A program made the position numbers and the translations under genes. A DNA stretch of 64,000 nucleotides from Hyalangium minutum. GTDB lineage: Bacteria; Myxococcota; Myxococcia; Myxococcales; Myxococcaceae. Positions within the stretch are counted from its first letter, which is position 1. Every line of letters begins with the position of its first letter. The notes beneath the pieces were generated by a model. That model was given only the letters and a program-made list of their open reading frames with translations, did not search any database and had not been told where the DNA came from. Location of the stretch: NCBI RefSeq assembly GCF_000737315.1, contig NZ_JMCB01000009.1, positions 248,001 through 312,000 on the forward strand, written 5' to 3'. Positions 1 through 64,000 of this stretch are shown here, in pieces.

Positions 1-2430
1 CTCCTCGCTGAACTCGGGGAGGAGCCGGAGGTTCGCCAGCGCCGGGCAGCGGTCAATCCACTCCAGATCGATCAGCGCCGTGTCCGCCGCACGCCGCAGG
101 TACAGCAGCGCGCGCCGCGGCTCGTCCTTCAGGCACAGCACCTCCGTGGCGAGCTGACACATCATGGAGGCGAACCGGGGACTGAGCGGCTCCGCCAGCC
201 GGTCGTCGAACACCGCCATCGCGGCATCCACCGCGACTTCCCCCAGGATTGCGGCCGAGTACTCCGTCGCGTTGCGTGCAACCAGGGCGGGTTCCTTGCG
301 CAGTTCCTCGAGTGTGTATCGGACCTCATCGCGCTCGTTCAGCCAGGAGGCCACGCGCATGCGCAGGAGGAGCGTCGGGAGGTGGAGCAGCGGATAGCTC
401 ATCAGCTGCGCGAGCGTCTTCCGGTAGTCCTCCAGCCGCCCCCGGAGCGCGCTGCAGCGGGCGATCTCGTAGAGGGCGATGGACAGGTTGGGCTCCAGCT
501 CATAGGCCAGCCGCAGCCGCTCCATGCCCTCGTCCGCGCGCCCCGCCTCGCACTGGAGGCTGCCCAGGTACTGCAAGGCACCCGCGAACGTCGGCGCCGC
601 GTCCAGGGCCGAGCGCAGGGACACCACCGCCGTGCGCCAGTCACCCACCTGGGTCGCCATCATTCCCTTGGCCATCAGTGTCTCGGCCAGATCCGGCGCC
701 ACCCGGACGGCGCGCTCCACACTGGCCCGGGCCACGGCCGCCCAGTCGCGGGAGTGGTCCGCCGAGCGCATGAACCAGGCCCGCATCACGGAGACGGCGT
801 GCAGCGCCTGGGCCGGCAGGAACTCGGGGAACTCTTCGATGCATCGCTCCAGCGGGGAGATGAGCTCGTCGGGCATGACGCGGGGCATGGAGTACACCTG
901 GCTCAGCCCCTGCCGATACACCGCCATCGCCTCCGAAGAGACCTGGTCCCGGTAGGCGGCGATGAGCAGCTCGCTCCGGAGGGCCTCCGCCATGCGCCGG
1001 CCCAGCCGATCCTGCAGCGCGAACACGTCCTCGCCCGAGTCCTCGAAGCGCCCGCTCCAGAGCTGGATGCCCGAAGCCACATCCACCAGCCTCAGGGTGG
1101 CACGCACCGCCTTGCCCGCGCTCTGCACCGTGCCATCCGCCACGAGCCCCACGCCCAGCTCCCGCCCCACCACACGGGGATCGCGCTCGTTGCGGAAGCG
1201 CGCCGTGGCCCCGCTGCTCTGCACCTGGACGCCCCGGGTGCGCGCCAGCACGTCGATGACGACCTCGGTCAGCCCATCGCCCAGGTAGTCCTGATCGCGA
1301 GGCCCGATGAACCGCAGCGGCAGTACCGCCACCCCTTGCTCGGACGAGCGGAGAAAAGTCCGAGGCGTGGAACGAGCCACGCCAGCGCCCGTCACCGCGG
1401 GCTCCTCCCGGGTGGACGGCAGGGTCCTCGGCGTCGGCGGCGCGGTGGTGGATGTCCCCGAGCCCGGAGCGGGTGCACGAGGAACTGGCGTGCTTGTGGC
1501 CACCACCGCCTCGGTGGGCTCTCCCACCGAGTTCAGCCACGCCCGCAGCATCGCGGCCACCTCGAAGGCTCCGGATGGCCGCTCCTCGGGCTCTCGCGCC
1601 AGGCAGTTCCGCACCAGCAGGGCGAGCGTCTCCGGCACCCCCGGGCGCCCGGAAGGATCGGGAGGGGGCTGCCGCAGCCGGGCGAAGGCCACCGCCATGG
1701 GGGAGTCTCCGGTGAAGGGCGGCTCACCGGTGAGCATCTCGTAGAGCAGCAGACCCGCCGCGTACAAGTCCGAGCGGACCTCCACCACGCCACCGGAGAG
1801 CTGCTCCGGGGCCATGTACATGGGCGTGCCCACCATGCCCTGCGTGCGCGAGGCCGCCTCCCCCGCCATGGCCCGGGCGATGCCGAAGTCCGTGAGGACC
1901 ACCCGGCCGCCCTTCTCCACCAGCACGTTGGCGGGCTTGAGATCCCGGTGCACCACCCCCGCCGCATGCGCCGCGGCCAACCCCTCACACACCGCCAGTG
2001 CAATGCGCGCTGCCCGCCCCGCCCCCAGCGCCCGCTCCCGGCTCAGGAGCGCCTGCAGATCCTCGCCCTCCACGTACTCCATGGTGAGGAAGAGGTGCCC
2101 GCCGTGCTCGCCCAAGTCATGCGTGCGCGCCACGTGGGAGTGGGAGATGCGCCGGGCCAGCCGCACCTCGCGGCGGAAGCGCTCCAGCAGGTCCTCCCGC
2201 TGCGAGTCCTCCAGCTCCAGCATCTTCAAGGCGACCACGTCGCCCACCAGGGTGTCTCGGGCCCGGTACACGGTGCCCATGCCCCCTCGGCCAATCTTGC
2301 CCAGGAGCTCGTAGCGCCCCGCGAACAGGCCCGCGCCTCCCTCGGTTGCCACGCGTGGCGCCCCCGGAGAAGCCAAGACGGTATCGTTGCTGCTGAGCGG
2401 AGCGTCCGCTTTCTCGCGGTCCTCGGACAC
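1..2430 (-). CDS. Ser/Thr protein kinase with TolB-like domain and TPR-like C-terminus (3' end runs off the window)
   Basis: Translated by hand; absent from the ORF track because it has no stop in the window. GTG at 2430 gives VSEDREK...RYELLGKIGRGGMGTVYRARD...VALKML, HRDLKPANVL, LTDFGI, GTPMYMAPE, then VLPLRFIGPRDQDYLGDGLTEVVIDVL (TolB-like module) and helical repeats. Confidence 0.9.
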   Translation of the reverse strand, partial: MSEDREKADAPLSSNDTVLASPGAPRVATEGGAGLFAGRYELLGKIGRGGMGTVYRARDTLVGDVVALKMLELEDSQREDLLERFRREVRLARRISHSHVARTHDLGEHGGHLFLTMEYVEGEDLQALLSRERALGAGRAARIALAVCEGLAAAHAAGVVHRDLKPANVLVEKGGRVVLTDFGIARAMAGEAASRTQGMVGTPMYMAPEQLSGGVVEVRSDLYAAGLLLYEMLTGEPPFTGDSPMAVAFARLRQPPPDPSGRPGVPETLALLVRNCLAREPEERPSGAFEVAAMLRAWLNSVGEPTEAVVATSTPVPRAPAPGSGTSTTAPPTPRTLPSTREEPAVTGAGVARSTPRTFLRSSEQGVAVLPLRFIGPRDQDYLGDGLTEVVIDVLARTRGVQVQSSGATARFRNERDPRVVGRELGVGLVADGTVQSAGKAVRATLRLVDVASGIQLWSGRFEDSGEDVFALQDRLGRRMAEALRSELLIAAYRDQVSSEAMAVYRQGLSQVYSMPRVMPDELISPLERCIEEFPEFLPAQALHAVSVMRAWFMRSADHSRDWAAVARASVERAVRVAPDLAETLMAKGMMATQVGDWRTAVVSLRSALDAAPTFAGALQYLGSLQCEAGRADEGMERLRLAYELEPNLSIALYEIARCSALRGRLEDYRKTLAQLMSYPLLHLPTLLLRMRVASWLNERDEVRYTLEELRKEPALVARNATEYSAAILGEVAVDAAMAVFDDRLAEPLSPRFASMMCQLATEVLCLKDEPRRALLYLRRAADTALIDLEWIDRCPALANLRLLPEFSEE

Positions 2431-2580
2431 GGCCGCCGGAGTCTACCCCCCCGGCTCCCTCCCGCCCAACAAAGCGACATCCCCTGGGTTGGGAACGACC
2501 TGGCATGCAGGCAGCCGCCGATAGGGCCGTAGGGGCACCGCCACGCCGCCTCCACGCACTCAGTAGTAGGCTATAGCGCC

Positions 2581-5500
2581 ATGCCCCAGCGTGCAGGTTA
2601 CACGTTCCACGAGACGCTCCACGAGAGCACGCGCTCCATGCTCATCCGGGCCACTCGGCTGCGCGATTCACTCCCCGTCATCCTCAAGCTCCCGGGCGGG
2701 GACTACCTGGAGCGGCGCCGGACGCTGGAGATCCACCGCGAGCACGCCATCGCCCGCCGCGTGGAGGGCGAGGGCATCATCCGCGTGCTGGGGGTTGAGG
2801 ACCTGACCGACCGGGTGGCGCTGGTTCTGGAGGACTTCGGAGGCCGCTCGCTGCGGCACCTGCTGGATGAGCGCGGCCCGTTGGATGTGGAAACGTTCCT
2901 GGACTACGCGCTGCGCATCAGCGCGGCCCTGGGGCACATCCACCGAGCGGGCGTCATCCACAAGGACATCAAGCCGCAGAACATCATCGCCAACCCGAAC
3001 ACGGGGATGGTGAAGATCGCCGACTTCTCCATCTCCGTGGCCATCGCAGTGGAGGCGGTGAGCCCGGACAGCCCCACGTTCCTGACGGGGACGCTGGCGT
3101 ACATGGCGCCGGAGCAGACGGGACGCATGAACCGCGGGGTGGACTACCGCGCGGACTTCTACGCACTGGGCGCCACCTTCTTCGAGCTGCTGACGAACCG
3201 CCGGCCCTTCGAGTCCACCGAGCCGCTCGAGCTGCTCCACGCACACGTGGCGCAGGTGGCGCCCTCCCCTCGGGAGATCATCCCCTCCATCCCCGAGCCT
3301 GTGTCCGCCATCGTCGTCAAGCTGCTGGCCAAGGATCCGGACGCGCGCTACCAGAGCGCGTGGGGGCTCATCTCGGATCTGGAGGAGTGCCAGCGCCGCG
3401 TGAAGGCGAAGACACCCCTCACCTCCTTCCCGCTCGGAATCCTCGACCGGACGGTGCAGTTCCGGCTGCCGCAGGGGCTCTACGGCCGGGCGGCGGATGT
3501 GGAGCAGTTGGCCGCCGCGCACGCCAAGGCTGCCTTGGGCCGAGGGGAGTTGCTGCTCATCTCGGGCTCGGCGGGCATCGGCAAGTCCTCGCTCGTCAAC
3601 GAGCTGCACCGGGTGACGGCTGCGAGCCGTGGCCGCTTCACCTCGGGCAAGTGCGATCAGATCAACCGAGGCGTGCCCTTCGACGCCGTCCATCAGGCGC
3701 TGCGGCAGTTGGTGAAGCAGGCGCTCGCCGAGGGCGAGGCGGAGGCGGAGGCGGCGCGCAAGCAACTGGACGCGGCGCTGGGGGTGAACACCGCAGTGCT
3801 CGTCGAGGCCGTGCCGGAGATGCGCTCGCTGCTGGGCGATCAGCCTCCGTCGGCTCCCCTGCCCGCCGCCGAGTCCAAGAACCGTCTGCACCGGGTGCTG
3901 CTCAAGGCGCTGGAGGCCTTCGCCACCGCCGAGCGCCCACTGGTGGTGTTCCTGGACGATCTGCAGTGGGCGGACGTGGCCACGCTGTCGCTGCTCCAAG
4001 AGCTGGTGCGCGATCCGGATTGCCTGTACCTGCTACCGGTGGGGACCTACCGAGACACCGAGATGCCCTCGTCTCACCCGCTCGCGCTGGCCATGGACGA
4101 GCTGCGCGCCACCCACACGCCCGTGCACGAGCTGCACCTGGGGCCACTGGCTCCCGAGGATGTGGCGAGAATGGTGCGCGAGGCCACAGGCGCGGACACG
4201 GGGCGGGCGCTGGGGCTGGGCCACCTCATCCACTCGCGCACGGGCGGCAACCCCTTCTCCATCCGCGAGTTCCTCCGCTTCCTGCACGATCAGCAGCTGA
4301 TCCAGTTCAACACGCGCGCCAGCCGGTGGGAGTGGGATCTGGCGAAAATCGAGGCGCGGGAGATCCCCAGCGACATCGCCGGGATGATGGCGGACGAGCT
4401 GCGGCGCCTGTCGCCGGAGACGTGCGATCTGCTGCAGCTGGCCGCCTGCCTGGGCGTGGTGTTCAGCTTCCGCGATCTCATGGTGGTACACGGGGCGTCG
4501 TCCCGGGACACGGCGAAGACGCTGTGGAGCGCATTGGAGCAGGGCTTCGTGCTGCCGCTGAGCAAGGACTACCTGCTGCTGGATCCGGAGGGCGGCACGC
4601 CGCTGCTGGCAGATCTGGAGGTGTCCTTCCGCTTCCTGCATGACCGGGTGCGCCAGGCGGCGTACTCGCTGCGGCCCGCACCCGAGCGCGCCGAGCGCCA
4701 CACGCAGGTGGGCCTGCGGCTGCTGGAGGACGCACGGGCCACGGCGACGCTGGAGGAACGGGCCTTCGTCATCCTGCCGCACCTGGCGTACGCGCCGGAG
4801 AAGATCGAGCCGCTCGCGCTGCGGATGGACCTGGCGGACATCCACCTGAGGGCGGGGCGCCGGGCGAAGGCGTCTGGCGCCTACAAGACGGCCTGCGAGC
4901 TGTTCCGGGCGGGCAATACGCTGCTGGGGGCCTCGGCGTGGGAGACGGAGTACGACCGGGCCTTCACGCTCCAGTTGGAGCTGGCCGAGTCCCATTACCT
5001 GGCGAGCGAGCTGGATGCGGCGTCTGCGGGCTTCTCCACGCTGATGAAGCAGGCGCGCACGCCCGCGCAGAAGGCGACCGTCATCGCGATGCAGGCCAAC
5101 CTGGCGTCGCTCACCAGCCAGCACACGGAGGCGATCCGGGTGGGGCTGGAGGGGCTGCGGCTGCTCGGGGTGGAGATCCCCACCACGGTGGGCCAGGCGG
5201 AGATTGGGGCGGAGATCGGCGCGGTGATGCAGTTGCTGGGGGGCCGCAAGCCCTCGGAGCTGCTGGCGCTGCCGAAGATGAAGGATCCAAACGTGGAGCT
5301 GTCGATCGGCCTGCTGGCCGCGATCGCCGCGTCCGCGTACATGGCGGACCAGGGGCTGTTCGCGCTGCTGGTGCTGCGGATCGTCCGGCTCTCGCTGGAG
5401 CACGGTAACAGCCGGCTGTCCTCGTTCGGCTACGTCATCTACGGGGTGCTGCTGGCGGCGGCGCTGGATGATCCCGGGACGGGCCGGGAGTTTGGCCAGC

Positions 5501-7992
5501 TGGCGGTGGAGCTGTCAGCGCGCTTCCGGGATCCGATGCTGCACGCGCGAGTGCGCTACCTGCGGGCGGGGCTGATTGACCAGTGGACGCGCGGGGCCCG
5601 AGCAGGCGTGGCGGAGCTGACCGAGGCGTACAAGGGGCTGATGGAGAGCGGGGACTGGCTCTACGCGGGGCACTGCATCACCGTGCGGCTCTGGCGGCGG
5701 GTGGCGGTGGGAGATCCGCTGCCGGAGATCCTGAACGAGAACCGGCGGTTCATCGAGTTCATCGAGGCGAAGAAGGATCCGGACTCGCTGCAGATGTTCC
5801 TGAGCACGCACCGGACGCTGCTGGCGCTGATGGGCGAGGAGGCGCCGCCGGTGGCTCCGGCCACCACTGCGGGGCACACGGCACAGGCCTACGTGTATCT
5901 GGCGGCGGCCGAGCGGCACTTCCTGATGCGGCAACCAGAGGAAGCGCTGGCGAAGGCGGAAGAGACGGTACCGCTGCTGCCGTTCATCTCGGGCCTCTTC
6001 CACGTGGCCACGCATGCGTTCTACCACGCAATGAGCGCGGCGGCGGTGTACGGGGAGGCGAGCGCGGAGCGGAAGGAGGCGCTGCTGCAGGTGATGGAGC
6101 AGCACCGTGCGTCGTTGGAAAAGTACGCGAGCCGGTGCCCCGAGAATTTCTCGCCACACCACCGGCTGGTGAGCGCGGAGCTTCACCGGCTGAAGGGGCA
6201 AGATCCCGAGGCGCTGGCCGAGTACGAGCGTGCCGTCGCGGCGGCGCGGGCCAGCGAGTTCCTGGGGGTGGAAGCGATCGCGTGCGAGCAGGCCTTCCGG
6301 TTCTTGCAGGCGGAGGGCCGTCACTTGCAGGCCTCAGCATACCTGCTCGAGGCGCTCTACGCGTACGAGCGTTGGGGGGCCACGGCAAAGGCGCGGCTGC
6401 TTCAGGCCGAGCAGTCCAACCATCTGCTCTCTCACGGAAGCGCGCTGCGGCGCTGGGATGGCAAGCCCCGGCCGACGACGGGCTCGACGCACCCCACGCT
6501 GCAAACGGGGGGCAGCTCGACACACCAGACGACGTCGGACTCGATGGCCGAGGCGCTGGACATGACGTCGGCGATGAAGGCATCGCAGGCGATCTCCAGC
6601 GAGATCTTGTTCCCGCAGCTGGTGGCGAACCTGATCCACGTGGTGATGGAGAGTGCGGGGGCGCAGCGGGGCGTGCTGGTGCTGCGGCGAGGCCAGGAGT
6701 TCTTCGTCGAGGCCACGGGGGAGATCAGCAACCGGGAGAACGCGACCGAGAAGGAAGCCGAGCCCCTGGCGCAGAGCAAGGTGCTCTGCCACGGCATCGT
6801 GAGCCAGGTGCTGCAGAGCGGCGCGCATGCGCTGCTGGATGACGTGCTGGCAACGGATCCATGGCGCACCGATCCGTACGTGGTGGAGCACAAGGTGCGG
6901 TCGGTGATGTGCTCGCCGATCCGGCACCGCGGGCAGGTGCTGGGGCTGTTCTATCTGGAGAACAACCTGACGTCGGGGGCGTTCAACACGAACCGGCTGA
7001 AGATGATCGAGATGCTGACGTCGCAGGCGGCGATCTCGATCGAGAACGCGGAGCTGTACCGGCGGCTCGAGGATTACAGCCACACCCTGGAGGATCGGGT
7101 GGCGGACCGGACGGCGGAGCTGCACAGCAAGAACGCAGAGCTACACCGGGCGGTGGAGACGCTGAAGGCGATGCAGCAGCAGGTCGTGACACAGGAGAAG
7201 CTGGCGTCGCTGGGAGCGCTGACGGCGGGTATCGCGCACGAGCTGAAGAACCCATTGAACTTCGTGAGCAACTTCGCGGTGCTGTCGAACGAGCGGGTGC
7301 GCGAGCTGCGGGAGGTGGTGCCCACGGCGCAGCCGATGACGCCCATCCAGAAGCAGGACTTCGAGGACATCCTGAGCGAGCTGGAGCTGAACACGCGGAA
7401 GATCCGCGAGCATGGCCAGCGGGCGGTGGGGATCATCGACGGGATGCTGCAGCACGCACGGGGCGGGAAGCGTGGGGACAAGCGGTCGACGAACGTAAAC
7501 CAGCTGGTGGAGGAGGCAGTGCGGCTGGTGCACCACGGGCTGAAGGCGAAGAGCACGCGGCGCAACGTGGTGATCGAGACATCGTTCGACGCGACGGTGC
7601 CGGAAGTGAACCTGGTCTCGGACGACATCCGGCGGGTGGTGCTGAACCTGGTGGACAACGCGTGCTACGCGGCGAGCGATAAGGCGCAGCAGCCGGGGAG
7701 CAAGGAAGAAGCGCGGGTCCGGGTAACGACGCGCTGGACGGGGAAGGACGTGGAGATCCGGGTACGGGACAACGGGAAGGGGATCTCGGCGACACAGAAG
7801 GAGAAGCTCTTCACACCGTTCTTCACGACGAAGCCCGCGGGAGAAGGCACGGGCCTAGGGTTGTCGATCAGCCACGAGATCGTGGTGGTGTCCCTGGGCG
7901 GCAAGCTGTCGGTGGAGTCCGAGGAGGGCAAGTACGCGGAGTTCATCGTGATGCTGCCGGGAGAGGGGCTGCGCGCCAGCCCTCCGGTCTGA
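2581..7992 (+). CDS. Hybrid Ser/Thr kinase - AAA ATPase - helical region - GAF - histidine kinase (1803 aa)
   Basis: [20 protein letters not shown]; Walker A GSAGIGKS and Walker B [11 protein letters not shown]; GAF ([21 protein letters not shown]); H-box [10 protein letters not shown], N-box NLVDNA, DNGKGI, FTTK, GTGLGL. Confidence 0.93.
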   Translation: [1803 protein letters not shown]

Positions 7993-8012
7993 CTCTGACA
8001 GTCCAGGGAAGC

Positions 8013-10166
8013 TCAGAAGTCGCTCTCCCCGGCAATGTGCTCCGGGTACCCCGAGATGGCCTGTGAGGCCTGGAGCCCGGACATCACCGCCGCCTCCACG
8101 CAGCCGCAGTTGAGCCCCGTCAGCGTCCAGTCTCCCGCCAGATACAGGTTCGGATAGTCCGAGTCGTGTGAGCCCAACCGCGCGGCCGTCGAGCCCGGCG
8201 GGGACATCACGTACCGCTCGCTCGGATCGATGTTCGCCCGCCAGAACTGGCTGTCGAACCGTGCCACGCCCTTCGCCCCGCTCGGAGCCACCAGCAGTTC
8301 CCAGTCCAGCGCCGTGGGGTTGTACTGCGTCGCCTTCGGCCACAGCGTCCCGATCCACTCCCGCAGCCACTGCACCGAGAGCTGCTTCAGCCGCTCGTGC
8401 TCCCGCCGCGGGAAGTCATGGTCCGTGAACGGAGGAATCACCGGCGCGTCCACCAGCGGCGCCGTGAAGTACGCGATGTCCTTCACCGTCCCCCCCGCCC
8501 ACTTCTCCCGAGGAATCACCTGGGCCATGTCCGCGTACGTGTTCAGCGGCTCGGCGTAGCCCGTCATCACTGTCGGGTCTTCCTTCCACCCCAGCTCCGC
8601 GAGCGACTTCGACAGCCACAGCTGCACGCCCAGCGTCTGGTTCGTCTGCAGCGCCTCGACCATCCGCTTCCACCGGTCGCTGTGCGCCATCAACTCCGAG
8701 GCCACATACGGGAACGCCCCCAGTGAGATCCCCATCACCAGCACGTCGTAGTCCCGGCCCCTCTCCAGCGTCACCGGCTGCTCGCCCTTCCACGGCCGCG
8801 CCCAGGACGACTCCAGGTTGATCCCAGACGCCTCCAGCTCCTGACCATCCACGATCTGATCGTACTGCGGCCGATCCGGCCAGCAGGGCAGCCCCAGCAC
8901 ATCCACCAGCGGCTGATACCCCGCCGCCGGGTTCTTCAGCTCCACCTGCCGCGTCATCTCCACCCGGTCCACATTCCGCGTGAGCGAATGCACGCGCAGC
9001 TGGTTCACCTTGTGGAAAAAGTGGAACTGAACCCCGCGCCGCTTGAGCACCTCGTACAGGGGCGTGAAGACCACGTCGCCCATGCCCGCGCGCATCTTGT
9101 AGAAGACCGCTCCCTTGTAGTTCAGCGCCATGCGCACCATGAAGCGCGCCGCCACCCCTGCCGCGAGCAGCTGCCGGTGCGGGTGGCCCTGAACGTACGC
9201 GAACAGCAGCTGGTACATCCCCTTCACCAGCGGCGAGCGGTACAGCGTGAAGTCACTGGCCCCGTGGCGCTTCAGCCACGCCCGGAAGTCCTCGCCGTCG
9301 ATGGCATTGAAGCCCGTGCGCAGCACTCCATCCTTCAGCACCCCGCGCGCCAGCACGAGCCCCAGCTCCAGGATCGCCCAGATCTTCCGGACCGAGCTGT
9401 TCTCCAGATTCCGCGTGAACCGCGCGGACAGCCGCGCCAGCACCTCCTCCAGCAGCCACACGAGCGCCTCGACCTGCCCCGGATCCTGCTCCCCCGGGAA
9501 CCGCGGCAACCGAGCCGCCAGCAGCTGCGCCAGTTGCAGCGTCCGCCCAATGCCCGGCACACCGGCCTTCGGGAAGATCGACAGCCCCAGCGCCCGCAGC
9601 ACACCCTCCACTCGCGATGGCAGCGCATCCGGAGCCGGCGTCGCCGCCGCGAGCCCCGCTCCCGGCGCCTGGTTCAGCAGGTTCAGCAGCGCCTGCAGCC
9701 CGCGCTCCAGATACGTGACGAGCGTCGGCAGATCTTCCCCCTCCCCCGTCCCCGGCTCTTCCGAGTTGGTGGCGAACGGAAAATCCCAGTCCCCCCACCC
9801 TGTCGCCGTGCGCTCGAAGAGCGTAATCAGCGACTGCTTCTTGAAGGCCTCGTCCACCGTGGCGAGCGGCGCACCCTTGGGCCGCCCCAGCTCCTGGTAG
9901 GCCTGGCGCATCACCCGGAACGCGTTCTCGTAGTGCCCCATCCACACATGGAGGCCGTGCTCCTCGATGCGCTGGCTCGCGTCCTTGTTCCGCCCGCTGG
10001 CGCCCTTGCCTCCGAGCCGCCACCCCAAGCTGTAGAGGCTGATCTCGTAGTGGTCCTGCCAGCCGGGGTAGTTCGTCAGCCCAAACGCGGCCGTCATCGC
10101 GCCCACGCCGCCCCCCAAGATGACGATCTTGCGCTTCCGTCCCCGCACCTGCTGTTCCGTGCTCAT
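8013..10166 (-). CDS. FAD/NAD(P)-binding oxidoreductase, amine-oxidase/carotenoid-desaturase-like superfamily (717 aa)
   Basis: N-terminal Rossmann GGGVGAMTAA, LGWRLGGKGASGR, EEHGLHVWMGHYENAF; C-terminal NLYLAGDW...GCVEAAVMSG. Confidence 0.85.
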   Translation of the reverse strand: MSTEQQVRGRKRKIVILGGGVGAMTAAFGLTNYPGWQDHYEISLYSLGWRLGGKGASGRNKDASQRIEEHGLHVWMGHYENAFRVMRQAYQELGRPKGAPLATVDEAFKKQSLITLFERTATGWGDWDFPFATNSEEPGTGEGEDLPTLVTYLERGLQALLNLLNQAPGAGLAAATPAPDALPSRVEGVLRALGLSIFPKAGVPGIGRTLQLAQLLAARLPRFPGEQDPGQVEALVWLLEEVLARLSARFTRNLENSSVRKIWAILELGLVLARGVLKDGVLRTGFNAIDGEDFRAWLKRHGASDFTLYRSPLVKGMYQLLFAYVQGHPHRQLLAAGVAARFMVRMALNYKGAVFYKMRAGMGDVVFTPLYEVLKRRGVQFHFFHKVNQLRVHSLTRNVDRVEMTRQVELKNPAAGYQPLVDVLGLPCWPDRPQYDQIVDGQELEASGINLESSWARPWKGEQPVTLERGRDYDVLVMGISLGAFPYVASELMAHSDRWKRMVEALQTNQTLGVQLWLSKSLAELGWKEDPTVMTGYAEPLNTYADMAQVIPREKWAGGTVKDIAYFTAPLVDAPVIPPFTDHDFPRREHERLKQLSVQWLREWIGTLWPKATQYNPTALDWELLVAPSGAKGVARFDSQFWRANIDPSERYVMSPPGSTAARLGSHDSDYPNLYLAGDWTLTGLNCGCVEAAVMSGLQASQAISGYPEHIAGESDF

Positions 10167-10178
10167 GGATGTCGTGCC

Positions 10179-12275
10179 TCAGCGGTACCAGAACGCTTCG
10201 CCAGCGATGCGCAGCGGCTTGCCCGTGAGTGCACGGAACGCCTGCATGCCGGAGATGACGGCGCCCTCGGCCGCTCCGATGTAGAAGCTGTTGTCGACCC
10301 AATCGCCACACAGGGTCAGGTTCTCGAAGCCCGTGGCGCCCGGCTGGATCCTCGCCTCGCGAGTCCCCGGCAGCGCCAGCGTGTAGCGCTCGCCCGGATC
10401 CACGTTGGCGCGCCAGTACTGGGTGTCGAAGCGCGCCTCCCCAGACCCCTCGTTCGACGGCACCAGCAGCGTCCAGTCAAACACCGGCGGGTTGTTCGGC
10501 TGGGTCGCCTTGGGCCACAGCACGCCGATGTCATTGCGCAGAAAGTTCAGAGCGTTCTGCCGGGCCAGTTCCTTGCGGAGCGCCGGGTAGCCGTGCTCGG
10601 TGGGCGGAGGCGCCACCGTGGGGCCGGGCAGCGGGCCACAGAAGTACGCCACCGTGAGCGGCGCATTGGGCTGGGCCCAGCCCTCGCGGGGCAGCAGGCT
10701 CGTCATGTCCGCCCAGGTGTCGAGCGGCTCGACGTACGCGGTGAGCATGGGGCTCCCCACCGTCCACCCCAGCGCCCGCTGATCCTTCGAGAGCCACAGC
10801 TGGAAGGCCTGCGTCTCGATGGAGGCCACCTCCTGCACCATCTTCCGCCACGCCGGGCTGAGCTCCAGCAGCGTCGGGCACAGGAAGCGCACCGAGCCCA
10901 CCGGGATGCCGAACACCACCTCGTCGAAGTCCTTGCCCACCTCGAGCACGCGCTCGGCCACGTTCTTCCAAGGCGTGTAGAAGGACTCCAGATCGATGTT
11001 CTCCCGGAGCAGCTGCTCACCCTGGACGATCTGATCGTAGTTCGGCTTGTCCGGCCAGCACGGCAGGTTCTTCACGGAGACGAAGGGGTCATACCCCGCC
11101 GCCGGCTCCTTCAGGTCCACCTGCCGGCCGATCCGCAGCCGGGTAACACGAGGCTTCTTCCCAGGACCGCCCTCGGCGATCACTTCTTCGACGCGGTGGA
11201 AGAACTCGAAGCGCACACCGTTCTTCCGGCACACCTCGTAGAGCGGCGCGAAGATGACGTCGCCCATGGAGGCGGTGAACTCGTAGGCCACGTGCCCCTG
11301 GTACGTGAGGCAGATGCGCATCACGGCTCGCAGCGCGCTCCCGGCCGCGATCAGCTGGCGATCCGGATCACCATCCACCATGGACATGGCCGCGTCGTAG
11401 ATGACGCGCGCCAGTGCCGAGCGCAGCGTCAGCGGGTTCGCGCCGTGCCTGGCCAGCCACGCGCGGTAGTCCTGCCCATCCAGGGCATTGAAGCCGTTCG
11501 TGAGGACCTTGTCGGCCAGGATGCCCACGAGGTTGGCGATGAGGAAGTCCAGCCCCACACCCAGCTGGTACAGCAGGAAGTTGGACTCGATCAGGTACGC
11601 CACCTGGTTCCACAGCCAGCGCAGGAAGGTCCGGATCGCCGCCAGGATCGCATCCGCGATGCCCTCGAGCGACACCGCCAACGCCTGCCCCTGCGCTGCC
11701 AGGAGCGCCTGGGAGTGCGCCTCCGCGAGCAGCCGCTCGCCCTCCGCCATGTCCACGCCCTGGGCGACGAGCGAGCCCCCCACTGGCGTCACCAGAGAGA
11801 CGTGCGCCTTCACTTTCCCGAGCAGCTGCTGGGCCACCCGGAGCACCGCCTCGATGATCTCCCAGGTGGTGGGTTCGCGGGTGCTCTCGCCCGGTAGGAG
11901 CGCGTTGGTGGCAAACGGCACCATCCAGCGCTCCCAGCGCCCCTGGAAGAAGTCCTGCATGGCGAGCAAGTCTCTGCCCCGGAAGGCCTCGTCGAAGGTG
12001 GCCAGCGGCATCGTCTTCGGCCGAGCCATCTCCCGGTACGCGTCACGCATCAGCGCGAAGGCGTTCTCATAGAAGCCCCAGAAGATGTGGAGCCCGTGCT
12101 CCTGGATGCGCCCATGAGGGCCCCGGCCGCTGGCGCCCTTGCCGCCCAGGCGCCAGCCCAGCTGGAACACCGTCACGTCGTACTCGGCCCGCAGCTCCGG
12201 AGTCCGGGACAGGTAATACGCCGTGGTCATCGCGGCCGCGCCGCCCCCGAGCACCGCCACCCGCTTCTTCGTCAT
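10179..12275 (-). CDS. FAD/NAD(P)-binding oxidoreductase, paralogue of 8013-10166 (698 aa)
   Basis: GGGAAAMTTA, LGWRLGGKGASGR, EHGLHIFWGFYENAF, LPCWPDKPNYDQIVQG, NLTLCGDW...GAAEGAVISG. Confidence 0.85.
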   Translation of the reverse strand: MTKKRVAVLGGGAAAMTTAYYLSRTPELRAEYDVTVFQLGWRLGGKGASGRGPHGRIQEHGLHIFWGFYENAFALMRDAYREMARPKTMPLATFDEAFRGRDLLAMQDFFQGRWERWMVPFATNALLPGESTREPTTWEIIEAVLRVAQQLLGKVKAHVSLVTPVGGSLVAQGVDMAEGERLLAEAHSQALLAAQGQALAVSLEGIADAILAAIRTFLRWLWNQVAYLIESNFLLYQLGVGLDFLIANLVGILADKVLTNGFNALDGQDYRAWLARHGANPLTLRSALARVIYDAAMSMVDGDPDRQLIAAGSALRAVMRICLTYQGHVAYEFTASMGDVIFAPLYEVCRKNGVRFEFFHRVEEVIAEGGPGKKPRVTRLRIGRQVDLKEPAAGYDPFVSVKNLPCWPDKPNYDQIVQGEQLLRENIDLESFYTPWKNVAERVLEVGKDFDEVVFGIPVGSVRFLCPTLLELSPAWRKMVQEVASIETQAFQLWLSKDQRALGWTVGSPMLTAYVEPLDTWADMTSLLPREGWAQPNAPLTVAYFCGPLPGPTVAPPPTEHGYPALRKELARQNALNFLRNDIGVLWPKATQPNNPPVFDWTLLVPSNEGSGEARFDTQYWRANVDPGERYTLALPGTREARIQPGATGFENLTLCGDWVDNSFYIGAAEGAVISGMQAFRALTGKPLRIAGEAFWYR

Positions 12276-13258
12276 GAACCGCTCCAGAGGAGGTGACCTT
12301 CGTTGAGGCGGAAGTCGAACTGGATCTGCAGCCCTCCGGGAATGAAGAGCTGGCCACGCGAGTCCACCTCCAGCCCCAGCATCTCGGCGAGGGGCTGGGT
12401 GGCCAGCGGCTCGATCTTCAGGCGGAAGCGCCGCAGCAGCAGGCGCAGGCTCCGCAGGTGGATCTGATCCGCCTCCGCGCCCACGATCGCCTGGTAGCAG
12501 GCCCCCGTGCTGTTGCCCACGGCTCGGAACTGTTTGAGGAACACCATCGGCAGCGTGGGCCGCAGCAGGAACTCGATGATCCGCGCGCCGAACTCGAAGT
12601 TGAAGTCCAGCAGCTGGCCCAGCTCATCCCTCAGCACGCCGAGCTTCTGCAGCAGCTCGTCTCCCAGCAACAGGCCCAGCTCGCCATGAGCGAAGGGCTC
12701 GCCATCCGCGCGCTCCAGCGAGAGCACCCGGGCCACCTGGGCCTCCGAGTCCCGGCCGAACGTGCGGTAGGCCAGCGAGGAGATCTCGAACGCGCCGGCG
12801 CCCTGCCCCGAGCCCGGCATGAGCACGGTGGACTGCTGCTTGGGGAAGCCATACAGCTCGCGGCCCCCAGCCACCGCCCACGGGTTGTCCGAGTAGATGA
12901 ACGGGACGAACAGCTCCACCTTCTTGCACAGCTCGTCCGGGCCGTGCTTCTTGTAGTCGCTCACGGCGATCCAGAAGGTGGCCTCGCGCTCGGAGGTGTG
13001 GCCCCAGTCCTGGAAGCCCTCGGCACCCGAGGAGAGCCGGCCCACATGCTGGAACGTAAGCATCACGAACGGCAGCCGGGGGCGGTAGTCCACCGCACCT
13101 CCCGACGGCCCGTTGAGGAACTCGTCACACAGCTCCTGGAGCTTCGACTGCTGGCCTTTCAGGAAGAAGATGTACTGCGTGACGTCCTGGCAGAGACTCG
13201 GCGGGGGGAAGACTTGGAGGGACGGGCTATCGATGTACTTCCTCCCCGGGGGAGTCAT
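12272..13258 (-). CDS. Acetoacetate decarboxylase-like superfamily protein (328 aa)
   Basis: AVAGGRELYGFPK Schiff-base-lysine motif; C-terminal VFLKQFRAV...CYQAIV; ATGA overlap with the downstream gene. Confidence 0.8.
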   Translation of the reverse strand: MTPPGRKYIDSPSLQVFPPPSLCQDVTQYIFFLKGQQSKLQELCDEFLNGPSGGAVDYRPRLPFVMLTFQHVGRLSSGAEGFQDWGHTSEREATFWIAVSDYKKHGPDELCKKVELFVPFIYSDNPWAVAGGRELYGFPKQQSTVLMPGSGQGAGAFEISSLAYRTFGRDSEAQVARVLSLERADGEPFAHGELGLLLGDELLQKLGVLRDELGQLLDFNFEFGARIIEFLLRPTLPMVFLKQFRAVGNSTGACYQAIVGAEADQIHLRSLRLLLRRFRLKIEPLATQPLAEMLGLEVDSRGQLFIPGGLQIQFDFRLNEGHLLWSGS

Positions 13259-14064
13259 CAGTTCTCCTTCTTGCCTCGCCAGTTGAGCGGCTTGGGCATC
13301 ACGAACCGCGCCTTGGGCAAGTATTGCACCACCTGCGGCGTGAAGCGCATGTCCACAAGATCCTTGCCAAGCACGCTGTCGCTGGACAGAGCGAACTCAT
13401 CCCCCTCGCCAAAGAGGCGAATGTTCGTCTCGAACTCGAAGTGCATCACGTTGCGCGTCTGGAATACCTCCTTGGGGGTAACGAACCCGAAGGTGGCCTT
13501 CATGGGCGCAAGCGGGCTGTCCGGCAGCCGCACCCGGCCCATGGCCACGCGCTTGCCGTCGCACGACACGTTGAACCGGCACACGCCTCCGGAGAACTGA
13601 ATGTCCACCGGCTGCGGCGTGGGGTGCTTGGCGTGCCCATGCACCTCGCGGCCGAAGTCGATGGGCACCTGCTCGTTGAGGATCAGCTTGTGGCAGTAGA
13701 TGGTGGCGTCCGGGAGCGAGCCCGCCTGCAGCAGCTCCATGGGCGAGTGGGCCACGGCCTCCAGCGTCTTGAGCGAGGCGGGGAAGCTGAGGATGAACTC
13801 CTTGTACGGCCCGCACGAGGTGTCGTGGTAGTCGGCGATCCACAGGGCCGCGGCGCACTTGCCTCCCCCCACGGAGACCGGCTGGTAGCGCTGCCCGGCC
13901 ATCAATCGGCGCACAGCCTCCAGGTCCGCAGGCCCGTGCAGCACCAGGAAATCCACCGAGCGGCACGTGTAGGGGATCTGGCTCACCACCCCCGAGGACA
14001 GCTCGTACTCCTCGGTGGGGGGATAGGCATCGAACAGGGACTGGCCAGGCTTTTGCGTCTGCAT
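13258..14064 (-). CDS. Acetoacetate decarboxylase-like superfamily protein (268 aa)
   Basis: IADYHDTSCGPYKEF and PIDFGREVHGHAK resemble the ADC GPYxE and GRExxGxPK motifs; TGATG overlap with the next gene. Confidence 0.7.
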   Translation of the reverse strand: MQTQKPGQSLFDAYPPTEEYELSSGVVSQIPYTCRSVDFLVLHGPADLEAVRRLMAGQRYQPVSVGGGKCAAALWIADYHDTSCGPYKEFILSFPASLKTLEAVAHSPMELLQAGSLPDATIYCHKLILNEQVPIDFGREVHGHAKHPTPQPVDIQFSGGVCRFNVSCDGKRVAMGRVRLPDSPLAPMKATFGFVTPKEVFQTRNVMHFEFETNIRLFGEGDEFALSSDSVLGKDLVDMRFTPQVVQYLPKARFVMPKPLNWRGKKEN

Positions 14065-14208
14065 TGGGGGAACCTCTCGACCGCGCCGAAGTGCGCCAGA
14101 GCACTCTAGCTTTGCTCCGCGCCGCGCCTCGATAGGTCCCCAGGGCGCAGCGCTTGAGCGTTCCCCGACAGCCCGGCCGAAGTTTCTCGGAATCCGAGGG
14201 TCTCCGCT

Positions 14209-16212
14209 CTACCAGGCGCTCTGCGCGGAGAGCGCGGCCCCGATCTGAGGAGTCTCCTGGTTCGAGTTGCTCGACGAGGAGGAGGAAGGCGCCCGCGAGG
14301 AGCTGAGGAAGCCGGTGCGGCGGTTCACCACGTCGTGCACGGCCATGGGCTCGCGGAGGCTGGGCAGCGTGCGCTCGCCGGCGGGGCGGCACTCGAAGTC
14401 CAGCCGCACGCGCTGGCACATGCGCTCGCTGATCAGCACCTCGCCGCTGACGGCCATGGCGGACAAGCGCACGGCGTTGTCCACGGGCAGGCCCACCATG
14501 GCGTAGTCCAGGCGTCCCAGCTCCGGCCCACCAATGCCGCCCACCACCACTTCACCCGAGTCCACGCCGATGCAGATGCCCTGAGCATACGGAGACTGCT
14601 CACCGGCCTTGTCGACCAGCGACTTGAGCTGCTGCCGGACGCCCATGCACGCATCCAGCGCCTGGCGCAGGTGCTCCTCGCCACGGAACACCACCAGCGC
14701 CGAGTCCCCCATCAGCCGGTCCACCACCCCACCCCGCGAGGTGAGCTCCGGGATGACGGCCTGGAAGTGCTCGTTGAGCCGCTGGATGACGGCGTCCGGC
14801 GGCAGCTGGCGCACCAGGGCGGTGAAGTCCGGGATGCGCAGGTAGACGACGGTGGCGTCGGCCCGCTCGCCCACGAGCGCGCCCGGACCCTGCGTCAGCG
14901 GGCGCAGGCGCTCCAACACGGTGCTCTGGACGAACATGCGCAGCAGGGCGTTCTCCTCGATGGAGCGCATCATCTGCCGGGACTCGGCCACGTGCTTGAG
15001 CGTCTTGCTCAGCGTGGCCTCCAGATCCTGGAAGTCCAGCGGCTTGGTGAGGAAGTCGTGCGCGCCGCGGTTCATGGCGATGCGGATGTTGGCCATGTCG
15101 CTGTAGGCCGAGACGATGATGACCTTGACCAGCGGGTTCACCTCGCCCACGCGGCTCAGGAAGGTGAGCCCGTCCATGCGCGGCATGTTGATGTCGGTGA
15201 GGACGACGTCGATATCCGGGTGCTGGCGCAGCTTCTCCAGGGCGTCCTCGCCGTCCGAGGCGAAGACGAACTGGTAGACGTTGTCGCGGATCTGCCGGCG
15301 GAACGCCTGGCGCATCATCAGCTCCACGTCCGGCTCATCATCCGCCACGAGGATCTTCGCGGCTTGGGGCCGGGCGGCCTGGACGATGGAGGCAAACGTG
15401 GTGGCCAGTTCCTGGGCGGACTGGAAGCGCTTCTCGGGATCCGCGTTCAGGGCGCGGGTGAAGAAGCGGTCCAGTTCGGGGCCCAGCTCGGGCACGTAGG
15501 TGGAGGGCGCGATGTCCGGCGGGTGGAAGCTGCCGTTGAGCAGCCCGCCCACGGACTCCAGCGGGAACGGGTACTTGCCGGTGAGCGCCCGGTAGGTCAC
15601 CACGGAGATGGACCAGAGATCGCTGCGGTGATCGAGCGACAAGTCCCCGCGGATCTGCTCGGGGCTCATGTAGCGCAGCGTGCCCACCATGCCGTCCATG
15701 GAGTCCGGCGTCACCTCAGGGGTGGGCGACTTGCGGCGCACCAGACCGAAGTCGAGGATCTTCACCACCTCCTGGGCGTCGATGCGGGTCAGGAAGAGGT
15801 TGGCCGGCTTCAGATCGCGGTGGATGATCCCTGCGGTGTGCGCGGCCGTCAGCGCGCGGGACACCTGGGTGAGGATCGAGGCCACCTGCGCGGGGGGCAG
15901 CTTCTCGCGGCGCTTGAGGCGCGTCTCCAGGTCCTCGCCCTCGAGCAACTCCATGACGATGAACGGCTCGTCCTTGTCGAAGCCGAAGTCATGGATCTGC
16001 ACCACGTTGGGGTGGCGGAACTGGGCGATGGCCTTCGCCTCTTTCTCGAACTGGAGCTTGGCGCCCTCGGTCGAGAGTCGCTGCGACGTGGTGAGCTTGA
16101 TCGCCACGTGCCGCTGAAGCTGTGGATCGAGCGCCGCCCAGATGGCACCCATGCCACCCCCGGCGATCTTCCGCTCAAGGAGGTACCTACCCCCGACCTG
16201 GCGTCCGGACAT
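14209..16212 (-). CDS. Ser/Thr kinase - receiver - class III nucleotide cyclase-like fusion
   Basis: Likely start ATG 16212 (MSGRQVGGRY; ORF extends to 16296). Kinase: IAGGGMG, VAIK, HRDLKPAN, DFG, MSPE. Receiver: ADDE, LTDINMP, FLTKP. Cyclase-like: DRLMGD, GICIGVDSGEVVVG. Confidence 0.9.
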   Translation of the reverse strand: MSGRQVGGRYLLERKIAGGGMGAIWAALDPQLQRHVAIKLTTSQRLSTEGAKLQFEKEAKAIAQFRHPNVVQIHDFGFDKDEPFIVMELLEGEDLETRLKRREKLPPAQVASILTQVSRALTAAHTAGIIHRDLKPANLFLTRIDAQEVVKILDFGLVRRKSPTPEVTPDSMDGMVGTLRYMSPEQIRGDLSLDHRSDLWSISVVTYRALTGKYPFPLESVGGLLNGSFHPPDIAPSTYVPELGPELDRFFTRALNADPEKRFQSAQELATTFASIVQAARPQAAKILVADDEPDVELMMRQAFRRQIRDNVYQFVFASDGEDALEKLRQHPDIDVVLTDINMPRMDGLTFLSRVGEVNPLVKVIIVSAYSDMANIRIAMNRGAHDFLTKPLDFQDLEATLSKTLKHVAESRQMMRSIEENALLRMFVQSTVLERLRPLTQGPGALVGERADATVVYLRIPDFTALVRQLPPDAVIQRLNEHFQAVIPELTSRGGVVDRLMGDSALVVFRGEEHLRQALDACMGVRQQLKSLVDKAGEQSPYAQGICIGVDSGEVVVGGIGGPELGRLDYAMVGLPVDNAVRLSAMAVSGEVLISERMCQRVRLDFECRPAGERTLPSLREPMAVHDVVNRRTGFLSSSRAPSSSSSSNSNQETPQIGAALSAQSAW

Positions 16213-16438
16213 GGACCACTCACCCGTGCGAGAGCCGGGGAAGTTCCCCGGCGGTGTGATGGAACGGCTGCACGCTCCCCTGTGGAGCAAGTTCATATCA
16301 CCAGCGGCTCGCTCCGTCGCTCTGGGTCCCCTTCACCCCTTGGGGTGAGGTTCGCCCCGGCCGCATCTTTTCATGACGCAGCGCATCCGGCCACCGCCCG
16401 GGGTAGAAAAGGCCTCTACTGCTGGAGGCCTTGAGATC

Positions 16439-17503
16439 ATGCCGATGTCCCGCCTGCGCCGCACCCTGCTCACCGTGATGGGGACACTCTTGATGCTGGG
16501 AGTGACGGGAGGCGTCGTGGGCTGCCACGCCTTCTCCGCGCCCGTGTACCGAGGACCCAAGTCCGACCACTTCAACGGCGAGCAGTTCGTGAACCAAGAG
16601 TCGAGGGAGCGGCGGATGACGTTCCTGGAGTGGCAGCGCACCCGGACCCCGGGGACGTGGGCGGAGTGGACGGATGCGGCTCCGGGCACGCCTCCTCCTC
16701 GCCGCGTGGCACGGGGCGCACTGCGTGTCACCTTCGTGAACCACGCCACCACGCTGCTGCAGTTGGACGGGGTGAACGTGCTGACGGACCCCATCTGGTC
16801 GGAGCGCTGCAGCCCGGTATCCTTCGTAGGGCCCAAGCGCGTGCGTCCGCCGGGCCTGCGCTTCGAGGACCTGCCGCCCATCGACGCGGTGATCCTCAGC
16901 CACAACCACTATGACCACATGGACGTGCCGACGCTGAAGCGGCTCGCGGAGCGATACCCGAACGTGCGCTTCTTCGCGGGGCTGGGGAACAAGGCGTTCC
17001 TGGACTCGAAGGGACTGCCGAACGTGACGGAGCTGGACTGGTGGCAGGAGGTGACACTGGCGCCGGAGGTGAAGCTGGTGAGCACGCCCGCGCACCACTT
17101 CTCCAACCGGGGGCTGAGCGATCGGGACGGCACGCTGTGGACGAGCTACGTGCTGCAGGGTCCCTCGGGGGTGACGTACTTCGCGGGGGACACCGGCTAC
17201 GGCAAGCACTTCAAGCAGGTGCGCGAGAAGTTCGGCCCGGTGAAGCTGGCGGTGCTGCCCATCGGCGCCTACAAGCCCGAGGCCTTCATGGAGGTGGTCC
17301 ACGTCTCGCCCACCGAGACGGTGCAGGCCAGCGTGGACCTGGAGGCGAAGGTGAACGTGCCCATGCACTTCGGCACCTTCAGGCTCGCGGATGACGGGCA
17401 GGAGGAGCCCGTCACCGAGCTGCGCCGGGTACTCGACGCCCGGCCCGAGCCCAAGCCGGACTTCTGGGTGCTCGGCTTCGGCGAGGGCCGGGACGTGCCC
17501 TGA
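16439..17503 (+). CDS. MBL-fold metallo-hydrolase (RomA/NAPE-PLD-like), probably exported
   Basis: LTDPIWSERCSP, SHNHYDH, PAHHFS, FAGDTGY, PIGAY, PMHFGTF; hydrophobic N-terminus ending VVGC. Start uncertain (16373-16445). Confidence 0.88.
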   Translation: MPMSRLRRTLLTVMGTLLMLGVTGGVVGCHAFSAPVYRGPKSDHFNGEQFVNQESRERRMTFLEWQRTRTPGTWAEWTDAAPGTPPPRRVARGALRVTFVNHATTLLQLDGVNVLTDPIWSERCSPVSFVGPKRVRPPGLRFEDLPPIDAVILSHNHYDHMDVPTLKRLAERYPNVRFFAGLGNKAFLDSKGLPNVTELDWWQEVTLAPEVKLVSTPAHHFSNRGLSDRDGTLWTSYVLQGPSGVTYFAGDTGYGKHFKQVREKFGPVKLAVLPIGAYKPEAFMEVVHVSPTETVQASVDLEAKVNVPMHFGTFRLADDGQEEPVTELRRVLDARPEPKPDFWVLGFGEGRDVP

Positions 17504-17509
17504 GCGGGC

Positions 17510-19699
17510 TCACGCCTTGACGTCGAGGCGCTGCGGCGGCTCTCCGCCCGAGGACTGAGCGGAGTGCCCAGGGCCGTTGCCACCGGCGGGCTTGTCCTCC
17601 TGCGCGGGCTTCTCGGCGGACTGCTTCTCCAGCATGGACTTGGAGAGGGCGTGCTCGTCAGCGGCGCGGCGGGCCTCGCGCTCCTTATAGCGGCGGATGG
17701 CGGGGGCCATGATCTCGCCAATGAGCGTGCGGTAGTCCATCCCGGCGCCCTGGGCGATGAGCACCAGATCGCTCCAGCCCGGGGTGAGGCCCGGTAGCGG
17801 GTTGCACTCGATGAAGAAGATGCGCCCCTTGTCATCCATGCGGAAGTCGATGCGCGCCACGTCGCGGCACCCCAGCGCCATGAACGAGCCACGGGCCGCC
17901 GCGCGCAGCTTCTCCAGCAGCGCCGGCTCGATCTTCGCGGGCGCGTCGTAGCGGATGCGATCGGTCCAGTCGAGCTTGTGCTGGAAGCTGTAGACGGGGT
18001 TCTTCTCCTCCTTGTCGAGGAAGACGATCTCCATGGGCGGCAGCACGCGCGGGCGGCGCTCGCCGAGCAGGCCCACGGTGAACTCGCGCCCGCCGATGTA
18101 CTCCTCGATGAGGGCCGGCTGCTGGTACTTGCCGACGATCTCCTTCACCACGTCGCGCAGCTCCGCCTCGCTGTGGCAGACACTCTTGCTCACCACGCCC
18201 TTGGAGGAGCCCTCGGCCACGGGCTTCACCATGAGCGGGAAGCCGGTGAAGTCCTTGTTGAGGCGCTCCTTGCCGGTGTGCATCAGCTGGAAGGTGGGCG
18301 TGTGGATGCCGGCCTGGCGGACGATCTTCTTGGCCAGGGCCTTGTCCAGCGCGAGCGAGAGCGTGGCCGGATCGCTGCCCGTGTACGGGATGTCGAGCAG
18401 CTCCAGCATGGCCGGCACTTGGCTCTCGCGGTTGCGGCCCTTGAAGCCCTCGGCGATGTTGAAGACGATGTCCACCGGCGTGCTGGCCAGCACGTTGGGC
18501 AGCTCCTGGTTGGCCTCGAGATCAATCACCTCGTGGCCCCAAGAGGCGATGGCCTCGCGGATGGCCTGGAGCGTGGCGGGCGAGTCATACTCGGCCTCGC
18601 TGTCCTCGGAGGCATCCACGGTGGGCTTCACGCGCTTGACGTTGTAGGTGAAGCCCACGCGCAGCGGGCCGCTCTTGCGCGCCGGCTTGCCCTGGCGCCG
18701 CGCCGAGTCCTTGATCTTGTACCGCTTGGCGGCGCTCTGGATGATGCTGCCGATGACGCCATCCATGTGCAGGCCCTCGAGCTCCGCGGAGGCGTAGATG
18801 CCGGCTCCGGGCTCCAGGCTGGGCAGCGCGTTGATCTCCAGGAAGTACGGCACGCCCGCGTCGCTGAGGCGGAAGTCGATCCGGCCCAGGTCGCGGCAGT
18901 CGAGCACCTTGAAGATGGTCTGCGCCATCTTGCGCACGTCCTCGGCCGTCTTCGCGGGGATCTGGGCCGGCGCGCGCACGCTGACGGACTTGAAGTTCTT
19001 CACCTTCAGGTCGTAGTCGTAGATGGAGTACTTGCGGCTCGAGGTGGCCGCCGGATCGATGATGTACTCCACGGGGGTGAGCACGCCGTCGAAGTCATTG
19101 TCCACGGCGGCCAGGAAGGGCACCGTCAAGTCACGCCCACCGATGTACTCCTCCACGAGGACGCCGGCCGGGTACTTGGCCAGGGCCTGGGCCACCTTGG
19201 TGCGCACCTCGTCCAGCGTCTCCGCGATGGAGTCCTGGGTGATGCCCTTGGAGGAGCCCTCGAAGTTCGGCTTGACGATGACGGGGAAGCGCAGGTTCTC
19301 CGCGGTGAGCTCGCTGAGCTTCTCCACGTACTGCCAGCCCGGGGTACGGATGCCGTGCTTGGCGAGGATCAGCTTGGTGAGCTGCTTGTCCAGGGTGACG
19401 GCCAGGGCATACGCGTCGCTGGCGGTGTAGTGGAAGCCGAGCTCCTCGAAGAGGGCCGGATAGAAGGCCTCGCGGAAGCGGCCGCGGCGGCCCTCGGCGG
19501 TGTTGAAGATGAGATCGGGGCTGTAGGCCTCGAGCCGGGCGACGGTGCGCGAGGCGGGGCCGCTGACCTCGAAGCGCTCCAGCCGGTGGCCGAGCCGCTC
19601 GATGGCGCCCGCCAGGGCGTTCACCGTCTCCTGGGTGTCGAACTCCGCTTCCTCTTCCGAGTCCGAGAGCCTGAGGTTGTACGTCAGCGCGATGCGCAC
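17510..19699 (-). CDS. Tandem (two-domain) D-Ala-D-Ala-ligase-like ATP-grasp protein
   Basis: Likely GTG start at 19699 after GGGGGAAG (VRIALTYNLRLSDSEEEAEFD). Two copies of the fold: VKPNFEGSSKGI/EINALPSL and VKPVAEGSSKGV/ECNPLPGL. Confidence 0.88.
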   Translation of the reverse strand: MRIALTYNLRLSDSEEEAEFDTQETVNALAGAIERLGHRLERFEVSGPASRTVARLEAYSPDLIFNTAEGRRGRFREAFYPALFEELGFHYTASDAYALAVTLDKQLTKLILAKHGIRTPGWQYVEKLSELTAENLRFPVIVKPNFEGSSKGITQDSIAETLDEVRTKVAQALAKYPAGVLVEEYIGGRDLTVPFLAAVDNDFDGVLTPVEYIIDPAATSSRKYSIYDYDLKVKNFKSVSVRAPAQIPAKTAEDVRKMAQTIFKVLDCRDLGRIDFRLSDAGVPYFLEINALPSLEPGAGIYASAELEGLHMDGVIGSIIQSAAKRYKIKDSARRQGKPARKSGPLRVGFTYNVKRVKPTVDASEDSEAEYDSPATLQAIREAIASWGHEVIDLEANQELPNVLASTPVDIVFNIAEGFKGRNRESQVPAMLELLDIPYTGSDPATLSLALDKALAKKIVRQAGIHTPTFQLMHTGKERLNKDFTGFPLMVKPVAEGSSKGVVSKSVCHSEAELRDVVKEIVGKYQQPALIEEYIGGREFTVGLLGERRPRVLPPMEIVFLDKEEKNPVYSFQHKLDWTDRIRYDAPAKIEPALLEKLRAAARGSFMALGCRDVARIDFRMDDKGRIFFIECNPLPGLTPGWSDLVLIAQGAGMDYRTLIGEIMAPAIRRYKEREARRAADEHALSKSMLEKQSAEKPAQEDKPAGGNGPGHSAQSSGGEPPQRLDVKA

Positions 19700-20295
19700 G
19701 GCTTCCCCCTTCTTGCCCGCCTGAGCGAGCGGCCGCGGCGAATCTTCGCCGCGGACAAGAGTCGTCCCGGGGCGCGCTGATGCGCCACGGGGGTGCGGGC
19801 GGCAACGGATGCGCCCGCGACAACCTTCCCATCCACCACCTGCGTCTGGGCCCACATGTCCCCCAGCCGCCAGCCAAGCGGATCCTTGAGGACGCGCCAT
19901 CCCTCCAGCCCCCCGATGACGAGGAGCCCCCCGGCGCCCGCCACCAGGCCCAGGCCCTCGGGCATCATCCCCAGGAGGATGATCAGCGCGAGCGGGGCAT
20001 TGCGGAGAGCGCTGTCGCGGTGGCGCGCGGCCGTGTGCGTAGGCAGGTAGATGACCTTGACGCCGAAGATGCGCTTGCCGGGGCTCTGGCCATGGAGCAT
20101 GCCGTCGGCCAGGAGCACGAAGAGCAGCGCCACCACGGAGCCGGCGGCGCCGCAGACGACCCACAGGCCCCAGGCCACGGCGATGTCCACCAGCCGTGCG
20201 CCCAGGCGCAGCAGGAGCGCGGCCTTGGGATACGGCGAGCCGGACAGAATCTCTCCCTCGTGGACGAGGCGCAGCGCGCGAGGACCGGAGTTCAC
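19684..20295 (-). CDS. RDD family membrane protein
   Basis: RLGARLVD, hydrophobic helices, GQSPGKRIFGVKV, RLGDMWAQTQVV; overlaps both neighbours. Confidence 0.85.
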   Translation of the reverse strand: MNSGPRALRLVHEGEILSGSPYPKAALLLRLGARLVDIAVAWGLWVVCGAAGSVVALLFVLLADGMLHGQSPGKRIFGVKVIYLPTHTAARHRDSALRNAPLALIILLGMMPEGLGLVAGAGGLLVIGGLEGWRVLKDPLGWRLGDMWAQTQVVDGKVVAGASVAARTPVAHQRAPGRLLSAAKIRRGRSLRRARRGKPCASR

Positions 20296-20813
20296 TCCTC
20301 GGGCTCCAGCGTGAGGCCCTTCTCGAGGGGCTCGGGCTCATCCAGGCCGGCCAGCTGGGCCAGCCGCTCGTAGGCGCTGATGGGCATGCGCTGGGCCTGG
20401 GTGCGCTTGGCGTGGGCGCGCGCGTTTTCGGCGGCCAGCTCGGCGGTGGGCGAGCCCGTCTCGGACAGACGCATCAGCCGCTCGCGGGCCTCCTCGGTGT
20501 CATGCGCCGGGGCCTCGCTTTCCCGGGTGAAGAAGACGAAGGCCATGGCCGGGCGCTTGGAGGCCTCGCGCATGGCGAACTGCACGCCATCCAGGTTCCA
20601 GCCCTTGGGGACCCACTCGTTGAGGGTGCGCTCCAGCGAGCCCTCATCCACGGTGGACAGCTCGACAACCTTGTACTGGAGGGGGCCGGGCGCGCGGATG
20701 ACAGGCGTATGGCCTGCTCCAGGGCGCTTCCCGGCTCGACGCTGACGTTCGGGCGGAGGTTTCGCCGCCTTGCGCTTGGGGCGCTTCTTCTTCGTGGGCA
20801 TTGCCGTGGCCAA
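20292..20813 (-). CDS. Hypothetical protein, DUF4177-like core with basic N-terminus
   Basis: YKVVELSTVDEGSLERTLNEWVPKGWNL resembles the DUF4177 pattern; overlaps the RDD start codon. Confidence 0.55.
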   Translation of the reverse strand: MATAMPTKKKRPKRKAAKPPPERQRRAGKRPGAGHTPVIRAPGPLQYKVVELSTVDEGSLERTLNEWVPKGWNLDGVQFAMREASKRPAMAFVFFTRESEAPAHDTEEARERLMRLSETGSPTAELAAENARAHAKRTQAQRMPISAYERLAQLAGLDEPEPLEKGLTLEPEE

Positions 20814-20878
20814 TCACTTTGCGCGTCCGCGCGCCCAGGATCAAGCGGCGCGCGGAACTTGTGGGCGCCGCCTGTTGC

Positions 20879-21847
20879 CTACAAGAGCTTCGAGGCTTCC
20901 AGGGCGTGGTAGGTGATGATGAGGTCCGCCCCAGCGCGCTTGATGGAAGTGAGGATCTCCATCATCACGCGATCTCCATCCACCCAGTTGTTTTGAGCCG
21001 CAGCTTTCACCATCGAATACTCGCCGGAGACGTTGTAGGCGACGACGGGCAGGTCCACGCGCTCCTTCACCCGGTGGATGATGTCCAGGTAGGAGAGCGC
21101 GGGCTTGACCATGATCATGTCGGCGCCCTCCTCCACATCCAGGCCGACTTCCTTGAGGGCCTCGCGGGCATTGCCGGGGTCCATCTGGTAGCCGCGGCGG
21201 TCGCCGAACTGGGGCGCGCTCTGGGCGGCCTCACGGAACGGGCCGTAGAAGCCGGAGGCGTACTTGGCGGCGTAGGAGAGGATGGGCGTGTCCACCAGGC
21301 TGCACTCGTCCAGGGCCTTGCGGATGGAGTGGATGCGGCCGTCCATCATGTCCGAGGGAGCGATGATGTCGGCACCAGCCTGGGCGCAGGTGACGGCCAT
21401 CTGCGCCAGCAGCGGCAGGGTGGCGTCATTGGCCACATGGCCGCCCTCGAGCACGCCGCAGTGGCCATGGTCCGTGTACTCGCAGAGGCACACGTCGGCG
21501 ACGATCTGGAGCTCGGGGACGGCGTCCTTGATGGCGCGGATGGCGCGCTGGACGATGCCCTCACGGGCATAGCCCTGGGTGCCTCGGGCGTCCTTATGGT
21601 CCGGGATGCCGAAGAGAATGACGGAGGGCACCCCGAGCGCCTTCGCCTGCTTGGCCTCGGCGACGGCGTGCTCGATGGAGAGGTTGAAGACGCCGGGCAT
21701 GGAGGTGATGGGACGGCGCACGTCCCGGCCTTCCACGACGAAGAGCGGATAGATGAAGTCTGCGGGCTCCAGCGTCGTCTCGCGCACCATGTCCCGGAGG
21801 ACGGGGGAGCGACGCAAGCGGCGGGGACGGTGGGTGGGGAAGGCCAT
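20879..21847 (-). CDS. hemB: Porphobilinogen synthase (delta-aminolevulinate dehydratase)
   Basis: [64 protein letters not shown]. Confidence 0.97.
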
Positions 21848-21939
21848 GGTGATGACGGTATAAACCGTCTGGAGCCTCCCCATCAGCCCTCAAGTGAACG
21901 GCAGGCCTCCCCGCTGGGCAGGCAGCGAGGCGTCCGGCA

Positions 21940-22143
21940 CTACACCGGCTGGGGAGTCAGGTCCTGCCGCCACCAGCGCCGAGAGGCCTGCTCCGCGCGG
22001 TGCTCGGCCAGCTCCGCCTCGTGGAGCGCCCGGAGATAGCGGCTGTGGGCCGCCGGCGTGCCGGACTTGAGACCTTCCTCCGCAGCCGCCAGTTCCTGCC
22101 GCGCCTGAACCAATTCCTTCTGCACCACATCCTGCCAACTCAT
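21940..22143 (-). CDS. Small hypothetical protein (67 aa, helical)
   Basis: ORF with GGAGGAAGG Shine-Dalgarno-like sequence upstream; amphipathic helical composition. Confidence 0.6.
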   Translation of the reverse strand: MSWQDVVQKELVQARQELAAAEEGLKSGTPAAHSRYLRALHEAELAEHRAEQASRRWWRQDLTPQPV

Positions 22144-22372
22144 GTGCCTTCCTCCTGTCCTCTGGAGCTATGCATGGTCCAGACCAGCGGCAGGCGTGGG
22201 AGAAGTGCGCGAAAAGTGAGGCCCTCTGCGGTGCGTCATGCGGGCGCCTGCGCACACCGTTTCACAGGGGGCGTAAAGCGCTTCACGCGAGCAGGCGGAC
22301 CGCCCGCCTGGCTATTCGACCGTTCACCCAGGAAGGCAATCGGCGCCAGGGGGCATCGTCTAGAGTGGCACT

Positions 22373-23284
22373 GTGTCCGCTATCGAAGTCACTGGGCTCC
22401 GGAAGACGTACCGGCGCGCTTTCTCGCGCACGGGAAATGACGCGTTGCGAGGCGTGGATCTCACCGTACCCGAAGGGAGCGCCTTCGGGCTGATCGGCCC
22501 CAACGGAGCGGGAAAGACGACGTTCATCAAGGCCATCCTCGGCATCGTCCAGCCTACGGGCGGGACGGTGAAGGTGCTGGGAGGCTCGCCGGAGGACCCG
22601 CGCATCCGTGAGAAGATCGGCTACCTGCCCGAGCGCCTGCACCTGCCCAACGCGTGGACGGCCGTCGCGTTCCTGCACACTGTGGCCAGACTGAAGCGGT
22701 TGAAGCCGGACCGAGCCGCGGAGCTGCGGCTGCTGGAACGCGTGGGGCTGGCGCACGCGGCGGGCCAGCGGATTGGTGGGTACTCCAAAGGCATGCGGCA
22801 GCGGTTGGGGCTGGCGGCGGCGCTGATCGGCTCCCCTTCCCTGCTGGTGCTGGACGAGCCCACGGACGGCATCGATCCCATGGGCCGGGTGGAGGTGCGC
22901 GCGATCCTCCAGGAGGAGGTGCGGCGCGGCACCACGCTGTTCCTGAACTCGCACCTGCTGGCGGAGACGGAGCGCGTGTGTGATCGGGTGGCGATCCTCG
23001 CGAACGGGCGGGTGCTGCGAGAGGGTCGGCTGGAGGAACTGGCACGCGGCGGGGCGCGATGGGCGGTGCGCTTCGCGCCGGGGGCGGACGCGGGGACACT
23101 GGCCTCAGTGGGCTTCCAGTCAGCAGGCTCGGAGGGGCTGTTCCACATCGAGGCGGCGGACCCGGCGGCCTTGAACACGGCGCTGGACAAGGCGCGGGCG
23201 GCGGGTGCGCTGCTGGTGGAGCTGAGGCGGGACGGACAGGATCTCGAGGCCGTGCTGACGGCCACGATGGGAGCGGCGGCATGA
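22373..23284 (+). CDS. ABC transporter ATP-binding protein
   Basis: GPNGAGKTT, YSKGMRQRLG, LDEPTDG, LNSHLL. Confidence 0.95.
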   Translation: MSAIEVTGLRKTYRRAFSRTGNDALRGVDLTVPEGSAFGLIGPNGAGKTTFIKAILGIVQPTGGTVKVLGGSPEDPRIREKIGYLPERLHLPNAWTAVAFLHTVARLKRLKPDRAAELRLLERVGLAHAAGQRIGGYSKGMRQRLGLAAALIGSPSLLVLDEPTDGIDPMGRVEVRAILQEEVRRGTTLFLNSHLLAETERVCDRVAILANGRVLREGRLEELARGGARWAVRFAPGADAGTLASVGFQSAGSEGLFHIEAADPAALNTALDKARAAGALLVELRRDGQDLEAVLTATMGAAA

Positions 23285-24117
23285 ACCCCGTTCTGGGAAT
23301 TGCTGGCTACGTTTTGCGCGAGGCGGCGTCGCGGAAGTTCATCCTGGCCTTCCTGGTGGGCATCACGCTGGTGCTGCTGGTGCTGTCGCTGAGCCTGAAG
23401 CTGGAGGTGCTGGACGGGGCGCTGGCGGCCACGCGGCTGTTCGGCAAGGAGTTGGAGACGAGCATCCGCTCGGTGGACGTGGCGCTGCGGCCGTTGTTCC
23501 AGGCGTGCGCGTACGTGGTGTTCTACGGAGGCATCCTGTTTGGGATCGTGGCGTGCTCGGACTTCGCGCCGAGTTTGCTGTCGCCGGGGCGCATCGAGCA
23601 CCTGCTCGCCCTGCCCTTGCAGCGCTGGCACATCCTGGCGGGAACGTTCCTGGGAGTGATGACGCTGGCGCTGTGCGGGGCGCTGTATGGCTCGCTGGGG
23701 CTGCTGATCATCTTCGGAGTGAAGACGGGGTTCTGGACGCTGGGGCCGCTGATCGCGGCGATGCTGGCAATCGGGAGCTTCGCAGCGGTGTACGCGGTGA
23801 TGTTGACCACGGCGACGCTGGTGCGGAGCGCGGCACTGTGCGCGGCTTCGGGCTTTCTGATCTTCGTGGGAGGCATCGTCGCTGGCTACCGCGTGCCCAT
23901 CGCGCGGGTGTTCGAGGAAGGACTGAGCCGCAAGCTCTTCCAGGCGGTGACGGCGGTACTGCCGCGGCTGTCGGCACTGGCGGATGCGTCGGCGGATCTG
24001 GCGGCATCGAAGCCGCTGGAGGTGAAGTCGCTGGAAGCGCTGGTGGCGGGAGTGGTGGTGTTCGGCCTGGGGGTGCTGGCGGTGGGGCTGTGGCGTTTCG
24101 AGGGAAAGGACTACTGA
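23281..24117 (+). CDS. ABC-2 type permease
   Basis: ATGA overlap with the ATPase; about six hydrophobic segments; GRIEHLLALPLQR. Confidence 0.85.
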   Translation: MNPVLGIAGYVLREAASRKFILAFLVGITLVLLVLSLSLKLEVLDGALAATRLFGKELETSIRSVDVALRPLFQACAYVVFYGGILFGIVACSDFAPSLLSPGRIEHLLALPLQRWHILAGTFLGVMTLALCGALYGSLGLLIIFGVKTGFWTLGPLIAAMLAIGSFAAVYAVMLTTATLVRSAALCAASGFLIFVGGIVAGYRVPIARVFEEGLSRKLFQAVTAVLPRLSALADASADLAASKPLEVKSLEALVAGVVVFGLGVLAVGLWRFEGKDY

Positions 24118-25244
24118 TGAACCGGCGTCGAGGCATCTGGTTGGGGTTGGCGGCGGTCCTGCTGGCACTGGGGGCGTGGCTGATGCTGAGTGGCCAGGGC
24201 GATGAGCCGGCTCCCGAGCCGCTCAAGGTGGAGTTCCCGCGCAGGATGCGGCGGGAGGACTGGAAGCGGGCCGAGCAGCGCCGGACGCAGGTGGTGCCCG
24301 CGGTGGTCCCGGCGCAGGGGAAGCCGGAGGCCGAGCCGCCGCGCCCGAGGGATCCGGTGCTGGCAGCGCTGCCGCGAGGCAAAGGGCGCTCGGCGGTGGT
24401 CATCGAGGCGAACGCACTGCGCTACTCGCCGATTGGGGAGCTGCTGGTGGACTGCCTGATGCGGGATGGAGGGAAGAACCTGGAGGAGTTCCGCAAGCAG
24501 AGCGGTGTGGATCCGCTGCAGGACCTGGACCGGATGGTGATCACGGACAAGGGCATCGTGCTCTCAGGGAACTTCGGCAACGCGCGCTTCAAGGAGCTGT
24601 TCCAGGAGCGGGTGTCCTCGGACTACGGCCCGGGGTCGCGGGTGTACGAGCCGGGCAGCGTGGTCGTCACGCAGGCGGACGGGGGCGTCCGGAAGGGCCG
24701 GAACAACGGGACGGTGGGAACCTGGAACGATCAGCTGCTGGTGGTGGGCGACGATCCGACGGCGGTGAAGGAGGTGCTGGATCAGGTGAACGGAGGAGGC
24801 TCGAACGAGCCGCCGGTCATCAACGAGGGGAGCACGTACGGGGAGATGTACGGGGTGCTGTCGGTGGAGCAGCTGGCGCGGATGATTCCCAAGGAGCAGG
24901 CCGAGCTGGCGCAGAAGCTGCGGGACGTGGCGGACACGGTGGAGCTGCACATGGATGCGCGCTCGGACGTGGCGATGGTGGCGCAGATCCGGGGCTCGGA
25001 TGCATCGAAGGTGACGGACCTGGGTAAGTCGCTGGGCGGGGCGCTATCGCTGGCTCGGCTGAAGGCGCAGGCGGACGGGGACAAGGATCTGGCGCAGTTC
25101 CTGGACTTCGCGAAGGTCGAGCCGGATGGGTCGGAGTTCAAGCTGGAGCTGGCGGTGCCGCTCGAGGTCATCAAGGAGCGCCTCGCGTTCTGCCGCGATG
25201 ATCAGAAGACGGCGGCGGAAAGGGGAGCGGAGGTACGGCCATGA
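24117..25244 (+). CDS. Hypothetical membrane-anchored protein
   Basis: TGATG coupling at 24115-24119; MNRRRGIWLGLAAVLLALGAWLML anchor followed by a soluble domain. Confidence 0.75.
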   Translation: MNRRRGIWLGLAAVLLALGAWLMLSGQGDEPAPEPLKVEFPRRMRREDWKRAEQRRTQVVPAVVPAQGKPEAEPPRPRDPVLAALPRGKGRSAVVIEANALRYSPIGELLVDCLMRDGGKNLEEFRKQSGVDPLQDLDRMVITDKGIVLSGNFGNARFKELFQERVSSDYGPGSRVYEPGSVVVTQADGGVRKGRNNGTVGTWNDQLLVVGDDPTAVKEVLDQVNGGGSNEPPVINEGSTYGEMYGVLSVEQLARMIPKEQAELAQKLRDVADTVELHMDARSDVAMVAQIRGSDASKVTDLGKSLGGALSLARLKAQADGDKDLAQFLDFAKVEPDGSEFKLELAVPLEVIKERLAFCRDDQKTAAERGAEVRP

Positions 25245-25849
25245 AGCGCTCGGAGTTGGTGGCGCTCGTCGACATGGACGGGACGCTGTGCGACTACGAG
25301 GGGGCGATGGCGCGGGATCTGGAGAAAATCCGGAACCCACAGGAGCCGCCGCTGAAGATGCGAGAGCACCACTCGGTTCCGTGGTTAAGGGAGCGGGTAG
25401 AGCTGATCCGGCGGCAGCCGGGCTGGTGGGCGGGGTTGGAGCGGCTGAAGCTGGGCTTCGACGTGCTGGAGGAGCTTCGGGCACTGGAATTCGAACTCCA
25501 CATCCTGACGAAGGGGCCGGCGCAGGCGACGAGCGCCTGGACGGAGAAGCTGCAGTGGTGCCAGCGGCACGTACCGGACGCACGCGTGACGGTGACGATG
25601 GACAAGGGCTTGGTGTACGGGAAAGTGCTGGTGGATGACTGGCCCGAGTACATCGAGCGCTGGCTCACCTGGCGGCCGCGGGGCCTGGTGATCATGCCCG
25701 CGCAGCCCTGGAACGAGGACTTCCAGCATCCGAACGTGCTGCGCTACGACGGGAGGAACCTGGACGTGGTGAAGACGAGCCTGCGGGCCGTAAAGGAGCG
25801 GGCGCTGGCGCTGCCGCCCGACGATGTCCCGCCGCTCCCCGAGAGTTGA
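25241..25849 (+). CDS. HAD-family 5'(3')-deoxyribonucleotidase (NT5C-like)
   Basis: DMDGTLCD motif I, ILTKGP, WTEKLQWC, DKGLVYGKVLVDD, QPWN. Confidence 0.82.
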   Translation: MKRSELVALVDMDGTLCDYEGAMARDLEKIRNPQEPPLKMREHHSVPWLRERVELIRRQPGWWAGLERLKLGFDVLEELRALEFELHILTKGPAQATSAWTEKLQWCQRHVPDARVTVTMDKGLVYGKVLVDDWPEYIERWLTWRPRGLVIMPAQPWNEDFQHPNVLRYDGRNLDVVKTSLRAVKERALALPPDDVPPLPES

Positions 25850-25856
25850 GCACGGC

Positions 25857-26348
25857 ATGTCCCTCTCCACCTTGTGCCAGCGCTGTGGGCTCTGCTGCGA
25901 CGGGAACCTGTTCTCGTCGCTGCCGTTGCGCCGCTCTGAGGTGGAGCCAATGCGGCGGCTCTCACTACCCGTGGTGGAGCGGACAGATGGAACGCCGGGG
26001 ATCGAGCAACGCTGTGCGGCGTTGGATGGGCGGTGCTGCACGGTGTACGCGGAGCGTCCCGAGGCCTGCCGCCGCTACCGCTGCCACCTGCTGACGGCGG
26101 CGGCCGAAGGCGAGGTCTCAGTGGAGGAGGCACTGGGAGTGGTGGATGAGGCTCACGCGCGCATCCGAGCCGTCGAAGCCGCCCTACCCCTGGAGCGCCT
26201 GGGTTCTCCCCAAGCGGTGCTACAGCGTGCGAGACACGAAGACCAACCGGAAAACGGCGGTCCCCTGCCCCGCGAGACGCAGGAACTCTGGAATCAGGCG
26301 GAGAGCCATCTCGACCGCCACTTCCGAGGCCGACACCGCCGGATGTGA
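25857..26348 (+). CDS. YkgJ-like cysteine-cluster (Zn/Fe-S) protein
   Basis: LCQRCGLCCDG...CAALDGRCCTVYAERPEACRRYRC. Confidence 0.85.
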   Translation: MSLSTLCQRCGLCCDGNLFSSLPLRRSEVEPMRRLSLPVVERTDGTPGIEQRCAALDGRCCTVYAERPEACRRYRCHLLTAAAEGEVSVEEALGVVDEAHARIRAVEAALPLERLGSPQAVLQRARHEDQPENGGPLPRETQELWNQAESHLDRHFRGRHRRM

Positions 26349-26499
26349 ACATGTCATTGCAGGTGCATCGCCTGCGTCACAACTCAGCAACATGCGCTGC
26401 GGATAATTTCTCCCCAGGCTAGTTGGTCACGATGTCGCATTCATCACTGCGGCGAATGGCATTCGCGCAGAGTAACGATAAGCCAAGTTGAGGTGGACA

Positions 26500-29400
26500 T
26501 CATCTCCACAACTCTTCCGGAATCCATGAGCGCCCCCAGTCCTTCAACTCTTTGGCGCCTCTTGGCCCTAGCACACGATCCGGGAAAGGCGTGGGGTCGT
26601 CCGGCGAATTTCCCCAGAAATAGTAAGGGACCACATCAAGTAGTAAATGCAGAGCAGACCCTTGATCGGATCCAAAATTATATGTCCCTATATTAGCCGG
26701 ATCCGTTACAAGCTGCCCATCCCTGAAGACAACCTCGCAGTGTCCATTGGGAGAGATAAATTTCTTGTTTCTCTCGTTCCCCAGCCCGTGCTGATGATAG
26801 ACCGCTTTATCGGCAGGCACTGGAATCCAGCTTTTCGAGGCGAACTCATAAGACACGACACGATTATACTGATTCCTATTATAATGTAGATCCTTCGCGA
26901 TGACTATCCCCACAGCAGCCACGATAGCCCCAATCGGGACGGCAAAAAGACCAGACGGATCTACGTGCATGTGCGGCTGATTTGCCACGTATACATAAAA
27001 ATTGGTGTCACCACCTGCAAAGCGAATAGGATCCTTGGTGGTCCACCTGCCTGTCTCGGCATCGTAGTCTCTAGCCCCAAAGCGGGTGAGTTTCGTGTCC
27101 CTGTCGTAAAGCCCCCCTGCAAAACCAAAGGGTTGGAAGCCTGGGTTGGAGTCAGCAAGCACGTTGCCCCAAACGTCGTAGTCCAGTCGCTGAGCCACAT
27201 TTCCATTGGCGATATCCACCACGAGGCGGGGGCTGCCTAGGTGATCCGATATGATACGGTAAGTGGTTCCCCCCTTGACCATATAATCGGGTGAGTGGCC
27301 TTGAGTGGCATACACGAAACGGGACACCACTTGATTGCTGCTATTCAACTCAGCAATCACTCGCAACTGCCCATCATAGAGAAAACCTTGAGTGAGAGCG
27401 CCATTCACCATCTTGCCCACTCTTCGGCTCTGCGCATCCACTACGTACGCAATCCGTGTTCCGTTAGGAAGCGTGGCTGAGTGGAGGTTGCCCAAGGAGT
27501 CATACACATAAGTGGTGGATTGGGTCCCCACCTGCTTGCTCTGCAAATCTCCGCTGGGCCCATAGGTGTAGGTCGCATTACCAAACGTTAGCAACCGGTC
27601 CTGAGCATCGTAGGAGGCGGTTCGAGTTACACCCCCTACGACAAGTGCGGTGCGGTTGCCATTACCCGCCCCCCCGTTGTCGTAAGTGGCGTGGGAAATA
27701 ACGGTACCGTCCTCTTGCAAATCCTCCAGTCTTCCTGCTGCGTCATACGTATAGACGTAGGTATGAGTCGTGCCCTGCACCGTCTCGAACTTACGATCAA
27801 TGCGCCCCACGGCATCCCTGCGTAGTTGCACTGAGTAGAGGGATACGCTACCCCACGAGGTAGAAAGGCTTTCAATCTCCCCATAGGCATTGGGAACAAT
27901 CGTAGTGGACACTTGCCCCAGAGTGGTGTCGGTAAGCACGCCATTCGTAGGACTGCGCACAAGCACCATGCTGCCAGCCTGTTTCATCAGCCCATCCTCG
28001 TCGTAGGCGTACACCACCGGGTTGGCGCCATTTATCGAAAGAGAGAAGGGGCGGAAGAACGCGTCATAGTTATAGGAGACACTCCCGCTCACCCCTGTAC
28101 TCCACGTCACCTGCTTAAGCAGTGCCCCGTCATACACATAGTTGAGGCTGGCCCCTTGCGAGTCTGTCAGCGATTGAAGGTACCCACTCACGGGGTAGTA
28201 GACGGCCTGCAGTGTGCGAGCACTGTATCGACTGCTGCTCGGAGGAGTAGCCGTGAGGATCTGCAAGCGCCCTTTCTTGGACGTAGCATTATCCTCGTAG
28301 AAGGCCTGCACATCCGCCCCATCCGGATACGTAGACTGCTTCCACTGCCTGTCCACATTGTACTCCGAGTGGGTGTGTACGCGGGGCACGCCCGTGAGGC
28401 TGGGAGGGGTGTAATCCTCCTCCGCATCCGTCGGCGTGTAGGTAAACGAGTGTGCGGGTTGTCCTGAGGGCACTAGGGTCTTCAAATTACCGTTGGCGTC
28501 GTAGTCGAAGTTCACCTGCCGGTTGCCCGGCAGCGCCTGCCCTCGCACCCGGCCTGCCAAATCATAGGAGAAGCTTGCAGTGCGGCCGAGTGCATCGGTC
28601 ACCGTGTTCAAATATCCCTCGGGCTTATAGGTAAATGTGGAACTGCGGGTCCCCTGGGCGAGCAGCCTCAACTGCCCTTCCGTGTCATAGTCATACGTCA
28701 CCGGCAATATCCCTGGGACCTCCACCTTCACCACCTTGCCCTTGTCGTCATAGGTGGTCGTGACCTGTTTCCTCATAGGGCTCTGCTGAGTGAGTTTGCG
28801 CGTCGAGGCCTCGTACGTGAGGGTGGTGGTGAGCCCATTCACCGTCAGCACGTCCGTAAGCGTGGACAGGCTCAGCACGTCTTGTGGGTTGGTGAGTGTC
28901 ACCGTGCGGCTGTGGCTGAAGTTTTGGGTCAGCCCACTGGGCAACTTCACCGTCTGGGAGCTCACCAGCGGAACCTGCATCCCAAAGCGCGCATCCGGCC
29001 CCTCCACTGTGGTCACCAGTGTCCCATCCGCCGCAGTGACGGCAGTGGTGCCATTGGAGTTTCGCAGCGTCGTGGACACCTGGCCCGCTGCCCCCGTGAG
29101 GGTGCGCTGCTGCTCACCGGAGGAAAGGTTCTGCACCGCATACGTCGTGGTGCGGCCCATGGCAGTGCTTACTGCCACGTTGTATCCGTTGGCGGTCTCG
29201 GTCCGAGCCAGAGCCTTGAATCCGCCCCCGGGCTGGTTGTCCTTCTTCAGCCTCCCATCCGGCTCATACTCGAACGTGTGCAAGCCTCCTCGAGGATCCT
29301 TGAGCGACGTCAAGAGACCACCCGCAGTATGAGCCAGTTCGATTGTCTCCGAGGCGGGATTCGTGACGGAAGACAGATAGCCATTGCCATCCAGCCCCAA

Positions 29401-32400
29401 CGTGGTGCGCTGGCCATGAGGCGCCACAATGGTCAGGGGCTTTCCCGAAGCATCCCGCTCCACCCGAGAGATCAACCCATCCTCGTCCTTCACGGTCATC
29501 AACCGCCCAGCTTCGTCGTAGCCGAACTCGAAGCGCACCGACTTCGTCAGCGCGTCCAACGTCCGCAAGTGACGCCCGCTGGAGTTGAAGACATAGACCT
29601 CTCCTCCATCCTCAGAGGGAATGATCAGGTCCTCGGAGCCAAACCCAGGCAGCGAAGAACTCACCTTGCGGATGCGCTGACCCGACCATTCCGAGATGAA
29701 CAGGCTCCCCTCTGGGCTGAGAGCCAAGCCACGAGGCGTATGGACCTGGGCCTGAGCCACAGGCCCCCCACTTCCACCCGAAGCGGGAAACCCCGTCCCC
29801 GTCACCGTGGTGATGATGCCATCGGGGCTCACTTTGCGGATGCGATGGTTCCCTGCATCAGCGATGAACAGAGTGCCACTCAGGTCAACCGCAATCCCTC
29901 GGGGCTCAAGCAACCGAGCCTGCGTGGCCGGCCCGCCATCTCCGCTGTAGCCAGGACTCGACGTCCCCGCCACGGTGGTGATGATGCCGTGAGGGCTCAC
30001 CTTACGAACACGGTGATTTCCTGTATCGGCAATCCAGAGATTTCCCGCTGAATCCAGCGCGATCTTCTGCGGGAGGTTCAGCCGCGCCTGGGTGGCCGAC
30101 CCACCATCGCCACTGAATCCAGAAGCGCACTTCCCGACAGCCGTTGTGATCACCCCATCCGGACCTACCTTCCGGATGCGGTGATCATCCGCAATGAAGA
30201 GGCTTCCATCGCTTCCCAGCGCGATTCCCTGGGGGCCATACAGTCGTGCTTGCGTGGCGGGCCCACCATTTCCGCTGTACCCCCGGTTCCCAGTGCCCAC
30301 CACGGTGGTGATGATCCCCTGAGAGTTGACCTTCCGGATGCTGAAGTTCCCCGTATCGACAATGAACAGGTTGTTCTCCGCATCCACCGCGATGTCTTGC
30401 GGAGACCGGAACTGGGCCTGAGTCGCGCTCCCACCATCTCCGCTGTAGCCCGGCACTCCGGTTCCAGCGACGGTCGTGATCGTCCCAGCCGGGCTCACCT
30501 TGCGGATACGATGATTCGCACTGTCCACAATGAAGAGGCTGCCATCCCGGCCGACCGCGATCCCTTCAGGCGACAAGAGCTGGGACTGCGTCGCGGGCCC
30601 TCCATCCCCTCCAGAGCCCGGCACGCCTGTTCCAGCGACGGTCGTGATGACGCGCTGATTGAGGTCCAATGAGCTGCGGCGCTGCCCATACCCCAGATAG
30701 AGGACCTTCCCCATGGCGTCATAGGCGTGCTGGACATCGAGGGTCCATCCTCCCAGCCCCTGCGACGAAGACTTGAACGTCCCCAGACTGCTCTCCCAAT
30801 CCTGCCACAGCGTCATCTCACGCGTGTCTTGAGCAGCCGTGAAGGGGATACCCGAAATCCGTCCGAAGGCCTGCCCAAACTCCGCAGGCTGTTGGTAGAT
30901 GAGCGAGTAGACATAGCCAACGCGAACCTTCGCGGGCCACTCCCCTTGCAAGACGCGCCCATACGCGTCCTTCCCATCCCACTCGAAGGTGTATTGCTGA
31001 TTCACGGCGGCGGGGAACGTGTGCGTAAACCGCTGCCCAGCAATCTCCACCTCCAGCACCATCCGCCTGAGACTGGCGGGCAGAGAGGCGCCGCTCAGGG
31101 GAACCTTCAGCCGGTAGTTCGTCTTCCGCCCCGGCACCCGGTCGCTCCTGTAATGCAAGCCGAACGGAGCACCCACGAGCTCAATGGCTTCCCCCAAGGT
31201 CTGGGTCTGGCACTCGATGATCGACCCGCAGACGGCATCGGGCTTCTCCTCGGGCTTCTCCGCCTGAGGAGGTGACTGAATGGGCGCCTCTGCATCCAGG
31301 GGCGGACCGTAAGGCCAGTTACAATCCCACGGCGTGAAGTGGACGATGGGGGTGCGCCAAAGCGTCTTCCCCGCCGGGTACAGCCGCCCCAACTGCTGCA
31401 GTTCATCATCCAGGATGCCCAGGGGCACCAGCACATCAGGCCCGTCCGCGATCCCATCCCCATTCACATCCAACACGGCCACGTTCGCATTGATGCCGAG
31501 GATCTTCACCACACGGCCGTTGTCCGAGGGCTTCCACACCCCAGACCTCCTGTCGTAGTAGCCCGCCGGCACCACGCTCCCCACCGGGAAGTTCAGGAAG
31601 TTGTCCACGTACAGCGGCACCGGCTGCGTGAAGCGGACCTCCACGGCCCCGGCGGCCTGGGCCTCGTCCACGCTCAGCTCCACCGCATAGGTGTAGCCGC
31701 TGGTGGGCGGCAGATCTCCCGGCATCGCGTCCGGCCCTCGCTCTCCCACGGTGTACTCAGTGGCGCGCACGTGCCCCGTGGAGAGCGTCTGCGTGCTCCC
31801 ATCGGGCAGCTCCATGCTCACCTGGGTGTTGGGAGGAAAGAGCAGGGTCGCCCGCCGTGTCCCGTCCGCGTCCGTAACGGGAGCGCCTTGCGCCACCTGC
31901 ATCCCCGTGCTGCCCCCACCAAACTGCACTGGGGTCACCTGGGCATCGGCGCCCACCAGCACCACATCCTCGAGCCAGGCGTAGTTCTGCCAGGCCGGTT
32001 GCTCCTGGCGCTGAGAGGGCATGTACCCCGCCAGTTCGTACTGCAAGGTGAGCGGCACGCCTCCATTCACGGCCATGTCGAACATGCCGTTGGCTCGCGT
32101 CAGCGTGGCCCCAAACTCCGGATGGCCCAGCACGGACACCTTCACCCCTACCAGGGGGTTGCCCTCTCTCCCCTTCACGTGTCCGCGAAGCACCGCCACC
32201 CGCTTCGGGTCAATCGTCCCCTCGGCAACCCCTGTCTGGATCGCATGGGGGCCCGTGTAGAGAAACGCGGTGGCTTCGATGAACGGCGTTACCGCCGTCT
32301 CACTCACGGGCGTTACCACCTCTTCCAGTTCTGGACGCACCGTTACATGGAGCGTGGCTTCCGCCGGATTGCCAGCGGTGTCCTCCACCCGGGCCACCAG

Positions 32401-32718
32401 CGTGAGTGCCCCGGCGGCCAGCGTCACGGTCCCCTGCGCCCCCCTCTCCCCAGCGGAGAGCTGAGAGGAGAGGTCCTGCCCATTCACCAGCAGCCGGAAA
32501 GAGCCAGGCGCCACCCCCGAGGGATCGTCATAGGTCAGTGCGATGGTCTGGACGGTGCCATGGAGCGTGCTTCCCTCCTCGGGGCTCGTGAAGACCAAGG
32601 ACGGTGGCGTCTCGTCCTTCGGGCCGGAGAGGGGCGGGTCATCCGCACAGCCTCCCAGCCATAGCGTCCCCGCGACCATCCACCACCCGAGAATGAACCG
32701 CAGACTTGAACGTTGCAT
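26500..32718 (-). CDS. Teneurin-like NHL-repeat/YD(RHS)-repeat lipoprotein with variable C-terminal tip (2072 aa)
   Basis: Lipobox LWLGGC; Ig-like domain; six NHL repeats; YD repeats; RHS core PFGFAGGLYDRDTKLTRFGARDYDAETGRWTTKDPIRFAGGDTNFYVY...PHMHVDPSGL. Confidence 0.92.
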   Translation of the reverse strand: MQRSSLRFILGWWMVAGTLWLGGCADDPPLSGPKDETPPSLVFTSPEEGSTLHGTVQTIALTYDDPSGVAPGSFRLLVNGQDLSSQLSAGERGAQGTVTLAAGALTLVARVEDTAGNPAEATLHVTVRPELEEVVTPVSETAVTPFIEATAFLYTGPHAIQTGVAEGTIDPKRVAVLRGHVKGREGNPLVGVKVSVLGHPEFGATLTRANGMFDMAVNGGVPLTLQYELAGYMPSQRQEQPAWQNYAWLEDVVLVGADAQVTPVQFGGGSTGMQVAQGAPVTDADGTRRATLLFPPNTQVSMELPDGSTQTLSTGHVRATEYTVGERGPDAMPGDLPPTSGYTYAVELSVDEAQAAGAVEVRFTQPVPLYVDNFLNFPVGSVVPAGYYDRRSGVWKPSDNGRVVKILGINANVAVLDVNGDGIADGPDVLVPLGILDDELQQLGRLYPAGKTLWRTPIVHFTPWDCNWPYGPPLDAEAPIQSPPQAEKPEEKPDAVCGSIIECQTQTLGEAIELVGAPFGLHYRSDRVPGRKTNYRLKVPLSGASLPASLRRMVLEVEIAGQRFTHTFPAAVNQQYTFEWDGKDAYGRVLQGEWPAKVRVGYVYSLIYQQPAEFGQAFGRISGIPFTAAQDTREMTLWQDWESSLGTFKSSSQGLGGWTLDVQHAYDAMGKVLYLGYGQRRSSLDLNQRVITTVAGTGVPGSGGDGGPATQSQLLSPEGIAVGRDGSLFIVDSANHRIRKVSPAGTITTVAGTGVPGYSGDGGSATQAQFRSPQDIAVDAENNLFIVDTGNFSIRKVNSQGIITTVVGTGNRGYSGNGGPATQARLYGPQGIALGSDGSLFIADDHRIRKVGPDGVITTAVGKCASGFSGDGGSATQARLNLPQKIALDSAGNLWIADTGNHRVRKVSPHGIITTVAGTSSPGYSGDGGPATQARLLEPRGIAVDLSGTLFIADAGNHRIRKVSPDGIITTVTGTGFPASGGSGGPVAQAQVHTPRGLALSPEGSLFISEWSGQRIRKVSSSLPGFGSEDLIIPSEDGGEVYVFNSSGRHLRTLDALTKSVRFEFGYDEAGRLMTVKDEDGLISRVERDASGKPLTIVAPHGQRTTLGLDGNGYLSSVTNPASETIELAHTAGGLLTSLKDPRGGLHTFEYEPDGRLKKDNQPGGGFKALARTETANGYNVAVSTAMGRTTTYAVQNLSSGEQQRTLTGAAGQVSTTLRNSNGTTAVTAADGTLVTTVEGPDARFGMQVPLVSSQTVKLPSGLTQNFSHSRTVTLTNPQDVLSLSTLTDVLTVNGLTTTLTYEASTRKLTQQSPMRKQVTTTYDDKGKVVKVEVPGILPVTYDYDTEGQLRLLAQGTRSSTFTYKPEGYLNTVTDALGRTASFSYDLAGRVRGQALPGNRQVNFDYDANGNLKTLVPSGQPAHSFTYTPTDAEEDYTPPSLTGVPRVHTHSEYNVDRQWKQSTYPDGADVQAFYEDNATSKKGRLQILTATPPSSSRYSARTLQAVYYPVSGYLQSLTDSQGASLNYVYDGALLKQVTWSTGVSGSVSYNYDAFFRPFSLSINGANPVVYAYDEDGLMKQAGSMVLVRSPTNGVLTDTTLGQVSTTIVPNAYGEIESLSTSWGSVSLYSVQLRRDAVGRIDRKFETVQGTTHTYVYTYDAAGRLEDLQEDGTVISHATYDNGGAGNGNRTALVVGGVTRTASYDAQDRLLTFGNATYTYGPSGDLQSKQVGTQSTTYVYDSLGNLHSATLPNGTRIAYVVDAQSRRVGKMVNGALTQGFLYDGQLRVIAELNSSNQVVSRFVYATQGHSPDYMVKGGTTYRIISDHLGSPRLVVDIANGNVAQRLDYDVWGNVLADSNPGFQPFGFAGGLYDRDTKLTRFGARDYDAETGRWTTKDPIRFAGGDTNFYVYVANQPHMHVDPSGLFAVPIGAIVAAVGIVIAKDLHYNRNQYNRVVSYEFASKSWIPVPADKAVYHQHGLGNERNKKFISPNGHCEVVFRDGQLVTDPANIGTYNFGSDQGSALHLLLDVVPYYFWGNSPDDPTPFPDRVLGPRGAKELKDWGRSWIPEELWR
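29660..30650 (-). repeat. Six ~56-aa NHL repeats (predicted 6-bladed propeller)
   Basis: Six copies of the consensus ITTVAGTG..G.SGDGG.ATQA.L..P.GIA....G.LFI.D..NHRIRKV; boundaries approximate. Confidence 0.88.
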
Positions 32719-32819
32719 GAGCGTTCCCCAACAAGCATCAAATCAGAGCGGGTGCCTGCGCAGTGCCCCCTGGCGGAAAGACGCCTTGAAGCGAGCACCA
32801 CGCGGTCCCACTGCCCATA

Positions 32820-35231
32820 TCAGTCAACACACTCGAGCCGCACCGTCACCGTCACCCTGGCCGTGTCCGTAGCGCCACTTCCATTGGAGACGGTGTAGAG
32901 AAAGCTCATGTTGCCGAGAAAGTTTGGCGCGGGGGTGAAGCGCAGCACACCTCCGCTGAGGCTGACCGTTCCGCTGGCCGGCTGAGTCACGGAGGTGATG
33001 ATGAGGGTCCCCGACGCCGAGCTGTCATTGGCCAGCACGTTCAGCACCGTGGGCCCGCTGTCATCCGCCACCGTGAAGGCGTCATTTCCGGCATGGAGCA
33101 CGCTGTTCACCGTCACCGTCATCCACACCGCGGCCGTCGCGGATCCACCCGTCCCATCCGAGACCGTGTAGGTAAAATACGTGGTGCCAACGAAGGTCTC
33201 CGCGGGGGTGAAGCGCACCACGCCTCCAGAGAGCGTCACGGTGCCGCCCGTCGGCTGCGTCACCGCTACGATGGTCAAGGTCTCCCCCAAATCCGGGGCC
33301 GATGAGTCATTGGCCAAGAGGTTCAACTCCGTGGCCTCGCTGTCCTCCATGACAGAGAAGCTGTCGTCTCGGGCTGTCGGAGGGTCGTTCACGGGCGTCA
33401 CGGTCACGGTGACCGCAGCTGTATCAATCCCTCCATTCCCGTCGGAGAGGGTGTAGGTGAAGTTCGTGGTGCCGAAGAAGTCTGGAGCAGCGGTGAAGAA
33501 GAGCGTGCCGCCACTGACGAAGACCGAGCCGTTCGCGGGTTGAGTCGCTGAAGTGACGGTGCGCGTCCCCGTCGCAGAGGCATCATTGGCAAGCACATCC
33601 AGTGCAGCAGTCCCGCTGTCCTCGGCCACCGTGAAGGCGTCGTCCACCGCATTCGTCGCTACCGCCGTCACCGTCACTGTCACCGTGGCCGTATCGGTTC
33701 CTCCGATGCCGTCCGAGATGATGTAGGTGAAGTTCGTGGTGCCGACAAAGTTCGTCGCGGGGGTAAAGCGCAGCACGCCTCCTGTGAGGCTCACCGTGCC
33801 ATTGGCGGGCTGGGTCGCCGCAGTCAGAGTGATTGTCCCCGATGCCGAGCTGTCATTGGCCAGTACGTCCAGCACGGTGGCTCCGCCATTCCGGGCCACG
33901 GTGAAGCTGTCGTCCACCGCATCCGTCACTGCCGCCAGCCCCACTCTCACGGTCACCAGAGCCGTGTCGGTCCCTCCTGAGCCATCCGAGAGGGTGTAGG
34001 AGAAGCTCGTGGTACCGGAGAAGTTAGACGCTGGGGTGAAGTTCACCATGCCCCCAGTGAGGACCACCGTCGCATTCGCCGGCTGTGTGACGGCACTGAC
34101 GGAGATTGTCTCCCCCTGATCTGGAGCGGCGGTGTCATTGGCCAGAACATCGAGCGGAGTCGTCCCGCTGTTCTGGGCGACCGAGAACGTATCGTTCACC
34201 GCGTCCGGTGGGTCGTTCACGGGCGTTACCGTCACCGTCACCGAGGCGGTACTGGTCCCTCCACTTCCATCGGAGACCGTATAAGTGAAGCCCGTGATGC
34301 CAAAGAAGTTAGAGGCGGGGGTGAAGCGCACGACACCGCCACTGAGGGTCACCGTGCCGTTAAAGGGTTGAGTGACGGCCGTGACGGTGAGCGTCCCCGA
34401 CGACGTGCTGTCGTTGGCCAGCACGTCGATCGCCGTTGGACCGCTGTCCTCAAGTACGGTCAAGGTGTCGTCGGTGGCCACCGGTCCGACGGTGTCGACC
34501 GTGAAGGTGTTGGCGTTCGACTGCGAGCCGGTGTTGCCTACTTCGTCGGTCGCAGTGGCTTGCACCACGTGAGAGCCATCCACCAGTAGCCCCGGGGAGG
34601 TGAAGCTCCAGTTGCCTGAGCCATCCACCGTCGTGCTGCCCACCACGGTCCCATCCACGATGATGACGACGGTGCTGCTGGGCTCAGCTGTGCCTGAGTA
34701 GGTCGGCGTCGTGTCGTTGATTCGCGAGCCGTTGGCCGGCAAGTAGATGGCCGGGGCGGCTGGAGGGGTGGTGTCCACCGTGAAGGTATTGGGCGTGGAC
34801 TCAGGGCTGGTATTCCCTTGGGCGTCGGCAGCCGTGGCCCGTACCTCGTGAATCCCATCCGTCAGTGGCGTGGTCGAGGTGAAGGCCCAGGTACCTCCAG
34901 TCACTGCCGTAGATGTACCCAGGGACACACCGTCCACCAAGACGGAGACGGTGACCGTATTGCCTTGCTCAGTAGTGCCCGAGTAGGTCGGCGTCGGGTC
35001 ACTCGTTCGCGAGCCGTTGGCGGGGGTAACCACCACAGGAGCAGGCGGAGCGGCGATGATGGCCGTAACGCTGTTGCCCTGACGTGCCGCCGCGGCATTC
35101 GCCGCGGGAGGAGTTTGGGTCTCTTGGCTACAAGAGAGACTCAGCGCTCCCAGCATGACTGGCAGCACCAGGAGTTTTGCAAAGACGGCGACCTTCGTCT
35201 GAAGGCATGGATCCACAGATCCCCCTCTCAC
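32820..35231 (-). CDS. Ig-like/cadherin-like repeat surface lipoprotein (803 aa)
   Basis: Lipobox-like LSLSC; two Big-type domains (PAPVVVTPANGS..., PAAPAIYLPANGS...); six ~95-aa repeats beginning A.DD.FTV.EDS with VLAND and FTY motifs. Start may be downstream of 35231. Confidence 0.85.
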   Translation of the reverse strand: MRGGSVDPCLQTKVAVFAKLLVLPVMLGALSLSCSQETQTPPAANAAAARQGNSVTAIIAAPPAPVVVTPANGSRTSDPTPTYSGTTEQGNTVTVSVLVDGVSLGTSTAVTGGTWAFTSTTPLTDGIHEVRATAADAQGNTSPESTPNTFTVDTTPPAAPAIYLPANGSRINDTTPTYSGTAEPSSTVVIIVDGTVVGSTTVDGSGNWSFTSPGLLVDGSHVVQATATDEVGNTGSQSNANTFTVDTVGPVATDDTLTVLEDSGPTAIDVLANDSTSSGTLTVTAVTQPFNGTVTLSGGVVRFTPASNFFGITGFTYTVSDGSGGTSTASVTVTVTPVNDPPDAVNDTFSVAQNSGTTPLDVLANDTAAPDQGETISVSAVTQPANATVVLTGGMVNFTPASNFSGTTSFSYTLSDGSGGTDTALVTVRVGLAAVTDAVDDSFTVARNGGATVLDVLANDSSASGTITLTAATQPANGTVSLTGGVLRFTPATNFVGTTNFTYIISDGIGGTDTATVTVTVTAVATNAVDDAFTVAEDSGTAALDVLANDASATGTRTVTSATQPANGSVFVSGGTLFFTAAPDFFGTTNFTYTLSDGNGGIDTAAVTVTVTPVNDPPTARDDSFSVMEDSEATELNLLANDSSAPDLGETLTIVAVTQPTGGTVTLSGGVVRFTPAETFVGTTYFTYTVSDGTGGSATAAVWMTVTVNSVLHAGNDAFTVADDSGPTVLNVLANDSSASGTLIITSVTQPASGTVSLSGGVLRFTPAPNFLGNMSFLYTVSNGSGATDTARVTVTVRLECVD
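32830..34500 (-). repeat. Six tandem cadherin-like (~95 aa) repeats
   Basis: Repeat starts ATDDTLTV, AVNDTFSV, AVDDSFTV, AVDDAFTV, ARDDSFSV, AGNDAFTV; boundaries approximate. Confidence 0.85.
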
Positions 35232-35317
35232 GATAAGCTGACTCGCTTACCGCCAGCTTAGATCACCTCTCATGGATGTGGTGCGTAATCATGGCAGGAA
35301 TTTCGAAGGGGATAGGA

Positions 35318-36208
35318 ATGACACGGGTCCTGGTCGTCGGTGGCGTGGCGTTCAACACGATGATCCAGCTCGAGCAGTTCCCGGAGCGGCGCTCCCAGAC
35401 CGTCTTCAGCCGGGGCTACCACGAGACCCTCGGAGAGACCGGGGCTGGCAAGGCGTTGAACCTTCGCAAGCTGGGCTTCGACGTCTCCCTCCATGGCCTC
35501 GTAGGTGATGACCTGTACGGCCACCGCATCGAAGAGCGGCTCCAGCAAGAGGGCATCCACTTCCTCCGCGATCTCGATCCGCGCGGCACCGAGCGCCACG
35601 TCAACCTCATGAACGCCGAGGGCGGCCGCATCTCCATCTACATGGCCTATGCCACCTTCGAGCCCCAGCTCGACTTGAGCCACCTCGAAGCCCTCATTCC
35701 CTCGCACGACTACGTCGTGCTCAACATCATCAACTACGCGCGCCGCCTCATCCCTGCCGTGAAGCGATCTGGCAAAGAGCTCTGGTGCGACATCCACGAC
35801 TTCGATGGCCGGAATGAGTACCACCGCGACTTCATCGAAGCCGCTGACTGCATCTTCATGAGCTCCGACTCCATGAGCGACTACCGCCCGTTCATGCAGT
35901 ACCTCGTGAGCCAGGGAAAGAAGCTCGTGGTCTGCACCCACGGCCGCCACGGCTCCACCGCCCTCACCTCTGACAACCGCTGGATCGAGACTCCCATCGT
36001 CCCCGGCTACACCGTCCGCGACACCAACGGCGCCGGCGATGCCTTCTTCGCGGGCTTCCTCTTCGGCCACTCCCGGCAATACCCCCTCAAGCAGTGCCTG
36101 CGGCTCGCCAGCATCACGGGAGCCCTGTGCGTCACCTCGGAAGAGCTGGCCTCCCCCACCCTCTCCTCTGAGTTGCTGGAGTCGGAATACCGCAAGCACT
36201 TCGGCTGA
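35318..36208 (+). CDS. PfkB family carbohydrate kinase
   Basis: MTRVLVVGG, GETGAGKALNL, DTNGAGDAFFAGF; ATG 35318 after GATAGGA. Confidence 0.9.
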   Translation: MTRVLVVGGVAFNTMIQLEQFPERRSQTVFSRGYHETLGETGAGKALNLRKLGFDVSLHGLVGDDLYGHRIEERLQQEGIHFLRDLDPRGTERHVNLMNAEGGRISIYMAYATFEPQLDLSHLEALIPSHDYVVLNIINYARRLIPAVKRSGKELWCDIHDFDGRNEYHRDFIEAADCIFMSSDSMSDYRPFMQYLVSQGKKLVVCTHGRHGSTALTSDNRWIETPIVPGYTVRDTNGAGDAFFAGFLFGHSRQYPLKQCLRLASITGALCVTSEELASPTLSSELLESEYRKHFG

Positions 36209-36217
36209 GCCGCCCCG

Positions 36218-37015
36218 TCACTGCACCATCGCGCTCACCTCTTCGGTGAACGCGTGCTCGTCCTCCGCATGCAGCACCAGCGGTGGCAGCACCATCAGAT
36301 CCGCGCGCCCGCCCTTCACCGCATTCAGCAGCACCAGCTTCGCCGGCCGGTCCGCCCGGGGATGCACCATGCGCGCCGTCTTTGGCTCCAGCCGGTGCTC
36401 TCGCAGCAGCCCCGCAAGCTCCGCGAACCGGGCCGCCGGGTACACCATGCACAGCCCTCCTCGCGGCGCCAGCAGGTACCGTGCCGCCCGCGCCACGTCA
36501 GGTAGCGCACATGCCACCTCGTGCCGCGCAATCGCCTTCTCCATCGTCACGCTGCTGCGCCCCGTGGTGCACGCCCGGTACGGCGGGTTACACAGCACGT
36601 GGCTGAAGCTCCCCGCCGCGAAGAACTGGTCCACCTGCCGCAGGTCTCCCTGCACCAGCGTCACCTGCTCCTCGCACCGGTTCAGGTACACGTTGCGCTC
36701 GGCCAGCGAGTACAGCCGCGGCTGCAGTTCCAGCGCCGTGATGTCCTTGCGCCCCAGCCGCTTCGCCAGCACCAGCGGAATGATTCCGCTCCCCGTCCCG
36801 AGATCCATCAGCCGCCCGCGGTGAGCACCGCCCTCGTACACCGCGAAGTGCGCCAGCAGGATGGGATCCAACGTGAAGCGGTAGCCCCCCCGGCGCTGCA
36901 GCACTTGCACCTCGCCTCCGCAGATGGAGTCGAGCGTCTCCCCCGGCTCGGGGTGCAGCGCGAGCCGCACCTGATGGGGCCACTCCAACAGGTATCGTGA
37001 AGACGGTTGCCTCAC
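36218..37015 (-). CDS. tRNA1(Val) A37 N6-methyltransferase-like SAM-dependent methyltransferase
   Basis: QRRGGYRFTLDPILLAHF, MDLGTGSG, CNPPY, ARHE. Confidence 0.85.
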   Translation of the reverse strand: MRQPSSRYLLEWPHQVRLALHPEPGETLDSICGGEVQVLQRRGGYRFTLDPILLAHFAVYEGGAHRGRLMDLGTGSGIIPLVLAKRLGRKDITALELQPRLYSLAERNVYLNRCEEQVTLVQGDLRQVDQFFAAGSFSHVLCNPPYRACTTGRSSVTMEKAIARHEVACALPDVARAARYLLAPRGGLCMVYPAARFAELAGLLREHRLEPKTARMVHPRADRPAKLVLLNAVKGGRADLMVLPPLVLHAEDEHAFTEEVSAMVQ

Positions 37016-37024
37016 CGTGAAAGA

Positions 37025-38164
37025 CTAAGCCTCGGGATCCAAGAACAGGAGGCCCGCAGGTGGCATCGGCTCCACCCGGAGCGTCAGCGAGGGCAGCGTC
37101 GCAGCCGCCTCCATCACGGCCCGCACCTCCCAGACCGGCGGAGGATTCAGGGCGAAGCCTACCTGGTAGAGCCCCGACTGGACGCCCTGCACCAGCGCCT
37201 CCAGCTCCCGCACCGGGTACACCTGTGAGTGCCCGGCGGCCTCGGGCTCCTGGATCCCCAGCACCGTGCGCAGCACCAGCGCGTTCAAGAGCGCCAGGTC
37301 CAAGCTCCGCAGCGTCGGGCTGCGCGGCGCGCCCTTCAGGTGCGCCAGGTCCAGCCCCTGCCGGAACCGAAGGATCTTCCCCCGCCCCTCCGGTAGCACC
37401 AGCAGCACCGCGTGCTGGCCGCTGATGAGCGTGGCCAGCCGCTCGCGCGCCGCAGCCAGCCCTCGAGGAGACGTGAGCGGCTCATCGAGCTCGTAGATCC
37501 GCGCGTACGCCGCCACGAGCGTGAGGAACGTCTCCTCCTTGAACGTGTCCACGCCCTTCAAAGCCCGGTGGATGGGCTCGAGCTGCAAGCCCGGATCCGA
37601 CAAGGGCACCACTGCCGCCAGCGTGGGGTGCTGCTCATCCAGCGCCGCCAGCGGACGCAGGGGCGCCTCGTCCAGCACCGCTTGGATGCGCTTGGAGATC
37701 GCCGACGGCTCGATGCGGCGCAGCACCACCCGCGAGCCCTCGAACGCGCCCTGCCACACGACGCCGGCCCGCTCGGAGGCCTCGGCCAGCAGCCCGCGCA
37801 GCACGCCATGATCGTCCGCGGCCAGGGTGACCGCGGGCTCCACGCACCAGGAGCGAGGCCGGTAAGGATCCTGCTCCAGCGGCAGCGCGGCATCCGGCCG
37901 CAGCGAGCACAGAAGGAACCGGACCGGAGGCCCGCTCAGCCGCCCAGCAGGTCCGTGAAGCTCTACGACGTAGAGCGCGGGGCGTGGATCTCGAAGCACC
38001 GCCCCCGAAGCACGCCACCGCCCCAGCTCGGCATCAGGGTTCGGCGCCTCGAGCAGTGGCCGGACGTGTGAGGGCTTGGGAACGCCGCGAGAGGAAGGAC
38101 CATCCGCTTCGAGGTGAGTACCCAGGGTCGACAGGAGAGCAGGAAATGGAAGGACTCGCGCCAT
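37025..38164 (-). CDS. DUF1015-like protein (divergent)
   Basis: N-terminal MARVLPFPAL, EPIHRAL, and C-terminal GFALNPPPV...VMEAAATLP...PMPPAGL parallel the DUF1015 termini. Confidence 0.6.
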   Translation of the reverse strand: MARVLPFPALLSTLGTHLEADGPSSRGVPKPSHVRPLLEAPNPDAELGRWRASGAVLRDPRPALYVVELHGPAGRLSGPPVRFLLCSLRPDAALPLEQDPYRPRSWCVEPAVTLAADDHGVLRGLLAEASERAGVVWQGAFEGSRVVLRRIEPSAISKRIQAVLDEAPLRPLAALDEQHPTLAAVVPLSDPGLQLEPIHRALKGVDTFKEETFLTLVAAYARIYELDEPLTSPRGLAAARERLATLISGQHAVLLVLPEGRGKILRFRQGLDLAHLKGAPRSPTLRSLDLALLNALVLRTVLGIQEPEAAGHSQVYPVRELEALVQGVQSGLYQVGFALNPPPVWEVRAVMEAAATLPSLTLRVEPMPPAGLLFLDPEA

Positions 38165-38234
38165 GCAGGAAGAAGGTGGGGCTGCTTCCTCTTCCCTGCC
38201 ACGGCGTCTGCCCGGCTGCTCCCCTGCCGTGCGG

Positions 38235-39485
38235 CTACCAGAGCCCCTTGTAGGGCCTCTTCGACTTGTAGCCGCCTGAGCCTGGGGGAGACGCGGTGCG
38301 ATCCACGCTCTCGTCCCACAGCAAGCTCACAGTGGCGATGGCGCCCGCCGAGCCCAAGAAGGACAACACGTAGGGCGTGGGCTGATTGAAGCCGCCCAGT
38401 GCCACGCCCGACACGAGCAGCACGAAGGCGCCGACGCCCGCTCCAAAAATGTCCGCTCGGAGGATCTGTCCGGAGCTTGGGTTGTAGCGCGTAGAGGCGA
38501 TGGCCAGCGCTCCCGCCCCAATGCCCGGGGCGATCAAGAGCGTGTCCGCCCAGGTCTTCCCGCGGATGCCTTGATTCTCCGAGAAGTGGATGATGGCCAG
38601 CAACAGCGTGCTGTAGACCAGTCCCCACGCAGCGCCCGAGGAAATGAGCAACCCCTGGTTGAGCGGCAGCTGCCCACCGCCGATGACGGCGGTGAGCCAC
38701 GAGGCCAGCTCCGCGCCCGCGAAGGCGGACCAGGACAGCGCGTAGCGGTCATTCGTGAACAGGTCCATGAAGCCGCCCAGGAACATGCCTCCGACGGCGG
38801 CGTTGGCGATGCTGAAGTAGCCCAGCGGCCGATCCACCCAGTGGTTGAACTGCCACCACGCGGACGCGCCGAAGCCCAGGCCCGCGCCAATCAAGGTGCC
38901 CGCGAGCATCGCCTCACGCGAGTCACGGTCGATCTTGAAGTCCTGCGCGAAGCCCTGCGTGAAGAAGCCACCCATGGCTCCCAACAGCGAGTGCTGAAGC
39001 ACGAAGGTCAGACTGCCCGGGCCGGACAGGAACGGCCCCTGCCGAGGCCGTCCATCCAGCAGCACGCCACTCGCCGCGGGAGGAGGCGGCAGCGTCGGGG
39101 TGGCCTGAGGTGACAGGCCCGACTCGGTGAGCGGAGGGTTGGGCCGGGTCCGCAGCGAGTCCGGATTGGGAGGCGTCAACGGCGCATCGCTCGGCGGAGC
39201 GGGTGAAACCGCGCCCGTTCCTTGCGAATCCGGCGAGGCCGGGATCGTCGTGGTGGGTGCGGGCTGCGGTTGTGTCCATGAGTCCGCCGGAGGCGGCATG
39301 GCCTGCTGCGGCTCCGTGGGGGTGGGCTGCGCGGGTGGCTGCTGAAAGCCCGGGGACGGCTGGAAGGAGGGCGCAGGCGGCGGGGGTGGGTATTGGGACT
39401 GTTGCGCCCAGGTGACCCCAGGCAGCAGGAGAGCGGCGATGGCGACGGTGAGACAGCTCCAGGTTCTCAGGTGTGACACAAGCAC
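38235..39485 (-). CDS. Exported/membrane protein with Pro/Gln-rich N-terminus and Gly-rich hydrophobic helices
   Basis: Signal peptide ending VTWAQQ; ~130 aa Pro-rich; multiple segments such as MLAGTLIGAGLGFGASAWW. Confidence 0.75.
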   Translation of the reverse strand: MLVSHLRTWSCLTVAIAALLLPGVTWAQQSQYPPPPPAPSFQPSPGFQQPPAQPTPTEPQQAMPPPADSWTQPQPAPTTTIPASPDSQGTGAVSPAPPSDAPLTPPNPDSLRTRPNPPLTESGLSPQATPTLPPPPAASGVLLDGRPRQGPFLSGPGSLTFVLQHSLLGAMGGFFTQGFAQDFKIDRDSREAMLAGTLIGAGLGFGASAWWQFNHWVDRPLGYFSIANAAVGGMFLGGFMDLFTNDRYALSWSAFAGAELASWLTAVIGGGQLPLNQGLLISSGAAWGLVYSTLLLAIIHFSENQGIRGKTWADTLLIAPGIGAGALAIASTRYNPSSGQILRADIFGAGVGAFVLLVSGVALGGFNQPTPYVLSFLGSAGAIATVSLLWDESVDRTASPPGSGGYKSKRPYKGLW

Positions 39486-39563
39486 TCCTCAAGCTCCGGC
39501 CACGTGACGACTTAGATAAAACCCAACCGCGCCGCGCTTGCACCGGTTTTTCACGCGGACCCC

Positions 39564-40769
39564 TCAGGCCCGCAGCTCGACCAGGTCCACGAAGATGATC
39601 TCCTCGGCGCGCGCGCGGATGCGCTCCAACATCTCCTCGGGTGGCTTGGAGTCGAGCTGGATCTTGCAGCACGCCGCCTGGGCGCCCTCGAAGATCGTGT
39701 TCTCGATCTCCTGCGCGTTGATGCCCGCCTGGCGCACGGCGTCCAGCACGTTGGCCAGCACGCCCACCCGATCGTGGTGACGCACGATGAGCTGGTACCG
39801 CGCTGGCGTCTTCTCCGCGATGTTCACGCAGTTGGGCACCACGCCCTCATTGAGGAACCGATCCACCAGCCGCACCGTCTCTCGGGCGATCGCGTCTTGC
39901 GCCTGCTCCGTGGAGGCGCCGATGTGGTGCGTGCCGTAGACGTGGGGCAGCTTGCCCAGCTCGCTGTGGAAGGAGGCCTCGCCGCCCTTGGGCTCGTCGG
40001 GGAACACGTCCGTGGCCACGGAGATGCGGCCTCGCCGGGCCTCCTCCAGCAGCGCTTCGTTGTCCACCACGTCCGCGCGGCTCGTGTTGATGAAGACCGC
40101 GCCGTCCGGGAGCGCCGCCAGCACTTGCCGCGACACCAGGCCCTTCGTCTCGGACGAGGCAGGCACGTGCACGGTGAGCACCTCGCTCTGCCGCGCCAGG
40201 GCCAGCAGGCTCTCGGCGCGCTCGATGCCCAGCGCCTTGGCCCGCTCGGCGGACAGCGAGCGCGAGTACCCCACCACCCTCATGCCAAAGGCCAGCGCCC
40301 GCTCCGCCACCGCCGCGCCAATGGCGCCCAGGCCCACAATCCCCACTGTTCGCCCATAGAGCCCTCGGGCCTGGGAGAAGCGCTTCTTGTTCCAAGCACC
40401 CTGGCGCAGCGCCGCCACGTTGTCCGGGATGTGGCGATCCACCGCCAGCATCAGCCCGAACGTCAGCTCCGCCACAGCGATGGCGTTCTGCCCAGGGCAG
40501 TTGGCCACGAAGACACCGTGGGCGCTGGCCGCCTTCACATCGATGGTGTTCACCCCCGCTCCGGCGCGGATGACGAGGGACAGGCCCTTGGCCACCTCGA
40601 ACACCTTGGCGGGCACCTCCGTGCTGCGCACCACGAGGATGGAGACATCCTTGGCGGCCTCCGCCAGCGCATCCCCCTTGAGGCCGGGGCGGAAATCGAC
40701 CGTCAGCCCCAGCCCCCGCAGGGACTCCAGGTGGACCTTGGGAAACTCGTCAGCGACCAGGACGCGCAT
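39564..40769 (-). CDS. serA: D-3-phosphoglycerate dehydrogenase-like 2-hydroxyacid dehydrogenase with ACT domain
   Basis: MRVLVAD, IRAGAGVNTID, GIVGLGAIG, INTSR, DVFPDEP, HHIGASTEQAQ, C-terminal HHDRVGVLA (ACT). Confidence 0.8.
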   Translation of the reverse strand: MRVLVADEFPKVHLESLRGLGLTVDFRPGLKGDALAEAAKDVSILVVRSTEVPAKVFEVAKGLSLVIRAGAGVNTIDVKAASAHGVFVANCPGQNAIAVAELTFGLMLAVDRHIPDNVAALRQGAWNKKRFSQARGLYGRTVGIVGLGAIGAAVAERALAFGMRVVGYSRSLSAERAKALGIERAESLLALARQSEVLTVHVPASSETKGLVSRQVLAALPDGAVFINTSRADVVDNEALLEEARRGRISVATDVFPDEPKGGEASFHSELGKLPHVYGTHHIGASTEQAQDAIARETVRLVDRFLNEGVVPNCVNIAEKTPARYQLIVRHHDRVGVLANVLDAVRQAGINAQEIENTIFEGAQAACCKIQLDSKPPEEMLERIRARAEEIIFVDLVELRA

Positions 40770-40941
40770 CGAGATACCTCCGGTGGGGTTCCAGCGGGCC
40801 AAGCTAGCCCACTCCCCAGGTCGGGCCGCCTCGAATTCTTCCCCCCCTTTCCCTGGGACGTTCAGAGGCTCGCACTCCGAGGACTCGACGCGGTGCCATG
40901 TGCCGCGACGCGTAGGGCGCTCGCGCATCTACCTGCACACT

Positions 40942-42405
40942 ATGCCTCTTGGCTTCTCCTGGTCCGAGCTGGGCGTCGACTCCGCCCGAGTCCTCGTCAT
41001 CAACGACGAGCCCCTCCCCTCCCGTCGCGAGTTCGTTCTCTATTGGTGCATGGTGAACCATCGCGCCGAGGAGAACCCCGCGCTGGACGCCGCCATTGCC
41101 CTGGGCAACCACCTCAAGCTGCCCGTCGCCGTCTACCAGGCGCTGCGGCCTGACTACCCCCACGCCTCAGACCGGCTCCACGCTTTCGCCCTCGAGGGCA
41201 TGGCGGAGCTGCCCGCCGCTTATGCCGCCCAAGGCATTCCCTACTGGCTCGAGCTGCCCCGCAGTCCCCGGGAGCACAAGCCCCGGATCGCCGAGCTGGG
41301 CCGCAGGGCCGCGGCCATCGTCTCGGACCTCTTCCCCGCCTTCATCATCCCCGGACACCTGCGCGGCGCGGCCAAGAAGCTGGATGTGCCGCTGTTCGCG
41401 GTGGACGGCTCGTGCGTGGTCCCCATGCAGCGCATCACCGAGCCCCAGATTGGCGCGTACACCTTGCGTCCCAAGCTGCGGAAGCTCTGGCCGGAGTACC
41501 TCGGCAAGTCCCTGGCGCCGCGTCCGCTGAAGGCCACCGCCGCCGCGAAGAAGCTCTCCCCGGGCTTCGCCCTCTCGGACGCCAAGGCCCTGCGCAAGGC
41601 GCTCGATACGTTCGCGATTGACCACTCCGTCCCCCCCATCACCGGGGTCCACGGAGGACGCAAGGCGGCCCTGGCCACGCTGAAGTCCTTCATCGACACG
41701 CGCCTGAAGGGCTACGAGACCGAGCGCAATGATCCGGGCAAGGATCAGCAATCCGGCCTGTCTCCGTACTTCCACTGGGGCCAGCTCTTCCCGGGCGAGG
41801 CCGCGCGCGCCGTGCTCGAGGCCGGAGGCGAGAAAGACCCCGCCGTGCAGTCCTTCCTGGAGGAGCTGCTCGTCCGCCGCGAGCTGGCCTTCAATTACTG
41901 CCTGCACACGCCCGTGCCCCGCCAGCTCTCCGTGGACTCCCTGCCCCGCTGGGCGCGCGAGTCCCTCGACACGCACCGCCAGGACAAGCGCGAGCACCTC
42001 TACACCCTGGAGGAGCTGGACGCGGCACGCACGGGAGATGGCCTGTGGAACGCCTCCCAGCGCGAGCTGCGCGAGCGCGGCCGCATCCACAACTACCTGC
42101 GCATGCTCTGGGGCAAGAAGCTGCTGGAGTGGAGCCCCACACCCCAGGAGGCGCTCCAGCGCATGGCGCACCTGAACGATCGCTATGCCCTGGACGGCAG
42201 AGACCCGGCCAGCGTGGCCAACTTCATGTGGGTCCTCGGCCTGCACGACCGGCCCTTCCAGGAGCGAAAGGTGCTGGGCAAGGTGCGGCCCATGAGCTCG
42301 CTGCGCACGGCCGAGAAGTTCGACTTGGGGCCCTACCTGGCGAAGTGGAGCCGGCAGGGAGACCCGCCCGTGAAGCTGCCCCGCCGCCGGACTGCCAGGA
42401 AGTAG
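40942..42405 (+). CDS. phrB: Deoxyribodipyrimidine photolyase, class II-like
   Basis: YWCMVNHRAEENPAL, SGLSPYFHWGQL, EELLVRRELAFNY, HNYLRMLWGKK, YALDGRDP, GKVRPM. Confidence 0.85.
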   Translation: MPLGFSWSELGVDSARVLVINDEPLPSRREFVLYWCMVNHRAEENPALDAAIALGNHLKLPVAVYQALRPDYPHASDRLHAFALEGMAELPAAYAAQGIPYWLELPRSPREHKPRIAELGRRAAAIVSDLFPAFIIPGHLRGAAKKLDVPLFAVDGSCVVPMQRITEPQIGAYTLRPKLRKLWPEYLGKSLAPRPLKATAAAKKLSPGFALSDAKALRKALDTFAIDHSVPPITGVHGGRKAALATLKSFIDTRLKGYETERNDPGKDQQSGLSPYFHWGQLFPGEAARAVLEAGGEKDPAVQSFLEELLVRRELAFNYCLHTPVPRQLSVDSLPRWARESLDTHRQDKREHLYTLEELDAARTGDGLWNASQRELRERGRIHNYLRMLWGKKLLEWSPTPQEALQRMAHLNDRYALDGRDPASVANFMWVLGLHDRPFQERKVLGKVRPMSSLRTAEKFDLGPYLAKWSRQGDPPVKLPRRRTARK

Positions 42406-42511
42406 CGGTGCTGTTGACTTCCACGCTCCCGGACACCATTCGGAAGTTCCCTTCCGGCGCGGCCGACACTAAACAATCCGCCAGACAGGACACCGCCGTC
42501 AGGAGCCATAT

Positions 42512-42835
42512 ATGGGCACGATGAAGTTCGAGGTCCCCCACAGCCTGCCGAAGGACGAGGCGAAGAAGCGCGTCGAGCAGCTGCTGCACTACTGGGGCAG
42601 CAAGTACGGCGTGAAGGCGGACTGGGCCGGCGATGGGGCGAAGCTCAACGGCAAGGTGATGGGCATCAACCTGGATGCCAGCTTCGTCATCACCGAGAAG
42701 GCCGTGTCGGGAGAGGGCACGGACCCCGGCATGCTGCTGCGAGGCCAGGCCAAGGCCTACCTGCAGAAGAAGTTCGCCGCGGTGCTCGATCCGAGCAAGA
42801 GCGTGGCCGACATCAAGAGCACGATGGACAGCTAG
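42512..42835 (+). CDS. Polyhydroxyalkanoic acid system family small protein
   Basis: [19 protein letters not shown]...[10 protein letters not shown] pattern; 107 aa. Confidence 0.7.
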
Positions 42836-44589
42836 TGTCCTTCGTCCTCCAGCGCTGTCAGCGCGTAGCGCGCCACCCGGGCAATGGCCTCCGGTGAGTC
42901 CGGCATGTCCGGGTAGTGGCCCGCCAGAGGCCGCTGGGGGAAGCGCAGTTGCGCGATGGCGTTGCGGTAGCTGCGCCGGGCGCCATCGCGATCCTGGGTG
43001 CGCTCCTGCACCTGGGCCAGCAGGTAGTGGCCAATGGCCAGCGTGGGCTCCAGGAAGAGGGCCTTGCTGAACTCGGAGCGCGCCTCGGCCAACTGCCCGG
43101 CCTGGAGCGCCGCCACGCCTCCGAAGACCCGGGCCTCCACGCACAGAGGCTCGCGGGCGAGCGCTTGCGCGAAGGCCTCGCGCGCCTCGACGATGTGGCC
43201 GGTGAGTGAGTACAGGTTGCCCAGCGTCAACAGCCCGTCCAGGTGGCCCGGCTCATCCACCAGCAGCTTCTCCACGTCCTTGATGGCGGTGGTGAAGTCG
43301 CTCTGCATCATCTTCCGCACGGCCTGATTCAGGCGCTCGGCGGGCGGCAGCCTCTTGGCGCCTCCAGGCACTTCGGTGGCGCGCAGCACCCGGGGCTCGG
43401 GAGAGCCCACCGCGGGCATCTCCAGCGTGAGGCGCGCGGGCCGCACCGGCTCGGGCGTGTTCCGCATCTCCGGGTGAGGGTTCAGCTTGGCGTTGGCGGC
43501 CAGGCGTTCGCGAATGGTGGTCAGCGGATCGTGGGTGACCGCCGCGGGCTTCACCGGGCTCAGCGTGTCCGTACCGGCCGACGGGGTCTTCGAGAACGCG
43601 ATGGGGGCCGGAGTCTCCATCCCCCGGGGCTTCGAGGGGAGCCCGGTGCTCGGAATGGGCGCGGGAGTGGTCAGCGGCGCGGCCGTGGTGCCAGCCGTGG
43701 GCACGGGCGCGGGCGTCAGCGACAGGGGCTGCAGCGTCATCCGGCTGCCCTTCTGCTCCATCAGGGGCCGCCGGTAGACGAACGCGCCATCCACCTCGAT
43801 CATCTCGAAGCGGTCGTACACCTTGAAGAGGCTCTCCGAGTACCCCAGGAAGAGCAGCCCGCCCGGGCGCAGCGCTTGGAGGAACCGATCCATCAGCCCG
43901 CGGATGGTGGGCAGATCGAAGTAGATGATGACGTTGCGGCAGAGGATCAGATCCAGCGAGCCGGGCGCCACCATGTCCGTGAAGGACGGCGCCGCGAGGT
44001 TCAGACCGTCGAAGCGGATGTACTCCTTGATGTTCGGCTGGATCTCGAGCCCTTCCTCCATGGGCCGGAAGAAGCGCTCGAGCCGCTCTGCGGACATGTT
44101 GCCCGCGCGCCGCACGGAGAAGCGCCCCACCTTCGCGGCCTCCACGGCGGCCAGGTTCAGATCCGTGGCCCAGATGTCCACCTCGCCGGGCAGCGCGCCC
44201 AGCTCCGCCATCACCATGGCCATGCTGTAGGGCTCCTCGCCCGTAGCGCACCCGGCGGACCAGATGTAGACCTTGCGCACCTCACGCCGGGCCTTGGCCA
44301 GCAGCTGAGGGAGGATGAAGCGCTCCAGCGCGCGGAACTGCTTGGGATCGCGGAAGAACTCCGTGTGCCCCACTGTCACCAGCGGCAGCAGTGCGCGCAG
44401 TTCCTGCTCGCCGCCCACTTCCCGCAGCCGCTGCACGTAGAGTTCAGGGTCCGTGAGGCCCACGGCGGGCATGCGCGTGGACAGCGCCAGCCGGAGGCTG
44501 TGGAAACCATCCGGAGTGATCTTCAGTCCGGCCCGCTCCAACAGAAGGGCGGAGAGCTGCTGTAGGGCCTTCTGGCTCACGTTCAGCAA
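42832..44589 (-). CDS. frzF: FrzF, CheR methyltransferase with C-terminal TPRs
   Basis: [53 protein letters not shown] tail; likely TTG start at 44589. Confidence 0.93.
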
Positions 44590-45593
44590 GTCTCCACCCA
44601 ATCAACGAGGGTCGGCGCAATCCGGTCCAGCGGAAGGATCTCCTCGGCGGCACCCATCTGCACCGCCTCGCGAGGCATCCCATACACAGCACACGTCTCC
44701 GCGTTCTGCGCGATGGTCCTCCCCCCTCGATCGCGGATCTCTTTCAAACCTCGCGCCCCATCGCGCCCCATGCCCGTGAGGATGACGCCGATGCACCGGC
44801 GCCCGAAGGACTCCGCCGCCGAGGATAGCAGCAGATCGCACGAAGGCCGGAAGCCTCGTACCGGGGGTCGGGTGTCCAGTACCAGCTTTCCATCCGGGCG
44901 CACCAGCAGGTGGCCCCCCGACGGCGCGATGTACACGGCCCCCTTCTCCATCATCTGCTCGTGGGTCGCCTCCAGCACCTTCAGTGGAGTCTCCGTGGAC
45001 AGCCAGTGCGCCAACCCCTCGGTGAAGCCATCACTGATGTGCTGGCAGATCGCCACCGGCGCCGGGAAGTTCCGGGGCATCATCCGCAAGATCTGGGAGA
45101 TCGCCTTGGGCCCGCCCAGCGAGGCGGCAATGGCCACCAGCGGGAACGGCACCTCGGGTCCCTCGTGGGCGGCCAGCCGCTTGAGCTTGCCCTGGACGTG
45201 ACGCACCACGCGGACCTGCGCCAGCACCGTCAGCCGGCGCGCCATGGCGTGCCAGTACTCGGGGCCGGGCGAGGCGGGACGCTCGGCCACATCCAGCGCC
45301 CCGAGCGCCAGGGCCCGGAAGGCCTCCTCGCGCGACAGCATGCCCGGATCCAGTGCGAGGATGGGCGTGGGCCGCTCCGCCATGATGCGCTCGATGGCGT
45401 CCAGCGCGTCCACCGACGTGAGATCGATGAGCAGCACGTCCGGGATCTGCTCCCGGACGGTGCTCAGGGCCTCACTGAAGCCGCACTCGCCGGCGCTCGA
45501 CAGCGCGTCGCTGTCGAAGAGCGTGCGCGACATGATGCGGAGGCCCCCGCCCACGAGCAGCACCCGGTATGCGAGCCCTGGAGCATTGCGCAC
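44583..45593 (-). CDS. frzG: FrzG, CheB methylesterase
   Basis: [30 protein letters not shown]; position between frzE and frzF. Confidence 0.93.
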
Positions 45594-45609
45594 GCGGTCC
45601 CCTAGCCTC

Positions 45610-47919
45610 TTACGTCAGCCGTTCGATGGTCTGAGCCAGGATCTCTACGCCCAGCTCGCCCTTGACGAGGTAGCCGTCCGCTCCCGCCTCCAGGCCGCGC
45701 CGCTTGTCCTCGGGTGAAGCCAGCGAGGACAGGATGATGACCGGAATGCGCGCCACCGCGGGCGTCGTCTTCAGCCGCCGCGTGAGCGAGAACCCGTCCA
45801 TCTTCGGCATCTGCACGTCCGTGAGGATCAGATCGTACGTGTTGACCTGCACCTTGGCGTAGGCCTCCTCGCCGTCCTGGGCCTCCTCCACCGAGTGGCC
45901 CAGCGCCTTGACCAGTGCACCCTCCGTGGCGCGAGCAATGGGCGAGTCATCCACCAGCAGCACTCGCAGCCGGTTGGAGGACTTCTGCTGGGTGACGGGG
46001 CGGGCCATGCGGCGCACCTCGGCCATGATGTCCGGCACGTGGCAGAGCACGGCGACGCGGCCGTCCTCGAGCGCCGCAGTGCCCGCGATGAAGGGAGCTC
46101 CCTTGAGGAAGTCCCCGCCGCAGGGCTTCACGGCCACCTCGCGCTCGTCCACGAAGCCGTCCACCACCAGGGCGGCGTTGTCCTCGCCGTGGCGGACCAC
46201 CACGGCGGGCGGCTTCTCCATTCGGTTGCCACCGTTGACGCCCAGCAGCGGCCCCATGGCCACCAGAGCGATGGGCTTCTCGCGGTGCTTCACGGCCAGG
46301 GTACCGAAGACCTCCATCCGGTCCTCGGGCTTCACGCGCGTCACCGCCACCACGTCCGCCGCGGGGATGCCGTAGACGTCATCGCCCAGGCGCACCAGCA
46401 GCACCTTCATGAGCGCCAGCGACTGAGGCAGGCGCAGGGTGATGGTGGTGCCGCGGCCGATGCGGCTGGCCACGCTCACCGAGCCGCCCAGCGTCTCCAC
46501 CTTGCGCTTCACCACGTCCATGCCCACGCCGCGGCCGGAGATCTCGTTCACCTGCTCGCGGGTGGAGAAGCCGGGGCGGAAGATGAGCTCCATGGCCTCG
46601 CGCTCGGACATCGCGGCGGCTTGGGGCTGCGTGAGCAGCCGCCGGTTGACGGCCACCGTCTTCAGGCGCTCTGGATCGATGCCCCGGCCGTCGTCCTCCA
46701 CCTGGATGTGGAGCATGTCGCCGTCGGCGCGGACGCGGATGCGGACCTTGCCCATCGGCGCCTTGCCCAGCTGCGTGCGGGCATCTGGCGTCTCCAAGCC
46801 GTGGTCCACCGCGTTGCGCAGCAGGTGCACCAGCGCATCGCGAACGTCCGACAGCATGGAGCGGTCCACGCCCATGTCGGAGTTCTCGATGACGAGGTCC
46901 ACTTCCTTGCCCTGATTGCGCGCCAGCTCGCGCATGGCGCGAGGGAAAGCCTCGAACACCGTGGACAACGGCACGAGCCGCGCCTCGGCTACCGTGTCCG
47001 CCATCTTGGCCAGGTTGCCGTGCAGCGTGTTCATGCCGTCGTCGTTGCGGCGCAAGAACCGGAAGGCGTCGTCCCGCAGCGCGTGCAGGTCGCTCTCGAT
47101 GCCCTCCAGGTGGGCCCGCACCTCTGGCGAGAGCGTCATCTCCTCGCCCACCTTGAGGAAGCGATCGCTCAGGTGGGAGAAGCGCTCGAAGAGCTGAGCG
47201 GTCTCCAGGCCTCGGAGCCGGCCGCGCGCGCTCTCCACCAGCAGATCGCCCGCGAGCACGCCGAGCGAGTCGAGGATCTCGACGTTCACGCGAATGCTGC
47301 GGTCGGCCACGGTCGGCTTGGCGGCCTTCTCCGCCGCCGGAGCCTCGTCCTCGGGCTTGGCCTGCGCCGGAGCCACGACCGGAGCCGAAGCCTTGGCGGG
47401 AGACTGTGCCGCGGTGGCGCGGCTCAGGGACTCCGCCGAAGCCATGGCTGCGGACACAGGAGCCGCGGCAGGCGCGGGCTTCGCGGCAGGCGCGGGCTTC
47501 GCGGCCTGCGGCTTGTTGCCCAGGGGCGGAGCGGGATGGCCGGAGGCCTCCGCGAGCGCCTTGACCATCTCCTCGCTGCCCTGGGTGCCGGTGTGAGCGC
47601 CAGGCAGGTCTTCGATCAGATCCGAGAGGACGTCACAGGCGCGCAGGAGCAGATCGGTGGCCACCTCGGTCGCCGTCTTGCCCTCACGCTCGGCACGCAG
47701 CACGTCCTCGGCGGCGTGCGCCAGCTGGCCGATGGCGGCGAGCCCCAGCATGCGGGCCTCGCCCTTCATCGTGTGCAGCTCGCGCGCGACATCGTCCGCC
47801 GCCTGCTCCGCATTCTCCTTCTCGAGGTCCAGGACCCCGAGCTGGATCTTCTGCAGCCGGTCGGCGGTGACCTCCTGGAACTTCTTCAGGAGGGATTTCT
47901 TGAGCGCCTCGGTATCCAT
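45610..47919 (-). CDS. frzE: FrzE, CheA-CheY hybrid kinase
   Basis: MDTEALKKSLLKKF, Hpt LHTMKGEA, HLLRNAVDHG, GFSTRE, SGRGVGMDVV, CheW-like domain, receiver LTDVQMP. Confidence 0.96.
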   Translation of the reverse strand: MDTEALKKSLLKKFQEVTADRLQKIQLGVLDLEKENAEQAADDVARELHTMKGEARMLGLAAIGQLAHAAEDVLRAEREGKTATEVATDLLLRACDVLSDLIEDLPGAHTGTQGSEEMVKALAEASGHPAPPLGNKPQAAKPAPAAKPAPAAAPVSAAMASAESLSRATAAQSPAKASAPVVAPAQAKPEDEAPAAEKAAKPTVADRSIRVNVEILDSLGVLAGDLLVESARGRLRGLETAQLFERFSHLSDRFLKVGEEMTLSPEVRAHLEGIESDLHALRDDAFRFLRRNDDGMNTLHGNLAKMADTVAEARLVPLSTVFEAFPRAMRELARNQGKEVDLVIENSDMGVDRSMLSDVRDALVHLLRNAVDHGLETPDARTQLGKAPMGKVRIRVRADGDMLHIQVEDDGRGIDPERLKTVAVNRRLLTQPQAAAMSEREAMELIFRPGFSTREQVNEISGRGVGMDVVKRKVETLGGSVSVASRIGRGTTITLRLPQSLALMKVLLVRLGDDVYGIPAADVVAVTRVKPEDRMEVFGTLAVKHREKPIALVAMGPLLGVNGGNRMEKPPAVVVRHGEDNAALVVDGFVDEREVAVKPCGGDFLKGAPFIAGTAALEDGRVAVLCHVPDIMAEVRRMARPVTQQKSSNRLRVLLVDDSPIARATEGALVKALGHSVEEAQDGEEAYAKVQVNTYDLILTDVQMPKMDGFSLTRRLKTTPAVARIPVIILSSLASPEDKRRGLEAGADGYLVKGELGVEILAQTIERLT
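47465..47505 (+). repeat. 18-nt tandem repeat x2.3 in the FrzE linker (KPAPAA)
   Basis: gcggcaggcgcgggcttc twice, then gcggc. Confidence 0.8.
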
Positions 47920-47981
47920 GGCCGGTGGGGCTCCGGGGGGCAAAGGCAGCCGGGGGAGCTACCTGAGCCCTCCGAAGAGTC

Positions 47982-49247
47982 TCAGTCCGCCTTGAAGCGC
48001 TTGATGAGCTCGGCGAGCCGGCCCGCAAGCTGCGAGAGTTCCGCGGACGCGCCCGTGGCCTGCTTGGAGGCCTGGGTCGTCTGCCGGGTCACGTCCTCGA
48101 TCTCGGCCATGGAGGCCACCACCTGCTCGGTGGCCGTGCGCTGCTGCTGCGTGGCGAGGTTGATGACGCGCGCCGCGTCGCTGGTCTCCTGAACACCGGC
48201 GAGGATGCCCTCGACGGCCTGCGCGGCCACGGCGCCCAGCTTCTCGCCGGACTCGGTGGCCACCTTGGAGGCGTCCGCCGCGCTGCCCGCGTTGGCGGTG
48301 GCCTCGCGGATCTCCGTGATCAGGCTCTTGATCTCCTTGGTGGAGTCCAGGACGTTCTCCGCCAGCCGCCGCATCTCCGCCGCGACGATGGAGAAGCCCT
48401 TGCCGGCCTCACCGGCGCGGCTGCCCTCGAGCGCCGCGTTGAGCGCGAGCAGGTCCGAGCGGTCGGCGATCTCGTCGATCACCTCCACCACGGTGCCGAT
48501 GCGCTCCACGCGCTTGGACAGCTTGGCGATGGAGTCCGCCACGGCGATCCCGTCGCTGCGGATCTGCTGCATGGCCTGGATGAACTCGGCGATGGCGCCC
48601 CGGCCCGCGCGGGCGGCACCCAGCGTCTCCTCGGCCACGCGCGCCACGGCGCCGGCGTTCTCGGCGATCTGCGCGGAGGCGTGCTTCAGCTCCTCCATGG
48701 TCGCCGTCGTCTCGTGGATGGCGGCGGCCTGTTCAGTAGAGGACGTCTCGTGCTGGGTGGAGGCCGCGAGCACCTGGTTGGCGGACGAGGACAGGCGCAG
48801 GGCCGCCTCGTTCATCTCGCGCACGAAGGTGCGCAGGGTCTCGATGACCTTGCCAAAGCCCTCGAGCAGCGGGGCCAGCTGAGGATCCTCGGTGGAGGTG
48901 TTCCAGCGGGACAGGTCGCCCTCGCGCACCAGGGCGATGAGCGAGTCCAGCGCCTGATCAATCTCCTGAGCCGCCACCTGCTTGCGGTGCTCGGACTCGG
49001 AGAAGCGCTCCAGGACCTGGTTGAGCAGTCCGCCCAGCTCGCCGTACTCGCCGCCGACGGTCTCCGGCACGACGCGGGCCTGGAGGTTTCCCGCCAGCAC
49101 CGAGCGCAGGGTGTCCGAGAGCGCCTTGAGCGCCAGGCCATTCCCGTTCGGGGCGGGAGCGGTGGTCTTCGCCGCCGTCTTCGAGGCCGCGGGCTTCTTC
49201 GTTCCGCGGCTCTTCGCCGGCTTGTCGTTCGTGGTGTCCAAAGCCAT
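47982..49247 (-). CDS. frzCD: FrzCD cytoplasmic methyl-accepting chemoreceptor
   Basis: Basic N-terminus, no transmembrane segment, IADRSDLLALNAALEGSRAGEAGKGFSIVAAEMRRLAE, ends LIKRFKAD. Confidence 0.97.
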   Translation of the reverse strand: MALDTTNDKPAKSRGTKKPAASKTAAKTTAPAPNGNGLALKALSDTLRSVLAGNLQARVVPETVGGEYGELGGLLNQVLERFSESEHRKQVAAQEIDQALDSLIALVREGDLSRWNTSTEDPQLAPLLEGFGKVIETLRTFVREMNEAALRLSSSANQVLAASTQHETSSTEQAAAIHETTATMEELKHASAQIAENAGAVARVAEETLGAARAGRGAIAEFIQAMQQIRSDGIAVADSIAKLSKRVERIGTVVEVIDEIADRSDLLALNAALEGSRAGEAGKGFSIVAAEMRRLAENVLDSTKEIKSLITEIREATANAGSAADASKVATESGEKLGAVAAQAVEGILAGVQETSDAARVINLATQQQRTATEQVVASMAEIEDVTRQTTQASKQATGASAELSQLAGRLAELIKRFKAD

Positions 49248-49252
49248 TGCTG

Positions 49253-49654
49253 TCAGTGCCTTCCTTGAGTCCTAGCGGTTTCGACCAAATCGATGAGCAA
49301 CACGAGGCGGGTCTGATCCAGACACGCGCCGATGGTAAAGGGGGCGGCGTTCACGGCGGGCGGGAGCTGCCGCAGGTTCGCGATGAGGATGGGGCGCACG
49401 GCGTGCACCACATCCACCTTGAGGTGGGCCTCGCCCTGCGAGGTGGAGAAGACGAGCGCCCGCCGACCGCGGCGCAACTCACCCAGCGACGGCACGGAGA
49501 GATCCTCCGGCAGCGCGCGCTCGATGCGCAGCACCTGCGAGGCGTCCGTGCCGTAGAGCCGGTCGCCGATCTCGAAGAAGAGGACATCCACCTCGTCTTC
49601 GAGGCGCTGCTCCTGTTGTTCCTGCTCCTGCTCCTGCTCCTGCTGCAGCATCAT
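49253..49654 (-). CDS. frzB: FrzB, CheW-like protein
   Basis: ATG 49654 overlaps the frzA stop; EDEVDVLFFEIG...LVLLIDLVET; position in the frz operon. Confidence 0.85.
   Translation of the reverse strand: MMLQQEQEQEQEQQEQRLEDEVDVLFFEIGDRLYGTDASQVLRIERALPEDLSVPSLGELRRGRRALVFSTSQGEAHLKVDVVHAVRPILIANLRQLPPAVNAAPFTIGACLDQTRLVLLIDLVETARTQGRH
49621..49644 (+). repeat. (CCTGCT)4 hexanucleotide repeat encoding QEQEQEQE at the FrzB N-terminus
   Basis: cctgct x4, with degenerate flanking copies. Confidence 0.85.
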
Positions 49655-50166
49655 CGGGACACCGCCCGCTGCCGCGCCGTCTGGAGCAACTTGGAGAAGT
49701 TGAGCAGGTTGATGGTCTCCTCGGCGGTGGGCCCAGCCACCACGCCCAGCATGTGCTCGGTGGCGGCGTCCGCGCCCATGGGCGGCGGGAGGATGTCCGA
49801 GACGAGGATCTTCCTCAGGCCCAGCACGGTGTCGGCCACCACGCCAGCCACGTAGGTGCCGCTGACGCCCACGAAGAGGCGAGTGCGCGGCATGATGCGC
49901 GCCTCGCCCTTGGCCAGGAAGCGCAGCAGATCCATGACGGGGAGCACCTCGCCCCGGTGGCCGGTGACGCCGAGCAGGAACGACGGAGCCCGGGGCAACG
50001 GCGTGAGGAGCCCGGCCCGAAGCACTTCGAGCACGTTCTCGCTCGGGACACCGAGGCGAAGGTTCCCTACACGGAAGCAGAAGAACTCTTGCTCCGGCCG
50101 GGCCTGGGCCGAGACAGCGCGGGCGGGCGCGATCCGAAGCGCGCGTTGAAGGGGAGTCGAATTCAA
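49651..50166 (-). CDS. frzA: FrzA, CheW adaptor
   Basis: FFCFRVG, VLEVLR, LTPLPRAPSFLLGVTGHRGEVLPVMDL. Confidence 0.93.
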   Translation of the reverse strand: MNSTPLQRALRIAPARAVSAQARPEQEFFCFRVGNLRLGVPSENVLEVLRAGLLTPLPRAPSFLLGVTGHRGEVLPVMDLLRFLAKGEARIMPRTRLFVGVSGTYVAGVVADTVLGLRKILVSDILPPPMGADAATEHMLGVVAGPTAEETINLLNFSKLLQTARQRAVSR

Positions 50167-50295
50167 GGACGCAAAGTATCCGGAGGCGACAAAAACCGGT
50201 CAAGGGGACATGGCAGGTTGCCTGCTTGCATGCCGTTTCGATGGTCCCCCACGCAGCAACAGTGTAGGGTTGTTTCTGGTCCTTAGAGGAGGCAG

Positions 50296-51162
50296 ATGTC
50301 CCGCGTATTGGTCATCGACGACAGCCCGATGCTGGTGGAGCTCACCGTCCGGGCGTTGACCGCGGCAGGCTACCATGCAAGCGGCGCGATGGACTTGGCG
50401 AGCCTCGAGCAGAAGCTCTCCGAGGGGCCAGCCGCGCTGATCCTGATGGACGTCAACATGCCGGAGATGTTCGGTGACGACGTCGTCGAGTACCTGCGCA
50501 CCATGAAGAAGGTCTCCTCGAAGCTGGTCCTGTACTCGGACATCCCCGAGGCGGAGCTGGCGACGAAGGCGAAGACCTCCGGAGCGGACGGCTACATCGT
50601 CAAGGGCCAGGGCCTGGAGGCGGTGCTGACCGAGGTCATCAAGCTGATTGGTCCTCCGGCGATCACCGCGATCCCCCCGGTCTCCTCCCCGTCTGACCCC
50701 GCTCCCACCTCCACCCCACCCACATCCAGTGGTCCGGCCACCCCAGCGGCCCCTGCCTCGGGCGCCCAGGCCTCGGGCAAGCGCAAGCCGCGCATCCTGA
50801 TCGTCGATGACAGCGAGATGACGGCGCGCATCATCGAGGCGGACCTGGTGGCCAAGGGCTTCGAGGTCCACTACGCGGACACGGCGGACAAGGCGACGAA
50901 GATCATCCTCAAGAAGCAGACCCGGCCGGATCTGGTGCTGCTGGACGTGAGGATGCCGAACGTGAACGGCGAGCAGTTCTGCCGGTTCATCAAGAGCAAC
51001 AGCCTGTTCAAGGGCATCAAGGTGCTGCTCTGTTCAGGGGAGAACGTCGAGGAGCTGCAGCGCATCTGCCGCGAGGCCGGGGCGGACGGCTACGTCCCCA
51101 AGGACGCGGTGATGAGCAGCCTGGTGGCCCGAGAGCTGAACCCGGCGCCCACCCCGGAGTAG
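50296..51162 (+). CDS. frzZ: FrzZ, dual receiver (CheY-CheY) protein
   Basis: MSRVLVIDDSPMLVELTVRAL...LMDVNMP; P/S/T/A linker; second receiver ILIVDDS...LLDVRMP; divergent from frzA. Confidence 0.95.
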   Translation: MSRVLVIDDSPMLVELTVRALTAAGYHASGAMDLASLEQKLSEGPAALILMDVNMPEMFGDDVVEYLRTMKKVSSKLVLYSDIPEAELATKAKTSGADGYIVKGQGLEAVLTEVIKLIGPPAITAIPPVSSPSDPAPTSTPPTSSGPATPAAPASGAQASGKRKPRILIVDDSEMTARIIEADLVAKGFEVHYADTADKATKIILKKQTRPDLVLLDVRMPNVNGEQFCRFIKSNSLFKGIKVLLCSGENVEELQRICREAGADGYVPKDAVMSSLVARELNPAPTPE

Positions 51163-51168
51163 CGGCCC

Positions 51169-52473
51169 CTACGCAGGGCCTGCCGCGTTGGCCCGCTCGT
51201 CGAGCCCTCGGGCGAAGTTCCCGATGATCAACCCCGGCCGCGCGGCCTTCAGGCGCTTGAGCAGCTCGCGAATCCCCACCGGCTCGCCGCCCGCGCCCTT
51301 CTCCCGCGCCACCTCCAGGTACTGGATCGGATCGATGCACAACGAGCGCGTCTGCACCTGATCCACCTGGTACTTGCGCACCAGCCGCTCCAGGGCCTGC
51401 ACCTCGCCCTCGCGGTCCGTGACGCCGGGGAACAACAGCAGGTTCAACGCCAGGTACCCGCCCCGCTCCCGCGCCAGCGCGATGGACGCCTCCACGTCCT
51501 CCCACGTGTACTTCACCGGCTTGTAGTAGGCCTCGTAGAGCTCCTTCACCGCCGAGTTCAGCGACACGCGCACCGCGTCCAGCCCCGAGTCGAACAGCGC
51601 CGCCAGCCCGTGCGTCAGGCTCGCGTTCGTATTGATGTTGATGGAGCCCTTGTCCGTCCGCTCTCGCATGTAGCGGATGGCCTCGGCGATGGCCTTGTAC
51701 CGGGTGAGCGGCTCACCCTCGCAGCCCTGACCGAAGCTCACCATCGTCCGGCCTCCCGCGCGCTCCAGGTGGTAGAGGCCAATCACCCCCATCTCCTCCC
51801 CGGAGGGCCCGTCGTCCATGCGCTCGTGAGAGGCCGGAGGACCGTCCTCGGGCTGATCCGAGATGCACCCCACGCACCGCGCGTTGCACATGACGGAGGC
51901 TGGGATGGCCGCCTCGTCCCGCACATAGAAGGTGTTCTGCGAGGTGAAGCACCGGTACAGCAGCGCGCACGTCTTCAGCTGCTTCAGCACCCGGTTGCCC
52001 GGGAAACGCGCCGTGTGCTCTTCCACCAGCGCGCGCATCTCCGGCGTCGAGTACCTCTCCGGGTCCCAGTGGCTCCGCGTGTCCGTGTGGATGGCCCACG
52101 CCACCGGCCCGTCCTTGCCCCACGCCGCCGCCGTGTACGCCCACTGCGGCAGGATCGGCCCGTCGCCCTTCACCTCGCCCGGCAGGAACGTGCGCGTGTA
52201 GCCCGGCGGCAGCAACGCGCCGACTGCGTTGGGCACAAATGATTTGCCGCCCACCTTCATTTCCCGCACCAGTTCCAGCTCGCCCGTGTCGGGGTTGAGC
52301 CCCACCGGCAGGCGGCCAGGGAGGTGCACGAGCCGCCCCGCGGCGGGCAGCGGGATGGGCCGGTCCTGGGGAGGAACCAGGTCCTCTCCGCTCCGGAGGG
52401 TGGCAATCAGGTACGGGTGCTCCATCACCCGTCCCTTGGGATCGGCGAACAGCAGCTTGGGACCGGACGTCAT
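51169..52473 (-). CDS. Radical SAM protein of unknown function
   Basis: CNARCVGC (CxxxCxxC), SFGQGCEGEPL, ININTN, VRVSLNS. Confidence 0.9.
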   Translation of the reverse strand: MTSGPKLLFADPKGRVMEHPYLIATLRSGEDLVPPQDRPIPLPAAGRLVHLPGRLPVGLNPDTGELELVREMKVGGKSFVPNAVGALLPPGYTRTFLPGEVKGDGPILPQWAYTAAAWGKDGPVAWAIHTDTRSHWDPERYSTPEMRALVEEHTARFPGNRVLKQLKTCALLYRCFTSQNTFYVRDEAAIPASVMCNARCVGCISDQPEDGPPASHERMDDGPSGEEMGVIGLYHLERAGGRTMVSFGQGCEGEPLTRYKAIAEAIRYMRERTDKGSININTNASLTHGLAALFDSGLDAVRVSLNSAVKELYEAYYKPVKYTWEDVEASIALARERGGYLALNLLLFPGVTDREGEVQALERLVRKYQVDQVQTRSLCIDPIQYLEVAREKGAGGEPVGIRELLKRLKAARPGLIIGNFARGLDERANAAGPA

Positions 52474-52678
52474 GCCTCCTTAACTACCACCGCCGCTCCT
52501 TCCCTTCGATGATTGGCTGACGCGAAGGCGCTCGGATGCGTCGCCGTGCGTCATCAAAACGGCGCGCCGCAGCACGCTTGTCTGCTTGCAGGAGCCATGA
52601 GCGGCGCTCCGGGGGGTGCCTTGATTCCCCAAAGTCCACTGGTATGGTCCGCCCGCTTTTTACCCCTGGAGGCACGTC

Positions 52679-53809
52679 TTGATCGTCGGAGTTCCCAAGG
52701 AGATCAAAACCCGTGAGTACCGCGTCGGCATGGTGCCCGCGGGCGTCCGCGCGCTCACCAGCGCCGGACACACCGTGCTCGTCGAGCAGAATGCTGGCGT
52801 TGGCTCCGGCATCCCCGACTCCGAGTACGTGCGCGTCGGTGCGCAGATCGTCAAGAGCGCGGACGAGGTCTGGTCGCGCTCGGAGATGATCGTCAAGGTC
52901 AAGGAGCCCGTGGCTCCCGAGTACGAGCGCATTCAGCAGGGCCAGATCATCTACACCTACTTCCACCTGGCCGGCGTGGACCCGGAGCTCACCAAGACGC
53001 TGGTGAAGAAGAAGGCCGCCGCGGTGGCCTACGAGACGCTGCAGCTGGATGACGGCAGCCTCCCCCTGCTCAAGCCCATGAGCGAGGTGGCCGGCAAGAT
53101 GGCCATCCAGGTCGGCGCCACCTGCCTGGAGAAGGCGCACGGCGGCAAGGGCATCCTGCTGGGCGGCGTGCCCGGCGTGCGCCGCGGCCGCGTGGCCATC
53201 ATCGGCGGTGGCGTGGTGGGCCTGTGCGCGGCCAAGGTCGCCGTGGGCATGGGCGCCGAGGTGACGATCCTCGACGTGAACCTGGAGCGCCTCACCTACC
53301 TGGATGACGTGTTCCTCGGCCGCGTGGCCACCCTGGCCTCGGACACCGAGTCCATTGCCCGCACCGTGCGCGAGTCGGATCTCGTCATCGGCGGCGTGCT
53401 CATCCCCGGCGGCAAGGCCCCCAAGCTCGTCTCCGAGGCCCTCATCAAGGAGATGGAGCCCGGCTCCGTCGTCGTCGACGTGGCGGTGGATCAGGGCGGC
53501 TGCATCGAGACGTGCAAGCCCACCACGCACGACAACCCCACGTACATGGTGCACGACGTGGTCCACTACTGCGTGGCCAACATGCCCGGCGCGGTGCCGC
53601 AGACGTCCACCTTCGCGCTCACCAACACCACCCGCCCATACGCGAAGAAGATCGCCGACATGGGCCTGATCGAGGCCGTGAAGTCCGACAAGGCCCTGGC
53701 CCGCGCGCTGAACACCTACGACGGCAAGGTCACCTACGAGGCCGTCGCCAAGGACCTGGGCTACGACTACGTGCCCCTGATGGACGCGTTCGGCGCCAAG
53801 GGCCGCTAG
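52679..53809 (+). CDS. ald: Alanine dehydrogenase
   Basis: [60 protein letters not shown]. Confidence 0.97.
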
Positions 53810-53838
53810 TCCGACAAGTCGGTACCTTGGCACACCCA

Positions 53839-53869
53839 GGGAGGTAGGGACGCCTGACCCCCTACCTCC
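53839..53869 (+). terminator. 11-bp hairpin downstream of ald
   Basis: gggaggtaggg - 9-nt loop - ccctacctccc, a perfect inverted repeat; no U-tract. Confidence 0.55.
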
Positions 53870-54044
53870 CCCGAAAGTTCTCGGAAATAAACGTTACCGC
53901 CATCTGTCCCCTGCCCTTAGGGGCGACCGTGCAAACGGCAACGAGGGGAAGAACGCGTTGTTGACCCGTCTGTTCCCGTGCATACATTGAGGGGCAGACA
54001 ACAACACCTTCGCCTGTAATTTCGGGCCTTTGGGAAGGCGGAAC

Positions 54045-54686
54045 ATGTTGGACTTCAGGCAACCAAACCGCACAAAGCAGGAATTCGAGGAGCTGGCCCT
54101 GGCCCATTTGGACCCGCTCTACTCGGCTGCTCTGCGACTGACCAAGAACGAGCGCGACGCCGAGGACCTGGTGCAGGACACCTGCATGCGGGCCTACCGG
54201 TTCTTCGACAAGTTCGAGCGCGGCACCAACATCAAGGCCTGGCTCTTCAAGATCCTCACCAACACCTTCATCAACCGCTATCGGCGCAAGGTGAAGGAGC
54301 GCACCGTGGTGGAGGGCGTGGAGCGCGAGGCCGTTCATGAGCGCTTCGTCAGCCGGGACGCGACGGACTTCGCAGCCAACCCGGAGCAGTACTTCTTCGA
54401 CAGGCTGCTGTCGGACGATGTGCTCCGCGCCATCGACTCGCTGCCCATCGACTTCCGGCTGGTGGTGATCCTCGCGGATTTGCAGGAGTTCTCCTACAAA
54501 GAGATCGCCGAGATCCTCGAGTGCCCGGTGGGTACGGTGATGAGCCGCCTCTTCCGTGGGCGCAAGCTCTTGCAGAAGACACTGCGCGAGTACGCGGAGG
54601 GCCAGGGTGTATTCCGCCATGAGGGCGAGCCCGTGGCGGCTCCAGCGAACCTGGAAGAGTACCGGCACAGGAAGAAGACGGGGTAG
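54045..54686 (+). CDS. rpoE1: ECF sigma factor (RpoE1 of the frz region)
   Basis: [43 protein letters not shown]; synteny between ald and frzS as in Myxococcus. Confidence 0.88.
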
Positions 54687-54756
54687 TAAGAGGTTGACGG
54701 GCCCGAGGGCATAATTGCCCGAGGGCCCGTGGCATATCCGCCCTCTTCGAGCGCTC

Positions 54757-55578
54757 ATGACCTGCCAGGAACTCGATCGCCTTCTCTACCCCTACCTCGA
54801 CGGCGAGTTTCAGCCCGAGGAGCGGCTGGATGTGGAGACCCACCTCGGTACGTGCGCGGACTGCGCGCGCCGAGCGGAGGAAGAAAGGCGTTTCCGGAAG
54901 GCCGTACGCCACTCCGTTCAGGCCAGCCGGGCCCCCGCCTCGCTCCGAGACGGAATCCAGCTGGGCCTGCGCCGCGAGCAGCGCCGCACCGCCCAGATGC
55001 AGTGGCTGCGCATGAGCGCCGCGGCGCTCGTGGTGGTCGCCGTGGGCGGCGGGTGGATCGCCATCCGCCCCGAGGAGCGGCACCGCTTCGCAGCGGACGC
55101 GGCCAAGCGCCACGCGAAGCCACTCCCCTTCGAGATCGCCAATGCGCCCCCGGAGCACGTGGAGGCGTGGTTCGACGGCAAGCTGGATCACCCCGTCGCC
55201 GTGCCCCGGCTGTCTCACGCCGAGATGAAGGGCGCGCGCATCACCAACGTGACGGACAAGCAGGCCGCCTACATCAGCTACGAGACGACGCCTGATCAGG
55301 ACGTCCAGCCCGGCCGCCGCGTGGGAGTCTTCGTGTTCGATGACTCGGGCCGCGAGGTGGAGGCCCGGGCGCTGCCGGATCTGCAGATGAACACGCTCGG
55401 CAGCGTCAATGTCGCCTTCTGGCGCGACGGGGAGCTCGTCTACGAGCTCGTCACGGATCTGGACGAGGCGGACATCCGCAAGCTGGTGCTACAGAAAGGT
55501 GGCACGGCGCGGATGAGCAACGCGCCGCGTCCCAGCGAGCCCTCCCTGCCGATCCGCCAGGTCTCTGACGTGCCCTGA
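54757..55578 (+). CDS. Zinc-finger (ZAS) anti-sigma factor with one transmembrane helix
   Basis: MTCQELDRLLYPYLDGE...HLGTCADC (HxxxCxxC); TM segment AAALVVVAVGGGW. Confidence 0.9.
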   Translation: MTCQELDRLLYPYLDGEFQPEERLDVETHLGTCADCARRAEEERRFRKAVRHSVQASRAPASLRDGIQLGLRREQRRTAQMQWLRMSAAALVVVAVGGGWIAIRPEERHRFAADAAKRHAKPLPFEIANAPPEHVEAWFDGKLDHPVAVPRLSHAEMKGARITNVTDKQAAYISYETTPDQDVQPGRRVGVFVFDDSGREVEARALPDLQMNTLGSVNVAFWRDGELVYELVTDLDEADIRKLVLQKGGTARMSNAPRPSEPSLPIRQVSDVP

Positions 55579-55788
55579 GGCCCCCTGCCCGCCGTCCGGG
55601 CGCGGCGAGGGGCTGTTCTGCACTGCTCGTCCGGCTGGCCGCTGAGGGATCACCACCGGACAGGGTCCAGGCCCGAACATTGACGGTCCTGGGGAGGGCC
55701 GATAGCCTCGCGGGAGCAGAAATTTCGCACGCTGCCGCTCGCGCGTGGCCCTCCGGCCGCGCCGCTCCTCAGGTCGGGCCGTCCGTTC

Positions 55789-57681
55789 ATGTCCAAGAAA
55801 ATCCTCATCGTCGAAAGTGACTCTGCCCTCTCTTCCTCCCTGCGAGAGGCGCTCGAAGCCAGGGGTTTCGCGGTGGACGAAACCACCGACGGTAAGGGAA
55901 GCGTGGAGCAGATCCGGCGCGATCGCCCGGACCTCGTGGTGCTCGCGGTGGATCTGTCCGGTGGACAGAACGGCTACCTGATCTGCGGCAAGCTGAAGAA
56001 GGACGACGATCTCAAGAACGTCCCCATCGTCATCATCGGCAACCCGGACGGGTTCGCCGCGCACCGCAAGCTCAAGGCCCACGCGGACGAGTACGTGGCC
56101 AAGCCGGTGGACTCGGACCAGCTGGTGGACCGGGTGGGAGCGCTGATCGGCTTTCCTGAAGTCGTCGTCGGCGAGGTGGTCGAGGACGAGGGCCTCACGC
56201 TGGATGGGCTGACGGACGATGAGCCCATGGATGAGCCCCTCTCGCAAGACGAGCCCCTCGCCGAGGAGATCGCCGTCGAGAGTGAGCCGATCGCCAGCGC
56301 GAGCGAAGACCTGGACATGCTCGACGAGGCCTTCAGTGACATGGCCGGCACGGACAGCTCCACGGAGGAGGAGCCCGTGGTGGCGCCTCCAGAGGCCTCG
56401 GGGAATGACGAGGAGCTCGACGCGCTCGACAACCTGGGCAAGGACGCCGAGGACGCGCTGGACTCGCTGGGCGACGACGAAGAGAAGACGCAGATCGGCT
56501 TCATGGCGCCGGTGGTGCCGCTGACGCCCGCGCCGATTCCGGATCCGCCGAGGACGCCCTCGCGGCCCGCGATGACGCTGCCGGCGGTGCCGGCCCCAAG
56601 CTCCACCTCCAAGTCCACGGCGGTGTCCGCGCCGGCGATGTCCGCGGCGGATGCGGCCGAGCTGCGCAACCTGCGCGCGAAGGTGGCGGAGCTGCAGAGC
56701 GCCCTGTCGGATGCGGAGGCTCAGGCCTCCACCGCGGAGAGCCGCGTCCAGGAGCTCGAGGGCAAGCTAGAGACCCAGACCTCGGAGCTGGAAACGGCCA
56801 GGTCCGCGGCGGGCAAGAGCGACAAGGACTCGTTCGCGCTCAAGGACGCGGTCAACAAGAAGGACAAGGAGCTCCTCAGGCTCAAGAGCGAGATCAACCT
56901 CAAGGAGCAGGAGAAGGACAAGGAGATCTCCCGGCTCAAGGGCGAGCTGACGCAGAAGGAGCACGACTTCGTCGAGCTGCAGGACAAGCAGCTGGAGCTG
57001 GAGCGGCAGCACACCGAGTCCGCTGCGGAGATGGCCCGCCGCGACGCGCAGATCAAGACGCTGACCACCCGGGCGGATCAGCTCACCGCGGACAAGAAGA
57101 AGGTGGAGGTGCAGCTCACCGCCGCGAAGGAGGAGGCCCGCAGTGCCTCCTCGAAGCTCACCGCCCTGCAGGCCGAGGTGGACGCGCACCAGCAGCAACA
57201 GTCCGCGGTGGAGACAGAGCTGGAGGACCTGCGTGGCAGAGTCGGCCAGCTCGAGTCCGAGCTCGAGACGGCGCGCGGCGAGGCCAGCGAGCTGCGGGGC
57301 CAGGCTGAGAGCGCCCGCGAGGAGACGAGCGAGCTGCGCGGCCAGCTGGAGGCCGTGCAGTCCGAGCTGGAGACGGCTAAGAGCGACGCGGAGATGGCCC
57401 GCACCGAGCTGGAGACGGTCCGCACCGAGCTGGAAACGGTCCGCACCGAGCTGGAGGGCCAGGCCGCCACCGCCGCCGAGGAGGCCGAGGGCCTGCGCAG
57501 GCGCATCTCCGAGCTGGAGGAGGCGGCGGTGCGCAACGAGGAGCGCGTGACGAAGCTCTACACGCGCATCAAGAACGACGAGAAGCTCCGCGAGCGCGCG
57601 AAGAAGGCGCTCGGCATCGCCCATCAGCTCCTGGAGGAGGCTCCCTCCGCCACGGAGGAGGCGGACGAGGCCGCGGCCTGA
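55789..57681 (+). CDS. frzS: FrzS, pseudo-receiver plus long coiled coil (S-motility regulator)
   Basis: MSKKILIVESDS...RPDLVVLAVDLSGGQNGYLICGKLKKDDDLK (Ala at the phospho-Asp position), acidic linker, coiled coil. Confidence 0.95.
   Translation: MSKKILIVESDSALSSSLREALEARGFAVDETTDGKGSVEQIRRDRPDLVVLAVDLSGGQNGYLICGKLKKDDDLKNVPIVIIGNPDGFAAHRKLKAHADEYVAKPVDSDQLVDRVGALIGFPEVVVGEVVEDEGLTLDGLTDDEPMDEPLSQDEPLAEEIAVESEPIASASEDLDMLDEAFSDMAGTDSSTEEEPVVAPPEASGNDEELDALDNLGKDAEDALDSLGDDEEKTQIGFMAPVVPLTPAPIPDPPRTPSRPAMTLPAVPAPSSTSKSTAVSAPAMSAADAAELRNLRAKVAELQSALSDAEAQASTAESRVQELEGKLETQTSELETARSAAGKSDKDSFALKDAVNKKDKELLRLKSEINLKEQEKDKEISRLKGELTQKEHDFVELQDKQLELERQHTESAAEMARRDAQIKTLTTRADQLTADKKKVEVQLTAAKEEARSASSKLTALQAEVDAHQQQQSAVETELEDLRGRVGQLESELETARGEASELRGQAESAREETSELRGQLEAVQSELETAKSDAEMARTELETVRTELETVRTELEGQAATAAEEAEGLRRRISELEEAAVRNEERVTKLYTRIKNDEKLRERAKKALGIAHQLLEEAPSATEEADEAAA
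57400..57456 (+). repeat. 21-nt (heptad) tandem repeat x2.7 in the FrzS coiled coil
   Basis: cgcaccgagctggagacggtc / cgcaccgagctggaaacggtc / cgcaccgagctggag = RTELETV repeats. Confidence 0.85.
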
Positions 57682-57696
57682 GTCCCCTCCCCCACG

Positions 57697-57721
57697 GGCC
57701 CCGGGCTGTAGCGCCGGGGCC
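57697..57721. terminator. GC hairpin between convergent genes
   Basis: ggccccgg - 9-nt loop - ccggggcc; no U-tract. Confidence 0.4.
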
Positions 57722-57735
57722 TGCAGCGCCGGGAA

Positions 57736-58878
57736 CTACTTCTCTTCCTTCTTCGGCGTCTCCTTCTTCTCCATCAGCTTCTTGGCGAAGGTGGCCACGC
57801 CCGCGGGCACGTTGCGGTCACGCGACAGATCCTTCAGCTCGCCGTCGCGCAGCGTGTTGAGGAACTTCATCACCACCGTGAGCGGCACCTTGGGGTTCTT
57901 CACGAGCGCCAGCTTGATCTTCTGGTTCTTCGTCCACTCACGGTTGCCGTAGATGATGCGCAGCACCTCTTCGTTCACCGCGCGGTTCATGGCGCACGCG
58001 AGCACCTCGCCGTCGGTGATACGCGGGCTGCGGATCACCGCCGTGCACACCAGCTTGTTGGAGTCACGCAGCAGCAGCGTGCGCGCCTCCTTGTTGCCCA
58101 GCGTCCCCAGCTTGATCTTCTCGGCGATGCTCATCTTCATGATGCGCTGGGTGAGGTTCTGCTTCTTGGCCTCCTCCATCGGAGGGGCGTTCTCGTCCTG
58201 CTCCGAGGCGCCGTCCGCCTGCAGGTCCGCCATCACCTGCTCGGCCGTGGGGCCGGGATCCGGCGGCGCCGCGACGGCCTGAGGCCCGAACAGGCGCACC
58301 CGCGCCGCCTGCATCTGCGGCACATCCGCCAGCACGAGGCCGCTGCGCACCGCGAAGTCACACACCGAGTCGATCAGCGCGGCGCTGGCGTTCGGGTTGC
58401 TGCACAGCCCGCGGATGACGTTCTCGTGGCGCAGCAGGCGCAGCTGGTTCTGGCCGACGATCTCCGCCAGCTTCGCGCTGCAGGTGGACGCCATGTCCGC
58501 CACCGCCTCGTCGGGCGTGGTGGGGTTGAGGACCAGCATCTCCGCGTAGAGGTCCTTCTCCTTCAGCAGCCCCAGGAACCAGCCGAGCACCGGGGCCTGG
58601 ACGCCCTCATCGCGGAGCGCCGAGCTGAGGATCTTGTCCGGCAGCCCCACGGCGGACTTGGCCGCCGTGTCGCGCACGTTCTGCTCCGCGTCGTACGTGA
58701 GCATGTACAGCGCGCCCAGCATGTCCGAGGGATTGAGCGGTACCAGCGTCTTGGCCGCCATCATCCGCAGCGGCACCGGCGCGGCCGGATCCACATGCTT
58801 GCGCATGTTGGGCGGCAGGAACTCGGAGTTGAACGGACAGCCCGCCGGAGCGGGAGGAACGGGCGAGGCAGTCGTCAT
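57736..58878 (-). CDS. Conserved helical-repeat hypothetical protein
   Basis: ATG 58878 overlaps the coaX stop; [29 protein letters not shown]...SPRIT...ALVKNPKVP. Confidence 0.8.
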
Positions 58879-59648
58879 GACGCGTGATTCCTTCCGTAGA
58901 TGATGCGCAGCCCCTCGAGCGTGAGGAACTCGTCGACTTCTTGAATGGCCTTGGACTCGCTGGCCACCAGCGGCGCCAAGCCGCCCGTGGCCACCACGCG
59001 CACGGGGAACCCCAGCTCCGTCTGCATCCGGTCGCAGATGCCGTCCACCAGCCCCACGTAACCGTAGACGAAGCCGGACTGCATGGAGTGCACGGTGTTG
59101 CGGCCCACCACGTGCGGAGGCCGGGCGAACTCCACCCTCGGCAGCTTCGAGGCGTTCTGGAACAGCGCCTCCATGGAGATGTTGATGCCCGGGCAGATGG
59201 CCCCGCCCAGGTACTCGCCCTTGGGAGACACCGCATCGAACGTGGTGGCCGTGCCGAAGTCCACGACGATGAGCCCCGCGTGGTGCTTCTCGTACGCGGC
59301 CACCGAGTTGACGATCCGGTCCGCGCCCACCTCGCGCGGGTTGTCGTAGAGGATGGGCATGCCCGTCTTCACGCCGGGCCCCACGAACATGGGCCGCGCC
59401 TTGAAGTAGCGCTCGCTCATCTTCTCCAGGTTGAACTGGAGCGGCGGCACCACGCTGGACACCGCCACGGAGTTCACCTTGTCCGGATCGATGCCGCTGT
59501 ACTGGCAGCACTGGCGAACGAAGATGCCGTACTCGTCATAGGTGCGGCGGGCATTGGTCTCCATGCGCCAGTGCGCCAGGAGCTTCTTGCCGTCGTACAC
59601 CCCAAACACGGTGTTGGTATTGCCGACGTCGATCGCGAGGAGCATCAC
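58875..59648 (-). CDS. coaX: Type III pantothenate kinase
   Basis: [40 protein letters not shown]. Confidence 0.96.
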
Positions 59649-59687
59649 ACGCGCACTTTACCGCGAAGGCGCCTGCCGGGGACTTCT

Positions 59688-60761
59688 TCAGGAGGGACTG
59701 GCCCCCCGGGTACGAAGCCGCTCCACATCGCCCGAGAGCACCCGCTCGACCGAGCCGTCCTCCGTCCGCACCAGGAGCGCACCCGAGGCGTCAATGTCCT
59801 CGGCCCGTCCCCGGAATTCCCGGCGATCCGTGCGGACCCGCACGTCCTGCCCCAGCGTGGAGGACAGCTCCTTCCACCGTTGCCGGACTGCGGCGAAGCC
59901 CACCTCCTGGTGCAGATCCAGCCACTCTTCCAGCCGGTTCCACAAAGAGGCGGCCAACAGCGCCCGGGGTACCCGCTGTCCGCGCACCATCGCCAGCGAG
60001 GTGGCCGTGTCGCGCAGGTCCTCCGGGAAGTGCTCCGGCTGAGCGTTGAGGTTCACCCCCACCCCGAGCACCACGAAGTGCACGCGGTCGGGCTCGGCGG
60101 ACAGCTCCGTGAGGATGCCCGCCACCTTGCGCCCATCGATCTGGACGTCGTTGGGCCACTTGATGAAGGCCTCGCCGCCGGCCTCGCGCAGCACCTCGGT
60201 GAGCGCTACGGCGGCCACCAGCGTCAGCTCGGGCGCGCGTTGCGGCGGCAGCTCCGGACGGAGGATGGCGGAGAAGTACAGGTTGAGCCCCGGCGGAGAC
60301 ACCCACACGCGGCCACGGCGGCCCTTGCCCGCCGTCTGCTGCTCCGTCACCACCACCTCGCCGTGCTCGGCGCCGTCATGCGCCAGCCGGAACGCCAGCT
60401 CGTTCGTGGAGCCAAGCGTCTCGTGGAAGTGGATGGCGCGGCCCAGATCGTGCGTGGACAGCAGCGGCGCCAGCTCCAGCTGCGTGAGCCGATCCGGGAC
60501 TTCGACCAGCCGGTAGCCGCGCGCGGGCACGGCCTCGATGCGGTAACCCTTGCCGCGCAGCGCCTCCACGTGCTTCCACACGGCGGTGCGCGACAGGCCC
60601 AGCTTGCTGGAGAGCGCTTCGCCAGAGGTGAAGTCCTCGCCGCTCTCGGCGAGGAAGCCCAGGATCAATTCTTCCTGTGTCTGCTCGGCAGTCTCGGGAG
60701 CCACGCGCGGCCTCTTCGGGAAAGGGACGTTCAGGGTACGGAGCGCCGCCTCGGCACGCAA
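59688..60761 (-). CDS. birA: Bifunctional biotin-[ACC] ligase/repressor
   Basis: HTH TSGEALSSKLGLSRTAVWKHV; GSTN, EQQTAGKGRRGRVW, KWPND, KVAGIL, GVGVN. Start may be GTG 60704. Confidence 0.95.
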   Translation of the reverse strand: MRAEAALRTLNVPFPKRPRVAPETAEQTQEELILGFLAESGEDFTSGEALSSKLGLSRTAVWKHVEALRGKGYRIEAVPARGYRLVEVPDRLTQLELAPLLSTHDLGRAIHFHETLGSTNELAFRLAHDGAEHGEVVVTEQQTAGKGRRGRVWVSPPGLNLYFSAILRPELPPQRAPELTLVAAVALTEVLREAGGEAFIKWPNDVQIDGRKVAGILTELSAEPDRVHFVVLGVGVNLNAQPEHFPEDLRDTATSLAMVRGQRVPRALLAASLWNRLEEWLDLHQEVGFAAVRQRWKELSSTLGQDVRVRTDRREFRGRAEDIDASGALLVRTEDGSVERVLSGDVERLRTRGASPS

Positions 60762-60810
60762 CGGACCCTGACCGCTCGGGAAGAAGCCTGCCTGTCCGCC
60801 TGCTCAGCGG

Positions 60811-62130
60811 CTAACTGCGCAGCACCCCAGGCCCCTCTTCAATCCGGATAACCTGGGTAGGAGAACGTGTGCTGGCCAGCCCGTCGATCCACTTCACCGC
60901 GGACTGGACGTCCTGCTCGCGGGCCGAGTGGCTGAAGACGACGATGGTGGCGTGGGGATCCTCGGGCCGGGACGGGCGCTGGATGACGGAGGCCAGGCTG
61001 ACGCCCTTCTCGCCGAGCACCGTGGCGATGCGCCCGAGCACTCCGGGCTCGTCGCTCACGGAGAAGCGCAGGTAGTACGGGCCGCGCCGCTGGGTGGAGG
61101 GGATGAGGGACACGTCCTGGAGGTACGGCGAGCACAGCATGGGCAGCCGGCCCGAGACGCCCGCCAGCAGGTTGCGGCAGATGTCGATGATGTCCGAGAC
61201 CACGGCACTGCCGGTGGGCAGCGAGCCCGCGCCAAGCCCCGAGAACAGCGAGGCTCCCAACGCCGCCGACTGGAGCAGCACCGCGTTGAAGGCGCCGCGC
61301 ACGTCCGCCAGCGGGCTGGCCTGGGGGATGAAGGCCGGGTGCACGCGCACGTCCAGGCCCTCGGACAGGCGCCGGGCGGTGGCCAGCAGCTTGAGCACAT
61401 AGCCCGCCTCGCGGCCCAGGGTGATGTCCACCGGGCGCAGCGAGGTGATGCCCTCCACGTGCACCTGCTCGGGAGACACGCGCGCGGCGAACGCCAGCGA
61501 GGCCAGCAGGCACAGCTTCTGCGCCGCGTCCATGCCACCCACGTCCATCGTGGGGTCCGCCTCGGCAAAGCCCAGCTTCTGCGCCTGAGCGAGCGCGTCC
61601 TCGTACGTGGCGCCCTCATCGGCCATGGCCGAGAGGATGAAGTTGGTCGTCCCGTTCACGATGCCGTGGATGGAGGACACGCGGTCCGACGCCAGGGCCT
61701 CGCGCAGGGTGCGGATGATGGGGATGCCGCCACAGACGGCACCCTCGAAGTGCAGGTCCACGCCGCGCGAGAGCGCCTGCGAGAACAGCTGCTCCCCGTG
61801 CGCATTGAGCAGGGCCTTGTTGGCGGTGACGACGTTGCGGCCGGAGGCGATGGAGCGCTCCAGGTACTCCTTCGCGGGAGCCAGTCCGCCCATGACCTCC
61901 ACGACGATGGACACCTCGGGGTCATTCAGGATGGTGCCAATGTCCCGGGTGATGAGCGAGGCGGGCACGTCCTCGGGCCGGGAGCGTCCCCCGTCCCTCA
62001 CCAGGATGTGACGCACGCGGACCTTCGCCCCGAGGCGCCGCTCGATGTCACGGGCATGGTCAGCAAGGATCCGGTACGTCCCGAGCCCTACGTTGCCCAG
62101 GCCCAGCAGCGCGATGCCAATCTCTTTCAT
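60811..62130 (-). CDS. hom: Homoserine dehydrogenase with ACT domain
   Basis: LLGLGNVG, VVTANK, FEGAVCGGIP, GIVNGTTN, GFAEADP, DAAQK; ACT SDEPGVLGRIA. Confidence 0.96.
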   Translation of the reverse strand: MKEIGIALLGLGNVGLGTYRILADHARDIERRLGAKVRVRHILVRDGGRSRPEDVPASLITRDIGTILNDPEVSIVVEVMGGLAPAKEYLERSIASGRNVVTANKALLNAHGEQLFSQALSRGVDLHFEGAVCGGIPIIRTLREALASDRVSSIHGIVNGTTNFILSAMADEGATYEDALAQAQKLGFAEADPTMDVGGMDAAQKLCLLASLAFAARVSPEQVHVEGITSLRPVDITLGREAGYVLKLLATARRLSEGLDVRVHPAFIPQASPLADVRGAFNAVLLQSAALGASLFSGLGAGSLPTGSAVVSDIIDICRNLLAGVSGRLPMLCSPYLQDVSLIPSTQRRGPYYLRFSVSDEPGVLGRIATVLGEKGVSLASVIQRPSRPEDPHATIVVFSHSAREQDVQSAVKWIDGLASTRSPTQVIRIEEGPGVLRS

Positions 62131-62138
62131 ATGCTCCC

Positions 62139-62735
62139 TCAGCCCTGCCCAGGCTTCTGGACCTGGTAGGACGTCAGCTCCAGCCACGTCTGCGGAATGC
62201 GCCGGCCGCCGCGCTCGGCATCCACCTGAATGCGGACCAGGCCCACGCCGGGCGCGAAGGTGAAGGTGTTGACCAGGGTGGTCTCCTGGTCCACGCGGTT
62301 GCGGGCCTCCACCCGGACACAGTCCTGGAACGTCCCCGCCGGGGCCTCGCAGGGGATACCGGCCTGGACGATCTCATAGCGCTCGGTGGAGGAGACGGAC
62401 ACCACGTTGCTCCACGAGCGCCCCGGCTCCACGGGCCCGCGCAGCAGGTAGCGCTTCTGATCGCGGATCCCGAAGCTGTCCACCATGAGCTGGCCGCCCT
62501 GGCTGTCGTGGAAGAAGCCCTCCTCTTCCTTGAGGATCTTCACGTCCACGTTCTTGTCGCCGCGGCCATTGACCCGGTAGCTCCAGCGGTTGCCCACCGC
62601 CAGCGGGTAGTAGTCGCTCAGGTGGGCCGAGTCCCTCGGCTTCTCCTCCACCGGTGCCGGCGTGCTCGCACAGCCACCCCACCCCAAGGCCAGGGTCACC
62701 AGGACCAGGCCGCCCACCACTGAAGAAACCTTCAT
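62139..62735 (-). CDS. Hypothetical lipoprotein (beta-rich)
   Basis: MKVSS...WGGC lipobox-like; YYPLAVGNRWSY and FAPGVGLV motifs. Confidence 0.75.
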   Translation of the reverse strand: MKVSSVVGGLVLVTLALGWGGCASTPAPVEEKPRDSAHLSDYYPLAVGNRWSYRVNGRGDKNVDVKILKEEEGFFHDSQGGQLMVDSFGIRDQKRYLLRGPVEPGRSWSNVVSVSSTERYEIVQAGIPCEAPAGTFQDCVRVEARNRVDQETTLVNTFTFAPGVGLVRIQVDAERGGRRIPQTWLELTSYQVQKPGQG

Positions 62736-62736
62736 C

Positions 62737-63651
62737 TCAATGCTCCGCGTGTTCCGGCCCACGCGCCTCGGGTGTCGAGTGCTTGCGTGAAGCGTAGAGT
62801 GTGTCCAGTGCCTGCTGCGCCGCGGCCTGGATGGTGGGCTGATCGTGCCCCTGTGCCACGGTGTAGAGGTACGCCTCCGCCTCCGTACCGCCGATCTCTC
62901 CCAGCGCGAAGACGATCTCCTGCAGGAATCCCACGTCCTTGCCTCGGGACAAATCAATCAGCGCGGGCACGGCGCTCGCCGCGCGCATCTCCACCAGCGC
63001 GCCAATGGCCCGCCGCACCGTGTCCGGGTCGGACGACTTGAGCTGCTCGAGGAGCAGGGGCGCGGCGGCCGGGTGGCGGCGCTCGGCCAGGGTGCGCAGG
63101 GCGAACTCGCGGACGCGCGGATCCGAGGTCTGGAGATCCTGCACCAGCGCGCCGCTGTCCCGATCCACCGCGGACAGCTGCAGCACGGCCGACTCGGTCA
63201 CCTGGCGCAGCGCGCCCTCGAGCGCCTCGCGCAGCGCCGTGCGCCGCGCCCCGGGCGTCTCGTTGAGCATGCGAATCTCTCCCAGGCCGACCACCTCATA
63301 GCGCTCGGGCAGGTCGCCGCCGAAGCGCTCCAGCACCAGCGTGGCGCCGACCTCGGCGTAGGTGTGCTGGCCGTCGTCCTTCAGCACCTCGCGGGTGAAG
63401 GGCAGCTCCAACGTGATGCGCCAGGGGCGCTGCTGGCCCAGCGACTTGCCCTCGGTGAACTCGAAGCGCTTGCGCGCCTCCAGGGACTGGCGGAGCAGGG
63501 CCTTCACCTGCTCGGGCCCCAGCCCCAGCTGGGAGTTGTCCGTCAGCGTGGCGCCAGAGAGGCGCATCTCCTCGACCGGGTAGCGTGGCCCCGGGTCGCG
63601 ACAGGCACCCAGCAGCAGGACACAGGCGGTGAGGAGCAGGGCCGACTTCAT
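62737..63651 (-). CDS. Lipoprotein with C-terminal HEAT repeats
   Basis: MKSALLLTACVLLLGAC lipobox; VREFALRTLAE, VRRAIGALVE, EIVFALGEIG. Confidence 0.82.
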   Translation of the reverse strand: MKSALLLTACVLLLGACRDPGPRYPVEEMRLSGATLTDNSQLGLGPEQVKALLRQSLEARKRFEFTEGKSLGQQRPWRITLELPFTREVLKDDGQHTYAEVGATLVLERFGGDLPERYEVVGLGEIRMLNETPGARRTALREALEGALRQVTESAVLQLSAVDRDSGALVQDLQTSDPRVREFALRTLAERRHPAAAPLLLEQLKSSDPDTVRRAIGALVEMRAASAVPALIDLSRGKDVGFLQEIVFALGEIGGTEAEAYLYTVAQGHDQPTIQAAAQQALDTLYASRKHSTPEARGPEHAEH

Positions 63652-63698
63652 GGCCCTCTTAAGGTACTCCACTCCACCCGCCCGCGTCCCAAGTTGCG

Positions 63699-64000
63699 TC
63701 AGGAGGGACTCCCCTCGGACGAGCCGCTACTCGGTGGAGGTGGGGGTGGCTCCGACGCCCGGGGAGCCTCTGCCCCCGAGGAAGGCGCACTCTCACCCCC
63801 CGAAGGAGCAGCCGAGGCGGACGCGGAGCCCTCCGAAGGCGCTCCTCCCGCGGCGGCCGCACCCGGGGCTCCAGGGGCACCCTGCGCCCCACCCTCAGCA
63901 CCCTTGCTGCCACGGCCGCGACGGCCCCGGCGGCGGCGGCGGCGGCGCTTGCGGTCTCCCGGAGCGGCGCCTCCCTCGGCGGGAGCAGCCCCCTCGGGAC
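63699..64000 (-). CDS. C-terminal fragment of a protein with an Arg-rich disordered tail
   Basis: Hand translation: ...GDRKRRRRRRRGRRGRGSKG...EPPPPPPSSGSSEGSPS*, stop at 63699-63701; continues beyond the window. Confidence 0.6.
   Translation of the reverse strand, partial: PEGAAPAEGGAAPGDRKRRRRRRRGRRGRGSKGAEGGAQGAPGAPGAAAAGGAPSEGSASASAAPSGGESAPSSGAEAPRASEPPPPPPSSGSSEGSPS

Follow-up and report, generated by a model that had tools for sequence, protein, structure and literature searches.

The conserved element of the gene cluster at 8013-14064 is a pair, consisting of ADC2 (an ADC-fold protein) and a flavoenzyme (Flav), and not the tetrad of genes to which the pair belongs in the window, i.e. 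in the whole 64-kb stretch of DNA analysed here. Where 3 kb of flank or more was available (69 loci), this ADC2-Flav unit has a sensor beside it in 55 cases, either a giant STAND (AAA_16) kinase or cyclase or a 7TMR-DISM protein. We give about an even chance to the reading that ADC2 and Flav act as a two-step enzyme, making or converting a hydrophobic ligand that is read by the neighbouring sensor, the substrate and the product being putative. The four genes would then form an operon of small-molecule enzymes and make up the enzyme side of a sensor module.

Distribution and neighbours of the ADC2-Flav unit

The window was compared with 85 fetched loci (86 in all, from at least 13 phyla). Eighty of them are genome loci with the best-scoring Flav matches (the best 80 of at least 593), so the proportions given here describe that subset only: ADC2 and Flav are adjacent in 34 of the 86 loci, fused into one protein of ~1,050 aa in 22 and near each other in 4, while in 26 the fetched stretch contains Flav without ADC2, which means that ADC2 is not obligatory. 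Among the adjacent pairs one order is strongly preferred, ADC2 lying upstream of Flav in 32 loci and downstream in 2. Rosetta-stone fusions of ADC2 with Flav are represented by P0023, P0031, P0057, P0087 and P0099; in a separate, second type of fusion the partners are an ADC1-like domain and another flavoenzyme, of the amine-oxidase type. The layout with four genes was found only in Archangiaceae, namely in the window and in the loci L004 and L084. The initial annotation had treated the four genes as one unit and had named a lack of their linkage in other genomes as a refutation; this refutation applies to the tetrad but not to the ADC2-Flav core, whose linkage is conserved.

The adjacency of enzyme and sensor is conserved across lineages, as would be expected of a signal synthase/receptor module. 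A STAND protein is encoded within 2.5 kb of the unit in 44 loci and a 7TMR-DISM protein within 3 kb in 22, and 33 of the 47 STAND matches in the +/-10 kb flanks lie within 300 bp of the enzyme unit. Giant kinases of the same architecture adjoin it in Spirochaetota, Cyanobacteriota, Myxococcota, Bacteroidota, Verrucomicrobiota and Pseudomonadota; on a Mycobacterium plasmid a cyclase-STAND gene overlaps Flav, and some partners are plain Pkinase-TPR proteins. The outputs of the partners comprise His kinase, cyclase, PP2C, GGDEF and receiver domains. In Gram-negative bacteria an outer-membrane channel of the FadL/TodX or TonB type often adjoins the unit: FadL/TodX is directly beside Flav in 6 fetched loci and in Azospirillum, and TonB receptors are near the unit in 5 loci. 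In 3 cyanobacterial loci, all from one clade, a squalene-synthase-like gene is located inside the operon; no prenyl or squalene synthase was found in the 64-kb window. Extra HpnE/PDS-like flavoenzymes are encoded in L013 and L035.

The sole STAND match of the window is a giant dual kinase of 1,803 aa, encoded on the plus strand at 2581-7992, in which Pfam domains Pkinase (residues 50-258), AAA_16 (STAND, 300-480), GAF (1347-1487), HisKA (1544-1624) and HATPase_c (1680-1793) were recognized along with helical repeats. It shares 27% identity over 1,549 aa with its positional counterpart in Leptospira. Its gene and Flav2 are convergent, with stop codons 20 bp apart, and it is not co-transcribed with the operon. 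The definition of the dual Ser/Thr-His kinases known as cbSTKIII or HstK (PMC2176072) requires a Ser/Thr kinase at the N-terminus, a His kinase at the C-terminus and one or more GAF domains, and the protein of the window has all three. Among cyanobacterial HstK-type kinases there are likewise members adjoining the ADC2-Flav unit, whereas in other lineages the output domain is exchanged for PP2C, cyclase or receiver domains. The parts of the HstK survey (PMC2176072) that a keyword search reaches do not mention linkage to an ADC-like/flavoenzyme unit.

Two more signalling genes are found in the vicinity. A protein of 695 aa with Ser/Thr kinase, receiver and adenylate/guanylate cyclase domains (Pfam) is encoded at 14209-16296, 144 bp upstream of ADC1 and on the same (minus) strand, and has a counterpart at the equal position in L004 and L084. 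Another Ser/Thr kinase gene (1-2430, minus strand; phmmer match to the kinase domain at 1e-27) runs off the left end of the window; it is divergent from the giant kinase gene, an arrangement repeated in L004 and L084. The earlier statement that there is no regulator inside the cluster is literally correct, but conserved signalling genes flank it on both sides. As for its being self-contained, this view has to be given up, since the most conserved partner is a signalling protein encoded beyond 8013-14064.

The four genes and their products

All four genes are on the minus strand. ADC1 (13258-14064) encodes 268 aa, ADC2 (12272-13258) 328 aa, Flav1 (10179-12275) a PDS/HpnE-like FAD enzyme of 698 aa, and Flav2 (8013-10166) its paralogue of 717 aa. 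Direct reading of the sequence confirmed these coordinates and the junctions described initially, i.e. TGATG between ADC1 and ADC2, ATGA between ADC2 and Flav1 (the Flav1 start overlapping the ADC2 stop) and a 12-bp gap between Flav1 and Flav2. Judging by the numbers of homologues (2,172 for Flav1 at E <= 1e-5 among 8,000 candidates scored; 169 for ADC2 and 30 for ADC1 at E <= 0.001), these are genuine genes and not chance open reading frames of high-GC DNA. The intergenic stretch 5' of ADC1 (14065-14208, minus strand, 144 bp) is possibly the promoter region of the operon; a search of it yielded neither a sigma-70 consensus nor a terminator or an Rfam element.

ADC1 and ADC2 match the Pfam model PF06314 (ADC) marginally and over a part of its length, with 39.2 and 33.6 bits, respectively, at a gathering threshold of 29.8. 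BLASTP detected no similarity between them, and the hhalign probability is just 12%; by sequence they are related at the superfamily level only. Consequently, the notion of two plus two paralogues is true of one pair, Flav1 and Flav2, which are 41% identical over the full length. The name acetoacetate decarboxylase is unsuitable for both ADC proteins, since with the model of the true enzyme (NCBIfam NF002614, cut-off 150) ADC1 gives no match and ADC2 reaches 15.4 bits.

ADC2 is the conserved core component. Its AF2 model (pLDDT 88.8) has the beta-cone ADC fold: the 24 PDB chains matched by Foldseek at E <= 0.001 are all of the ADC family, the best matches being ADC (3bgt/3c8w/3bh2), the aldolase-dehydratase Sbi00515, MppR and Swit_4259, with TMt 0.6-0.76. 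In the family profile, GRExYGFPK is aligned to FPKK of 4zbo/6eej and 3bgt, and K140, invariant in 59 sequences, to K122 of 4zbo/6eej and K116 of 3bgt (numbering from the PDB chains), which we take to be the catalytic Schiff-base lysines, as titles of PDB entries ("Schiff base complex with pyruvate") also indicate. K140 thus occupies the Schiff-base lysine position within the GRE-x-x-G-x-P-K motif common to ADC2 and the ADC superfamily, and catalysis is predicted from this alignment. K242, Q243, R245 and Q256 are also invariant. At the same time, ADC2 is only 12-15% identical to these members of the superfamily and exceeds them by ~70 residues; it has a helical insert (202-231) and does not conserve the second lysine of the ADC PKK pair. 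Searches found no characterised ADC-superfamily member that forms a fusion or a pair with a flavoenzyme of the PDS type.

ADC1, in turn, is a lineage-specific accessory. The residues G138, R139, E140, G143 and K146 of its GRE..G..K motif are invariant in 19 homologues, and K146 has the same spacing as the lysine motif of ADC2, the two being matched by motif only. Only in the window and in L004 and L084 does ADC1 adjoin Flav genes; its homologues with 44-56% identity are in unrelated gene contexts.

In both flavoenzymes Pfam recognizes NAD_binding_8 and the C-terminal amine-oxidase/PDS FAD motif. They have the characteristics of the GR2 FAD fold, the N-terminal GxGxxG and the C-terminal GD-x6-E-x-A-x-x-SG being invariant in 80 sequences; all 45 invariant columns of this family alignment are present in Flav2, where the PF01593 match (30.5 bits) is confined to the last ~50 residues. 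Among PDB entries, Foldseek matched the Flav1 model (AF2, pLDDT 92.4) best with the phytoene desaturase of rice (5mog; E 4e-17, TMt 0.72); the probability is 1.0 for 5mog, NicA2, LAAO, MAO and PPOX, and LSD1 is also among the matches. The N-terminal dinucleotide and C-terminal FAD motifs are shared with PDS, ZDS and HpnE, and the Flav motif GLHI(F/W)xGxYxN resembles that of PDS/ZDS. On the other hand, Flav1 is 13% identical to phytoene desaturase and has ~230 extra residues, including a four-helix insert of ~120 aa (residues 137-254) that is variable in the family and absent from PDS, and the nearly invariant Gln38 replaces the acidic residue usual at the end of beta-2. Membership in the PDS, ZDS, HpnE or CrtI families was rejected, as no full-length match exceeded an equivalog cut-off and only the N- or C-terminal FAD motifs matched (HpnE, 41 and 56 bits against 283; ZDS, about 33 against 622; PDS, 27 and 16 against 569). 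The families named in the initial annotation, an ADC superfamily with its lysine retained and PDS/HpnE/amine-oxidase flavoenzymes, are nevertheless borne out by Pfam, NCBIfam, profile alignment and Foldseek. It had matched the genes to no described pathway, and our database and literature searches found no characterised pathway for any of the four either.

Possible ligand and alternative readings

The proposed model is as follows. ADC2 and Flav would convert a hydrophobic molecule, one that bears a carbonyl and probably derives from an isoprenoid or a lipid, in two successive steps: Flav may catalyse a flavin-dependent desaturation, oxidation or isomerisation, and ADC2 a lysine-iminium reaction, such as decarboxylation, aldol/retro-aldol reaction or hydration. 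The neighbouring sensor, in the window the kinase encoded at 2581-7992, would read the product or the loss of the substrate, most likely via its helical-repeat or GAF region. ADC1 and Flav2 could have been added in Archangiaceae, where they would broaden or vary the chemistry. The ligand might be made from a cellular precursor or by conversion of an imported compound, and the route may differ between lineages. Since one enzyme unit is combined with both cytoplasmic STAND and membrane 7TM sensors, a diffusible ligand is the simplest account. FadL/TodX, TonB, the squalene-synthase-like gene and the additional HpnE/PDS-like flavoenzymes are hints of a hydrophobic substrate. The FadL channels, the squalene-synthase-like gene and the STAND/7TMR-DISM linkage lend more support to the earlier idea that the substrate is a lipid or an isoprenoid and that a signal may be involved. 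Fold, motifs and gene linkage are what we observed, and for this reason the model built on them is worded as a proposal. Its two chemical halves are not yet connected, as a pure hydrocarbon isoprenoid has no carbonyl for a Schiff base. Also counting against it are the loci with Flav but no ADC2, the lack of a prenyl or squalene synthase gene in the window and the convergent orientation of the kinase gene there.

More tentatively, we suggest that ADC2-Flav is a synthase or converter of an unrecognised class of hydrophobic bacterial signals, with orphan STAND HstK-type kinases/cyclases and some 7TMR-DISM proteins as the receptors. An enzyme gene beside the gene of a ligand-gated sensor is known from CqsA/CqsS, RpfF/RpfC and LuxI/LuxR, and the channels for hydrophobic molecules could be a further parallel to signal synthase/receptor pairs. 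However, the likeness would be one of logic only: neither enzyme family is related to a known autoinducer synthase, and the putative receptors, being STAND dual kinases/cyclases or 7TMR-DISM proteins, differ from CqsS, RpfC and LuxR. If the suggestion is true, at least 13 phyla share this signalling system, with Leptospira, Nostoc/Anabaena, myxobacteria, Azospirillum and Pseudoalteromonas among its carriers.

Gene adjacency is equally compatible with a sensor that regulates the enzymes. We consider it unlikely that the signalling protein merely controls a metabolic operon, whose enzymes would modify or degrade a membrane lipid, a carotenoid, a squalene-like compound or an imported hydrophobic nutrient. 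PDS as the best structural match, HpnE, ZDS and PDS as the best NCBIfam matches, the squalene-synthase-like gene of the cyanobacterial operon, the adjoining FadL and TonB uptake channels and the occurrence of ADC1 homologues in acyl and lipid metabolism clusters would agree with such a role. Yet Flav, unlike PDS, ZDS and HpnE, lacks a carotenoid/hopanoid gene context, and no other carotenoid, hopanoid or beta-oxidation genes were found in the window or in most loci; the equivalog scores are all 5- to 20-fold under the cut-off, and many partner outputs are GGDEF, cyclases and PP2C instead of DNA-binding regulators, which is unusual for a dedicated catabolic regulator.

The enzyme itself could also be the sensor, although we hold this to be improbable. 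In this case the flavoprotein, with or without ADC2, would serve as the input device and pass information on a metabolite, redox state or oxygen to the STAND or 7TMR-DISM protein by protein contact, for which the regulation of the STAND protein MalT by the enzymes MalY and Aes provides a model. The typical neighbour of the unit is indeed a STAND protein with MalT-like helical repeats, Flav-STAND pairs without ADC2 occur, and the variable helical insert of Flav loosely recalls the tower of LSD1, a partner-binding insert in an amine-oxidase fold. However, the partners (cytoplasmic STAND, membrane 7TMR-DISM and plain Pkinase-TPR proteins) are structurally unrelated, which makes one conserved docking surface less economical than a common small ligand. 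The strict conservation of the catalytic-type residues of ADC2, together with the fusions, argues for real turnover, and the adjacent outer-membrane channels suggest a moving molecule.

As to an anti-phage system with the STAND NTPase as the sensor and the flavoenzyme/ADC pair as an effector making a toxic or abortive-infection metabolite, we regard it as very improbable. In its favour, STAND NTPases often serve as sensors in defence, one Microcoleus locus has integrases, an AcrVA2-like gene and a NACHT-WD40 gene around it, and plasmids or chromids carry the copies of Azospirillum and Mycobacterium. Against it, PADLOC-DB 2.0 gave no match for the four enzymes and matched the kinases via the generic kinase domain only, the partner outputs are ordinary signalling domains, 7TMR-DISM proteins are not defence components, and the position of the module, unlike that of variable defence islands, is conserved in Leptospira species (L001, L012, L041) and across Hyalangium and related genomes.

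The ADC and flavoenzyme genes of the cluster

Four minus-strand genes at 8013-14064 of the window encode the ADC-fold proteins ADC1 (13258-14064, 268 aa) and ADC2 (12272-13258, 328 aa), followed by the PDS/HpnE-like flavoenzymes Flav1 (10179-12275, 698 aa) and Flav2 (8013-10166, 717 aa). Their junctions, read directly, are AAC-TGATG-ACT, TTC-ATGA-CG and then a 12-bp spacer, in agreement with the same-strand ORFs, two overlaps and 12-bp gap described in the initial annotation. Conserved homologues are numerous for all four proteins, and these are therefore genuine genes. As to the 969-aa ORF at 8988-11897 (+), antisense to Flav1 and Flav2, it was discarded as an artefact of high-GC composition (the G+C content of the window is about 68%), and similar antisense ORFs recur across high-GC loci. 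Rfam yielded no credible RNA, its single match being to a snoRNA family with E 0.99, and a search for sigma-70 and terminator consensus at 7.5-17 kb of the window found neither. The layout of two paralogous pairs, also proposed initially, holds for Flav1 and Flav2, which are 41% identical end to end, but not for ADC1 and ADC2: BLASTP detects no similarity between them and the hhalign probability is just 12%, which rules out close paralogy.

Both ADC proteins narrowly pass Pfam PF06314 (ADC; 39.2 bits for ADC1 and 33.6 for ADC2 against the threshold of 29.8), while NAD_binding_8 is matched by both flavoenzymes and a C-terminal amine-oxidase motif additionally by Flav2. NCBIfam gives only motif-level matches to HpnE, ZDS, PDS and PPOX, well under every cut-off. 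Since the equivalog scores for HpnE, PDS, ZDS, PPOX, oleate hydratase and ADC are all far under cut-off, none of these identities applies, and the names acetoacetate decarboxylase, HpnE and PDS should not be used; by fold and motif, the proteins are members of the ADC and PDS/amine-oxidase superfamilies. Equivalog, PDB-sequence and literature searches found no described pathway, and the initial annotation had been unable to match one either.

The AlphaFold2 model of Flav1, built from an 80-sequence input (pLDDT 92.4, pTM 0.93), finds its best solved-structure match in rice phytoene desaturase (5mog; 13% identity, with E 4e-17 and a target TM of 0.72), followed by nicotine oxidoreductase, L-amino-acid oxidases, MAO, protoporphyrinogen oxidase and LSD1; at the sequence level, only the FAD motif of Flav1 is matched in the PDB. 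In comparison with PDS, Flav1 has about 230 additional residues, including four long helices at 137-254, the sequence of which is variable across the family. Judging by the 45 invariant columns common to both in an alignment of 80 sequences that includes Flav2, both paralogues look functional. A neighbour-joining tree of Flav domains, used solely for their placement, is star-like and puts Flav1 and Flav2 on different deep branches. In the same rough tree two Gemmatimonadota loci (L017 and L021) each combine a Flav1-like with a Flav2-like copy, suggesting that the paralogues are an old set.

The model of ADC2 (pLDDT 88.8) matches 24 PDB chains at E <= 0.001, all of the ADC superfamily: true ADCs, the aldolase-dehydratase Sbi00515, MppR and Swit_4259. 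In the ADC2 family profile, the invariant GRExYGFPK corresponds by alignment to '...GFPKK' in 4zbo/6eej and to 'GRELWGFPKK' in 3bgt, so that the invariant K140 falls on K122 and K116, respectively, the Schiff-base lysines of these enzymes; the wording of PDB titles ('Schiff base complex with pyruvate', for instance) agrees with this role. R133, K242, Q243, R245 and Q256 are invariant as well; a sequence search of the PDB with the ADC2 profile matched the catalytic-loop segment only. In ADC1 the GRE..G..K spacing is the same as in ADC2 and is invariant in 19 homologues, and a sequence search of the PDB returned nothing. An N-terminal extension with RRRFLHL...GC, resembling a Tat or lipoprotein signal, was noticed in one ADC2 homologue (P0214), and some members of the family may accordingly be exported.

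Distribution of the ADC2-Flav core

Homologues of Flav1 are found at about 40% identity in cyanobacteria, Leptospira and many other groups, and at 65-85% in Hyalangium and Stigmatella; several of the relatives are proteins of about 1,030-1,090 aa in which PF06314 is joined to the flavoenzyme, as checked with Pfam. Janthinobacterium and Duganella provide examples of such natural fusions, at about 1,050 aa. A scan of species-representative genomes revealed at least 593 Flav loci, and the best 80 of them, which were examined, belong to Myxococcota, Cyanobacteriota, Spirochaetota, Pseudomonadota, Acidobacteriota, Gemmatimonadota, Chloroflexota, Bacteroidota, Verrucomicrobiota, Nitrospirota, Margulisiibacteriota and one unclassified Limnocylindria genome. 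Plasmid and chromid copies occur in Azospirillum and a Mycobacterium.

An iterative HMM of ADC2 drew in all Flavs via the fusion proteins; the census of 85 loci and the window was made with domain-limited profiles. In it ADC2 is fused to the N-terminus of Flav in 22 loci, is a separate gene directly upstream of Flav on the same strand in 32, lies directly downstream in two and nearby in four, and is absent from the fetched stretch in 26. ADC1, on the other hand, adjoins Flav only in the window, in an Archangiaceae MAG (L004) and in Hyalangium gracile (L084), the latter two being the closest relatives of the window locus and having the entire arrangement in common with it, while ADC1 homologues at 44-56% identity sit in unrelated clusters. 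What is conserved at the core is therefore the pair of ADC2 and Flav, and the four-gene layout is an Archangiaceae elaboration of it. The initial annotation regarded the four genes as a self-contained pathway; its family assignments are supported, but linkage of all four is not conserved in the census beyond these three loci, which rules out a conserved four-gene unit.

The ADC1 family comprises 402 cluster representatives in the full HMMER search. In three metagenome representatives (P0374, P0385 and P0391) an ADC1-like domain is C-terminal to a different amine-oxidase-type flavoenzyme, forming proteins of about 960-995 aa. The domain order is opposite to that of the ADC2-Flav fusions, and this second, independent fusion means that the partnership of an ADC fold with a flavoenzyme arose at least twice. 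A further fusion was suspected in a Nitrospiraceae MAG (L080, 14178-17756 (+), 1,192 aa), but hhalign to Flav was negative; this protein is ADC2-like, its GRE..K loop and KQ.RD...ACYQA motif standing apart by about 550 residues of unknown sequence.

Signalling genes beside the core

In Leptospira, Anabaena and Microcoleus the unit is adjoined by a gene for a protein of 1,690-1,800 aa that combines a Ser/Thr kinase, AAA_16, GAF and a His kinase or PP2C domain. Its counterpart in the window is the 1,803-aa kinase encoded at 2581-7992 (+), which shares 27% identity with the Leptospira protein across 1,549 residues; its gene, convergent with Flav2 at a distance of 20 bp, is the only STAND (AAA_16-type NTPase) gene of the window. 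Over the whole set of loci, a STAND protein lies within 2.5 kb in 44, and a membrane receptor of the 7TMR-DISM type (hybrid His kinase or GGDEF protein) within 3 kb in 22. Both flanks reach 3 kb or more in 69 loci, and 55 of these have one or the other partner (80%, a percentage that, like any from these locus counts, describes the best-scoring 80 of at least 593 genome loci only), and five of the remaining loci have another kinase adjacent. As many as 33 of the 47 STAND matches in the flanks of 10 kb on either side fall within 300 bp of the unit. The STAND partners vary both at the N-terminus (Ser/Thr kinase, SAM-cyclase or cyclase) and in output (His kinase, PP2C, cyclase or receiver domain), and keep the AAA_16 module and MalT-like helical repeats.

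The architecture of the giant kinase matches that of the cyanobacterial 'dual protein kinases' (cbSTKIII/HstK), for which a survey gives expression data only (PMC2176072).

Two more kinases flank the locus of the window, both syntenic in L004 and L084: a Ser/Thr kinase-receiver-cyclase at 14209-16296, which lies 144 bp upstream of ADC1 and shares its strand, and a Ser/Thr kinase at 1-2430 (-) (phmmer 1e-27), truncated by the left end of the window and oriented away from the giant kinase. The 716-aa ORF at 382-2532 (+) that overlaps the latter has no Pfam match and is probably a high-GC artefact. In H. gracile, Flav2 and the giant kinase are separated by the gene of a 473-aa HisKA/HATPase protein (L084, 14264-15685) that the window lacks; even among members of one family, then, the locus does not have a fixed set of signalling genes. 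Three Acidobacteriaceae loci (L016, L019, L024) and the Gemmatimonadota loci L017 and L021 carry three or four tandem Flav paralogues, with no ADC2, beside a Pkinase-TPR or AAA_16 protein.

Possible function of the module and its surroundings

The object of interest is an enzyme-plus-sensor module rather than a four-gene operon: ADC2-Flav with its sensor, which lies mostly outside the coordinates initially annotated. Its folds, its retained FAD and lysine motifs, the adjacency or fusion of ADC2 and Flav and their linkage to sensors and channels were observed directly. As for its action, we infer, with the chances about evenly balanced, that ADC2 and Flav form a coupled unit performing two steps on one small hydrophobic molecule: the flavin step would be a desaturation, oxidation or isomerization, the lysine-iminium step could be a decarboxylation, an aldol or retro-aldol reaction or a hydration, and the sensor encoded next to the unit would respond either to the product or to the disappearance of the substrate. 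The pairing of one enzyme unit with both cytoplasmic STAND proteins and membrane 7TM receptors is best explained by such a diffusible ligand. We consider it possible, though less likely than not, that the ligand represents a new class of signal whose receptors would be HstK-type STAND kinases and 7TMR-DISM proteins.

Among the weak points of the ligand model are that a pure hydrocarbon has no carbonyl for Schiff-base catalysis and that ADC2 is absent from 26 loci of the census. The flavoprotein could itself be the sensor, signalling by protein contact as MalY or Aes do with MalT, whose type of helical repeats the STAND partners share; set against the diffusible ligand, which better accounts for the two kinds of receptor, this is improbable. 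Equally improbable, in our opinion, is that the enzymes are the regulated output of the sensors and modify a lipid or a pigment. A STAND-based conflict system is very hard to credit, as PADLOC is negative, the partners have ordinary signalling outputs and the position of the module is conserved across Leptospira and Hyalangium.

Clues to the molecule come from neighbouring genes in other genomes, none of which the window has. Directly beside Flav, in Azospirillum and in six fetched loci belonging to several orders, is the gene of a FadL/TodX channel, which serves hydrophobic compounds in the outer membrane; in five Alteromonadales loci Flav and the 7TMR-DISM kinase have a TonB-dependent receptor between them; loci without ADC2 often have additional HpnE/PDS-like flavoenzymes, or else from two to four paralogues of Flav; and on the Mycobacterium plasmid a polyprenyl synthetase is 5 kb away. 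In one cyanobacterial clade (three loci) a divergent squalene-synthase-like gene is located inside the operon, in Microcoleus between ADC2 and Flav; its full-length alignment to TIGR01559 scores 72-85 bits, where the cut-off is 287. Together with the PDS-like fold, these neighbours point to a hydrophobic, possibly isoprenoid-derived substrate. A carotenoid or hopanoid biosynthesis cluster was not adopted as an explanation, given that a squalene-synthase-like gene was found in these three loci only and not in the window.

The logic of the module is similar to that of the synthase-receptor pairs CqsA/CqsS and RpfF/RpfC, whose enzymes and receptors are unrelated to those considered here. The module was not found described in the literature outside subscription journals, and we found no characterized precedent for a Schiff-base ADC-fold domain working with a PDS-like flavoenzyme, the enzymology of which would also be new. 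Bacteria with complex development and a versatile relation to their environment have many giant Ser/Thr-His dual kinases, STAND cyclases and 7TMR-DISM receptors, whose ligands are to our knowledge largely unknown; a conserved, often fused enzyme unit beside them provides a concrete, testable handle on what they perceive. The module occurs in such tractable or important organisms as Azospirillum brasilense, Nostoc/Anabaena, Stigmatella/Hyalangium, Janthinobacterium, Pseudoalteromonas luteoviolacea and pathogenic Leptospira.

Beyond the locus, an MBL-fold hydrolase (16373-17503 (+)) and a protein of 943 aa that contains two D-Ala-D-Ala-ligase/ATP-grasp modules (17510-20341 (-)) are syntenic with H. 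gracile, where the second has 727 aa. Signalling genes are abundant across the whole region, among them a CheA-like hybrid kinase with Hpt, HATPase, CheW and receiver domains (45610-47943 (-)) and other receiver proteins further along. A 2,072-aa teneurin-like/RHS YD-shell protein (TEN_NHL, TEN_YD-shell, RHS repeats) is encoded at 26500-32718 (-) in a block of clearly lower G+C content (0.56-0.65 versus about 0.68), which looks like a horizontally acquired polymorphic-toxin locus; directly downstream of this gene, in the same block, is that of an 803-aa Big_9/cadherin-like repeat protein (32820-35231 (-)).
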